A stretch of DNA of 62,939 nt, counting the filler. It is 18 parts of 18 records of this genome, joined end to end, with 100 filler letters (N's around TTAATTAATTAA, not from the genome) between each part and the next. Parts side by side here need not be neighbours in the genome. Positions count along the whole stretch, not along the records: positions 7,316 to 9,509 come from SRR11831580_496; positions 9,610 to 12,097 come from SRR11831580_501; 16 more parts are not named here. One strand, given 5' to 3'. A program made the translations under genes and the position numbers. This document shows positions 1 through 62,939 of the stretch, one piece after another. Under the pieces are notes generated by a model that saw only the letters and a list, made by a program, of their open reading frames with translations, was not told where the DNA came from and did not search any database. Within the stretch, counting starts at the first letter, position 1; every line of letters starts with the position of its first letter.

Positions 1-231
1 GGGCGTCAGAAAGGGCATGCCGAGCTGTACCGGGGGGCGGAATACAGCGTCAATTTCCTGCCAAAAGTAAAAATTGATGTGGCGATTGCTGATGACCAAC
101 TCGATGAAGTGATCGATATCGTCAGTAAGGCGGCTTACACCGGAAAAATTGGCGACGGCAAAATCTTCGTCGCTGAATTGCAACGCGTCATTCGTATTCG
201 TACCGGCGAAGCCGACGAAGCGGCGCTGTAA
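1..231 (+). CDS. glnK: Nitrogen regulatory protein PII-2 (5' truncated)
   Basis: Frame 1 reads GRQKGHAELYRGAEYSVNFLPK...TGKIGDGKIF...EAAL*; directly upstream of amtB. Confidence 0.97.
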   Translation, partial: GRQKGHAELYRGAEYSVNFLPKVKIDVAIADDQLDEVIDIVSKAAYTGKIGDGKIFVAELQRVIRIRTGEADEAAL

Positions 232-260
232 TCTCTGGCACACAGCAACAGGAACGAAAA

Positions 261-1547
261 ATGAAGATAGCGACGATAAAAACTGGGCTTGCTTCACTGG
301 CGATGCTTCCGGGACTGGTAATGGCTGCACCTGCGGTGGCCGATAAAGCCGACAATGCGTTTATGATGATTTGTACTGCGCTGGTGCTGTTTATGACTAT
401 TCCGGGGATTGCCCTGTTTTACGGTGGGTTGATTCGCGGCAAAAACGTGCTGTCGATGCTGACGCAGGTGACGGTGACATTTGCACTGGTCTGTATTCTC
501 TGGGTGGTTTACGGTTACTCGCTGGCGTTTGGTGAGGGCAACAACTTCTTCGGCAACATTAACTGGTTGATGCTGAAAAACATCGAACTGACGGCGGTGA
601 TGGGCAGCATTTATCAGTATATCCACGTGGCGTTTCAGGGATCGTTTGCCTGCATTACCGTCGGCTTGATAGTTGGGGCGCTGGCGGAACGAATCCGCTT
701 CTCAGCTGTGTTGATTTTCGTGGTGGTATGGCTGACGCTCTCTTACATTCCGATTGCGCATATGGTGTGGGGCGGTGGTTTGCTGGCTTCTCACGGTGCG
801 CTGGATTTCGCGGGTGGCACCGTGGTGCACATTAACGCCGCAATCGCCGGTCTGGTGGGCGCGTATCTGATAGGAAAACGCGTGGGCTTCGGTAAAGAGG
901 CGTTTAAACCGCACAACCTGCCGATGGTCTTCACCGGGACTGCCATTCTCTATATCGGTTGGTTTGGCTTTAACGCCGGGTCAGCGGGCACGGCGAATGA
1001 AATCGCGGCACTGGCATTTGTGAATACTGTGGTCGCAACGGCGGCGGCAATTCTTGGCTGGATCTTCGGTGAATGGGCGCTGCGTGGTAAGCCTTCACTG
1101 CTGGGGGCGTGTTCTGGCGCGATTGCCGGTCTGGTCGGCGTGACGCCAGCCTGCGGCTACATTGGGGTTGGCGGCGCGTTGATTATCGGCGTGGTAGCTG
1201 GTCTGGCGGGCTTGTGGGGCGTTACCATGCTCAAACGCTTGCTGCGGGTGGATGATCCCTGCGATGTCTTCGGTGTGCACGGCGTTTGTGGCATTGTCGG
1301 CTGTATCATGACCGGGATTTTTGCCGCCAGCTCGCTGGGCGGCGTGGGCTTCGCTGAAGGTGTGACGATGGGCCATCAGTTGCTGGTACAGCTGGAAAGC
1401 ATCGCCATTACGATCGTCTGGTCCGGTGTTGTGGCATTTATCGGCTACAAATTGGCGGATCTGACGGTTGGTCTGCGTGTACCGGAAGAGCAGGAGCGAG
1501 AAGGGCTGGATGTCAACAGCCACGGCGAGAATGCCTATAACGCGTAA
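261..1547 (+). CDS. amtB: Ammonium transporter AmtB
   Basis: 428 aa; DFAGGTVVH motif; signal peptide MKIATIKTG; in the glnK operon. Confidence 0.99.
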   Translation: MKIATIKTGLASLAMLPGLVMAAPAVADKADNAFMMICTALVLFMTIPGIALFYGGLIRGKNVLSMLTQVTVTFALVCILWVVYGYSLAFGEGNNFFGNINWLMLKNIELTAVMGSIYQYIHVAFQGSFACITVGLIVGALAERIRFSAVLIFVVVWLTLSYIPIAHMVWGGGLLASHGALDFAGGTVVHINAAIAGLVGAYLIGKRVGFGKEAFKPHNLPMVFTGTAILYIGWFGFNAGSAGTANEIAALAFVNTVVATAAAILGWIFGEWALRGKPSLLGACSGAIAGLVGVTPACGYIGVGGALIIGVVAGLAGLWGVTMLKRLLRVDDPCDVFGVHGVCGIVGCIMTGIFAASSLGGVGFAEGVTMGHQLLVQLESIAITIVWSGVVAFIGYKLADLTVGLRVPEEQEREGLDVNSHGENAYNA

Positions 1548-1557
1548 CAAGCACTGC

Positions 1558-1597
1558 AAAAAACAGCCGGACGGTTTTCACCTCCGGCTATTTTTTT
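1558..1597. terminator. Bidirectional intrinsic terminator between amtB and tesB
   Basis: A-run, AGCCGGA...TCCGGCT hairpin, T-run. Confidence 0.75.
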
Positions 1598-2456
1598 AAT
1601 TGTGATTACGCATCACCCCTTCCTGAACGGTCGAGGCAACCAGTACGCCGTCTTGGGTATAAAACTCACCGCGCACAAAGCCACGTGCGCTGGACGCCGA
1701 GGTGCTCTCCACGCTATACAGCAGCCATTCATTCAAATTAAACGGGCGATGGAACCACATGGAATGGTCAATGGTGGCAATCTGAATCCCCGGTTCGAGA
1801 AAACCGATGCCGTGCGGCTGTAGAGCTACCGGCAGGAAGTTAAGATCAGAAGCGTAACCGAGCAGATACTGATGAACGCGCAGGTCATCCGGCACGCTAC
1901 CATTTGCGCGGATCCACACCTGACGATGTGGTTCTGCGACGTGACCTTTCAGTGGGTTATGAAACTCCACCGGACGGACTTCCAGCGGACGATCGCAGAT
2001 GAATTTATCTTTCAGCACTGGCGGCAGCAGGTGCGCCAGCGATTGGGCGATTTGCGTTTCCGAAGGGAGGCCATCAGGCGCTGGCGCGGACGGCATTGTT
2101 TTTTGATGTTCGAAACCCGCTTCTGGTGCCTGGAAAGAGGCAGTCATATAAAAAATCGGTTTGCCGTTTTGAATAGCAGCAACCCGGCGGGCGCTGAAGC
2201 TGTTACCGTCACGCAGCGTTTCGACATCATAAATAATCGGCTTCTTACTATCGCCAGGGCGAAGAAAGTAGCTGTGAAACGAATGTACCAGCCGCTCTTC
2301 AGGGACGGTCTCTTTTGCAGCATACAAGGCCTGACCCACGACCTGGCCGCCAAACACCTGGCGTAAACCTAAATCTTCACTCTGGCCGCGAAAGAGTCCT
2401 TCCTCAATTTTTTCCAGATTTAACAATGTCAGTAAATTTTTTAGCGCCTGACTCAT
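1596..2456 (-). CDS. tesB: Acyl-CoA thioesterase II
   Basis: MSQALKNLL...[11 protein letters not shown]; 286 aa from the second Met of the ORF. Confidence 0.98.
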
Positions 2457-2673
2457 ATAACTCTCCAGTAACAAAGCTGCCGCAGCAAGCCAAAGTGAGT
2501 TGAGTATAACGCAAATTTGCTACTGGTCCGATGGGTGCAATGGTCTGAATTACGGGCTAATTACAGGCAGAAATGCGTGATGTGTGCCACACTTGTTGAC
2601 GTTACTATTTTGTTAACCACTCTTCCGGCGAGGAAAGTTAGCCCGCTGGTGCATTGATAATAAGGAGAAATGA

Positions 2674-3246
2674 ATGAAACTCGTGCACATGGCCAGTGGT
2701 TTAGCGGTTGCGATTGCGTTGGCGGCTTGCGCAGATAAAAGCGCGGATATTCAGACGCCAGCACCGGCTGCAAATACGTCTATTTCAGCAACACAACAAC
2801 CAGCTATCCAGCAACCGAATGTCTCCGGTACCGTCTGGATCCGTCAGAAAGTCGCACTGCCGCCTGATGCTGTGCTGACCGTGACACTTTCTGACGCGTC
2901 GTTAGCCGATGCACCGTCAAAAGTGCTGGCGCAGAAAGCGGTGCGTACTGAAGGTAAACAGTCACCATTCAGCTTTGTTCTGTCATTTAACCCGGCAGAT
3001 GTTCAGCCGAACGCGCGTATTCTGTTGAGTGCGGCGATTACCGTGAATGACAAACTGGTATTTATCACCGATACCGTTCAGCCGGTGATCAACCAGGGCG
3101 GAACTAAAGCCGACCTGACATTGGTGCCGGTACAGCAAACCGCCGTGCCGGTTCAGGCCAGCGGTGGCGCAACGACTACCGTACCTTCGACTTCACCAAC
3201 TCAGGTGAATCCGTCTTCGGCAGTTCCAGCTCCTACGCAATATTAA
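2674..3246 (+). CDS. ybaY: Lipoprotein YbaY
   Basis: Lipobox LAAC; 190 aa; synteny. Confidence 0.95.
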   Translation: MKLVHMASGLAVAIALAACADKSADIQTPAPAANTSISATQQPAIQQPNVSGTVWIRQKVALPPDAVLTVTLSDASLADAPSKVLAQKAVRTEGKQSPFSFVLSFNPADVQPNARILLSAAITVNDKLVFITDTVQPVINQGGTKADLTLVPVQQTAVPVQASGGATTTVPSTSPTQVNPSSAVPAPTQY

Positions 3247-3252
3247 GCGACG

Positions 3253-3280
3253 TTAACCCTCTCCGCCCGGAGAGGGTTAG
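3253..3280. terminator. Hairpin between convergent ybaY and atl
   Basis: TAACCCTCTCCG-CC-CGGAGAGGGTTA inverted repeat. Confidence 0.6.
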
Positions 3281-3666
3281 TAGTTCCAGCGATAACGCTG
3301 CAAGTCGATTTGCCCGCTTCCCGATACCATCACACCTTCTGCCAGTAATGCCTGTCGCTGACGCTGTAAATCCGGTCCGGTTAGCGAAATTGTGCCGTGG
3401 CGATTAACCACCCGGTGCCAGGGTAAGGTGCTGCCTTCAGGGAGACGCTTTAACACACCGCCCACCTGGCGCGCGGCGCGGGGCGATCCCGCCAGTTTCG
3501 CCACATCACCGTAAGTGGTGACATAGCCTTCGGGAATAGCGGCGACGATTTGCCAGACGCGTTGGGGAAATGAATCTTCTTTTTCCATCTTTTCTTCCTG
3601 AGGTAATTTTTCAGCATAATCTGGAAAAACGCCCGAGTGAAGTCGCATTGCGCAAGAAACCAGCAT
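3277..3666 (-). CDS. atl: Alkyltransferase-like DNA base-flipping protein (YbaZ)
   Basis: PWHRV motif (Trp replacing the catalytic Cys of alkyltransferases); start codon uncertain. Confidence 0.93.
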   Translation of the reverse strand: MLVSCAMRLHSGVFPDYAEKLPQEEKMEKEDSFPQRVWQIVAAIPEGYVTTYGDVAKLAGSPRAARQVGGVLKRLPEGSTLPWHRVVNRHGTISLTGPDLQRQRQALLAEGVMVSGSGQIDLQRYRWNY

Positions 3667-3742
3667 CTGGCACGCGATGGGTTGCAATTAGCCGGGGCAG
3701 CAGTGATAATGCGCCTGCGCGTTGGTTCTCAACGCTCTCAAT

Positions 3743-3856
3743 GGGGGCTCTGTTGGTTCTCCCGCAACGCTACTCTGTTTACCAGGTCAGGTCCGGAAGG
3801 AAGCAGCCAAGGCAGATGACGCGTGTGCCGGGATGTAGCTGGCAGGGCCCCCACCC
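3743..3856 (+). ncRNA. ffs: 4.5S SRP RNA
   Basis: 114 nt GGGGGCTCTGTTGG...CAGGTCCGGAAGGAAGCAG...GGGCCCCCACCC containing the SRP helix-8 motif. Confidence 0.98.
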
Positions 3857-3966
3857 ATTTCTGCCTCCCACCGTTTCGTCAAAAAATCCCAACATGGCTA
3901 AACTTTAACCACAACTGACGTCGCAAGAATTGTCTGGCTGCGCAGTACGCTTCGGAGGTATGTCTG

Positions 3967-4320
3967 ATGAAGTATGTTGATGGTTTTGTGGTTGCCGTTC
4001 CTGCCGATAAAAAGGATGCCTATCGGGAAATGGCCGCTAAGGCTGCGCCATTGTTTAAAGAGTTTGGCGCGCTTCGTATTGTCGAATGCTGGGCCAGCGA
4101 TGTACCGGATGGCAAAGTGACCGATTTTCGTATGGCGGTGAAAGCGGAAGAGAATGAAGAGGTTGTCTTTAGCTGGATTGAATACCCTTCAAAAGAGGTC
4201 CGCGACGCTGCTAATCAAAAGATGATGTCGGACCCACGGATGAAAGAGTTCGGCGAGTCCATGCCGTTTGACGGCAAGCGAATGATCTATGGCGGATTCG
4301 AGTCAATCATCGACGAATAG
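3967..4320 (+). CDS. ybaA: DUF1428 family protein YbaA
   Basis: MKYVDGFVVAVP...MPFDGKRMIYGGF. Confidence 0.95.
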   Translation: MKYVDGFVVAVPADKKDAYREMAAKAAPLFKEFGALRIVECWASDVPDGKVTDFRMAVKAEENEEVVFSWIEYPSKEVRDAANQKMMSDPRMKEFGESMPFDGKRMIYGGFESIIDE

Positions 4321-4361
4321 GTAGCGTGACGGGCTGTGCGGCGTGCCGTCAGCCCAAAAAT

Positions 4362-5911
4362 TCACAAATGTTGCTCGGCCCAGCGTAAGAAATCTTCTTT
4401 CGGTAATGCCTTGCTGTAGAGCCAGCCCTGACCGTAGTGCACGCCATGCTGGCGTAACCACTCTTCTTGTTTACTGGTTTCGATTCCCTCCGCTACCATT
4501 TTCAGTTTCAGTGTTTTTGCCATTTCGATGATATGCGGCGTGACATTTTTATATTCCAGCGCATCAACGAAAGATTTATCGATCTTCAGAATGTCGACAT
4601 CCAGATCCTGTAAATAACTTAAACTTGAATACCCCGTACCAAAATCATCAAGATAAATTTCATGGCCCGCCTCCCGGTAGCGAGAAATTATCGGGGCGCT
4701 GGTTTTCGGATCGGCAAACTCGCGTTCAGTGAGTTCAAGCGCGATCTGTCTGGGATTAACCTGATAGTGATTGATCATGTCACGCAGCAATTGCGGGATT
4801 TTTTCCGAGGTGAGCACGGGGGATTCAAGATTGATCGAAATATGCTGCTGTGGATGCTGACGCAGCCAGTCGCCCATATCTTCAAAGACGCTTCTTATAA
4901 TCAGTAGCGTCAATGGCTCAGAAAGGCCCGTTTGCTGTGCCAGCGGAATAAAACTATCTGGTGACAACCAACTACCGTCTGTCTGCGGCCAGCGCGCCAG
5001 TGCCTCAGCACCGACAATTTTGCCATTGGCTAAGGAGACAATCGGCTGATAGTGCACGCAAATATCACGATTTTCGATAGCATCCTGCAGCCGATGATGC
5101 GGTGACTGAATACGGCGCAAAATACGCAGCACAAACATCGCTGCCAGCAGGCCAATCACCAACCCGAGCGGTAACCAAATAAAGACTTGCCGATGCCAGC
5201 CTTTCTGCAACATTTTCGTTGAAGCCCATGTGATGATCGAAATATTCATCTCCGGTAAGGGCAGGATATCGTAAATGATTCCATTATTTTCGATATGCTC
5301 ACCGGGTGTTTTTGTAGCCTGGTAATAATTCCCTGAGCAATTTCATCGCTGCTGGTTATGACAACGTTATGGGCATTGCCAATAATGGCGGCATCAATTT
5401 GCCATGAGCTATAGGGAATGACATCAATAAAGGAAGCGGGGTCGATCATGACGACATAATGTGCCGTTCCCATGGCGACCATGTAACGGATAATGCCTAA
5501 ATCGTTATGCGATGTTAACCAGACACGATAACCATCTTTCGAAATTTTACCTGGCTCGGGGAAGGTATCGGGCGGACTTTCATGCTCCAGAGACGAACAC
5601 TGGGGAACGTTGTTATCGATATAAGCCACTTCCTGAATATAGCGATAACTGTAAGATACCCGACGCATTTCCATGAGATGGGCTTCGCTACAGGCAGCGC
5701 CTTGCCATCTTTCCAGCTCCTGCAGCGCATCTTTCCCTTGTGTCGCCACCTTATTGGCTCGAATAGCGACGCGGGAGGAATAGGTATCCAGCTCTTCAAT
5801 AAACGATGTTTCTACCTGCTGATGGGCCAGCCAGATGCTTAAGCCGACAGGCAGCAATACTGAAAGAATCAGTACTCCCGAAATAAGGCCGACCAGATGT
5901 CGTGTTCTCAC
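4362..5911 (-). CDS. pdeB: CSS-EAL c-di-GMP phosphodiesterase (YlaB); split by a probable sequencing frameshift
   Basis: CSS motif in the N-half ORF; EAL and DDFGTGYSS in the C-half ORF; frames rejoin if the T5 run at 5309-5313 is T6. Confidence 0.93.
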
Positions 5912-6074
5912 CAGCATATCCTTATTAACACAGTGTAGGGAAAGTATATCTGATTGTGGAAAAAGGCTGGCTGGAGATAAGGAGGTAGAGCTGGTATTTC
6001 ATGAAGTGATGGGTGGAAACGATCATTGTCATTTGACCAGGCGCAGAGCTTTACGCCTGGTATGTAACCCTAAC

Positions 6075-6545
6075 TTAAGATGTTGATTCGGCGCGAGCGA
6101 GGGTAAAAATATCGTAAAAAGACAGTTCACCTTTACGGACGATCATTTTTTGCAGTTGTTCCTTATGAACATCCGCGACACGCGGAGAGTTCAAGATGGC
6201 TTCAACCAGCGCGGCAGGTACAAAGCGCGTGTTGTACCATTCGCCGTTATAGCAAACGCGGAAATCCAGCACGTCGATATCTTCATAGCGGTAGCGTGGG
6301 TAGACATCGAAAAAGAAGAAACCATTAAGCAGGATAAATAATACAACCAGTAGCCAGACAGAGCCTGACAGCGTTTCGGACTGCAACATCACCGCCAGGG
6401 TGGCAAAAAAAGCAACGTACATACCGATAAACAGCCCCGGATGTTTACGGATAAAACTGATACTAAAGCGGGGTTTGTTGTCGCGTTTTTCGCGGGTATT
6501 CAGAGACTCAATCGTTTCGGTCAGCAGGCGTTGTATTTCGGTCAT
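6075..6545 (-). CDS. ylaC: Inner membrane protein YlaC
   Basis: [12 protein letters not shown], 156 aa, two hydrophobic segments, synteny. Confidence 0.92.
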
Positions 6546-6660
6546 CGTTTGCCTTCGTGGTATCTGCAACTTTCCAGGGAACACCCTATTTTAACGTGGG
6601 AATAGTAGAGGGGAAGTAACAGATCTACCACAATTTTGCATAACAGTTGCGAAAAACCGA

Positions 6661-7211
6661 TTACAATTTTTAATTATTCTGGCTGGATTACCGCCCACGA
6701 CAACGTTGTCCGGGACATCTTTTGTGACAACTGCACCTGAGGCTACCACGACGTTATCACCAATGGTCACACCAGGGTTAATGACCGCGCGTCCGCCAAT
6801 CCAGACGTTATTACCGATGGTGACGGGTTTCCCCAGTTCAGCACCGCTATTACGTGCTACAGGGTCGATGGGATGTGTTGCCGTGTAGATATGAACGCCT
6901 GGTGCCAACATACAGTTATCACCGATGCGAATAGGGCAGACATCAAGCATCACGCAATCGAAGTTGGCGAAAAAATTATTACCGAGAAAAATGTTATAGC
7001 CATAGTCACAGCGAAACGTTGGCTCAATATAAGCCTCTGTCACCTGACCGAATAGATCAGCGAGAATTTGCTGGCGTAATGTGTGCTCTTCCGCCAGGGA
7101 ATGATTGTATCGGTGAATAAGCTGACGAGCGCGCAGGCGATCGCGAGATAACGTCTCATCTGCCGAGCGATACAACTCACCAGCAATCATCTTTTCTTTT
7201 TCTGTGCTCAT
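6661..7211 (-). CDS. maa: Maltose O-acetyltransferase; the read-through C-terminus is a probable homopolymer error
   Basis: Hexapeptide repeats; ends ARIIKKL* if T5 at 6667-6671 is T6. Confidence 0.95.
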
Positions 7212-7215
7212 TACT

Positions 7216-7315
7216 NNNNNNNNNNNNNNNNNNNNNNNNNNNNNNNNNNNNNNNNNNNNTTAATTAATTAANNNNNNNNNNNNNNNNNNNNNNNNNNNNN
7301 NNNNNNNNNNNNNNN
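7216..7315. other. Artificial contig spacer (first of 17)
   Basis: 44N+TTAATTAATTAA+44N, which stops all six frames. Also at 9510, 12098, 14362, 18934, 21173, 23761, 26902, 29451, 33060, 35603, 40547, 48872, 51405, 54040, 56517 and 60356, each 100 nt. Confidence 0.99.
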
Positions 7316-8005
7316 CCTCAGCCATAGTTCCTCTCAGGCGGGCACCTCAATCATGCGAGGGTCCGCGAAAAGATGGTCGGCGGGGCAGCCAAGGCGAGAC
7401 ACAAGGAGGCAAGCGCGGTCGCAAGCACGCAAGCGACGTGAATTCTTAAAAATTTTAGTCAGAGATGTCCATGTTGGGGCATGAACGTGGTGTTTGGCCC
7501 GATACATACACAAACAGAACATCGCCGATCGCCGCGCAACAGGAAACTGTCCTCGCACGACCTGCACCGCACGTCGGTGCGCAACAGGGGGAATGTACAT
7601 CGCGAGCATGGTGCGTGATTCGACCGCAATTTTCACTGCTGCATTAAACGAACTTGCGGCAATGCAGAAATCCATCTGATGCGGAGATGAGCCCTTGGGA
7701 ATGGGCTGCAAGTCCACCAGGTTCGCAGCGGCGGGAATACGCTCTAAATGAGGCTTGTTTCCAGGACTCACGATTCGTCGTGTCGTTCTGCTTCCCGCGT
7801 GTTAACACGTGCCAGCCCTTTGTGTCACGTGTGTGTGTTGTGTTCTACAAAGCAAAGCAGAAGCTCGACATGTCAAGCTTTCGACGATTCTTTTTGTTCG
7901 CGAAGGTCTTGTCAGGGTCCCATAACCAAAGTGGCACCAATCTATAAAACGGTGCGTGGGCCGCGCTGCCGCAGTTTCAAAGTTGAGTTAGTACCGCGCA
8001 CAATT

Positions 8006-9498
8006 ATGATGCGATCCGCGGAAGAAGAAGCCAAGGTCCGAGAGCTGCTCTCCGGAAAGACCACCGCTATGCCGGTGTCCCTGAACGCTCTCCAGGTGCG
8101 TCATCTGCTTCCGACATTTGGGCGCGGAACCTCATACAAAGCTGTAGGTGCTTGCGAAGCGGTACCTGTTGAAGGAGCTTGATGGGACGGTCCTTGAAAA
8201 CCCTGAGGAAATGTTTGATCGCGTGTCCAAGCGTCTAGCGGAAGTGGAGCGAAATTACAACGCTACAGGTACGCAGTTTGTTTTTCCAGCCACGCGTTGA
8301 ATGGACTTTGCTCACGCTTTGTAGAGGAGGAGGTGGCTACCCTTCATCAGCAGTTCTACGAGATCATGTGGAATATGGAGTTTACACCTGCTGGTCGCAC
8401 TTTGGCCAATTGCGGTGGACCTACTAAGACTGTTCCCAACTGCATCGTCCTGCACATTGAGGACAACATGGAGTCCATCTTTGGCACATTGTACCAAGCT
8501 GCCCTTCTCCAGAAGGATGGTTCAGGTGCGAACTCGGTCTGCGTCTGTCTCCATCGTCTCTGACTGTTTGCAGGGCTGGGATTCCCGCTTCATCTCATGC
8601 GACCGGCCGGTACTATCACCAAGCGGTCCTTTGGCTCGTCATCCGGCCCCGTATCCTTCCTGCATGTGTACAACACTGCGTTCGGCGTCATCAAGCAGCA
8701 GAACCGCAACGGCGCTAACATGGCTGTGATGGCCGGTACGACCTCTCCCCCTGTGGCTCCCCTCCGTCTTTCTCTCTGCTACGCGCTCAGTCTTTTTTTA
8801 TTCCGTTTCTTTGCAAACGTTCTCATTCCCCGTTCCCCCGCCCGCATGTAGTATCGCACCCCGATATTCTGGAGTTTATCCACTGCAAGGACGTAGAGGG
8901 ATCCATCCGCAACTTTAACGTCTCTGTGGGACTTACGGCCGAGTTCATGACGCAAGTCGAGGCCAACACACCCACCCCGTGGATGTGGTACGCTACGATA
9001 CACAGTGTGATTCTCTCACTCATGTATATGCTTGTGCTTTCGTATGCAACTCTGTGTCTGTACTCATACGCTCTTGCCGTGTAGCGAGTTCAAGGGTGAG
9101 AAGATGCTCCCACGCCGCATTGTGCGCGACGGCAACTATAACATCCTCTCCATCACCCCCGTCGAAATGACCGCGCGGCAGATCTTTGACGAGATCGTGC
9201 ACAGCGCGTGGAACATGGGCGAGCCAGGCTGCGTCTTCCTCGACACGGTCAACGATGACAACCCCTTGCCCGGGCTTGGGCGTATTGAGGCGTGCAATCC
9301 GTGCGGGGAGCAGTTCTTACACGACGGCGACGTGTGCAACCTGGGCAGCATCAACCTCGAGAAGATGGTGAAGGACGGTGCGGTGGATTTTGACCGTCTC
9401 CGGCATGTGGTGCGCCTGTCGGTGCGGCTGCTGGACAACGTGATCGATATGTCCGAGTTCAGTGTGGAGAAGGTGGCCAACGTGTTCCGAAACAACCG
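8006..9498 (+). CDS. Intron-containing eukaryotic class II (adenosylcobalamin-dependent, NrdJ-type) ribonucleotide reductase, 3' truncated
   Basis: Exons 8006-8095, 8148-8268, 8325-8525, 8574-8735, 8852-8987, 9085-9498 joined by GT-AG introns give one open frame. Motifs: [59 protein letters not shown]. Confidence 0.88.
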
Positions 9499-9630
9499 GT
9501 ACGTGGCTTNNNNNNNNNNNNNNNNNNNNNNNNNNNNNNNNNNNNNNNNNNNNTTAATTAATTAANNNNNNNNNNNNNNNNNNNNNNNNNNNNNNNNNNN
9601 NNNNNNNNNCCCCCCAGACAGTGTACGTAC

Positions 9631-10613
9631 GCAAACAACGCAGTCATGGCCGTGTGCAGGTCGTCGTAATACTTGCGATCAAACAGCCGCACCACCGTGT
9701 CAAAGCCAAGGATAAAGTAAATCTGGACCTGCGCACCTGTTTGTGCGTGGCAGACATAAGCACATATACACATATATAACACATACACATAAACACGGGG
9801 CGGAAGAGAGTCAAGTCGGTACGGAAGGCAATACGGTCAACGATTGAGAAGCACAACACACAAATGAAAACTGAGTCACGAGGCGCCTACATGTTGGTTC
9901 TGATCTTTGCTAAACGTACCGTACACATCGTGCAACGCGGAGGCCTTATCCACAAAGCGTCCATGTGCAGTCACACCTGTGTGTCAGTATACCAGCAAGA
10001 CGATGAGAGACGTACACATCAAAACACTCCCGCACGCATGCACCAGACACACACACACACGCCCACACATGCAGTGTATCAAGATACAGTCAAACGCACA
10101 ATGTGAAGCGTTACGAAGGCACTCTCCATAAGAATGGCCATCCACGGAAACACAGACACGCAGCACAGACAGTTTGACCTTCCCAGTGAAAGCACACATA
10201 TATATGGGCACGCACGACTGCCGCACACGTGCCTACAGCGCTATGAGGTCGGCGCTCGGCCAGAATCTGCATCATCTCCACGCGTTGCAGAAGACTTGCC
10301 CCAAACACGCCCTTGTCCACGTTCGACTTGGCGAGCAGGAACACAGCCTGATCGAAATGAAACATAGTCTCTGCCGTGTTGAGCAGATGCAAATGGGCTC
10401 TGTGCGATACAATACCGTACCATGTGAGTGAGGACAAGAAGGTATTACGAACGCGGAGAAGAGATTGTACTTGGTCGGCGGATTGAATGAGCTATCCAGC
10501 ACGCCCACACGGGCAACCGATCGATTGCTATCGTCAAGTTTGAAGGGAAATTTCACTTCGGGTTTGCCGTCCCGATCAAGTGAGTCGAGCACAGATGCGA
10601 TGGTGGATTGCAT
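9631..10613 (-). CDS. Intron-containing Pof1-like nicotinamide-nucleotide adenylyltransferase / cytidylyltransferase-fold protein, 3' truncated
   Basis: Exons 10613-10471, 10399-10233 (or -10227), 9976-9920, 9736-9631. Motifs: VLDSSFNPPTKAH, NVDK, RFVDK, GFDTVVRLFDRKYY. Confidence 0.8.
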
Positions 10614-10926
10614 GAAGAAACGGTTACAAGCAACGTGCTTAATGAACGAATGAGATAATTTTGCAGCCAGAAGCATGCCCGCTCTCTCTTAGAATATGAG
10701 AAAACATCATCGATGCGAATGTTCATTCAGATGCACAAGCATGTCGGAAACTTCCGGGATTCTTCCTGCCCAAATCCACATCGACATCGATAATGGTTCG
10801 TCTTTACTTGAAAGCCTTCGTCAATTACATACCCATCCCACACACGACCAAGCATACGCATCCACACACACGCACACCTCACAGCAAATCCGCGAGGGCG
10901 TGCGCACCCAAAAACCCACGTTTTCT

Positions 10927-11883
10927 TCACTCCTCCGGCACAAACATTTTCAGCACGGTGTGCATAAACCCGAGTGATTCTTGGCGTGCGAACGTGATGC
11001 TGCTGCCTGCTTGCAAGAACTCAGGCACCACAGCAGCGGGCAGTCCCACATGCAGCGTGGTGTAGTCATAGTCGCCTTCGAGCGTCTCGGACAGGGCAAA
11101 CTTGAAAACTGCGCAGAATACCGTGGAGGCAGTGTGAGAAAGCAGTAGAGAAAGAACATGAAGCGGGGAATATTGCTGTTTGGTGTGGCAAGATGCACGA
11201 GACACCAGTTCATCAAAGAATATGATAGAACCACACACACAAGTCGATTATGTCAGCAACCAAGCAGAAAGATTATACACAATACACCAATGCCGCACAT
11301 ACCCTTCTCTTTATCTGCAGAGGCACATGTAATGTGTGTGCTTCCCAGCGGGCCCGGTGCCACGGTCATGCCCGTAAGGTCGCGGAACAGGTTCACTAGG
11401 AGTACATGTCAGTACGGAAACACACGAGAGCGTTGTGTGGTGACAGTGCGAAGGGTGAAATAGACTTCCACGCAAACATGAACTGCGTATATAGAGTTGG
11501 TAAGAGGTTGGTCGGTGTGTATGGGTCTGTATGCATATGCTCTGTTGGTATAGAGTGGCTAGTGCAATTGTGGTTCAGCGAAACAGAACGCAACACTTTG
11601 TTTGCCACTGAATACAATGATGTACAGCGAACCTTAACAAATATCAATGAAATACATCGAAGAATGGACGGCTGTACCGCGTACATGTGTTACGTTTGAT
11701 GAAAGCAAAGAACCATACTCAATCCCATTCACATCACCCACGTACATTTGTTCTCTGCCTCCAACAGGCTGTTTTTGAGGACGGACAGCTCACGGACAGC
11801 TGTCTGGGCCGATGCACTGTTGTCCAACTGCTTCTTGAGGCGCGCGTTTTCTGTGCGCAGATGTTCCACCACCTTACTTTGCG
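10927..11883 (-). CDS. Coiled-coil plus RWD-like protein resembling monopolin Csm1/Pcs1, 5' incomplete
   Basis: Exons 11883-11746, 11395-11303, 11108-10927 splice in phase 1 to QSKVVEHLRTENARLKKQL...ENKLNLFRDLTGM...VFKFAL...Y...PEFL...ITF; a further exon (TTEAE) is likely near 12065-12097. Confidence 0.55.
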
Positions 11884-12197
11884 CTGCGAGCAGCAGTGGA
11901 AAGCGACCGTTAGCATCAAGGCCATAGATATAAGAAGCCGGACACCAAATCATAGAGGTAGCGCGACGCAAGACGCGCGCATGACAGAGACACGAAACAC
12001 CTAAATCCCAAGACAAACGAACGCATAGTTTGATCTGTTCTGTCTTTCAGTTGGATCGTCATACCTGTCTCTGCCTCCGTTGTGTGCTTCGCCGCATNNN
12101 NNNNNNNNNNNNNNNNNNNNNNNNNNNNNNNNNNNNNNNNNTTAATTAATTAANNNNNNNNNNNNNNNNNNNNNNNNNNNNNNNNNNNNNNNNNNNN

Positions 12198-12223
12198 GAT
12201 AAGGCGTTTACGCCGCATCCGCC
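12198..12223. repeat. REP (PU) element, partial
   Basis: GATAAGGCGTTTACGCCGCATCCG matches the E. coli REP consensus. Confidence 0.8.
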
Positions 12224-12254
12224 AATAAATAACAACTAACAGGGAGTAAAGGCG

Positions 12255-13481
12255 ATGGGAATTAACGAAATCATCATGTACATCATGATGTTCTTTATGC
12301 TGATAGCTGCCGTAGACAGGATCCTGTCGCAGTTCGGCGGTTCTGCTCGTTTCCTCGGTAAGTTCGGTAAAAGTATCGAAGGATCAGGCGGTCAGTTCGA
12401 AGAAGGCTTTATGGCAATGGGCGCACTGGGCCTGGCGATGGTCGGTATGACCGCGCTGGCACCGGTACTGGCTCACGTTCTCGGGCCGGTAATTATTCCG
12501 GTTTACGAAATGCTCGGCGCTAACCCATCGATGTTCGCCGGAACACTGCTGGCGTGCGATATGGGCGGCTTCTTCCTCGCCAAAGAGCTGGCGGGCGGCG
12601 ACGTAGCCGCGTGGCTATACTCTGGGTTAATTCTCGGGTCGATGATGGGGCCAACGATTGTGTTTTCCATTCCGGTGGCGCTCGGCATTATCGAACCTTC
12701 TGACCGTCGTTATCTGGCGCTCGGCGTGCTGGCGGGCATTGTGACCATTCCGATTGGTTGTATCGCTGGTGGTCTGGTTGCTATGTACTCCGGTGTGCAG
12801 ATCAACGGCCAGCCGGTGGAATTCACTTTCGCCCTGATCCTGATGAACATGATCCCGGTGATCATTGTTGCGATTCTGGTGGCGCTGGGGCTGAAATTCA
12901 TCCCGGAAAAAATGATCAACGGCTTCCAGATCTTCGCCAAATTCCTCGTTGCATTGATCACCCTCGGTCTTGCCGCTGCGGTAGTGAAATTCCTGCTTGG
13001 CTGGGAACTGATCCCCGGTCTGGATCCTATCTTTATGGCCCCTGGCGATAAACCCGGTGAGGTGATGCGCGCCATTGAAGTTATCGGTTCTATCTCCTGC
13101 GTTCTGTTAGGGGCGTATCCGATGGTGCTGCTGCTGACTCGCTGGTTTGAAAAACCGCTGATGAGCGTCGGTAAAGTACTGAATATGAACAACATCGCGG
13201 CAGCCGGCATGGTGGCAACGCTTGCCAACAACATCCCGATGTTCGGCATGATGAAGCAGATGGATACCCGCGGCAAAGTCATCAACTGCGCCTTCGCCGT
13301 TTCCGCTGCTTTCGCCCTGGGCGACCACTTAGGCTTCGCCGCTGCCAACATGAACGCCATGATCTTCCCGATGATTGTCGGCAAGTTGATCGGCGGCGTA
13401 ACGGCGATTGGCGTGGCGATGATGCTGGTGCCAAAAGAAGACGCGACCGCGACTAAAACCGAAGCGGAGGCACAATCGTGA
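12255..13481 (+). CDS. eutH: Ethanolamine permease EutH
   Basis: 408-aa hydrophobic protein MGINEIIMYIMM; upstream of eutA. Confidence 0.97.
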   Translation: MGINEIIMYIMMFFMLIAAVDRILSQFGGSARFLGKFGKSIEGSGGQFEEGFMAMGALGLAMVGMTALAPVLAHVLGPVIIPVYEMLGANPSMFAGTLLACDMGGFFLAKELAGGDVAAWLYSGLILGSMMGPTIVFSIPVALGIIEPSDRRYLALGVLAGIVTIPIGCIAGGLVAMYSGVQINGQPVEFTFALILMNMIPVIIVAILVALGLKFIPEKMINGFQIFAKFLVALITLGLAAAVVKFLLGWELIPGLDPIFMAPGDKPGEVMRAIEVIGSISCVLLGAYPMVLLLTRWFEKPLMSVGKVLNMNNIAAAGMVATLANNIPMFGMMKQMDTRGKVINCAFAVSAAFALGDHLGFAAANMNAMIFPMIVGKLIGGVTAIGVAMMLVPKEDATATKTEAEAQS

Positions 13482-14361
13482 ACACTCGCCAGCTATTGAG
13501 CGTCGGTATCGATATCGGCACCACCACCACCCAGGTGATTTTCTCCCGGCTGGAGCTGGTTAACCGTGCGGCGGTGTCGCAGGTGCCGCGCTACGAATTC
13601 ATTAAACGCGAAATTAGCTGGCAAAGTCCGGTGTTCTTTACCCCTGTCGATAAACAGGGCGGTTTAAAAGAAGCGGAACTGAAAACCTTAATACTCGAGC
13701 AATATCATGCTGCGGGTATTGAGCCGGAAAGCGTTGATTCTGGTGCCATCATCATCACCGGTGAAAGCGCGAAAACCCGCAATGCTCGCCCGGCGGTGAT
13801 GGCGCTCTCTCAGTCGCTGGGCGATTTTGTCGTTGCCAGCGCCGGGCCGCACCTCGAATCCGTGATCGCCGGTCACGGAGCCGGGGCACAAACCCTTTCT
13901 GAACAACGGCTGTGTCGGGTACTGAATATCGACATCGGCGGTGGCACCGCGAACTACGCCCTGTTCGATGCCGGAAAAATCAGCGGCACTGCCTGCCTCA
14001 ACGTCGGTGGTCGCCTGCTGGAAACCGACAGCCACGGGCGCGTGGTTTACGCTCATAAACCGGGGCAGATGATTGTGGATGAGTGCTTCGGTGCAGGCAC
14101 CGACGCCCGTTCGCTGACCGGCGCGCAGCTGGTGCAGGTGACCCGGCGGATGGCAGAACTGATTGTCGAAGTGATTGACGGAACGCTCTCACCGCTCGCG
14201 CAGGCATTGATGCAAACCGGTTTGCTGCCCGCAGGTGTTACGCCCGAAATCATTACGCTTTCTGGCGGCGTGGGCGAATGTTATCGCCACCAGCCCGCCG
14301 ACCCGTTCTGTTTTGCCGATATTGGCCCGCTGCTGGCAACTGCGCTGCATGACCATCCGCG
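13478..14361 (+). CDS. eutA: Ethanolamine ammonia-lyase reactivase EutA (3' truncated)
   Basis: SVGIDIGTTTTQ and NIDIGGGT actin-like ATPase motifs. Confidence 0.96.
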
Positions 14362-14461
14362 NNNNNNNNNNNNNNNNNNNNNNNNNNNNNNNNNNNNNNN
14401 NNNNNTTAATTAATTAANNNNNNNNNNNNNNNNNNNNNNNNNNNNNNNNNNNNNNNNNNNN

Positions 14462-14484
14462 GAGAGTAGGGAACTGCCAGGCAT
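14462..14484 (+). rRNA. rrfE: 3' end of 5S rRNA (rrnE operon by context)
   Basis: GAGAGTAGGGAACTGCCAGGCAT is the 5S 3' terminus; followed by yjaA. Confidence 0.9.
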
Positions 14485-14491
14485 CAAATTA

Positions 14492-14524
14492 GAAAAACCC
14501 CGGTCCATAAGGCCGGGGTTTTTT
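14492..14524 (+). terminator. rrn operon terminator
   Basis: AAAAACCCCGG-TCCATAAGG-CCGGGGTTTTTT. Confidence 0.8.
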
Positions 14525-14558
14525 GCATATCAATTATTTGCATGATGAAGGGAATCTC

Positions 14559-14941
14559 ATGTCAGTTCTGTATATCCAAATTCGTCGTAATCAAATTACT
14601 GTTCGCGATCTTGAAAGCAAACGTGAAGTGTCAGGAGACGCTGCCTTCAGTAACCAGCGCCTGTTAATCGCCAATTTCTTTGTTGCAGAAAAAGTTCTGC
14701 AAGATCTTGTTCTGCAACTCCACCCACGTTCAACCTGGCATTCTTTTTGCCAGCAAAACGTATGGATATTGTTGTGAGCGCACTGGAAATGAATGAGGGC
14801 GGTTTGTCACAGGTTGAGGAACGCATTCTCCATGAAGTGGTCGCTGGGGCAACGTTAATGAAATATCGCCAGTTCCACATCCATGCGCAATCAGCGGTAC
14901 TCAGTGATAGTGCGGTCATGGCAATGCTTAAGCAGAAATAA
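14559..14941 (+). CDS. yjaA: Stress response protein YjaA; split by a probable homopolymer error
   Basis: MSVLYIQIRRN; the two ORFs join if T5 at 14744-14748 is T6. Confidence 0.88.
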
Positions 14942-15003
14942 TCGTGTCACCATTGGTGGGTACTAAACCTGAAGTTCAGCCCACCGGGATGAGAAAAAAT
15001 CGC

Positions 15004-15447
15004 CTACGCCCCCACATACGCCAGATTCAGCAACGGATACGGTTTCCCCAAATCGTCCACCTCAGAGCGTCCCGTAACCTTAAAACCCACCTTCTTATAG
15101 AACCCAACCGCCTGCTCATTTTGCTCATTAACGTTGGTTGTCAGTTCCGGTGCCATCGAGAGCGCATGCTCCACCAGCACCCGACCTACGCCGCAGCCGC
15201 GCACATCAGGATCGATAAACAGCGCATCCATATGCTGCCCACTTAGCAACATAAATCCAACCGGCTGATCCCGCTCATTAACCGCGACCCACAACGGCGC
15301 TTCCGGCAGGAAGGAACGAACTAGGTCCTCCAGCTCGGTCCGATACTCTGCTGATAGAAAATCGTGAGTGGCATCGACAGAACGACACCAAATCGCAACG
15401 AGTTCCTCCCCTTCCTCATGCCGTGAGCGGCGAATACTAATAACCAT
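15004..15447 (-). CDS. yjaB: GNAT acetyltransferase YjaB
   Basis: RGCGVG motif A; 147 aa. Confidence 0.95.
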   Translation of the reverse strand: MVISIRRSRHEEGEELVAIWCRSVDATHDFLSAEYRTELEDLVRSFLPEAPLWVAVNERDQPVGFMLLSGQHMDALFIDPDVRGCGVGRVLVEHALSMAPELTTNVNEQNEQAVGFYKKVGFKVTGRSEVDDLGKPYPLLNLAYVGA

Positions 15448-15552
15448 TTTCTCTCCTTTTAGTCATTCTTATATTCTAACGTAGTCTTTTCCTTGAAACT
15501 TTCTCACCTTCAACATGCAGGCTCGACATTGGCAAATTTTCTGGTTATCTTC

Positions 15553-15584
15553 AGCTATCTGGATGTCTAAACGTATAAGCGTAT
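15553..15584 (+). promoter_or_regulatory. Four tandem MetJ (Met) boxes
   Basis: AGCTATCT GGATGTCT AAACGTAT AAGCGTAT, 8-mers resembling AGACGTCT, upstream of metA. Confidence 0.8.
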
Positions 15585-15603
15585 GTAGTGAGGTAATCAG
15601 GTT

Positions 15604-16533
15604 ATGCCGATTCGTGTGCCGGACGAGCTACCCGCCGTCAATTTCTTGCGTGAAGAAAACGTCTTTGTGATGACAACTTCTCGTGCGTCTGGTCAGGAAA
15701 TTCGTCCACTTAAGGTTCTGATCCTTAACCTGATGCCGAAGAAGATTGAAACTGAAAATCAGTTTCTGCGCCTGCTTTCAAACTCACCTTTGCAGGTCGA
15801 TATTCAGCTGTTGCGCATCGATTCCCGTGAATCGCGCAACACGCCCGCAGAGCATCTGAACAACTTCTACTGTAACTTTGAAGATATTCAGGATCAGAAC
15901 TTTGACGGTTTGATTGTAACTGGTGCGCCGCTGGGCCTGGTGGAGTTTAATGATGTCGCTTACTGGCCGCAGATCAAACAGGTGCTGGAGTGGTCGAAAG
16001 ATCACGTCACCTCGACGCTGTTTGTCTGCTGGGCGGTACAGGCCGCGCTCAATATCCTCTACGGCATTCCTAAGCAAACTCGCACCGAAAAACTCTCTGG
16101 CGTTTACGAGCATCATATTCTCCATCCTCATGCGCTTCTGACGCGTGGCTTTGATGATTCATTCCTGGCACCGCATTCGCGCTATGCTGACTTTCCGGCA
16201 GCGTTGATTCGTGATTACACCGATCTGGAAATTCTGGCAGAGACGGAAGAAGGGGATGCATATCTGTTTGCCAGTAAAGATAAGCGCATTGCCTTTGTGA
16301 CGGGCCATCCCGAATATGATGCGCAAACGCTGGCGCAGGAATTTTTCCGCGATGTGGAAGCCGGACTAGACCCGGATGTACCGTATAACTATTTCCCGCA
16401 CAATGATCCGCAAAATACACCGCGAGCGAGCTGGCGTAGTCACGGTAATTTACTGTTTACCAACTGGCTCAACTATTACGTCTACCAGATCACGCCATAC
16501 GATCTACGGCACATGAATCCAACGCTGGATTAA
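15604..16533 (+). CDS. metA: Homoserine O-succinyltransferase
   Basis: [14 protein letters not shown] catalytic Cys; GHPEY. Confidence 0.99.
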
Positions 16534-16577
16534 TCTTCTGTGATAGTCGATCGTTAAGCGATTCAGCACCTTACCTC

Positions 16578-16601
16578 AGGCACCTTCGGGTGCCTTTTTT
16601 A
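16578..16601 (+). terminator. metA terminator
   Basis: AGGCACC-TTCG-GGTGCCT-TTTTT. Confidence 0.85.
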
Positions 16602-16676
16602 TTTCCGAAACGTACCTCAGCAGGTGAATAAATTTTATTCATATTGTTATCAACAAGTTATCAAGTATTTTTAATT

Positions 16677-16707
16677 AAAATGGAAATTGTTTTTGATTTT
16701 GCATTTT
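16677..16707 (+). promoter_or_regulatory. IclR operator / aceBAK promoter region
   Basis: AAAATGGAAATTGTTTTTGATTTTGCATTTT imperfect palindrome upstream of aceB. Confidence 0.65.
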
Positions 16708-16801
16708 AAATGAGTAGTCTTAGTTGTGCTGAACGAAAAGAGCACAACGATCCTTCGTTCACAGTGGGGAAGTTTTCGGATCCATGACGAGGAGCTGCAC
16801 G

Positions 16802-18403
16802 ATGACTGAACAGGCAACAACAACCGATGAACTGGCTTTCACAAGGCCGTATGGCGAGCAGGAGAAGCAAATTCTTACTGCCGAAGCGGTAGAATTTCTG
16901 ACTGAGCTGGTGACGCATTTTACGCCACAACGCAATAAACTTCTGGCAGCGCGCATTCAGCAGCAGCAAGATATTGATAACGGAACGTTGCCTGATTTTA
17001 TTTCGGAAACAGCTTCCATTCGCGATGCTGATTGGAAAATTCGCGGGATTCCTGCGGACTTAGAAGACCGCCGCGTAGAGATAACTGGCCCGGTAGAGCG
17101 CAAGATGGTGATCAACGCGCTCAACGCCAATGTGAAAGTCTTTATGGCCGATTTCGAAGATTCACTGGCACCAGACTGGAACAAAGTGATCGACGGGCAA
17201 ATTAACCTGCGTGATGCGGTTAACGGCACCATCAGTTACACCAATGAAGCAGGCAAAATTTACCAGCTCAAGCCCAATCCAGCGGTTTTGATTTGTCGGG
17301 TACGCGGTCTGCACTTGCCGGAAAAACATGTCACCTGGCGTGGTGAGGCAATCCCCGGCAGCCTGTTTGATTTTGCGCTCTATTTCTTCCACAACTATCA
17401 GGCACTGTTGGCAAAGGGCAGTGGTCCCTATTTCTATCTGCCGAAAACCCAGTCCTGGCAGGAAGCGGCCTGGTGGAGCGAAGTCTTCAGCTATGCAGAA
17501 GATCGCTTTAATCTGCCGCGCGGCACCATCAAGGCGACGTTGCTGATTGAAACGCTGCCCGCCGTGTTCCAGATGGATGAAATCCTTCACGCGCTGCGTG
17601 ACCATATTGTTGGTCTGAACTGCGGTCGTTGGGATTACATCTTCAGCTATATCAAAACGTTGAAAAACTATCCCGATCGCGTCCTGCCAGACAGACAGGC
17701 AGTGACGATGGATAAACCATTCCTGAATGCTTACTCACGCCTGTTGATTAAAACCTGCCATAAACGCGGTGCTTTTGCGATGGGCGGCATGGCGGCGTTT
17801 ATTCCGAGCAAAGATGAAGAGCACAATAACCAGGTGCTCAACAAAGTAAAAGCGGATAAATCGCTGGAAGCCAATAACGGTCACGATGGCACATGGATCG
17901 CTCACCCAGGCCTTGCGGACACGGCAATGGCGGTATTCAACGACATTCTCGGCTCCCGTAAAAATCAGCTTGAAGTGATGCGCGAACAAGACGCGCCGAT
18001 TACTGCCGATCAGCTGCTGGCACCTTGTGATGGTGAACGCACCGAAGAAGGTATGCGCGCCAACATTCGCGTGGCTGTGCAGTACATCGAAGCGTGGATC
18101 TCTGGCAACGGCTGTGTGCCGATTTATGGCCTGATGGAAGATGCGGCGACGGCTGAAATTTCCCGTACCTCGATCTGGCAGTGGATCCATCATCAAAAAA
18201 CGTTGAGCAATGGCAAACCGGTGACCAAAGCCTTGTTCCGCCAGATGCTGGGCGAAGAGATGAAAGTCATTGCCAGCGAACTGGGCGAAGAACGTTTCTC
18301 CCAGGGGCGTTTTGACGATGCCGCACGCTTGATGGAACAGATCACCACTTCCGATGAGTTAATTGATTTCCTGACCCTGCCAGGCTACCGCCTGTTAGCG
18401 TAA
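16802..18403 (+). CDS. aceB: Malate synthase A
   Basis: [20 protein letters not shown]; 533 aa. Confidence 0.99.
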
Positions 18404-18432
18404 ACCACCACATAACTATGGAGCATCTGCAC

Positions 18433-18933
18433 ATGAAAACCCGTACACAACAAATTGAAGAATTACAGAAAGAGTGGACTCAACCGCGTTGGGAAGGCAT
18501 TACTCGCCCATACAGTGCGGAAGATGTGGTGAAATTACGCGGTTCAGTCAATCCTGAATGCACGCTGGCGCAACTGGGCGCAGCGAAAATGTGGCGTCTG
18601 CTGCACGGTGAGTCGAAAAAAGGCTACATCAACAGCCTCGGCGCACTGACTGGCGGTCAGGCGCTGCAACAGGCGAAAGCGGGTATTGAAGCAGTCTATC
18701 TGTCGGGATGGCAGGTAGCGGCGGACGCTAACCTGGCGGCCAGCATGTATCCGGATCAGTCGCTCTATCCGGCAAACTCGGTGCCAGCTGTGGTGGAGCG
18801 GATCAACAACACCTTCCGTCGTGCCGATCAGATCCAATGGTCCGCGGGCATTGAGCCGGGCGATCCGCGCTATGTCGATTACTTCCTGCCGATCGTTGCC
18901 GATGCGGAAGCCGGTTTTGGCGGTGTCCTGAAT
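18433..18933 (+). CDS. aceA: Isocitrate lyase (3' truncated)
   Basis: [21 protein letters not shown]. Confidence 0.98.
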
Positions 18934-19033
18934 NNNNNNNNNNNNNNNNNNNNNNNNNNNNNNNNNNNNNNNNNNNNTTAATTAATTAANNNNNNNNNNN
19001 NNNNNNNNNNNNNNNNNNNNNNNNNNNNNNNNN

Positions 19034-21090
19034 GGGGACGGACTACCCCACATATCACTGCCGCTGCTGGGACCCGCGTCATAGAGGGGGGTCATCGGTG
19101 TACTCGTCTGTGAAAGCAAAACGAATGAGAGGGTGAGTGCGTGAGAGAGAGTGTTTGCACTTATGCACGGGTGACAGGTAAACACATACGCGCACATACT
19201 AACAGTGAGGGAACTCGAATACACTACACCATGAACGATGACAGATGAGCCAACCCACACAGACACGCACACCGCGCATGCCACCATACATACACACACG
19301 ACACACACATAACGCATACAACAGAACACAGACACTGAACACGTACGGAGCGAGGCGTAGGTGTGTGCAGTCCAGGCGGAACTGACCTTGCACGGGACAC
19401 TGAGGTGTCTGGACGCGCCACAGATCTCGATCGAACACGAGATTGGGACCGGCCACGCTGTGTGGTCTGCCCGGAGCGCCCACTAGTGAGAGAGAAGAGA
19501 AGGTGTGAGAGGCGCCCTGGAACGAAATAACACGCAGATAACGAAACCATCGCGAAACTGAACACAAACAGACGAGGGATCAAAATATACCACTTAGCGC
19601 GATACACATACCAAATACACAACACATACACGCACACACACAGATGCCGCAACTACACTCACACATACCCTAGCCGGCGCTGCAGCTCTGCGATCTTCTG
19701 CGCGGCCGCACGCTCCTTGTTCACCAACTCGTCAACTTGCCGGCGTAACTCGTCACTCTCCGAAGAGACGGCTGCTGACCGTGCAATCTCGACCTGCAGT
19801 GCATATTTTGCACGTCGCAGTTGCACACTCAGATCGGAGTGATCTGTGATGGCTGAGTCCAGTTCTGAGACTTGAAATGAGCCTACCCTCGTGGAGGACC
19901 CCTCTGCTCCCGCTATGAAACACGAATGAGATGAATGAATACACACAGAGAACAGTTGAACGAACACACAGATATGACTCGCAGAACAAGAGCACACACA
20001 CATAACGCACCATCAGCGGTATCGGCATAATCATACTCATCATCCACTCCCAGCTGTGCCAAATCAATAGATGACGTCCCTCCGCGCGCTACATACACCC
20101 AGCAACTGATAAGAAACAATACCAGCCACAAAACACAACGCACTCAGATACCAAACGCGTACATGCAACACATACACCATGAAGAGAAACGATCCACCCA
20201 CAAGTAAGTGTTTTTTGGACCCCATGTTGACTCACGTTGCTCCTCTTCGCTTTTCATCTACATACCCATTACACGCAGTGCGGCCCGCAGTCTTCGAATC
20301 TCAGCCATAGGATCTTCAAACACATTCCGTTGTACGCGCAGAATTTTCTTATATTTAGACATGGAGACCGTACGCTGAGAAAACAAACACGAACAGCGAG
20401 TGAGAAACAGCAGACGAAGCCAACAAGGTGTGACATACGTGGGTGAAAGACGCTGAACCCGGTCAGAACAGAAGCACTCGAAGCAGTGCAAACACAGACG
20501 GAGTTACACACAGACGTATCCAACAACAGAATCACCACAAACCGACAATAGCATCAAAAGACAAAAAGCAAACAGAAAGTACATACGTCAAGTGTGCTCA
20601 TAGTCTCACTGAGGTGGGTCTTCAGAGAGGACACCGTCGCAATCATAGTCAGCGTGCCGCTGGTGAACGCATCCTACACAAACACAGATTAACAAACACA
20701 GACACACATACACACAGCACGCAAGTAAACCTGCGACTGCACAGGCGCACGGACATACGTGCAAGACAAAAAGGAGATCCCGTGGGAATTCGAAGATAAA
20801 CCACACTGCTATGTGAGTGCCACATGTGAATAGTACCAAACGAAACACAGCAGCGACACAGAATCACACTGAACCATGTATAGTCACAGAAGACACAGGA
20901 CGGGGAGAGAGAAAAACCCACCAAAAAAGCAGATACAGGAACCACAAGCACGCAAACAATACCTGCAAGTATCGTGTCAGGTTGGACTCACGGTACGGAA
21001 TATACGGTTCTTTCTCCGCCAGACCCTTGATAACTTTCCCCAGCGTTAACAGGGACAGATTGATATGTGATGCCTCCTGCAGCATGCCGC
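19034..21090 (-). CDS. Intron-containing kinesin (motor C-terminal part plus coiled-coil stalk), truncated at both ends
   Basis: Exon 21090-20963 reads [16 protein letters not shown]...[13 protein letters not shown]; exon 20673-20587 reads [15 protein letters not shown]...ETMSTLD; downstream coiled-coil exon ~19670-19912. Downstream exon boundaries are not fully resolved. Confidence 0.8.
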
Positions 21091-21144
21091 CTACAGCAAA
21101 ACATTCATCAGTGAGCCGCTGTACACAGCAAACACCCAGGGAAC

Positions 21145-21172
21145 GCACACACGCACACACACACACACACAC
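21145..21172 (+). repeat. (CA)n microsatellite at contig end
   Basis: Direct observation. Confidence 0.9.
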
Positions 21173-21272
21173 NNNNNNNNNNNNNNNNNNNNNNNNNNNN
21201 NNNNNNNNNNNNNNNNTTAATTAATTAANNNNNNNNNNNNNNNNNNNNNNNNNNNNNNNNNNNNNNNNNNNN

Positions 21273-21299
21273 GTGTGTGTGTGTGTGTGTGTGTGTGTG
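21273..21299 (+). repeat. (GT)n microsatellite at contig start
   Basis: Direct observation. Confidence 0.9.
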
Positions 21300-21622
21300 C
21301 TACTACTTCAGGGCGTATGCAAAGAATGGGTGAGCGTTTGGTGGCAGTAAAATGATGGATGTGGGGTATCTATCGGTTCTCTCTCTTTTGCTTCGGGTGA
21401 CCTTCATACAAATCCCACAATTTGTGAATGAACGTTACAGCAGCCCCTTCCAGTTCGCTGTAGATGTGCATCGACGTCTGCGGACGCGAAACCGTTCTGG
21501 AACGCAGACCTCACACGCGCTCCTCATCAAGTCTCTGAAGCCCGAAGCACAGCAACGTATCGCAAACCCGCATTAGTGTTCCCACGCCCACACACCACGT
21601 GCGCCATCCACCTGCGCGTCCT

Positions 21623-22495
21623 TCACACGCGCACCAGTTGCAGCGCGCGCACATACTGCATCACCAGCGTCCGGTGCGAGGCCCAAACCATCTCCTCCGC
21701 AGAACCACTTGCAGGCACAGCACCACTCACACTAAACGCAGACAAGAGCCGCTGCAATCCGCCGCTATCGAATACGGTACCGGGCCATATCTCCTCCAGC
21801 AGCTCGGAGACCAGGGGCTCCACGCGACGATGGCTGGTGCAGGGCATGTATTCCACCTACACGAGCGTATCACGATGAGGAATTATATATACAATACACC
21901 ATGCGGGTCCATATCTTCAGAGCAGGAGCACCAGGATGAACACCGCAGCAGAGTGACACAGAGCACATGGACTACAAGAGCGGCTTGAAACCACATGCAG
22001 ACGTACCTCTAGTAGACAGTCTCGATATTGCGTTCCCGCTGTGAACAACACACCCTCACGAATCACAAAGTCGCCCAGACGGAACACGCTGCCTTCAATA
22101 GACCAATTCGTCCGCAGCTCGAAACAGTTAGTTCCAGTCAGCATCGCTTTTGCTTCTTTGCCTGCATCCGTTACAACACAACCGGACCAAATAAACGCTC
22201 TCGATGGCTGATCGGAATCATCAAAGAAGACGAGGTCACGCGATTCTATCAGTAAACGTCAGAAAGGACACAAAACTATCATTCAATCACACCTTGCTTT
22301 CCCTTGTTTTTGTAAAGGAAAATCTTAGCGTTCCACTTTCTGACCTCGAGCCCATTCAGAGTGCGGATTCGGGCTTTTAGCAAATCCTCAGTTCGGCGAA
22401 GGTCCGCCCCAGCAACCGGTCGGATGGAAGCGAGGCTACAATCACCATGAGCAAAATTACCTGAAAATGATGCAATTGTACTATTTGAATCCCAT
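21623..22495 (-). CDS. Mediator subunit Med20-like protein, 4 exons
   Basis: Exons 22495-22482, 22435-22293, 22245-22007, 21856-21623 splice in frame; IEGSVFRLGDFVIREG...LLEVEYMP matches the Med20 pattern G..Y..GDF.IR.G...EVEY.P. Confidence 0.75.
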
Positions 22496-22685
22496 GTCTA
22501 GTGTGCTATAACGTCGACTCCACCATAACAACAACACCGGGGTCACGTGTTGATGTTGAGCCAACTTTGTTTGTGCAAAATGATGAAGTGAAGCTGTGAT
22601 GACGTCATCAATGTACTGAAAACAGGAAATCGTGATATACATTATGTGTATGTCTGATACTCTGATAGACCAATGATATGTACAT

Positions 22686-23663
22686 TTACAGCAACGCAAT
22701 GGGCAGCCCATAACACACAGGCGCCGCCCCAATCAGGTGCTTGAGTTTGCACGCGCGTCTTGCCGACGGAACCACCGCAGACAGTGTGTCTGTGCGTCGC
22801 TCCTCAAGCCATGTTTGGAGGAGTTCGATAGCGAACCGATCAATGTCCGCATCCGTCACATCCCACAGGTTCCCCAGCACAGCGGGACTGTAGACAAACA
22901 ACGCAAAAGTAACATACGGTCAGTGACACCATTCCCAACGCCAATGCAAGAACCACACATAAATACGCCGAGACAGAAACATAACAGACTCTGAAACCGA
23001 TACCGCAAACCAAGAGACAGACACACACACGCACACGCACACATAAACGCAATGAGCGCGCACCATCCCGACACCAAGTAGCTCAGCACGGTGCCCCAGG
23101 GCTCGAACATGCCCTCCCCGACAGCTTGGCACTGCTGCAGCCTACGAGGATGGAGGCCGCCCGCGACTGCACACGCTGAATGCGCTCTGCAGAACAGATC
23201 TGCTCCCCGGCGTTGTGTCCAAAGTATCTGCCACAGAGGTGATAAGCATGGGAGCGAAGTTGAGAATCAATCTCGCGCGGAGCAATATACATACAGACAC
23301 CAATACTCTTCCCCCTCCACAATTTAAATTATACGTACAGAAGCATGTCGTAACTCTGCAGCGCCTCCTGATACTGTTCGGATGACGGGGCTGCCCCAAG
23401 AACACCACGCCACTCGGACCGCCTGCACGCAGCGTGTCACACAGAGGATCGCTCAGCATTAACAGCAAGCCCAACTTCTTAATAAGAGAACGATCAAGGA
23501 TGATTTGGATCAAACCGAAGCGAGTGTGTTGTGTGGTTTTTCTTTCACATGGACGTACCGATGAAGAAGAGAGAGCGAGAACTTGCTCTGTGTGTTGCGC
23601 AAATCCCCGCCCGGGTTCACCACATAGTACGTATGTTGTGGATTCACGGCCTTTTGCTCCGCT
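22686..23663 (-). CDS. Separase (peptidase C50) C-terminal catalytic domain, 5' truncated, intron-containing
   Basis: YYVVNPGGDLRNTQ, YFGHNAG (His), GCSS (Cys), GNLWDVTDADIDRF, LIGAAPVCYGLP; one probable homopolymer frameshift at 23116-23119. Confidence 0.9.
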
Positions 23664-23860
23664 CTACACACAGTCTCAACAATCAGCAACTAGCGCACAG
23701 ACACATCCCCGCACCCAACAGCATGTAAAAAAAACCACAGTCCCCACACACGCATTTCCCNNNNNNNNNNNNNNNNNNNNNNNNNNNNNNNNNNNNNNNN
23801 NNNNTTAATTAATTAANNNNNNNNNNNNNNNNNNNNNNNNNNNNNNNNNNNNNNNNNNNN

Positions 23861-23885
23861 ATGTATGCTATACGAAGTTATTACG
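23861..23885 (+). other. 454 Titanium paired-end linker remnant (loxP-derived)
   Basis: ATGTATGCTATACGAAGTTATTACG at contig start; same sequence at 33160-33185 and 56617-56641. Confidence 0.9.
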
Positions 23886-23890
23886 TATTA

Positions 23891-26557
23891 ATGGAACCTT
23901 TTAAATATATATGCCATTACTGGGGAAAATCCTCAAAAAGCTTGACGAAAGGAAATGATATTCATCTGTTAATTTATCATTGCCTTGATGTTGCTGCTGT
24001 TGCAGATTGCTGGTGGGATCAATCAGTCGTACTGCAAAATACTTTTTGCCGAAATGAAATGCTATCAAAACAGAGGGTGAAGGCCTGGCTGTTATTTTTC
24101 ATTGCTCTTCATGATATTGGAAAGTTTGATATACGATTCCAATATAAATCAGCAGAAAGTTGGCTGAAATTAAATCCTGCAACGCCATCACTTAATGGTC
24201 CATCAACACAAATGTGCCGTAAATTTAATCATGGTGCAGCCGGTCTGTATTGGTTTAACCAGGATTCACTTTCAGAGCAATCTCTCGGGGATTTTTTCAG
24301 TTTTTTTGATGCCGCTCCTCATCCTTATGAGTCCTGGTTTCCATGGGTAGAGGCCGTTACAGGACATCATGGTTTTATATTACATTCCCAGGATCAAGAT
24401 AAGTCGCGTTGGGAAATGCCAGCTTCTCTGGCATCTTATGCTGCGCAAGATAAACAGGCTCGTGAGGAGTGGATATCTGTACTGGAAGCATTATTTTTAA
24501 CGCCAGCGGGGTTATCTATAAACGATATACCACCTGATTGTTCATCACTGTTAGCAGGTTTTTGCTCGCTTGCTGACTGGTTAGGCTCCTGGACTACAAC
24601 GAATACCTTTCTGTTTAATGAGGATGCGCCTTCCGACATAAATGCTCTGAGAACGTATTTCCAGGACCGACAGCAGGATGCGAGCCGGGTATTGGAGTTG
24701 AGTGGACTTGTATCAAATAAGCGATGTTATGAAGGTGTTCATGCACTACTGGACAATGGCTATCAACCCAGACAATTACAGGTGTTAGTTGATGCTCTTC
24801 CAGTAGCTCCCGGGCTGACGGTAATAGAGGCACCTACAGGCTCCGGTAAAACGGAAACAGCGCTGGCCTATGCTTGGAAACTTATTGATCAACAAATTGC
24901 GGATAGTGTTATTTTTGCCCTCCCAACACAAGCTACCGCGAATGCTATGCTTACGAGAATGGAAGCGAGCGCGAGCCACTTATTTTCATCCCCAAATCTT
25001 ATTCTTGCTCATGGCAATTCACGGTTTAACCACCTCTTTCAATCAATAAAATCACGCGCGATTACTGAACAGGGGCAAGAAGAAGCGTGGGTTCAGTGTT
25101 GTCAGTGGTTGTCACAAAGCAATAAGAAAGTGTTTCTTGGGCAAATCGGCGTTTGCACGATTGATCAGGTGTTGATATCGGTATTGCCAGTTAAACACCG
25201 CTTTATCCGTGGTTTGGGAATTGGTCGAAGTGTTTTAATTGTTGATGAAGTTCATGCTTACGACACCTATATGAACGGCTTGCTGGAGGCAGTGCTCAAG
25301 GCTCAGGCTGATGTGGGAGGGAGTGTTATTCTTCTTTCCGCAACCCTACCAATGAAACAAAAACAGAAACTTCTGGATACTTATGGTCTGCATACAGATC
25401 CAGTGGAAAATAACTCCGCATATCCACTCATTAACTGGCGAGGTGTGAATGGTGCGCAACGTTTTGATCTGCTAGCTCATCCAGAACAACTCCCGCCCCG
25501 CTTTTCGATTCAGCCAGAACCTATTTGTTTAGCTGACATGTTACCTGACCTTACGATGTTAGAGCGAATGATCGCAGCGGCAAACGCGGGTGCACAGGTC
25601 TGTCTTATTTGCAATTTGGTTGACGTTGCACAAGTATGCTACCAACGGCTAAAGGAGCTAAATAACACGCAAGTAGATATAGATTTGTTTCATGCGCGCT
25701 TTACGCTGAACGATCGTCGTGAAAAAGAGAATCGAGTTATTAGCAATTTCGGCAAAAATGGGAAGCGAAATGTTGGACGGATACTTGTCGCAACCCAGGT
25801 CGTGGAACAATCACTCGACGTTGATTTTGATTGGTTAATTACTCAGCATTGTCCTGCAGATTTGCTTTTCCAACGATTGGGCCGTTTACATCGCCATCAT
25901 CGCAAATATCGTCCCGCTGGTTTTGAGATTCCTGTTGCCACCATTTTGCTGCCTGATGGCGAGGGTTACGGACGACATGAGCATATTTATAGCAACGTTA
26001 GAGTCATGTGGCGGACGCAGCAACATATTGAGGAGCTTAATGGAGCATCCTTATTTTTCCCTGATGCTTACCGGCAATGGCTGGATAGCATTTACGATGA
26101 TGCGGAAATGGATGAGCCAGAATGGGTCGGCAATGGCATGGATAAATTTGAAAGCGCCGAGTGTGAAAAAAGGTTCAAGGCTCGCAAGGTCCTGCAGTGG
26201 GCTGAAGAATATAGCTTGCAGGATAACGATGAAACCATTCTTGCGGTAACGAGGGATGGGGAAATGAGCCTGCCATTATTGCCTTATGTACAAACGTCTT
26301 CAGGTAAACAACTGCTCGATGGCCAGGTCTACGAGGACCTAAGTCATGAACAGCAGTATGAGGCGCTTGCACTTAATCGCGTCAATGTACCCTTCACCTG
26401 GAAACGTAGTTTTTCTGAAGTAGTAGATGAAGATGGGTTACTTTGGCTGGAAGGGAAACAGAATCTGGATGGATGGGTCTGGCAGGGTAACAGTATTGTT
26501 ATTACCTATACAGGGGATGAAGGGATGACCAGAGTCATCCCTGCAAATCCCAAATAA
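23891..26557 (+). CDS. cas3: Type I-E CRISPR-associated nuclease/helicase Cas3
   Basis: HD domain (HCLDVA, HDIGK), APTGSGKT, DEVH, QRLGRLHR; 888 aa from MEPFKY. Confidence 0.98.
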   Translation: MEPFKYICHYWGKSSKSLTKGNDIHLLIYHCLDVAAVADCWWDQSVVLQNTFCRNEMLSKQRVKAWLLFFIALHDIGKFDIRFQYKSAESWLKLNPATPSLNGPSTQMCRKFNHGAAGLYWFNQDSLSEQSLGDFFSFFDAAPHPYESWFPWVEAVTGHHGFILHSQDQDKSRWEMPASLASYAAQDKQAREEWISVLEALFLTPAGLSINDIPPDCSSLLAGFCSLADWLGSWTTTNTFLFNEDAPSDINALRTYFQDRQQDASRVLELSGLVSNKRCYEGVHALLDNGYQPRQLQVLVDALPVAPGLTVIEAPTGSGKTETALAYAWKLIDQQIADSVIFALPTQATANAMLTRMEASASHLFSSPNLILAHGNSRFNHLFQSIKSRAITEQGQEEAWVQCCQWLSQSNKKVFLGQIGVCTIDQVLISVLPVKHRFIRGLGIGRSVLIVDEVHAYDTYMNGLLEAVLKAQADVGGSVILLSATLPMKQKQKLLDTYGLHTDPVENNSAYPLINWRGVNGAQRFDLLAHPEQLPPRFSIQPEPICLADMLPDLTMLERMIAAANAGAQVCLICNLVDVAQVCYQRLKELNNTQVDIDLFHARFTLNDRREKENRVISNFGKNGKRNVGRILVATQVVEQSLDVDFDWLITQHCPADLLFQRLGRLHRHHRKYRPAGFEIPVATILLPDGEGYGRHEHIYSNVRVMWRTQQHIEELNGASLFFPDAYRQWLDSIYDDAEMDEPEWVGNGMDKFESAECEKRFKARKVLQWAEEYSLQDNDETILAVTRDGEMSLPLLPYVQTSSGKQLLDGQVYEDLSHEQQYEALALNRVNVPFTWKRSFSEVVDEDGLLWLEGKQNLDGWVWQGNSIVITYTGDEGMTRVIPANPK

Positions 26558-26901
26558 CTTCGGGAATGATTGTTATCAATGACGATAATAAGACCAATAA
26601 CGGTTTATCCCTACTTAAGTAGGGAAGGTGCACAATGTACATCTTCTTTTAATTTCCCGGTATGAGATTTTATATTCACAGTATGAATATTTTATGTAAT
26701 AAAATTCATGGTAATTATTATAACTAAAAGTTTCTTTAATAATAAAACGAATAACTTGCAGATTTGAAATGCATGCATTATTGTCTTTAAACAATTCAAC
26801 ACATCTTAATATATGTATAGGTTAATTGTATTAAACCAATGAATATATTTTTGCAGTGAATGTGATTATTGAATTAATTACGCCGTATTTTTCTTTGTTT
26901 T
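26558..26901 (+). promoter_or_regulatory. AT-rich cas3-casA intergenic region (Cascade promoter; H-NS/LeuO controlled in K-12)
   Basis: Very AT-rich non-coding DNA after cas3; the regulatory role is from prior knowledge of the K-12 locus. Confidence 0.7.
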
Positions 26902-27074
26902 NNNNNNNNNNNNNNNNNNNNNNNNNNNNNNNNNNNNNNNNNNNNTTAATTAATTAANNNNNNNNNNNNNNNNNNNNNNNNNNNNNNNNNNNNNNNNNNN
27001 NGGAGCATTGTTCGGCCAGATTGCTGGCATAATGCCCCGTAAAGTTATAGAAACTCACGACGGGGTTTGCGTAG

Positions 27075-29450
27075 ATGCGTGGTGGTTGTGACCAACCCGA
27101 GCCCTGCCCTTGCTGGTGCCGAAACCAAGGCGAAGAACGACTGGCCGCTGGTACGAAGTCAACATTATTGTTGCGCACTGTGCTATCTGCGCGTGTGTGT
27201 TGTCAGGCCACCCACATCCCAGTGACCTCGCATTCATCTCTCACCTGTACCTGTCTGTGTGTGTTGTATTCCATGCAGGCTGCGATCTCCGGTGCAGGTG
27301 TGCTGGACGGCGAATTCATCGACTCCGTCTCCAACGCCTCGCTGCGCTTGAATTACCGCCGCACACACTTTGCCACCAGCACCATTCCGCTCACGTTCGG
27401 CTCATCCGACCGCCTTCCCGCTGTGATGCACGGGATGAGCGTGAACGAGTTTGTGCGGTCCGTGTCGACCAGCGTGCGAGCCGCCAACAAGCTGCTGATG
27501 GGAAACAACGTGCTGACAGGGCTGCCCTGGAACTACGACCTATTCGATGTCATGGTACGCGGCGGGTTCAGCGCGGTAGAGCCACGGTTATGTTTGAATT
27601 CTGTTCGTTTCGGCAGATTTTGGCCATTCGGATTTTGGATCATCCTCACATGATAACAATGTGAAACGTACGTAGGGCGCGGAGGTCTCGGGCTGGATGC
27701 AGTCTGGCTCCTTCACACCGGCCGACATCACCACGCTGAGCTACTGGCGTGCGCTGTCGTACCAGAAGCCGTTCGCCATCTTGGTGAACGATGACTACTC
27801 CACGATGACGCTGAGCAACGTGGAGAGCTTCTTCCAGACGTGTCTCTTCTATGGATTCTACCCGTCCTTCTTCTCGCAGACTCGTACGTGTTTCGGGTGC
27901 ACGCTGTGTGCACGCACGTTGATGCTGACGACCTGTGTTGTGTCGTGTAGCAACCTCCAACACGTATTGGGCGTCGTCGCTCTACACTCGTGACCGCATC
28001 CTCTTCAAGAAGTATATCCCGCTAATCAAGCAAGTGGACGCACAAGGCTGGCAGCCCATCTCATACGCCACCACGAACGACACCGACGTTGCAGTCGAGC
28101 GCTGGGGCGCGGGTGGTCCGGCATCGGTCAGTTATTTGACAGTGCGTAACTTTGGCACGAGTCTGGTGTACGTGAACGTCACCCTGGACGTCGGCGCCGC
28201 GGACATCTACGACTGGGCGCTGACGAGCGGCGTGTCATCCGCATCGATCGTTTCCAACAGTCAGAACGTGGGTGTGCGCAACACGGAATGGGTGGTACTC
28301 AAGCTGGGTCCTCAGAGCACAGAGGTGCTCACTGTGCGCGGCGGCACCGGTACGAGAGCCAGCGTGTCTGTCTCTACCTTTGCGATATGTTTATGTGTTT
28401 GGTGGCCACTACTCTGTTTGTAAATGCTGTGCCCGATTGAGCAGTATTGTGGTCGCTCGTTTCTTATCGATGTCGACCTCTGTGCAGCTCCACCGCCCGC
28501 CGTTACTGCCTTCGCGCCGAGCTTCGGTGTACTTGGCGGCGGATACACCGTCGAAATCACAGGCACATCCATGGGCAGCGGCTTTGACATCACCTCGGTC
28601 ACTCTGGCTGGTGTTCCTGCCACCATCCTCTCGCAGACACAGCTCAAGGTGGTGGTGCGGGCAGGCGCGGCCCCTGCTGTGACCAGCGGCAACGTGGAGG
28701 TCCGTTCTACTAGCAAAGGCGTTGTCACCGCTACGACTCCATTCGCATATGTATCGGGTACGTGCGGCACCGCGTGTCGTATTTCGTTCTGTCCGCTCGC
28801 TGTTCGTGCGTGTGTGGGTGGCTGCAGTCGTTTGCGTGCACGCGTGTGTTTGTATGTTTTCACTAAAGGTTGCTGTGCAGATGCCACCATCAATAGCGTC
28901 TTCCCCTACGCCGTCATGGCGTCCGGTGGCGAGCGGGTGACCATCTCCGGCAAGAACCTCGGCTCCGGTAACGATGTCACGCGTGTAACACTCAAGGGCG
29001 TGGCTGCGAGCATTGCCACACAGAACCAGACCCACGTGATGGTGGTGGCAGCTGCGTCCGCGGTGCCGGGCACGGGCGATGTGGTGGTGGAGTCACAGTC
29101 TCGCGGACCCACTGTCGCTGAGAACCGATTCACCTATACACCGAGTACGTGTTGTGTGATGGAACGCAGTACAGGTTTTGTGCTGACAGTGCGTGTTGTG
29201 TGCGGCTGCAGTCATTGTACCGGAGATCACAGACGTGAGCCCTGCCTCGGGCGCGTTTGCGGGTGGCTACCGTGTCACTATCACCGGTGCTGCCATGGGC
29301 AGTGGTGAAGACATCACATCCGTTACATTGAACGGTGTGAGAGCCACCATACAGGCTGGGCAGACCGCGTCGATGGTGATTGTGGTGGCAGGGGCTGCTA
29401 CAACATCGGGCACTGGGAATGTGGTGGTAACATCAACATCCAAGGGGGCA
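27075..29450 (+). CDS. Intron-containing eukaryotic gene: unassigned globular domain followed by at least 3 IPT/TIG domains; truncated at both ends
   Basis: Exons 27075-27150, 27279-27554, 27676-27883, 27951-28349, 28488-28757, 28881-29144, 29212-end splice in frame; three repeats of P..G...GG..V.I.G..(L/M)GSG.D(I/V)T.VTL.GV.A.I. Confidence 0.8.
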
Positions 29451-29550
29451 NNNNNNNNNNNNNNNNNNNNNNNNNNNNNNNNNNNNNNNNNNNNTTAATT
29501 AATTAANNNNNNNNNNNNNNNNNNNNNNNNNNNNNNNNNNNNNNNNNNNN

Positions 29551-30589
29551 CCAGCACCAGCGCCGCCATATGCAGGCAGTCCAGCCAGGTATCGAGCGCG
29601 TCGAACAGACCTTCTTTGTCTTCCTGCATATCTTTGTTGTAAGCCAGCGGCAAACCTTTCAGCGTCATCATCATGCCGGTTAACGCCCCCTGCACCCGGC
29701 CGCATTTACCGCGAATCAGCTCCAGCGCATCCGGGTTTTTCTTCTGCGGCATTAATGATGAACCGGAAGTCACGCGGTCAGAAAGCTCCACAAACCCCGC
29801 TTCGCCGGTGTTAAAGAAAATCAGATCTTCAGCAAAACGCGACAGATGCACCATGCCGATAGCGGCAGCAGAAAGCAGTTCCAACACATGGTCACGGTCA
29901 GAAACGCTGTCGAGACTGTTACGGGTCGCCGAAGCAAAGCCCAGCCAGCCTGCTAACTGTTCACGGTCGATTTCATAGGCCGTTCCCGCCAGCGCGCCAC
30001 AGCCTAGCGGGCTGACATCCAGACGCTTAAGCGCATCCTGCAAACGGCTTTCATCACGCGCCAGCATCTCAACATAGGCCAGGCACCAGTGCGCGAACGT
30101 CACCGGCTGGGCGCGTTGCAGGTGAGTGTAACCTGGCATTACCGCGTCCTGATTGTTTTGTGCGGTTTCCACCAGCGCCGATTGCAGCTGCCGGTTAGCC
30201 GTCAGTAACTCGCTAACGGTATCTTTGCACCACAGTTTCAGGTCAGTCGCTACCTGATCATTACGGCTACGCCCGGTATGCAGCTTTTTGCCTAACTGGC
30301 CCACTTTGTCGATCAGTTTGCCTTCCACCCAGCTATGGATATCTTCGGCGTCGCTTTCAAGGATTTGTTGTGGCCTGGCGCGAACATCTTCCAGCAACAC
30401 GTTCAGCGCCTCTTCCAGTTGCGCCTGCTCTTCTGCGGTTAACACGCCTACCGTGACCAGGGCTTTGGACCAGGCCACAGAGCCAACAATATCCTGCTCC
30501 GCCAGACGGTAATCAAAGCGCAGTGAGTCGTTGAATTGTTTGAACCGTTGATCTGCTGCCTGGGTAAAACGCCCGCCCCAAAGTGCCAT
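29551..30589 (-). CDS. argH: Argininosuccinate lyase (3' truncated)
   Basis: [20 protein letters not shown]. Confidence 0.98.
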
Positions 30590-30649
30590 AACTCTGTTTC
30601 CTTATTTTGAAATTCAATGCCGGAAAGCTGCGCCTCCGGCCAACAAAAC

Positions 30650-31426
30650 TTAAGCTAAAATCCGCGTACCCATCGGCATACCGTTAAACAGTGCCGGAAG
30701 CTGCTCCGCATGACGCCAGGAGGCGATATCTACCGGACGGCCCAGCGTGCGGGCCGCATCCAGCGCCGCGTTCACTTTCACTATCATGCCGTCAGTAATA
30801 ATGCCCTGCTCAATCAGTTGTTCTGCTTTCGCGGCGGTCATTTCGGCAATGCGTTGCCCTTTGCCGTCGAGAATGCCGCTGACGTCGGAGAGCAAAATCA
30901 GATCCGCGCCCAGCGTTGCCGCCAGCGCCGTTGCCGCCTGGTCGGCATTGACGTTCATCAGTTGCCCTTCGTCTGTTACGCCAATGGAGCTGACCACCGG
31001 CAGATAACCGTTCTCCAGCAAGGAGTTGATAAGCTTAGGCGAACCTGGCTGCGCCAGTCCAACATGACCTAACTCTTCATCAAGCTGGGTCACTTTGACG
31101 CTGTCGCCGTCACCGAGAAACAAACCTACGGCCGCAATCTGATGTTTCTTCGCCCATGCCAACAGGGTTTTATTTGCCGTTCCCGCCAGTGCTCCGGTGA
31201 TAATGTCTATCTGATCAGCAGGCGTCACCCGCAGGCCGTTTTTCTTTTTCACCGGCAGATTCAGCCCTTTCATCAGCTCATCCACCACGCAACCGCCGCC
31301 GTGCACAATCACCAGCGGACGCTGATGTGACTCACGATAATTCACCAGTGCGCTAAACAGACGTTCCAGCGCCTCTTCACTATCCAGCAGTACGCCGCCC
31401 AGTTTGATAATTAATGGATTCATCAT
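30650..31426 (-). CDS. argB: Acetylglutamate kinase
   Basis: IIKLGG, VHGGG, NVNAD. Confidence 0.98.
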
Positions 31427-31433
31427 TGCACCC

Positions 31434-32438
31434 TTAAATAAGAGACTGCGTTTCCGCATAGCCGAAACGAATATTGGCGCACTGTACCGCTTGTGCCGCC
31501 GCGCCTTTCAGTAAGTTGTCTTCGGTCGCCACAATAATCAGATGCTCGCCCTGAACGGCAAACCCGATATCGCAAAATGGCAGCCCAACGACATTTTTCA
31601 GCGCCGGAACGCCTTTGTCATACAGCCGCACCAGCGGTTTATGGGCATACGCCTGCTGTAACACTTGCGCGACTTGCGCCTGGGTCACACCCGATTTCAG
31701 GCGGCAGGTAATGGTTTCGAGAATGCCGCGCGGGAAATTGCCCAGATGTGGGGTGAAGATAACGTCAGCACCGAGGTGTGTGGCGATCTCTGGTTGATGG
31801 CGATGAGTAAAGACGCCATACGGTTGCAGGCTAACTTCACAAAAGCTGTTTGAAATGGCCGCTTTACGCCCTGCACCGCTCACGCCGCTGGTGGCGTTGA
31901 TCACCGGCCACTGATTGAGGTCAAGAAGATCGGCATCAATCAACGGTTTCAGCGCCAGCTGTGCCGCCGTCGGATAACAGCCCGGCACCGCAATCAAATT
32001 CGCTTCTTTTAATTTATTACCGCACCACTCCGCCAGACCGTAGGCTGCCTGTTCCAACAGTTCCGGGTATTGATGGGTAAAGCCGTAATATTTTTCATAG
32101 AAGGTGGCGTCGTTAACACGAAACGCGCCGGAAAGGTCGAACACCACGCAGCCCGCTTCAAGAAACTGCGGCGCTAAATCGTGGCTAACTTCATGGGCGG
32201 TGGCGAGAAACACTACGTCCACCCCTGGGCTAAACTCGCTGATATCCGACATCGGCTGCAACGGCAGATCAACGATGCCTTTTAGCTGCGGATGCAAATC
32301 GGAGATTAACTTTCCCGCATCATTGCTTTGCGCTGAAACAGTCAAAGCGGTTATGTTCATATGCGGATGGCGATTTACATAGGTCACTAGCTCTGCGCCA
32401 GCGTAGCCGCTGGCACCCACAATCAGCGTATTCAACAT
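31434..32438 (-). CDS. argC: N-acetyl-gamma-glutamyl-phosphate reductase
   Basis: [21 protein letters not shown]. Confidence 0.98.
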
Positions 32439-32525
32439 CGGGGCTATTCACCTTCTTATGTCTGGTTGCCAGGTTAAACGTAAAACATTCACCTTACGGC
32501 TGGTGGGTTTTATTACGCTCAACGT

Positions 32526-32570
32526 TAGTGTATTTTTATTCATAAATACTGCATGAATATTGATACTATC
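32526..32570. promoter_or_regulatory. Tandem ARG boxes in the divergent argE/argC control region
   Basis: AGTGTATTTTTATTCATA and CATGAATATTGATACT resemble the ArgR consensus TGAATwwwwATTCA. Confidence 0.65.
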
Positions 32571-32591
32571 ATGACCAGAGGTGTGTCAACA

Positions 32592-33059
32592 ATGAAAAAC
32601 AAATTACCGCCATTTATCGAGATTTACCGCGCTCTGATTGCCACACCTTCAATAAGCGCCACGGAAGAGGCACTCGATCAAAGCAATGCAGATTTAATCA
32701 CTCTGCTGGCGGACTGGTTTAAAGATTTGGGCTTCAATGTGGAAGTGCAGCCTGTTCCAGGAACTCGCAACAAATTCAATATGCTGGCAAGTATCGGACA
32801 GGGGGCTGGCGGCTTGTTGCTGGCGGGGCATACCGATACGGTGCCATTTGATGACGGTCGCTGGACGCGCGATCCGTTTACACTGACGGAGCATGACGGC
32901 AAGCTTTACGGCTTAGGCACCGCCGACATGAAAGGCTTTTTTGCGTTTATCCTTGATGCGCTACGCGATGTCGACGTCACGAAACTGAAAAAACCGCTCT
33001 ACATTCTGGCGACTGCTGATGAAGAAACCAGTATGGCCGGAGCGCGTTATTTTGCCGAA
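32592..33059 (+). CDS. argE: Acetylornithine deacetylase (3' truncated)
   Basis: [20 protein letters not shown]. Confidence 0.97.
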
Positions 33060-33159
33060 NNNNNNNNNNNNNNNNNNNNNNNNNNNNNNNNNNNNNNNNN
33101 NNNTTAATTAATTAANNNNNNNNNNNNNNNNNNNNNNNNNNNNNNNNNNNNNNNNNNNN

Positions 33160-33185
33160 AATGTATGCTATACGAAGTTATTACG
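33160..33185 (+). other. 454 paired-end linker remnant
   Basis: AATGTATGCTATACGAAGTTATTACG at contig start. Confidence 0.9.
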
Positions 33186-35602
<2,417 letters not shown>

Positions 35603-36002
35603 NNNNNNNNNNNNNNNNNNNNNNNNNNNNNNNNNNNNNNNNNNNNTTAATTAATTAANNNNNNNNNNNNNNNNNNNNNNNNNNNNNNNNNNNNNNNNNN
35701 NNTGTGGCTTTATTTTTAACAAAATAATAACCCTGGGTGAGTTAATTATAATATAATTATAAGTTAACTAAATGTTAATATTGGCGGGGTGGATTTATGC
35801 CTTTATTAGTAATCCTGAAACTCTGCGTCGTATTAGCCAGTGACCAAAAAAAGAATTAAGGTCAACCGTGCTGTTTTTGCTTCGTCTCTTTTTATCTTTA
35901 ATTGCCAACCGAAACTAATTTCAGCCTTATAACTCACACATTTTAAACATAAATGTCACTAAAGTTACCTTATTGAAACATGATTAACATAATTTGTAGG
36001 AA

Positions 36003-36016
36003 TTGATATTTATCAA
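36003..36016. promoter_or_regulatory. FNR box upstream of cydA
   Basis: Perfect TTGAT-N4-ATCAA; a second imperfect site at 36055-36068. Confidence 0.85.
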
Positions 36017-36350
36017 TGTATAAGTCTTGGAAATGGGCATCAAAAAGAGATAAATTGTTCTCGATCAAATTGGCTGAAAGGCGGTAATTTAGCTATAAAT
36101 TGATCACCGTCGAAAAATGCAAATTTGCTTCAACAAAAACCTGTTTATTGTAAGGATTTTGCGGCGTAATATATACGTGGGATCAATTTGAGTTTTTATT
36201 AACATGTTTGCAACCTTTCTTTACGCCGTTTTTGTGTGCATTCACATGGTATGATGAAAGTGTTCAAACAAATTTCTATTGGGGCATGCGTGTGACCCTT
36301 TCTAACGGGGTTCACTCTCGGAGTCTTCATGCGATGAGCAAGGAGTCATG

Positions 36351-37919
36351 ATGTTAGATATAGTCGAACTGTCGCGCTTACAGTTTGCCTTGACCGCGAT
36401 GTACCACTTCCTTTTTGTGCCACTGACGCTCGGTATGGCGTTCCTGCTGGCCATTATGGAAACGGTCTACGTCCTCTCCGGCAAACAGATTTATAAAGAT
36501 ATGACCAAGTTCTGGGGCAAGTTGTTTGGTATCAACTTCGCTCTGGGTGTGGCTACCGGTCTGACCATGGAGTTCCAGTTCGGGACTAACTGGTCTTACT
36601 ATTCCCACTATGTAGGGGATATCTTCGGTGCGCCGCTGGCAATCGAAGGTCTGATGGCCTTCTTCCTCGAATCCACCTTTGTAGGTCTGTTCTTCTTCGG
36701 TTGGGATCGTCTGGGTAAAGTTCAGCATATGTGTGTCACCTGGCTGGTGGCGCTCGGTTCAAACCTGTCCGCACTGTGGATTCTGGTTGCGAACGGCTGG
36801 ATGCAAAACCCAATCGCGTCCGATTTCAACTTTGAAACTATGCGTATGGAGATGGTGAGCTTCTCCGAGCTGGTGCTTAACCCGGTTGCTCAGGTGAAAT
36901 TCGTTCACACTGTAGCGTCTGGTTATGTGACTGGCGCGATGTTCATCCTCGGTATCAGCGCATGGTATATGCTGAAAGGTCGTGACTTCGCCTTCGCTAA
37001 ACGCTCCTTTGCTATCGCTGCCAGCTTCGGTATGGCTGCTGTTCTGTCTGTTATTGTTCTGGGTGATGAATCCGGCTACGAAATGGGCGACGTGCAGAAA
37101 ACCAAACTGGCTGCTATTGAAGCCGAGTGGGAAACGCAACCTGCGCCTGCTGCCTTTACTCTGTTCGGCATTCCTGATCAGGAAGAGGAGACGAACAAAT
37201 TTGCGATTCAGATCCCTTACGCACTGGGCATCATTGCAACGCGTTCCGTGGATACCCCGGTTATCGGCCTGAAAGAGCTGATGGTGCAGCATGAAGAACG
37301 CATTCGTAACGGGATGAAGGCGTACTCTCTGCTCGAACAACTGCGTTCTGGTTCTACCGACCAGGCGGTTCGTGACCAGTTCAATAGCATGAAGAAAGAC
37401 CTCGGTTACGGTCTGCTGCTGAAACGCTATACGCCAAACGTGGCTGATGCGACTGAAGCGCAGATTCAACAGGCAACCAAAGACTCCATCCCGCGTGTAG
37501 CGCCGCTGTACTTTGCGTTCCGTATCATGGTGGCGTGTGGCTTCCTGCTTCTGGCAATCATCGCGCTCTCTTTCTGGAGTGTCATCCGCAACCGCATTGG
37601 CGAGAAAAAATGGCTTCTGCGCGCCGCGCTGTACGGTATTCCGCTGCCGTGGATTGCTGTAGAAGCGGGCTGGTTCGTGGCTGAATATGGCCGCCAACCG
37701 TGGGCTATCGGTGAAGTGCTGCCGACAGCTGTGGCGAACTCGTCACTGACCGCAGGCGATCTCATCTTCTCAATGGTGCTGATTTGCGGCCTGTATACCC
37801 TGTTCCTGGTGGCAGAATTGTTCTTAATGTTCAAGTTTGCACGCCTCGGCCCAAGCAGCCTGAAAACCGGTCGCTATCACTTTGAGCAGTCTTCCACGAC
37901 TACTCAGCCGGCACGCTAA
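36351..37919 (+). CDS. cydA: Cytochrome bd-I oxidase subunit I
   Basis: [18 protein letters not shown]. Confidence 0.99.
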
Positions 37920-37934
37920 GACAGGAGTCGTCAA

Positions 37935-39074
37935 ATGATCGATTATGAAGTATTGCGTTTTATCTGGTGGCTGCTGGTTGGCGTTCTGCTGATTGGTTTT
38001 GCAGTCACTGACGGTTTCGACATGGGGGTGGGCATGCTCACCCGTTTCCTCGGTCGTAACGACACCGAGCGTCGAATTATGATTAACTCCATTGCACCAC
38101 ACTGGGACGGTAACCAGGTTTGGCTGATCACCGCGGGCGGCGCACTCTTTGCTGCCTGGCCGATGGTCTATGCCGCTGCGTTCTCCGGCTTCTATGTGGC
38201 GATGATCCTCGTGCTGGCGTCTTTGTTCTTCCGTCCGGTCGGTTTTGACTACCGCTCCAAGATTGAAGAAACCCGCTGGCGTAACATGTGGGACTGGGGC
38301 ATCTTCATTGGTAGCTTCGTTCCGCCGCTGGTAATTGGTGTAGCGTTCGGTAACCTGTTGCAGGGCGTACCGTTCAACGTTGATGAATATCTGCGTCTGT
38401 ACTACACCGGTAACTTCTTCCAGTTGCTTAACCCGTTCGGCCTGCTGGCAGGCGTGGTGAGCGTAGGGATGATCATTACTCAGGGCGCAACCTATCTGCA
38501 AATGCGTACCGTGGGCGAACTGCACCTGCGTACCCGTGCAACGGCTCAGGTGGCTGCGCTGGTGACACTGGTCTGTTTCGCACTGGCTGGCGTATGGGTG
38601 ATGTACGGTATCGATGGTTATGTCGTGAAATCGACAATGGACCATTACGCAGCCTCTAACCCACTGAATAAAGAAGTGGTTCGTGAAGCTGGCGCATGGC
38701 TGGTTAACTTCAACAACACGCCAATTCTGTGGGCTATTCCGGCACTGGGTGTGGTTCTGCCGCTGCTGACCATCCTGACTGCACGTATGGATAAAGCCGC
38801 GTGGGCGTTTGTGTTCTCCTCCCTGACGCTGGCCTGCATCATCCTGACAGCCGGTATCGCAATGTTCCCGTTTGTGATGCCGTCCAGCACCATGATGAAC
38901 GCAAGTCTGACAATGTGGGATGCAACTTCCAGCCAGCTGACGCTTAACGTCATGACCTGGGTTGCGGTGGTTCTGGTACCGATCATTCTGCTCTACACCG
39001 CCTGGTGTTACTGGAAAATGTTCGGTCGTATCACCAAAGAAGATATTGAACGTAACACCCACTCTCTGTACTAA
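37935..39074 (+). CDS. cydB: Cytochrome bd-I oxidase subunit II
   Basis: DGFDMGVG; WDGNQVW. Confidence 0.99.
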   Translation: MIDYEVLRFIWWLLVGVLLIGFAVTDGFDMGVGMLTRFLGRNDTERRIMINSIAPHWDGNQVWLITAGGALFAAWPMVYAAAFSGFYVAMILVLASLFFRPVGFDYRSKIEETRWRNMWDWGIFIGSFVPPLVIGVAFGNLLQGVPFNVDEYLRLYYTGNFFQLLNPFGLLAGVVSVGMIITQGATYLQMRTVGELHLRTRATAQVAALVTLVCFALAGVWVMYGIDGYVVKSTMDHYAASNPLNKEVVREAGAWLVNFNNTPILWAIPALGVVLPLLTILTARMDKAAWAFVFSSLTLACIILTAGIAMFPFVMPSSTMMNASLTMWDATSSQLTLNVMTWVAVVLVPIILLYTAWCYWKMFGRITKEDIERNTHSLY

Positions 39075-39088
39075 GTAAGGAGCTAAAA

Positions 39089-39202
39089 ATGTGGTATTTC
39101 GCATGGATTCTGGGAACGCTTCTTGCCTGTTCGTTTGGGGTAATCACCGCGCTGGCGCTTGAACACGTCGAATCAGGCAAAGCCGGTCAAGAAGACATCT
39201 GA
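39089..39202 (+). CDS. cydX: Cytochrome bd-I small subunit (37 aa)
   Basis: RBS AAGGAG, then MWYFAWILGTLLACSFGVITALALEHVESGKAGQEDI*. Confidence 0.95.
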   Translation: MWYFAWILGTLLACSFGVITALALEHVESGKAGQEDI

Positions 39203-39495
39203 TGAGTAAGATTATCGCGACTTTGTATGCGGTAATGGACAAGCGCCCCCTGCGGGCGCTTTCCTTCGTGATGGCGCTTCTGTTAGCAGGATGTATGTTT
39301 TGGGACCCATCTCGTTTTGCCGCGAAGACCAGTGAACTGGAAATCTGGCATGGTTTATTGCTGATGTGGGCCGTCTGTGCTGGTGTGATTCACGGCGTGG
39401 GCTTTCGTCCGCAGAAGGTTCTTTGGCAAGGGATTTTTTGCCCATTGCTTGCCGATATTGTTCTCATTGTCGGGCTGATTTTCTTCTTCTTTTAA
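39202..39495 (+). CDS. ybgE: Cyd operon membrane protein YbgE
   Basis: 97 aa; HGVGFRP; synteny. Confidence 0.95.
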   Translation: MSKIIATLYAVMDKRPLRALSFVMALLLAGCMFWDPSRFAAKTSELEIWHGLLLMWAVCAGVIHGVGFRPQKVLWQGIFCPLLADIVLIVGLIFFFF

Positions 39496-39510
39496 ATCAG
39501 AATTCTCTTT

Positions 39511-39547
39511 AAAAAATTATGGGCCGCTCCAGGCCCATAAATTTTTA
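39511..39547 (+). terminator. cyd operon terminator
   Basis: TTATGGGCC-GCTCCA-GGCCCATAA followed by a T-run. Confidence 0.75.
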
Positions 39548-39644
39548 CGCTCCCTTAACTTGCCCTCATTCCCAAACCTCAATCGCGCGCGTATAGTAGC
39601 AGCGTTTAAAAGCTCTAACTTTTGTTGCATTACCGGGATGTAAA

Positions 39645-40546
<902 letters not shown>

Positions 40547-40646
40547 NNNNNNNNNNNNNNNNNNNNNNNNNNNNNNNNNNNNNNNNNNNNTTAATTAATT
40601 AANNNNNNNNNNNNNNNNNNNNNNNNNNNNNNNNNNNNNNNNNNNN

Positions 40647-41072
40647 CCCATCGTGCGCAAAAACGGCGACAAATGGGAGATGGTCTCCGTCGGCCCGACA
40701 ACCAGTATGCGTATGGAAAGTTTTGAACGTGAATTTATTGAGCAGACCGGCGTGAAACTGGTGGTTGGCAAAGGTGGTATGGGGCCGCTGACCGAAGAAG
40801 GCTGCCAGAAATTCAAGGCGCTACATGTGATTTTCCCGGCAGGCTGCGCGGTGCTGGCGGCAACCCAGGTGGAAGAGATTGAAGAAGTGCACTGGACAGA
40901 GCTCGGAATGCCGGAGTCACTGTGGGTCTGCCGGGTCAAAGAGTTCGGCCCGCTGATTGTCTCTATTGATACCCACGGCAACAACCTGATAGCCGAAAAC
41001 AAAAAGCTGTTCGCCGAACGCCGCGATCCCATCGTGGAAGAGATCTGCGAGCACGTCCATTACATCAAATAA
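40647..41072 (+). CDS. ttdB: L-tartrate dehydratase beta subunit (5' truncated)
   Basis: [12 protein letters not shown]; upstream of ttdT. Confidence 0.95.
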
Positions 41073-41119
41073 CCCTCCCGGAGAGGCTCACCCCTCTCCT
41101 TTTTCGCAGGCATAACACG

Positions 41120-42583
41120 ATGAAACCTTCCACTGAATGGTGGCGATATCTTGCGCCGCTGGCGGTCATCGCCATTATTGCTCTACTTCCGGTTCCCGCA
41201 GGGCTGGAGAACCATACCTGGCTCTACTTTGCCGTTTTTACTGGCGTGATCGTTGGACTGATCCTCGAACCCGTGCCGGGTGCCGTGGTGGCGATGGTGG
41301 GTATATCCATCATCGCCATACTCTCTCCCTGGCTGCTGTTCAGCCCGGAGCAGCTCGCTCAGCCAGGCTTTAAATTCACTGCAAAATCCCTCTCGTGGGC
41401 CGTTTCCGGTTTTTCTAATTCGGTTATCTGGCTGATTTTCGCCGCCTTTATGTTTGGCACAGGCTATGAAAAAACCGGGCTTGGACGCCGCATTGCGCTG
41501 ATTCTGGTGAAAAAGATGGGACATCGCACGCTGTTTCTCGGCTATGCGGTGATGTTCTCCGAGCTGATCCTCGCACCTGTAACACCGTCCAACTCGGCGC
41601 GTGGTGCGGGGATTATCTATCCCATCATCCGTAACCTGCCACCGCTCTATCAATCACAACCAAACGACAGCAGTTCGCGCAGCATTGGCTCGTACATCAT
41701 GTGGATGGGGATTGTTGCCGACTGCGTGACCAGCGCCATTTTCTTGACGGCGATGGCACCAAACTTGCTGTTAATTGGACTGATGAAAAGCGCATCTCAC
41801 GCCACGCTGAGTTGGGGCGACTGGTTCCTCGGGATGTTGCCGCTCAGCATTTTACTGGTTCTGCTGGTTCCCTGGCTGGCTTACGTGCTGTACCCGCCGG
41901 TACTGAAGTCTGGCGATCAGGTGCCGCGCTGGGCAGAGACGGAACTGCAGGCAATGGGCCCGCTCTGTTCGCGTGAAAAACGGATGCTGGGGCTGATGGT
42001 AGGCGCGCTGGTGCTGTGGATTTTCGGCGGTGATTATATCGATGCCGCGATGGTCGGTTACAGCGTGGTGGCACTGATGCTGCTTCTGCGCATTATCAGT
42101 TGGGACGACATTGTCAGTAATAAAGCGGCGTGGAACGTTTTCTTCTGGCTGGCCTCGCTTATCACCCTCGCCACCGGACTCAACAACACCGGTTTTATTA
42201 GCTGGTTTGGCAAACTGTTAGCAGGCAGCTTAAGCGGTTATTCGCCAACGATGGTGATGGTGGCGTTGATTGTGGTGTTTTATCTACTGCGCTACTTTTT
42301 CGCCAGCGCCACGGCGTATACCTCCGCTCTCGCACCGATGATGATTGCTGCTGCGCTGGCGATGCCGGAAATCCCGCTGCCGGTGTTCTGCCTGATGGTT
42401 GGTGCGGCAATTGGTCTGGGGAGCATTCTTACACCATACGCCACCGGCCCCAGTCCGATTTACTACGGCAGTGGTTATCTGCCAACGGCGGATTACTGGC
42501 GACTGGGGGCGATTTTTGGGCTGATATTCCTCGTATTGCTGGTGATTACCGGCTTACTGTGGATGCCCGTGGTGTTGCTTTAA
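41120..42583 (+). CDS. ttdT: Tartrate:succinate antiporter (DASS family)
   Basis: 487 aa; PSNSARG; synteny. Confidence 0.96.
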   Translation: MKPSTEWWRYLAPLAVIAIIALLPVPAGLENHTWLYFAVFTGVIVGLILEPVPGAVVAMVGISIIAILSPWLLFSPEQLAQPGFKFTAKSLSWAVSGFSNSVIWLIFAAFMFGTGYEKTGLGRRIALILVKKMGHRTLFLGYAVMFSELILAPVTPSNSARGAGIIYPIIRNLPPLYQSQPNDSSSRSIGSYIMWMGIVADCVTSAIFLTAMAPNLLLIGLMKSASHATLSWGDWFLGMLPLSILLVLLVPWLAYVLYPPVLKSGDQVPRWAETELQAMGPLCSREKRMLGLMVGALVLWIFGGDYIDAAMVGYSVVALMLLLRIISWDDIVSNKAAWNVFFWLASLITLATGLNNTGFISWFGKLLAGSLSGYSPTMVMVALIVVFYLLRYFFASATAYTSALAPMMIAAALAMPEIPLPVFCLMVGAAIGLGSILTPYATGPSPIYYGSGYLPTADYWRLGAIFGLIFLVLLVITGLLWMPVVLL

Positions 42584-42625
42584 GTGAGGACGGTGCCGGA
42601 AATTGCTCTCCGGCACCCAATAGTT

Positions 42626-43639
42626 TTACGCAGCCGGTAACTCCGCCAGCGGCCAGCGCGGACGCACGCTAACGCCGAGATCCGCCGTCGCGCCTGCTTT
42701 AAACCGCACCATTCCGGCATAGGCGATCATCGCGCCGTTATCAGTACAAAATTCCGGACGCGCGTAGAACACTTCGCCGCGGCGTTTTTTCATCATTTCA
42801 GCCAGCTTCGCCCGTAACGTACGGTTAGCACTCACGCCGCCCGCCATGACCAGTCGCTTAAAGCCCGTCTGATCCAGCGCCCGCTTGCACTTAATCATCA
42901 GCGTATCGACCACCGCATCTTCAAAGGCGCGGGCGATATCAGCACGCGTCTGGTCGTCGGTGCCGTTGTCACGAATGGTATTTGCCGCGAAGGTTTTCAG
43001 GCCGGAGAAGCTGAAATCCAGCCCCGGACGGTCGGTCATCGGACGCGGGAAGACAAAGCGCCCGGCAGTACCCTGAGCCGCCATTTTCGACAGTAACGGC
43101 CCGCCAGGATAATCCAGCCCCAGCAGCTTCGCGGTTTTATCAAACGCTTCCCCGGCGGCATCATCGATAGACTCGCCGAGCAGCTCGTACTGACCAATGC
43201 CAGTCACGCTGATTAACTGCGTATGACCGCCGGAAACAAGCAGCGCAACAAACGGAAATTCCGGCGGGTTATCTTCCAGCATCGGCGCTAACAGATGCCC
43301 TTCCATATGGTGTACAGGGATCGCCGGAACGTCCCAGGCAAACGCCAGAGAACGCCCCACGGTCGCGCCAACCAGTAGCGCGCCGACTAATCCAGGGCCT
43401 GCGGTATAGGCCACAGCATCAATGTCTTTTGCCGTTAAACCAGACTCCTTTAGCGCCGCCTGGATCAACGGTACGGTTTTACGCACATGATCGCGGGAGG
43501 CCAGTTCAGGCACGACGCCGCCGTAGTCAGCGTGCAATTTCACCTGACTATACAATTGGTTGGCTAACAAACCTTTTTCATCGTCGTAAATGGCGATGCC
43601 GGTTTCATCGCAGGAAGTTTCAATACCCAGTACACGCAT
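42626..43639 (-). CDS. tsaD: tRNA t6A threonylcarbamoyltransferase
   Basis: [24 protein letters not shown]. Confidence 0.99.
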
Positions 43640-43827
43640 GACTTGTTTTACCTCGCTTTATTACCGCGCAGTGTAGGACCAATGCGGGTTGATGTAAAAC
43701 TTTGTTCGCCCCTGGAGAAAGCCTCGTGTATACTCCTCACCCTTATAAAAGTCCCTTTCAAAAAAGGCCGCGGTGCTTTACAAAGCAGCAGCAATTGCAG
43801 TAAAATTCCGCACCATTTTGAAATAAG

Positions 43828-44092
<265 letters not shown>

Positions 44093-44202
44093 TTCCCCGA
44101 GAGCGTTGCTCTCCGATCAGACCGAGTTGTAGTTGTAAGGCCGTGCTTCCGAAAGGAATGCGCGGCTTATTTTCGTTTATGAATTGCTAAAAATCGGGGC
44201 CT

Positions 44203-45947
44203 ATGGCTGGACGAATCCCACGCGTATTCATTAATGATCTGCTGGCACGCACTGACATCGTCGATCTGATCGATGCCCGTGTGAAGCTGAAAAAGCAGGG
44301 CAAGAATTTCCACGCGTGTTGTCCATTCCACAACGAGAAAACCCCGTCCTTCACCGTTAACGGTGAGAAACAGTTTTACCACTGCTTTGGATGTGGCGCG
44401 CACGGCAACGCGATCGACTTCCTGATGAACTACGACAAGCTCGAGTTCGTCGAAACGGTCGAAGAGCTGGCAGCAATGCACAATCTTGAAGTGCCATTTG
44501 AAGCAGGCAGCGGCCCCAGCCAGATCGAGCGCCATCAGAGGCAAACGCTTTATCAGTTGATGGACGGTCTGAATACGTTTTACCAACAATCTTTACAACA
44601 ACCTGTTGCCACGTCTGCGCGCCAGTATCTGGAAAAACGCGGATTAAGCCACGAGGTTATCGCTCGCTTTGCGATTGGTTTTGCGCCCCCGGCTGGGACA
44701 ACGTCCTGAAGCGGTTTGGCGGCAATCCAGAAAATCGCCAGTCATTGATTGATGCGGGGATGTTGGTCACTAACGATCAGGGACGCAGTTACGATCGTTT
44801 CCGCGAGCGGGTGATGTTCCCCATTCGCGATAAACGCGGTCGGGTGATTGGTTTTGGCGGGCGCGTGCTGGGCAACGATACCCCCAAATACCTGAACTCG
44901 CCGGAAACAGACATTTTCCATAAAGGCCGCCAGCTTTACGGTCTTTATGAAGCGCAGCAGGATAACGCTGAACCCAATCGTCTGCTTGTGGTCGAAGGCT
45001 ATATGGACGTGGTGGCGCTGGCGCAATACGGCATTAATTACGCCGTTGCGTCGTTAGGTACGTCAACCACCGCCGATCACATACAACTGTTGTTCCGCGC
45101 GACCAACAATGTCATTTGCTGTTATGACGGCGACCGTGCAGGCCGCGATGCCGCCTGGCGAGCGCTGGAAACGGCGCTGCCTTACATGACAGACGGCCGT
45201 CAGCTACGCTTTATGTTTTTGCCTGATGGCGAAGACCCTGACACGCTAGTACGAAAAGAAGGTAAAGAAGCGTTTGAAGCGCGGATGGAGCAGGCGATGC
45301 CACTCTCCGCATTTCTGTTTAACAGTCTGATGCCGCAAGTTGATCTGAGTACCCCTGACGGGCGCGCACGTTTGAGTACGCTGGCACTACCATTGATATC
45401 GCAAGTGCCGGGCGAAACGCTGCGAATATATCTTCGTCAGGAATTAGGCAACAAATTAGGCATACTTGATGACAGCCAGCTTGAACGATTAATGCCAAAA
45501 GCGGCAGAGAGCGGCGTTTCTCGCCCTGTTCCGCAGCTAAAACGCACGACCATGCGTATACTTATAGGGTTGCTGGTGCAAAATCCAGAATTAGCGACGT
45601 TGGTCCCGCCGCTTGAGAATCTGGATGAAAATAAGCTCCCTGGACTTGGCTTATTCAGAGAACTGGTCAACACTTGTCTCTCCCAGCCAGGTCTGACCAC
45701 CGGGCAACTTTTAGAGCACTATCGTGGTACAAATAATGCTGCCACCCTTGAAAAACTGTCGATGTGGGACGATATAGCAGATAAGAATATTGCTGAGCAA
45801 ACCTTCACCGACTCACTCAACCATATGTTTGATTCGCTGCTTGAACTGCGCCAGGAAGAGTTAATCGCTCGTGAGCGCACGCATGGTTTAAGCAACGAAG
45901 AACGCCTGGAGCTCTGGACATTAAACCAGGAGCTGGCGAAAAAGTGA
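44203..45947 (+). CDS. dnaG: DNA primase; split by a probable homopolymer error
   Basis: CHC2 zinc finger, KYLNSPET, TOPRIM (VEGYMDV, YDGD); frames rejoin if C5 at 44686-44690 is C6. Confidence 0.97.
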
Positions 45948-46141
45948 TTTAACGGCTTAAGTGCCGAAGAGCGATCGGGAAGCCCCCGACAGCCGCACTG
46001 AGAGGCAGCGGCAAATATATAAGTACGCCCTCGTAATTATCGTTGGCGGTAAACAACCGTTGGATTTCAGCGTTAACGGCTGAAGGACATCGGGTCAATC
46101 GCCCAACACCAACCTCATGAAATAAGTGTGGATACCGTCTT

Positions 46142-47983
<1,842 letters not shown>

Positions 47984-47986
47984 TCG

Positions 47987-48020
47987 GTAGGCCGGATCAG
48001 GCGTTACGCCGCACCCGGCA
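47987..48020. repeat. REP element
   Basis: GTAGGCCGGATCAGGCGTTACGCCGCACCCGGCA. Confidence 0.8.
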
Positions 48021-48035
48021 CTAGGCCCTCTGCAC

Positions 48036-48063
48036 AAACGCCACCTTTTCGGTGGCGTTTTTT
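48036..48063. terminator. rpoD/mug terminator
   Basis: AAACGCCACC-TTTTC-GGTGGCGTTTTT. Confidence 0.85.
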
Positions 48064-48568
48064 ATCGCCCACGCACTACCAGCGCCTGGTCCAGCTCGCG
48101 ATACGCTTCAACCAGTTTCTCCAGTGAAACGCGACTTAAACCGCTGGGATTTGGCAGCACCCAAATCTGCGTCGAACCAATGGTGAGCGTTTGTTTCCCC
48201 CACTGTGCACCGCGCTGGCTGAATCCCTGTTCATATGCTTGTTTGCCCAGAATCGCCAACGCCTGCGGCTGATAATCTTCAATTTTTTCAATCAGCTTAC
48301 GCCCGCCTGCGTGTAGCTCCTGCTTTGAAACTTCATTGGCTTGCACCGTTGGACGGTCTACCAGTTTGGTGACGCCACAACGATAATCCAGCAGATGCTG
48401 TGCCTCCTGCGGCTTCAACTGACGGTCGGTAAACCCGGCCTGATATATCACCTTCCAGAAGCGATTTGCCGGATGAGCAAAGGGAAAACCAGTCCCGGCG
48501 GATGAAAGCCCAGGGTTGATACCGCAAAACACGACCCGTAACCCTGGAGCCAAAATATCCTCAACCAT
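48062..48568 (-). CDS. mug: G/U mismatch-specific DNA glycosylase
   Basis: GINPG and NPSGLSR motifs. Confidence 0.98.
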
Positions 48569-48692
48569 ATTTACTCCTTTCTAACATCACCAGGAAAAGT
48601 ATAACGGATTGAAAATACATTGTTTATAAAAACAGCAGGCGCGCGGTAATGGCTGGATTGCGACACGGAGTTACTTTATAATCCGCTACCAT

Positions 48693-48768
48693 GGCCCCTT
48701 AGCTCAGTGGTTAGAGCAGGCGACTCATAATCGCTTGGTCGCTGGTTCAAGTCCAGCAGGGGCCACCA
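48693..48768 (+). tRNA. ileX: tRNA-Ile2 (CAT anticodon, lysidine-modified)
   Basis: 76-nt cloverleaf GGCCCCT...GGGGCCACCA, anticodon CAT at 48726-48728, next to mug. Confidence 0.93.
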
Positions 48769-48779
48769 GATATAGCAAA

Positions 48780-48806
48780 GGCTGACGAGAAATCGTCAGC
48801 CTTTTT
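48780..48806 (+). terminator. tRNA terminator
   Basis: GGCTGACGA-GAAA-TCGTCAGCC-TTTTT. Confidence 0.85.
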
Positions 48807-48971
48807 CTTTTTATATATCAGTTACTTTGCGTGCCAGTAAGCCGCTGCACGTACCCGCTGTGGGTCATACTNNNNNNNNNNNNNNNNNNNNNNNNNNNNN
48901 NNNNNNNNNNNNNNNTTAATTAATTAANNNNNNNNNNNNNNNNNNNNNNNNNNNNNNNNNNNNNNNNNNNN

Positions 48972-50949
48972 GCACCATTTTGGTTACAGCCTGCTGGCGC
49001 TCTTACTGGCGCTGGGTTCGGTGGACGCCAGCCCGGCATTTCGTCAGATAACGGAACTGGTGAAATCCCAGTCACGCGACGGCGACCCGGACTTTGCGGC
49101 TTATTATAAAGAGCCGTCGAAAACTATCCCTGACCCGAAACTCAACCTGGTTTATATCTACGGCGAAAGTCTCGAGCGGACCTATTTTGATAACGAGGCT
49201 TTCCCGGATCTCACGCCTGAACTGGGCGCGTTGAAAAATGAAGGCCTGGATTTCAGCCACACGCAGCAGCTGCCGGGAACAGATTACACGATTGCGGGCA
49301 TGGTGGCTTCTCAGTGCGGCATACCGCTGTTTGCCCCCTTTGAAGGCAACGCCTCCGCCTCTGTCTCCAGCTTCTTCCCGCAGAACATCTGTCTGGGAGA
49401 TATCCTGAAAAACTCGGGTTATCAGAACTATTTCGTGCAGGGCGCGAATCTGCGTTTTGCCGGTAAAGATGTGTTCCTGAAGTCGCATGGCTTCGACCAC
49501 TTATACGGCTCAGAAGAGCTGAAAAGCGTGGTAGCCGACCCGCACTATCGCAACGACTGGGGATTCTACGACGATACCGTTCTCGATGAAGCGTGGAAAA
49601 AGTTTGAAGAGCTTTCCCGCTCAGGTCAGCGATTCTCACTGTTTACCCTGACAGTCGATACCCATCACCCGGATGGTTTTATCTCTCGTACCTGTAACCG
49701 CAAAAAATATGATTTTGACGGTAAACCGAATCAGTCATTCAGCGCGGTAAGTTGCAGCCAGGAGAACATCGCGACGTTTATCAACAAAATCAAAGCGTCA
49801 CCGTGGTTTAAAGATACCGTCATCGTCGTCTCTTCTGACCATTTAGCGATGAACAACACGGCGTGGAAATACCTCAATAAGCAGGATCGCAATAACCTGT
49901 TTTTTGTCATTCGTGGCGACAAGCCGCAGCAAGAGACGCTGGCAGTGAAGCGTAACACGATGGATAACGGCGCGACGGTGCTGGACATTCTCGGTGGCGA
50001 TAACTATCTCGGACTTGGTCGTAGCAGTTTATCCGGGCAGTCGATGTCGGAAATCTTCCTCAATATCAAAGAGAAAACATTGGCGTGGAAGCCAGATATC
50101 ATCCGCCTGTGGAAATTCCCTAAAGAGATGAAAGAGTTCACCATCGACCAGCAGAAAAACATGATTGCCTTCTCGGGTAGCCATTTCCGTTTGCCGCTGC
50201 TGTTGCGGGTTTCAGACAAACGCGTGGAACCGCTGCCGGAAAGCGAATACTCAGCACCGCTGCGTTTCCAGCTGGCCGATTTCGCTCCACGCGACAATTT
50301 CGTCTGGGTTGACCGTTGCTACAAGATGGCACAACTCTGGGCTCCGGAACTGGCACTTTCCACCGACTGGTGTGTCTCGCAAGGGCAGCTTGGCGGTCAG
50401 CAAATTGTTCAGCATGTTGACAAAACAACATGGCAGGGCAAAACGGCATTTAAAGATACGGTCATCGACATGGCGCGTTACAAAGGCAATGTCGATACGC
50501 TGAAGATTGTTGATAACGATATTCGCTACAAAGCCGACAGTTTCATCTTTAACGTCGCCGGTGCGCCAGAAGAGGTGAAACAGTTTAGCGGGATTTCCCG
50601 TCCGGAGTCGTGGGGCCGCTGGTCCAACGCGCAGCTGGGCGATGAAGTAAAAATCGAGTACAAGCATCCGCTGCCGAAGAAATTTGACCTGGTGATTACC
50701 GCCAAAGCATACGGCAATAACGCCAGCCGTCCTATTCCGGTACGCGTAGGCAATGAAGAACAAACTCTTGTGCTGGGCAATGAAGTGACCACCACCACAC
50801 TGCATTTCGATAACCCAACCGATGCCGACACACTGGTAATTGTGCCGCCGGAACCTGTCTCAACCAACGAAGGGAATATCCTCGGACACTCGCCGCGTAA
50901 GCTCGGGATCGGCATGGTGGAAATTAAAGTGGTAGAACGTGAAGGGTAA
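48972..50949 (+). CDS. opgB: Phosphoglycerol transferase I (MdoB), 5' truncated
   Basis: LTA synthase/sulfatase fold (YGESLE, TVDTHHP, SDH). Confidence 0.95.
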
Positions 50950-51086
50950 TTCCTGACTGATGTGTAGGTCGCATAGGGTGCGACCTACACGCCTTCTACG
51001 GCTTACAACACATTATTAAGAAACAAAAAAAACAGCGCCCAACACTTCCCCGGACGCTGCATGGCAACTTTAATAATCTCGCCTTA

Positions 51087-51404
51087 TCAGAAAGTAATTA
51101 CGCCTTTAATTAACTCACGATTGTTAATCACATCGCGCTCGTAGGTTTCTGCCAGCGTGGCGAACGGATAGCGATGGGTTAACATCATGTCAGCAGTGAT
51201 TTTTCCTTCCGCCATCAGTCGACCGACTTTAGCAAAATCTTCCGGCGTGGCGTTGCGGCTGCCCATCATCGTCGTTTCTTTTTATGGAATTCCGGATCGG
51301 AGAACTGCAACTCACCTTTAAACAGGCCGACAAATACCACCGTGCCGCCGTGACGAATCAAATTCACGGTGTTATTCATCGCATGTTGATTACCTGTCGC
51401 GTCG
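51087..51404 (-). CDS. lgoD: L-galactonate oxidoreductase (YjjN), C-terminal fragment
   Basis: Zn-dependent dehydrogenase C-terminus (DATG...GSRNAT...LIKGVITF), convergent with opgB. Confidence 0.85.
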
Positions 51405-51520
51405 NNNNNNNNNNNNNNNNNNNNNNNNNNNNNNNNNNNNNNNNNNNNTTAATTAATTAANNNNNNNNNNNNNNNNNNNNNNNNNNNNNNNNNNNNNNNN
51501 NNNNACTCAGGACAAAAAAC

Positions 51521-52105
51521 GTGACGATTAAATTGATTGTCGGCCTGGCGAACCCCGGTGCTGAATACGCCGCAACGCGACATAATGCTGGTGCCTGGTT
51601 CGTTGACTTACTGGCAGAGCGTTTGCGCGCTCCGCTGCGCGAAGAGGCTAAATTCTTTGGTTATACTTCGCGAGTCACTCTTGGAGGCGAAGATGTCCGC
51701 CTGTTAGTCCCGACTACATTTATGAATCTCAGCGGCAAAGCCGTTGCGGCGATGGCCAGTTTTTTCCGCATTAATCCGGACGAAATTCTGGTGGCCCACG
51801 ACGAACTGGATCTGCCTCCTGGCGTCGCCAAATTTAAATTGGGCGGTGGCCATGGTGGTCACAATGGACTGAAAGACATCATCAGTAAATTGGGTAATAA
51901 CCCTAACTTTCACCGTTTACGCATCGGAATCGGTCATCCGGGCGATAAAAATAAAGTTGTCGGTTTTGTGTTAGGCAAACCGCCTGTTAGTGAACAGAAG
52001 TTAATTGATGAAGCCATTGACGAAGCGGCGCGTTGTACTGAAATGTGGTTTACAGATGGCTTGACCAAAGCAACGAACCGATTGCACGCCTTTAAAGCGC
52101 AATAA
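51521..52105 (+). CDS. pth: Peptidyl-tRNA hydrolase
   Basis: TRHNAG, FMNLSG, GGHNG. Confidence 0.99.
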
Positions 52106-52221
52106 GTCGTTGTCTGCGGCATTTTTGCCGAGTGCCGTGTATAATAGGCAAAGTTATTTCCATTTCTGCAATCTGTTAGCAATAACAGGTTGATTATTAA
52201 GATATTAAGGTGATTTAAATC

Positions 52222-53313
52222 ATGGGATTCAAATGCGGTATCGTCGGTTTGCCCAACGTCGGGAAATCTACCCTGTTCAACGCGCTGACCAAAGCCGGTA
52301 TTGAAGCGGCCAACTTTCCATTCTGCACCATTGAGCCGAACACAGGCGTCGTACCAATGCCTGATCCTCGCCTGGATCAACTGGCTGAAATCGTAAAACC
52401 GCAGCGTACGCTTCCCACGACCATGGAATTTGTCGATATCGCCGGTCTGGTAAAAGGCGCATCGAAAGGCGAAGGTCTGGGTAACCAGTTCCTGACCAAC
52501 ATCCGTGAAACCGAAGCGATCGGTCACGTTGTTCGCTGCTTTGAAAATGACAACATCATTCACGTTTCCGGCAAAGTTAACCCGGCTGACGATATTGAAG
52601 TTATCAACACCGAACTGGCGCTGGCAGACCTCGACACCTGCGAACGTGCGATTCATCGCGTACAGAAGAAAGCCAAAGGTGGCGATAAAGACGCGAAAGC
52701 TGAGCTGGCGGTCCTGGAAAAATGCCTGCCCCAGTTGGAAAATGCAGGTATGCTGCGCGCGCTGGATTTAAGCGCTGAAGAGAAAGCGGCTATTCGTTAC
52801 CTGAGCTTCCTGACGCTGAAACCAACAATGTACATCGCCAACGTCAACGAAGACGGTTTTGAAAACAACCCATATCTTGACCAGGTGCGTGAAATCGCAG
52901 CGAAAGAAGGTTCTGTTGTGGTTCCGGTTTGTGCTGCTGTTGAAGCAGACATTGCCGAACTGGACGACGAAGAACGTGACGAGTTTATGCAGGAGCTTGG
53001 GCTGGAAGAGCCGGGCCTGAACCGTGTGATCCGTGCCGGTTATAAACTGCTGAACCTGCAAACTTACTTCACCGCTGGGGTGAAAGAAGTGCGTGCATGG
53101 ACCATTCCGGTTGGAGCAACCGCGCCGCAGGCAGCGGGCAAAATCCATACTGATTTTGAAAAAGGCTTTATCCGTGCACAAACCATCTCGTTTGAAGATT
53201 TCATCACTTACAAAGGTGAACAAGGCGCGAAAGAAGCAGGCAAAATGCGTGCAGAAGGTAAAGATTACATCGTGAAAGATGGCGATGTGATGAACTTCCT
53301 TTTCAACGTCTAA
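52222..53313 (+). CDS. ychF: Ribosome-binding ATPase YchF (Obg family)
   Basis: [23 protein letters not shown]. Confidence 0.99.
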
Positions 53314-53369
53314 TTAATTTATTGTCTCATGAGGTTTCGCTAAATCTCATGAAGAGCGCAAAAGTATAT

Positions 53370-53396
53370 AAAATCCACGCAATTGCGTGGATTTTT
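53370..53396 (+). terminator. ychF terminator
   Basis: AAAATCCACGC-AATT-GCGTGGATTTTT. Confidence 0.75.
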
Positions 53397-54139
53397 CATT
53401 TCACCGAGTCCTAATCATTCTTGTAACATCCTACACTTTTGTGCTTATTGCCTATAGTGAACCACGAGAATAATTAAAGACATAAGTGTTCAGATGCCGG
53501 ATATCTCATTAGCAGTGATATAACGTAAGTTTTTGTATCACTACACATCAGCCCCCTTCACAGCTGATCAAAATTGATCACGCTCCAATATGCTGGCAAG
53601 ATGAAAATGATAACCAGTAGCACAATAACAACGATAGGCCAGAAAACCCATTGACCAAAAATGAATATCGATGTTTTTTGCTTTTTCTTATTAGTAATGC
53701 AAAAATGGCGCATATTGTTTTTGTTATGCAGATACATCAAGCGAAATTCCCATAACTAATTAGGATTATTACAAAAATCTTCACCAAATTTTTTAACCGC
53801 TGTTTGTTGTAATATTTTTGCCATATTTATAGTAACGAATTGGAATAAGTAACGACAACTTAGGGAATAACTCGATATAAACTCACCTTTGTAAGGGGGA
53901 TGTTAAATATATATTAATTCCTGTGTTCCTGATTTTGCCCGGTAATAGAGAATTATTCTCTGAGAAGCTCATCATGATTGCACCATACAAATATCATGAT
54001 GATAAGAGGATATTATTCATTGATTTAAACAAAATGACANNNNNNNNNNNNNNNNNNNNNNNNNNNNNNNNNNNNNNNNNNNNTTAATTAATTAANNNNN
54101 NNNNNNNNNNNNNNNNNNNNNNNNNNNNNNNNNNNNNNN

Positions 54140-54337
54140 AATTATCCGGATGCGAAAGGGAGATTTGTCAGCGGTGATGAGTTCGCAAACTGGCTTAATC
54201 AACATCGTCAGGAGGGGATTATTACTCTCGTGCTTTCGGTTGACCGCGATGAAGATATCAACAGTCTCGCCATTCCGCCCGCAGATGCCATCGATCGTCA
54301 GGAGCGTCTGGTGCTGATTCAGTATCGTCCCAAATGA
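54140..54337 (+). CDS. arnT: Lipid A L-Ara4N transferase, C-terminal fragment
   Basis: Ends ...[10 protein letters not shown], overlapping the arnE start (ATGA). Confidence 0.88.
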
Positions 54338-54669
54338 TCTGGCTAACATTAGTCTTTGCCAGCTTGCTTAGCGTTGCCGGGCAGTTGTGTCAGAAACAGG
54401 CAACCTGCTTTGTGGCGATAAACAAACGGCGCAAACATATCGTGCTGTGGCTGGGACTGGCGCTGGCTTGTCTTGGTCTTGCCATGGTGCTCTGGCTGCT
54501 GGTCTTGCAGAACGTACCGGTAGGCATTGCTTACCCGATGTTAAGTCTGAATTTTGTCTGGGTGACGCTGGCTGCAGTAAAACTGTGGCACGAACCGGTA
54601 TCGCCGCGTCACTGGTGTGGGGTGGCGTTCATTATTGGCGGCATTGTGATCCTCGGGAGTACGGTGTAA
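54334..54669 (+). CDS. arnE: L-Ara4N flippase subunit ArnE
   Basis: 111-aa SMR/EamA-like protein; [15 protein letters not shown]. Confidence 0.96.
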
Positions 54670-55054
54670 TGGGCCTGATGTGGGGATTATTCAGCGTCAT
54701 TATTGCCTCAGTTGCGCAATTAAGCCTGGGTTTTGCGGCGAGTCATCTGCCGCCGATGACGCACTTATGGGATTTTATCGCGGCTCTGTTAGCTTTTGGC
54801 CTGGATGCCCGGATACTGTTACTCGGGCTGCTGGGTTATCTGCTTTCCGTTTTTGTTGGTATAAAACGCTTCATAAACTTGCGCTAAGCAAAGCCTATGC
54901 CTTGCTCAGTATGAGTTATGTGCTGGTATGGATTGCTTCAATGGTACTTCCCGGCTGGGAAGGGACTTTTTCGCTGAAAGCACTACTGGGAGTAGCCTGT
55001 ATTATGAGCGGGTTGATGCTGATTTTCCTGCCCACGACAAAACAACGTTACTGA
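54669..55054 (+). CDS. arnF: L-Ara4N flippase subunit ArnF; probable homopolymer frameshift
   Basis: [10 protein letters not shown]...[12 protein letters not shown]; frames join if T5 at 54850-54854 is T6. Confidence 0.92.
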
Positions 55055-55314
55055 GTTTTCCCTGCCACTTTACACTGCCGTTCCCACTCATCGGGGCTAT
55101 AACTGCTTGCCGAGAGGACTTTCACCGTATGCAGCTTTTCACGATTAATACAATAAAGCGCATTCTGCAAAGGCGAGAGTAAATCCCCCACTTTCACGGC
55201 GAAGTCACTCTTCACTTCGGCGATCATTTTTATCGCGCCGCCAGCATCGCAGAGCATAAGTACATGTCTGTTATCTTGTTTATTGCAGCACGATTTTTTG
55301 ACCAGCCATTCCAT
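55048..55314 (-). CDS. pmrD: Two-component connector PmrD
   Basis: [10 protein letters not shown], 88 aa. Confidence 0.95.
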
Positions 55315-55423
55315 TGCATTATCCTGTTTGCTAAGAGTTTTCACATCAATTTACAGATTAACAGATAAACTCTTTATCAACGGCAATGGAATGGCAGAAA
55401 TGAGAAGTGAAACGGAGGGTTAA

Positions 55424-56516
55424 TTATTGCTGACGTTGCACCCACTCTTTTAGCGCCTGACGTGAAATTTTAATACCGCCGTTTTTCAGCTCCGGCGGCA
55501 GAGTTAGCCAGCGCACCGGTTGTTGAAAACGGGCCAGCTTATCTTTCACCCATTCACTAAGATCAACGCTCTCGTGGTCATACTCCATCACCGCCACCGG
55601 TCGATGACCAAACTCCTTGTCGGCAACGGGGACGATAAACACCTGCAAAACCGCAGGATGTGCAGCAATTACGCGCTCGACTTCTTCCGGCTGAATACCC
55701 TCTCCGCCACTGAAGAATAGATTGTCTAAACGTCCGACAATGGTCAGCTTGCCATTATGCATCTCACCGCGATCGCGCGTAGCGTACCAGCCTTCGTCAT
55801 TAACCAGTGAAACCAGTTGCCCGTTACGCCAGTAACCTTCTGCCATACTGGCAGCCCGCAGCCACACTTCATTATTAACGATTTTCACTTCCCGACCCGG
55901 CAGCGGCGAACCAACGTCTGCCAGGCCGTCGGCTTCTTTCGCACACACCGTGGAGGCAAACTCGGTCAGACCATAGCCGCAAAAGCAACGAATCCCCTGC
56001 TCGCGCGCCTGTTCCGTCAACTCGACCGGGATAGCCGCGCCGCCAAGTAACACCGCTTTCAGGGAAACGGAACTACGGTTAACCAGCAAACGCCAGAGTT
56101 GTGTTGGCACCAGTGAAGCGTGAGTACAGCCTGCCAGCATTTGCTCCAATGGCTGTTTATCACGTACCGTCATCCGCGCACCAGCGTATAACCAGCGCCA
56201 CATAATTCCCTGACCGGAGACGTGAAACAGCGGTAAAGAGAGCAACCAATCATCGTGATCGCCAAACGGAATCAGCGATAACACACCTTGCGCACTGGCA
56301 AGATGGGCCTGATAAGTATGGACAGCGGCTTTCGGCAAACCGGTAGAACCCGAGGTCAACGTCATTGAGCACAGACGCGTCGGCTGCCACGTAGCGGCAT
56401 GTGCGCCTTCAACCAGCTGAATGTGCAGCGACGTTAATGCCGGAAACGTGTTTTCCCCATCCGGCACCAGAGCAAATTGCAGCGTCAGATTGGGCAGCAA
56501 TTCTTCAAGCAACGGT
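55424..56516 (-). CDS. menE: o-succinylbenzoate-CoA ligase (5' truncated)
   Basis: TSGSTGLPKA AMP-binding motif; YGLTE. Confidence 0.97.
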
Positions 56517-56616
56517 NNNNNNNNNNNNNNNNNNNNNNNNNNNNNNNNNNNNNNNNNNNNTTAATTAATTAANNNNNNNNNNNNNNNNNNNNNNNNNNNN
56601 NNNNNNNNNNNNNNNN

Positions 56617-56641
56617 ATGTATGCTATACGAAGTTATTACG
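56617..56641 (+). other. 454 paired-end linker remnant
   Basis: ATGTATGCTATACGAAGTTATTACG at contig start. Confidence 0.9.
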
Positions 56642-57097
56642 CAACTGGTGGTCGGCGTGCAGCTTTTCTTTGTGGCGTTTAATTTGATGGAAGCCCTCCT
56701 GCCCTCACTTATCAGTAAAGAGTCGCCAGCAGGTTACAAAGGTACGGCGATGGGTGTTTACTCCACCAGCCAGTTTCTTGGCGTGGCGATTGGCGGTTCG
56801 CTGGGCGGCTGGATTAACGGCATGTTTGACGGTCAGGGGGTATTTCTCGCTGGCGCAATGCTGGCCGCAGTGTGGCTGACAGTCGCCAGTACCATGAAAG
56901 AACCGCCGTATGTCAGCAGTTTGCGCATTGAAATCCCGGCGAACATTGCCGCAAACGAGGCGTTAAAAGTGCGTTTGCTAGAAACTGAAGGCATCAAAGA
57001 AGTGTTGATTGCAGAAGAAGAACATTCAGCTTATGTGAAAATCGACAGCAAAGTGACGAATCGCTTTGAGATAGAACAGGCAATTCGTCAGGCATAA
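56642..57097 (+). CDS. yajR: MFS transporter YajR, C-terminal part with YAM domain
   Basis: KGTAMGVYSTSQFLG; adjacent to yajQ. Confidence 0.93.
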   Translation, partial: QLVVGVQLFFVAFNLMEALLPSLISKESPAGYKGTAMGVYSTSQFLGVAIGGSLGGWINGMFDGQGVFLAGAMLAAVWLTVASTMKEPPYVSSLRIEIPANIAANEALKVRLLETEGIKEVLIAEEEHSAYVKIDSKVTNRFEIEQAIRQA

Positions 57098-57111
57098 AAA
57101 ACGCGGCGAAT

Positions 57112-57200
57112 TGCCTGCTGCGCTACGCTTATCAGGCCTACAAAGTTTCTGAATTACAAACCTTTGTAGGCCGAATCAGGCGTTCATGCCGCATCTGACA
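57112..57200. repeat. REP/BIME pair
   Basis: GCCTGCTGCGCTACGCTTATCAGGCCTAC ... GTAGGCCGAATCAGGCGTTCATGCCGCATC. Confidence 0.8.
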
Positions 57201-57224
57201 TGAACAAAACGCACATAGTCGCGA

Positions 57225-57716
57225 TTAATCGCGGAAGTTTTTGAACTGGAACGGCTGACCGAGATCGCCACCACGTACCATCGCCATGACAGCCTGCAAA
57301 TCATCACGAGATTTGCCCGTTACGCGGATTTCATCGCCCTGAATTTGCGCCTGCACTTTCAGTTTGCTGTCTTTGATCATCTTGACGATTTTCTTCTGGG
57401 TCGCGCTCTCAATGCCCTGTTTCAGTTTCGCTTCCACAAACCAGGTTTTACCGCTATGAACGATATTCTCCGGTACATCCAGCGAACTGCCTTCAATGCC
57501 GCGCTTCAGCAGCTTGGCACGCAGAATATCCAGCAACTGATTGACCTGGAAATCGGACTCGCTCAACACTTTGATGGTTTTGCTGGCGTCGTTCAGCTCA
57601 AATGAGGCTTCAACGTTACGGAAGTCAAAACGGGACTCCACTTCGCGGCTCGCGTTATCGACCGCGTTACGTGCTTCCTGAAGATCAACTTCAGAGACAA
57701 TATCGAAAGATGGCAT
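57225..57716 (-). CDS. yajQ: Nucleotide-binding protein YajQ
   Basis: [11 protein letters not shown]...GKSRDDLQ...FKNFRD. Confidence 0.97.
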
Positions 57717-57883
57717 CTTTTCCTCTCCCTTCATTTTTGATGCGAAGCATAATACCCGCAAAGTTAAATAACCGACAGTCCTGCACCAGGACGTATCCCT
57801 TAATTGTGCATAGTCGCAACAGCATGCACAATTAAGGGATAGCCTTATTGAACACCCGGAGTGGTTGCGGGTGAGGAGGAACA

Positions 57884-59348
<1,465 letters not shown>

Positions 59349-59401
59349 TGTCGGATGCGGCAAACGTCGCATCTGACCAGATGCGACGTAAAAACCACAA
59401 A

Positions 59402-60355
59402 TTACGGGCGATATACCTTCACATTGTTAAAGCCCTGCTCGCGCAGATAGAGCGCCTGCAGACGGCTCATCACCCCGCGCTCACACCACAGCAGCCAGGT
59501 TTTGTTCTGGTCGAGATCGCCAAATTTGGTGCTCAGTTTATAGAACGGCAGAGAAACCACATCAATCCCTTCGACTTTCAGTGGCTTATCTTCCTGTTCA
59601 TCGATAGAACGGATATCGAGGATCACGTCGTTCGGGCCGAAGCCATTGACGGTTTCCACTTCCACCACTTCCTGCTCGGTCTGCTGGGCGATTTCGCGGA
59701 TATCAACGTTATTCGCTTCCTCAACCACTTTATCGAGAATGCTGAAGTCGAACTTCTCTTCTTCCGCTTCAATCTTCGATTTAACTGCTTTCACCGTCGG
59801 GCTTTTGGAGATCACACCACAATATTCCGGCATCGTGCGAGCAAAGTCTTCGGTGCCAATCTGGCGGGCCAGGTTGATGATGTGCTCTTTGTCGTAAGAG
59901 ATCAGCGGACGCAGGATCAGCGTGTCGGAGACGTTATCAATCAGGCGCAGGTTGGTCAGCGTCTGGCTGGACACCTGGCCGAGCGCTTCGCCGGTGACCA
60001 GCGCCTGTACGCCGTAACGTTCAGCCACTTTAGATGCGGCACGCACCATCATACGTTTGAGGATAACGCCCATCTGACCGTCGTCGATTTTCTCGAGAAT
60101 TTCCCCGACGACCGGTTCGAAATTAATAGCGACAAAACGCACGCGGTGGGAGCTGCCAAAGCGGTTCCACAGATAATGCGCCACCTGACGCACGCCAATT
60201 TCATGCGCCGCGCCGCCGAGGTTAAAGAAGCAGTAATGCACGCGGCAGCCGCGACGCATCAACATATAACTGGAAACACCGGAGTCGAAACCACCGGAAA
60301 TGAGCGACAGCACATCTTCCTGGGTGCCGATCGGGAAACCGCCAATACCTTCGTA
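59402..60355 (-). CDS. thiI: tRNA 4-thiouridine sulfurtransferase (5' truncated)
   Basis: SGGFDS PP-loop; C-terminal rhodanese CERGVMS. Confidence 0.97.
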
Positions 60356-60455
60356 NNNNNNNNNNNNNNNNNNNNNNNNNNNNNNNNNNNNNNNNNNNNT
60401 TAATTAATTAANNNNNNNNNNNNNNNNNNNNNNNNNNNNNNNNNNNNNNNNNNNN

Positions 60456-61366
60456 ACGCTGAAGGGTATCTGCAACCGCCCTGCGCGCCTGGCACCGATG
60501 ACCGCAATACACAAAGCCAGGTTTACTCCGTTGATAACCTCAACCACTTCGCCGACGTGCTCAATGATATTGATGAACTGGCGCAGTTACAGCTGATTCC
60601 GGCAGATGGCGCGGTCGCTGAGGCCTCGCCGGGTCAGTTTGAAATCAACCTTTACCATACTGATAACGTGCTGGAAGCCTGCGATGATGCGCTGGCACTA
60701 AAACGCCTGGTGCGTCTGATGGCAGAAAAGCATAAGATGCACGCCACTTTTATGGCGAAGCCGTATGAAGAGCACGCGGGCAGCGGAATGCATATCCATA
60801 TCAGTATGCAAAATAATCGTGGCGAGAACGTGCTTTCTGACGCGGAAGGCGAAGATTCGCCGCTGCTGAAAAAGATGCTCGCCGGGATGATTGACCTGAT
60901 GCCGTCGTCGATGGCGTTGCTGGCACCAAACGTGAACTCGTATCGCCGCTTCCAGCCGGGAATGTATGTGCCGACGCAGGCGTCGTGGGGCCATAACAAC
61001 CGCACCGTCGCCCTGCGTATTCCGTGCGGCGACCGTCATAATCACCGCGTGGAATATCGCGTGGCGGGTGCCGATGCCAACCCATATCTGGTGATGGCAG
61101 CGATTTTTGCCGGTATTTTGCATGGCCTTGATAACGAGCTGCCGTTGCAGGAAGAAGTCGAAGGCAACGGGCTGGAACAGGAAGGCTTACCCTTTCCGAT
61201 TCGCCAGAGCGATGCCCTGGGTGAGTTTATCGAGAATGATCACCTGCGCCGCTATTTAGGCGAACGCTTCTGCCATGTCTATCACGCCTGTAAAAATGAT
61301 GAGCTGTTGCAGTTTGAGCGCCTCATCACAGAAACAGAAATTGAGTGGATGTTGAAAAACGCGTAA
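60456..61366 (+). CDS. puuA: Glutamate-putrescine ligase (5' truncated)
   Basis: Glutamine synthetase fold (PGQFE, GSGMHIH, EYRVAGADANPY); upstream of puuP. Confidence 0.95.
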
Positions 61367-61514
61367 TACCCCTTGCGGGGTTGTTTCATCGGCCTGAGCG
61401 GAGCCAGGCCTGACATTTGCTGGTAATCCAGACATTTCCCGGATGTCGCGTTATGGAGCGCGGGCGGCAACGGGCTTCCGTTAACGATTAAGACTGTGAC
61501 GAGGAAATGAGATG

Positions 61515-61679
61515 ATGCCGATGATTAAATCCCCGCATGGCGAGGGAGGCTGCGTATGCGCCCCTCCTGCTACTGACTGGACTCCGCCCCCTTTGCTTCC
61601 CTTGCTAAACAGGTTTGATTTCAGGTCGACACGACCGCAAACCTTATTACGCAGGGGAGGCAGCAATTATGGCTATTAA
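61515..61679 (+). CDS. ymjE: Small protein (54 aa) overlapping the puuP start
   Basis: [18 protein letters not shown]...GGSNYGY*; matches the K-12 small protein as recalled; GAGG upstream. Confidence 0.65.
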
Positions 61680-62939
61680 TTCACCACTGAATATTGCTGC
61701 GCAACCCGGCAAAACCCGTCTGCGAAAATCACTGAAATTGTGGCAGGTGGTGATGATGGGTCTGGCCTATCTCACGCCGATGACCGTATTTGATACTTTT
61801 GGTATTGTCTCCGGCATTAGCGACGGTCACGTTCCGGCGTCCTATTTGCTGGCGCTGGCGGGTGTGCTGTTTACCGCTATCAGCTACGGCAAACTGGTTC
61901 GCCAGTTTCCGGAGGCCGGTTCGGCCTATACCTACGCGCAAAAGTCGATTAACCCGCACGTCGGATTTATGGTCGGCTGGTCATCGCTGCTGGATTGTCT
62001 CTTTTTGCCGATGATTAACGTCTTGTTGGCGAAAATCTATCTCTCCGCCCTCTTCCCGGAAGTGCCGCCGTGGGTGTGGGTGGTAACCTTCGTCGCCATT
62101 TTAACCGCCGCGAATCTGAAGAGCGTCAACCTGGTCGCTAACTTCAATACCCTGTTTGTACTGGTGCAAATCTCCATCATGGTGGTGTTTATCTTCCTGG
62201 TAGTTCAGGGACTGCATAAAGGAGAAGGCGTTGGCACCGTCTGGTCACTTCAGCCGTTTATCAGCGAGAACGCGCACCTGATCCCGATTATTACCGGGGC
62301 GACGATTGTCTGTTTCTCCTTCCTCGGTTTCGATGCGGTGACCACGCTTTCGGAAGAGACGCCGGACGCCGCACGCGTGATCCCGAAAGCCATCTTCCTG
62401 ACGGCGGTCTACGGTGGCGTTATCTTTATCGCGGCGTCGTTCTTTATGCAGCTGTTCTTTCCCGATATCAGCCGCTTTAAAGATCCGGATGCCGCACTGC
62501 CTGAAATTGCGCTGTACGTCGGCGGCAAGCTCTTCCAGTCGATTTTCCTCTGCACCACGTTTGTGAACACGTTAGCCTCTGGCCTGGCTTCACATGCCAG
62601 CGTGTCGCGTCTGCTGTATGTGATGGGGCGTGACAATGTGTTTCCGGAGCGCGTGTTTGGCTATGTGCACCCAAAATGGCGGACTCCGGCACTCAACGTC
62701 ATTATGGTCGGGATTGTCGCGTTGTCGGCGCTGTTCTTCGATTTAGTTACCGCCACAGCGTTAATTAACTTCGGTGCTCTGGTGGCGTTTACCTTCGTGA
62801 ATCTGTCGGTGTTTAATCATTTCTGGCGGCGTAAAGGAATGAATAAAAGCTGGAAGGATCACTTCCACTATTTGCTGATGCCGCTGGTTGGCGCGCTGAC
62901 GGTGGGTGTGCTGTGGGTTAACCTCGAGTCAACGTCACT
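61669..62939 (+). CDS. puuP: Putrescine importer (APC family), 3' truncated
   Basis: [12 protein letters not shown]...AGSAYTY...[15 protein letters not shown]; open to the window end. Confidence 0.95.

Follow-up and report, generated by a model that had tools for sequence, protein, structure and literature searches.

How does a stretch of DNA that reads like a B12-dependent (class II) ribonucleotide reductase (RNR) come to be interrupted by introns in an assembly that also holds bacteria, and whose gene is it? Here we have analysed a window of 62,939 nt in which positions 8006-9509, on the plus strand, had been proposed (the original prediction) to encode a bacterial-type class II enzyme domesticated in a protist nucleus. 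Our best explanation, to which we assign a probability of roughly 0.87 as judged from sequence, is that 8006-9509 represents the 5' half (374 of ~700 codons) of a bacterivorous protist's nuclear gene for a dimeric-type class II reductase, NrdJ.

The gene-bearing contig and its mixed surroundings

The window is a composite in which 17 linkers, each made up of N44, TTAATTAATTAA and N44, join 18 contigs. Two of these artificial 100-nt linkers appear as N runs at 7216-7315 and 9510-9609, and the contigs on either side of them are unrelated. Between them lies the gene-bearing contig (7316-9509, 2194 nt), and the gene stops at 9509 because the contig stops there. At least six contigs of the window are identical to E. 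coli, and at least three sources contribute overall (E. coli-identical, other enterobacterial-like at 65-91% identity, and eukaryotic contigs), with the bacterial share amounting to about half; no rRNA was found in the window. Eukaryotic genes are represented on neighbouring contigs by a kinesin motor exon (48 bits) and by a separase exon, for which 51 matches at E <= 0.001 were found among 96 candidates. The best identities of the separase exon (63-65%) are mostly to fishes and unnamed contigs, with no close relative and no malawimonad, so that the malawimonad affinity described below derives solely from the reductase gene. An NMN-adenylyltransferase-like exon on contig c3 was an impression only and is unsupported, as the reading frames of that contig matched no Pfam family. 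On the gene-bearing contig itself, the 690 nt upstream of the reductase gene hold no recognisable gene, and a minus-strand frame within them (7334-7801, 155 aa) matches no Pfam family; a plus-strand TATAAAA at 7943-7949, 57 nt 5' of the ATG, may be a TATA box, as read from the sequence.

Such surroundings raise the possibility that the owner of the gene is not the target organism of the assembly but some minor eukaryote, giant virus or integrated viral element of the mixed culture. The presence of at least three sources in the window, the shortness of the contig (2.2 kb, unlinked) and the upstream stretch devoid of a recognisable gene are all compatible with another owner, which we nevertheless consider quite unlikely: the acceptors of the kinesin-contig introns (..ctgtag) are similar to those of the reductase gene, contigs c2, c3, c6 and c7 are alike in GC (0.50-0.55), and the nearest relatives of the gene are transcripts of cellular protists, none of which is decisive.

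Exons, introns and a continuous reading frame

Read as a protist nuclear gene, the locus consists of six exons, all on the plus strand. Exon 1 (8006-8095; 30 codons, beginning ATG ATG) encodes an N-terminus without an ATP-cone that aligns with the N-termini of the homologues P0001 and P0002; searched alone against Pfam and NCBIfam, it had no match. Intron 1 (8096-8147; 52 nt, GTGCGT..TGTAG), whose pyrimidine tract is weak (0.40), is followed by exon 2 (8148-8268), which encodes the RNR all-alpha N domain (PF00317, 34.3 bits), and by intron 2 (8269-8324; 56 nt, GTACGC..TGTAG), which has an in-frame stop inside. Exon 3 (8325-8525) carries NCIVL, with its Cys codon at 8441-8443, and intron 3 (8526-8573; 48 nt, GTGCGA..TGCAG) is a multiple of three in length yet contains an in-frame TGA. 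The barrel domain begins in exon 4 (8574-8735; PF02867, 28.1 bits; NrdJ_Z positions 112-163), after which come the pyrimidine-rich intron 4 (8736-8851; 116 nt, GTACGA..TGTAG), exon 5 (8852-8987) with HPDILEFI, and intron 5 (8988-9084; 97 nt, GTACGC..TGTAG). Exon 6 (9085-9498; PF02867, 108.7 bits) holds GEPG, the finger-loop motif NPCGEQ (9296-9313, Cys at 9302-9304) and CNLGSINL (Cys at 9335-9337). The final 11 nt of the contig (9499-9509, GTACGTGGCTT) are probably the start of a sixth intron, cut by the contig end: GTACGT at 9499-9504 fits GTRCG, the form of the other five donors, and without splicing the frame encodes N-N-R-Y-V-A in place of the N-R-R-L/V/I-G-L-G of the homologues.

These coordinates agree exactly with the five GT-AG introns of the original prediction, and its sixth donor, with so little intron left, keeps the status of probable that it was given there. 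Joined, the six exons come to 1124 nt, or 374 codons without a stop, matching the ~374 that had been expected, and the three catalytic-cysteine motifs named at the outset are found in the spliced product at residues 109 (NCIVL), 308 (NPCGEQ) and 321 (CNLGSINL), with HPDILEFI starting at 194 and GEPG at 282. Left unspliced, the frame runs for 58 codons before it hits a stop; when reading continues from the upstream exon, four of the five introns contain an in-frame stop, and the remaining one throws the reading out of frame, with a stop just past it. Alignment of the spliced protein with seven intron-free homologues runs through all five junctions without a gap, and tblastn searches of the window with P0001 and P0002 gave collinear pieces confined to 8012-9508. 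This agreement of the spliced frame with homologues and models is far beyond chance. All five donors are GTRCG and all five acceptors YAG (TGTAG in four, TGCAG in one), the lengths range from 48 to 116 nt, and exon GC3 is 0.743 against an intron GC of 0.515, which points to codon bias. Together these features support the view that the interruptions would behave as spliceosomal, U2-type GT-AG introns.

With only the 5' half on the contig, the gene might also be a real but decaying or unexpressed copy (a pseudogene), or one whose downstream part does not exist; the role of the Dictyostelium class II enzyme has itself been called enigmatic (PMC3605638). We judge this very unlikely in view of the 374 spliced codons free of stops and frameshifts, the retention of all catalytic residues and the 76% identity to a transcribed orthologue (both described below), the strong codon bias, and a gene end that coincides with the contig end and not with a lesion. 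Harder still to credit is a bacterial contig carrying a prokaryotic or phage nrdJ split by inteins or by self-splicing introns of group I or II: bacterial sequence makes up about half of the window, but the interruptions are too short for either intron group and have one GTRCG..YAG pattern in common, contig 7316-9509 matches no Rfam family at E <= 1 (the whole window, at gathering score, holds one tRNA and one SRP RNA and nothing else) and has no match in G001, the genome of the nearest, co-assembled bacterium, and inteins are excluded because the interruptions are not in-frame protein inserts, four of the five lengths not being multiples of three and read-through meeting stops in all. A search of G001 with PF02867 recovered only that bacterium's own reductase loci, unrelated to the contig. 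The earlier statement that introns exclude bacterial contamination is thus sound for contig 7316-9509 but does not extend to the window, whose contigs come from a mixed culture.

Assignment to the dimeric class II reductases

Five of the six exons of the protist gene match RNR models, in collinear order, and a B12-dependent model comes first on each of them. On NF006417 (759 positions), exons 2-6 occupy 20-57, 60-123, 127-178, 182-219 (46.9 bits) and 233-345 (147.1 bits), respectively; PF00317 is matched by exons 2-3 and PF02867 by exons 3-6, with positions 2-277 of the 523 in the latter profile covered. Summed over exons, the scores are 316.5 bits for NF006417, 271.6 for NrdJ_Z, 91.0 for NrdE_NrdA and 32.3 for RTPR. 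The NrdJ_Z sum lies below the whole-protein cut-off of 399.95 because only half of the protein, 374 residues, is present. Scored at full length, P0001 passes that cut-off with 611.5 bits and falls short of the NrdE_NrdA one (318.2 against 341.05), and the same holds for all four orthologues P0001, P0100, P0124 and P0039, each above the former threshold and below the latter.

That RRM1, the usual class I large subunit of eukaryotes, has been mistaken for class II could be argued from PF02867 and PF00317, which are common to both classes, and from the 68.9 bits that the class I model NrdE_NrdA reaches on exon 6, but is barely tenable when NrdJ_Z reaches 138.7 bits on the same exon, B12-dependent models lead on every scoring exon, class I chains in the PDB obtain 30-31 bits on exon 6 against 84 for T. 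maritima NrdJ, the orthologues fall on the class II side of both cut-offs, the N-terminal ATP-cone (PF03477) typical of eukaryotic R1 has no match in the window gene, whose N-terminus aligns with cone-less homologues, and the named proteins among the best 120 of 7794 matches are all adenosylcobalamin- or B12-dependent or generically called 'alpha chain'. By its lower class I scores and missing cone, the gene falls outside the class I RNR alpha subunits.

The structural reference is in line with this placement. Exon 6 has its best PDB match in T. maritima 1xje (84 bits, E 9.1e-23), its residues 28-134 aligning without gaps to chain positions 277-383 and keeping N320, C322, E324 and C333, which correspond to N308, C310, E312 and C321 of the spliced protein. 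Searched directly against the PDB, exon 3 returned spurious WD40 repeats as its top matches, and for this reason C134 was placed through P0001, to which the window protein aligns gap-free: spliced C110 corresponds to P0001 C116 and so to T. maritima C134. In the literature on the structure, T. maritima C134, N320, C322, E324 and C333 are the catalytic residues. On that basis the predicted active-site set is retained, comprising the redox Cys pair, the thiyl-radical Cys in the NPCGE loop, the Asn and the Glu. T. maritima NrdJ (PDB 1XJE/1XJK), a solved dimeric class II RNR, thus has its active-site set in common with the window gene; its gene, however, is bacterial and intron-free, whereas the window gene appears to be that of a eukaryote and carries five or six spliceosomal introns, and the orthologues of the latter have a different C-terminal linker and a Cys-rich tail. 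In these orthologues a cobalamin-binding C-terminal half is followed by a Cys-rich tail ending in CPxC..EGCxSCxxCGxSxC, a region that would lie beyond 9509 in the window gene. A zinc finger is given for 71% of dimeric class II RNRs in PMC9669993.

From the model scores together with the catalytic residues matching T. maritima NrdJ, the window gene is, as far as such comparisons can assign it, of the dimeric NrdJ subtype of class II RNR and not of the monomeric type usual in eukaryotes. The placement in NrdJ-type class II and not class I is thereby borne out, NrdJ_Z and NF006417 ranking first among the RNR models. The epithet 'bacterial-type' fares less well: it is too narrow as a label, for the nearest named prokaryotes include DPANN archaea.

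Relatives among protists and prokaryotes

The closest relative among the best 120 of 7794 matches is P0001, from the malawimonad Gefionella okellyi (EukProt transcript EP00698_P015749, 716 aa), to which the spliced protein is identical at 285 of 374 positions (76.2%) without gaps; for P0002 the count is 258/374. Like the window gene, the Gefionella sequence has no ATP-cone. The Gefionella copy is an assembled transcript only and could be doubted as contamination, whereas the window copy is genomic and has introns; an identity of 76% also indicates that the organism of the window gene is not Gefionella itself.

Two sets of matches, the 120 best of 7794 and the 120 best of 1872, supplied the rows for phylogenetic trees, and seven intein-bearing rows and eight rows under 590 aa were left out before tree building. 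The window sequence is sister to Gefionella in every tree (99, 99, 99 and 100/99), the last value being that of the careful tree (46 rows by 674 columns, root not known). There, a 16-row clade with five named eukaryotes and no named prokaryote (99/97) includes Cavostelium apophysatum (P0100), Paramoeba aestuarina (from the cluster of P0049) and an MMETSP protist (transcript P0182). The match P0125 is a last exon resembling that of Paramoeba, on a contig of 228 kb. A branch supported at 84/84 has all seven known-eukaryote rows on one side and all 11 named prokaryotes on the other. When the 16 rows were constrained to group together, the likelihood rose above that of the free quick search (p-AU 0.67); this constraint was chosen after a tree had been seen. 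Among the best 120 of 7794 and of 1872 matches, the nearest named prokaryotes are DPANN (Woese-, Nano- and Aenigmarchaeota) and Patescibacteria. In a scan of GTDB genomes with the clade alignment, 594 of 599 stretches encode relatives (best 59%), and the 11 loci placed in the tree all lie outside the clade that holds the eukaryotes; locus L016, broken in frame when read with table 11, was excluded from the tree. A metagenome scan with exon 6 yielded 414 candidate stretches encoding relatives out of 575, none closer than 70%. The locus at 70%, L105, is a gene of prokaryote type that is extended at its upstream end, the break in its frame not being an intron. Of the proposal of a prokaryote-derived gene domesticated in a protist, the eukaryotic, intron-bearing part stands; a lone recent transfer does not fit, the clade holding other protists.

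The enzyme type is rare in eukaryotes but already known there. Anaeramoeba (P0039, P0057) also has a dimeric-type NrdJ in a protist (P0039: NrdJ_Z 597.6 bits against 93.4 for RTPR), one only 57% identical to the window protein; its rows adjoin the 16-row clade from outside, the joining split having 84/84, and their union with it is not rejected (p-AU 0.67). The Anaeramoeba enzyme is described in PMC11550330 as acquired from bacteria and tied to symbiont-supplied B12. In Trichomonas vaginalis, the sole eukaryote from which a dimeric class II RNR was known in 2010 according to PMC3019208, the enzyme is extremely divergent, and we set it beside the window gene by that description only. Monomeric class II RNRs are recorded from Euglena, Dictyostelium, Phytophthora, Monosiga, early fungi and some algae (PMC3019208, PMC3605638, PMC8085122, 10.1101/2023.06.07.544158); they are of the same cofactor class and, as for the window gene, patchy and transfer-prone in distribution. 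They differ in subtype, being Lactobacillus leichmannii-like with a dimer-mimicking insert, whereas for the window gene RTPR gives 32.3 bits against 138.7 for NrdJ_Z. The nrdJ of D. discoideum is intron-free (PMC3605638). Searches of the full-text literature turned up no description of such a dimeric enzyme from malawimonads or from Amoebozoa, although one may exist in subscription journals or supplements.

Predicted mechanism and implications

Cofactor use and dimer state of the window enzyme are predictions, and by the chemistry of its family they would entail the following. Homolysis of AdoCbl would give a 5'-deoxyadenosyl radical that oxidises the finger-loop Cys to a thiyl radical, which in turn would take the 3'-H from a ribonucleoside diphosphate; the Cys pair would then give electrons and be re-reduced via the C-terminal Cys-rich zinc-finger tail, present in the orthologues and presumably encoded beyond the contig. 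Neither a beta subunit nor oxygen would be required. The lack of an ATP-cone would mean the lack of a dATP on/off switch, and the dimer interface would be where substrate specificity is determined. The corrinoid would have to come from bacteria because, to our knowledge, eukaryotes do not make it. We infer, as did the original prediction, that the host may take up cobalamin and may use the enzyme under low oxygen.

Most eukaryotic class II RNRs belong to the monomeric Lactobacillus type. Dimeric ones are in print for Trichomonas (PMC3019208) and Anaeramoeba (PMC11550330), and beyond these two the dimeric type has consisted of unannotated transcripts only, mistakable for bacterial carry-over. 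Because the genomic copy has five spliceosomal introns, the enzyme lineage appears to be truly nuclear. B12-dependent, oxygen-independent dNTP synthesis would thus be extended to a relative of the malawimonad enzyme, in an assembly that is a mixture of protist and bacteria and whose annotation must allow for that. More tentatively, and on present evidence fairly unlikely, the gene could belong to a eukaryote-wide clade of dimeric, cone-less class II RNRs spanning malawimonads, Amoebozoa (Cavostelium, Paramoeba), a marine MMETSP protist and the metamonad Anaeramoeba, with DPANN archaea as its nearest named relatives. Such an early origin was left open by Lundin et al. (PMC3019208) for want of eukaryotic sequences. 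If the unnamed rows on the eukaryote side of the 84/84 branch are eukaryotic too and the clade is old, and not passed between protists, dimeric class II RNR could have been present in early eukaryotes already, or in their archaeal ancestor, and the gene described here would add a data point on the reductases that early eukaryotes carried.

Exon-intron structure of the NrdJ gene

The introns and the spliced ribonucleotide reductase (RNR) frame described in the original prediction are confirmed, and the exon-intron anatomy is demonstrated. All five introns run GT..AG, with GTRCG donors and TGTAG (four) or TGCAG (one) acceptors; they measure 52, 56, 48, 116 and 97 nt, and four of the five have pyrimidine-rich 3' ends. 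Joined, the six exons (8006-9498, plus strand) make 1124 nt, or 374 stop-free codons, as had been proposed; the unspliced frame reaches a stop after 58 codons, with an in-frame stop inside four introns and the fifth moving the frame into one. GC content is 0.567 in the exons (GC3 0.743) and 0.515 in the introns. The strongest control is comparative: aligned with seven homologues, the spliced protein has zero gaps at the five junctions. Furthermore, tblastn with two homologues finds collinear pieces at 8012-9508 and nowhere else in the window. The sixth donor, also anticipated, is probable: GTACGT at 9499 follows a split Arg codon 11 nt before the contig ends, and past this point homologues read RR[LVI]GLG, a sequence missing from the unspliced frame. 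The gene is thus partial, cut by the contig end. Inteins are ruled out by insert size and frame behaviour, and self-splicing introns by the lack of any Rfam family at E <= 1 on the contig.

Protein family and active site

Exon 1 has no RNR domain match, and the other five exons all do. Among NCBIfam models, B12-dependent ones rank top for every scoring exon, with collinear matches to NF006417 at positions 20-57, 60-123, 127-178, 182-219 and 233-345 of 759. Summed bits were 316.5 for NF006417, 271.6 for NrdJ_Z, 91.0 for class I NrdE_NrdA and 32.3 for the monomeric RTPR, bearing out the proposed class II rather than class I assignment. The whole-protein cut-offs (NrdJ_Z 399.95, NrdE_NrdA 341.05) are out of reach for the partial window protein; the 76%-identical orthologue P0001 passes the former (611.5) and fails the latter (318.2), as do the homologues P0100, P0124 and P0039. 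In the orthologues the C-terminus is a Cys-rich tail, CPxC..EGCxSCxxCGxSxC, the corresponding part of the window gene lying beyond the contig; this tail is of the zinc-finger type, which is reported for 71% of dimeric class II RNRs (PMC9669993). Sequence comparison shows the family and its dimeric NrdJ subtype, the latter a correction to the earlier interpretation.

The best structure match of exon 6 is Thermotoga maritima NrdJ (1xje) at 84 bits, whereas human and yeast R1 score 30-31 bits. Because this alignment is ungapped, it pairs the Asn, Cys and Glu of NPCGE with 1xje residues 320, 322 and 324, and the Cys of CNLGS with residue 333; the NCIVL cysteine, mapped through P0001, corresponds to residue 134. 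These five are the catalytic residues of the T. maritima enzyme, and they are conserved in the window protein. An ATP-cone is absent from the window protein.

Eukaryotic relatives

A search with exon 6 scored 8000 candidates, 7794 of them at E <= 1e-10; the closest among the best 120 was P0001 (77%), by cluster look-up a protein of Gefionella okellyi (EukProt EP00698). The same look-up assigns P0100 to Cavostelium apophysatum; its ~36 extra N-terminal residues, Arg/Ser/Leu-rich and absent from other orthologues, could be a targeting peptide. P0039 and P0057 belong to Anaeramoeba ignava, P0182 is an MMETSP transcript, and the P0049 cluster includes Paramoeba aestuarina together with P0125, a 137-aa piece from the C-terminus of a Paramoeba-like NrdJ on a 228-kb contig. 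Since only the last exon is represented in P0125, an intron-bearing genomic copy on that contig is suggested. The nearest named prokaryotes among the matches listed are Woese-, Nano- and Aenigmarchaeota and Patescibacteria (57-70%). In L105 (1650-1771), a metagenomic nrdJ matching exon 6 at 70%, the two matching pieces are in different frames and 12 residues are missing between them; this resembles a frameshift or an error of assembly in a gene of prokaryotic type.

In unrooted trees of rows selected by similarity, the window gene pairs with Gefionella throughout, at 99 with FastTree (106 rows) and with two quick IQ-TREE runs (51 rows; 63 rows, including 11 GTDB loci), and at 100/99 in a careful IQ-TREE run (46 rows x 674 columns). 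The surrounding eukaryote-bearing clade holds 13 rows (100), 13 rows (99), 14 rows (91) and 16 rows (99/97), respectively; none of the 11 GTDB loci falls inside it in the 63-row tree. The 16-row clade comprises five named eukaryotes and 11 rows without a name or known domain, with no named prokaryotes; the Anaeramoeba pair and two unnamed rows adjoin it, and a split at 84/84 separates all seven known-eukaryotic rows from all 11 named prokaryotes. Holding the 14-row clade together with Anaeramoeba, a group chosen after seeing a tree, gave a likelihood 8.4 units above the free quick search (p-AU 0.67). These trees demonstrate eukaryotic kinship and place the window gene within an existing protist clade. 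The plain 'bacterial-type' label originally proposed needs correcting, the neighbours being DPANN archaea and CPR.

A mixed sample

The window (62,939 bases) is a composite of 18 contigs of 2.1-8.2 kb joined by 17 identical 100-nt linkers (44 N, TTAATTAATTAA, 44 N; 7216-7315, 9510-9609 and 15 more). The contigs are mutually unrelated, and genes flanking a linker do not lie side by side in any genome. The window gene occupies contig c2 (7316-9509, 2194 nt). The nearest genome among those available for comparison, the bacterium G001 (5.2 Mb, one contig), has 48% of the window's sampled words in common. Over the compared bases 1-60000, which lie within c1-c17, six contigs (c5, c10, c12, c13, c15, c17) carry stretches 100% identical to it (14462-18933, 29551-33059, 36003-40546, 42628-47988, 51505-53315, 56641-60000), pointing to bacterial food or to carry-over in the laboratory. 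The first, an aceBA-metA region, matches E. coli K-12 MG1655 at 100% identity over 4472 nt, and each of 5426 E. coli genomes has a match to it. Contigs c1, c14 and c16 (1-7215, 48972-51404, 54140-56516) reach only 65-91%, indicating a second, related enterobacterium-like organism, and parts of c13 match in this range too; c1 carries a bacterial SRP RNA (3751-3847). Within the same bases, c2, c3, c6, c7, c8, c9 and c11 have no G001 match, and only c2, c3, c6 and c7 are eukaryote-like by frame statistics (frames of at least 150 aa absent or very few). The assembly is a mixture, and together these contigs place in the sample a protist grown or sequenced alongside E. coli and one or more further bacteria.

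Several other contigs carry recognizable genes. Bacterial contig c4, resembling G001 only in ~30-nt repeats, encodes an EutH ethanolamine-utilisation permease (12240-13478, plus strand; 438.5 bits); the eut pathway employs a B12-dependent lyase, so a co-occurring bacterium handles corrinoids. An 898-aa Cas3 HD-helicase frame (23861-26554, plus strand; Cas3_HD 152 bits) lies on a contig of 42.5% GC that is unmatched in G001 and belongs to a further source. An 810-aa frame running off both contig ends (33171-35600, minus strand), also unmatched in G001, combines an inverse-autotransporter beta domain with invasin D3 and Big_1 repeats and looks like an intimin/invasin-type adhesin. On the eukaryotic side, c6 holds a kinesin motor exon (20963-21091, minus strand; PF00225, 48 bits) flanked by ..ctgtag and gtattg, an intron style resembling that of the NrdJ gene, and c7 a separase last exon (22698-22892, minus strand; Peptidase_C50 end). 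Of 96 candidate proteins, 51 matched the latter at E <= 0.001, many of those named being separase or separin; its top public identity of just 63-65% indicates, for separase, a eukaryote without a close sequenced relative. Contig c3 (9610-12097) is eukaryote-looking, with abundant CA/TG repeats and fragmented frames, and gave no Pfam family in any of five frames tried.

Discussion

The class II RNR interpretation is supported, with corrections on subtype, neighbours, clade and the mixed assembly. By analogy with established class II chemistry (outlined in PMC3019208), AdoCbl homolysis would lead to a thiyl radical at the finger-loop cysteine; the 3'-H would then be abstracted, the cysteine pair would carry out the reduction, and the C-terminal tail would re-reduce that pair. 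Such an enzyme would need neither oxygen nor a beta subunit, would require corrinoid from bacteria, here plausibly via prey, and, with no ATP-cone, would have no dATP off-switch. Dictyostelium is described as having a class I enzyme alongside class II (PMC3605638).

Eukaryotic class II RNRs are reported from Euglena, dictyostelids, Phytophthora, Monosiga, non-Dikarya fungi, haptophytes and chlorarachniophytes (PMC3019208, PMC3605638, PMC8085122, 10.1101/2023.06.07.544158), and are described as monomeric or, in fungi and algae, were detected using monomeric-type references. The D. discoideum gene is described there as intron-free, whereas the window gene has five introns. As of 2010, T. vaginalis was the only eukaryote reported to have the dimeric type (PMC3019208); an Anaeramoeba class II RNR, reported in 2024 (PMC11550330), is classified here as dimeric-type from its model scores. 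Full-text literature searching turned up no account of a dimeric-type enzyme from either malawimonads or Amoebozoa; the sole paper with both 'malawimonad' and 'ribonucleotide reductase' (PMC10733785) has dCTP deaminases as its subject. The window gene thus adds to the rarer, dimeric subtype, whose orthologues here are public and apparently undiscussed.
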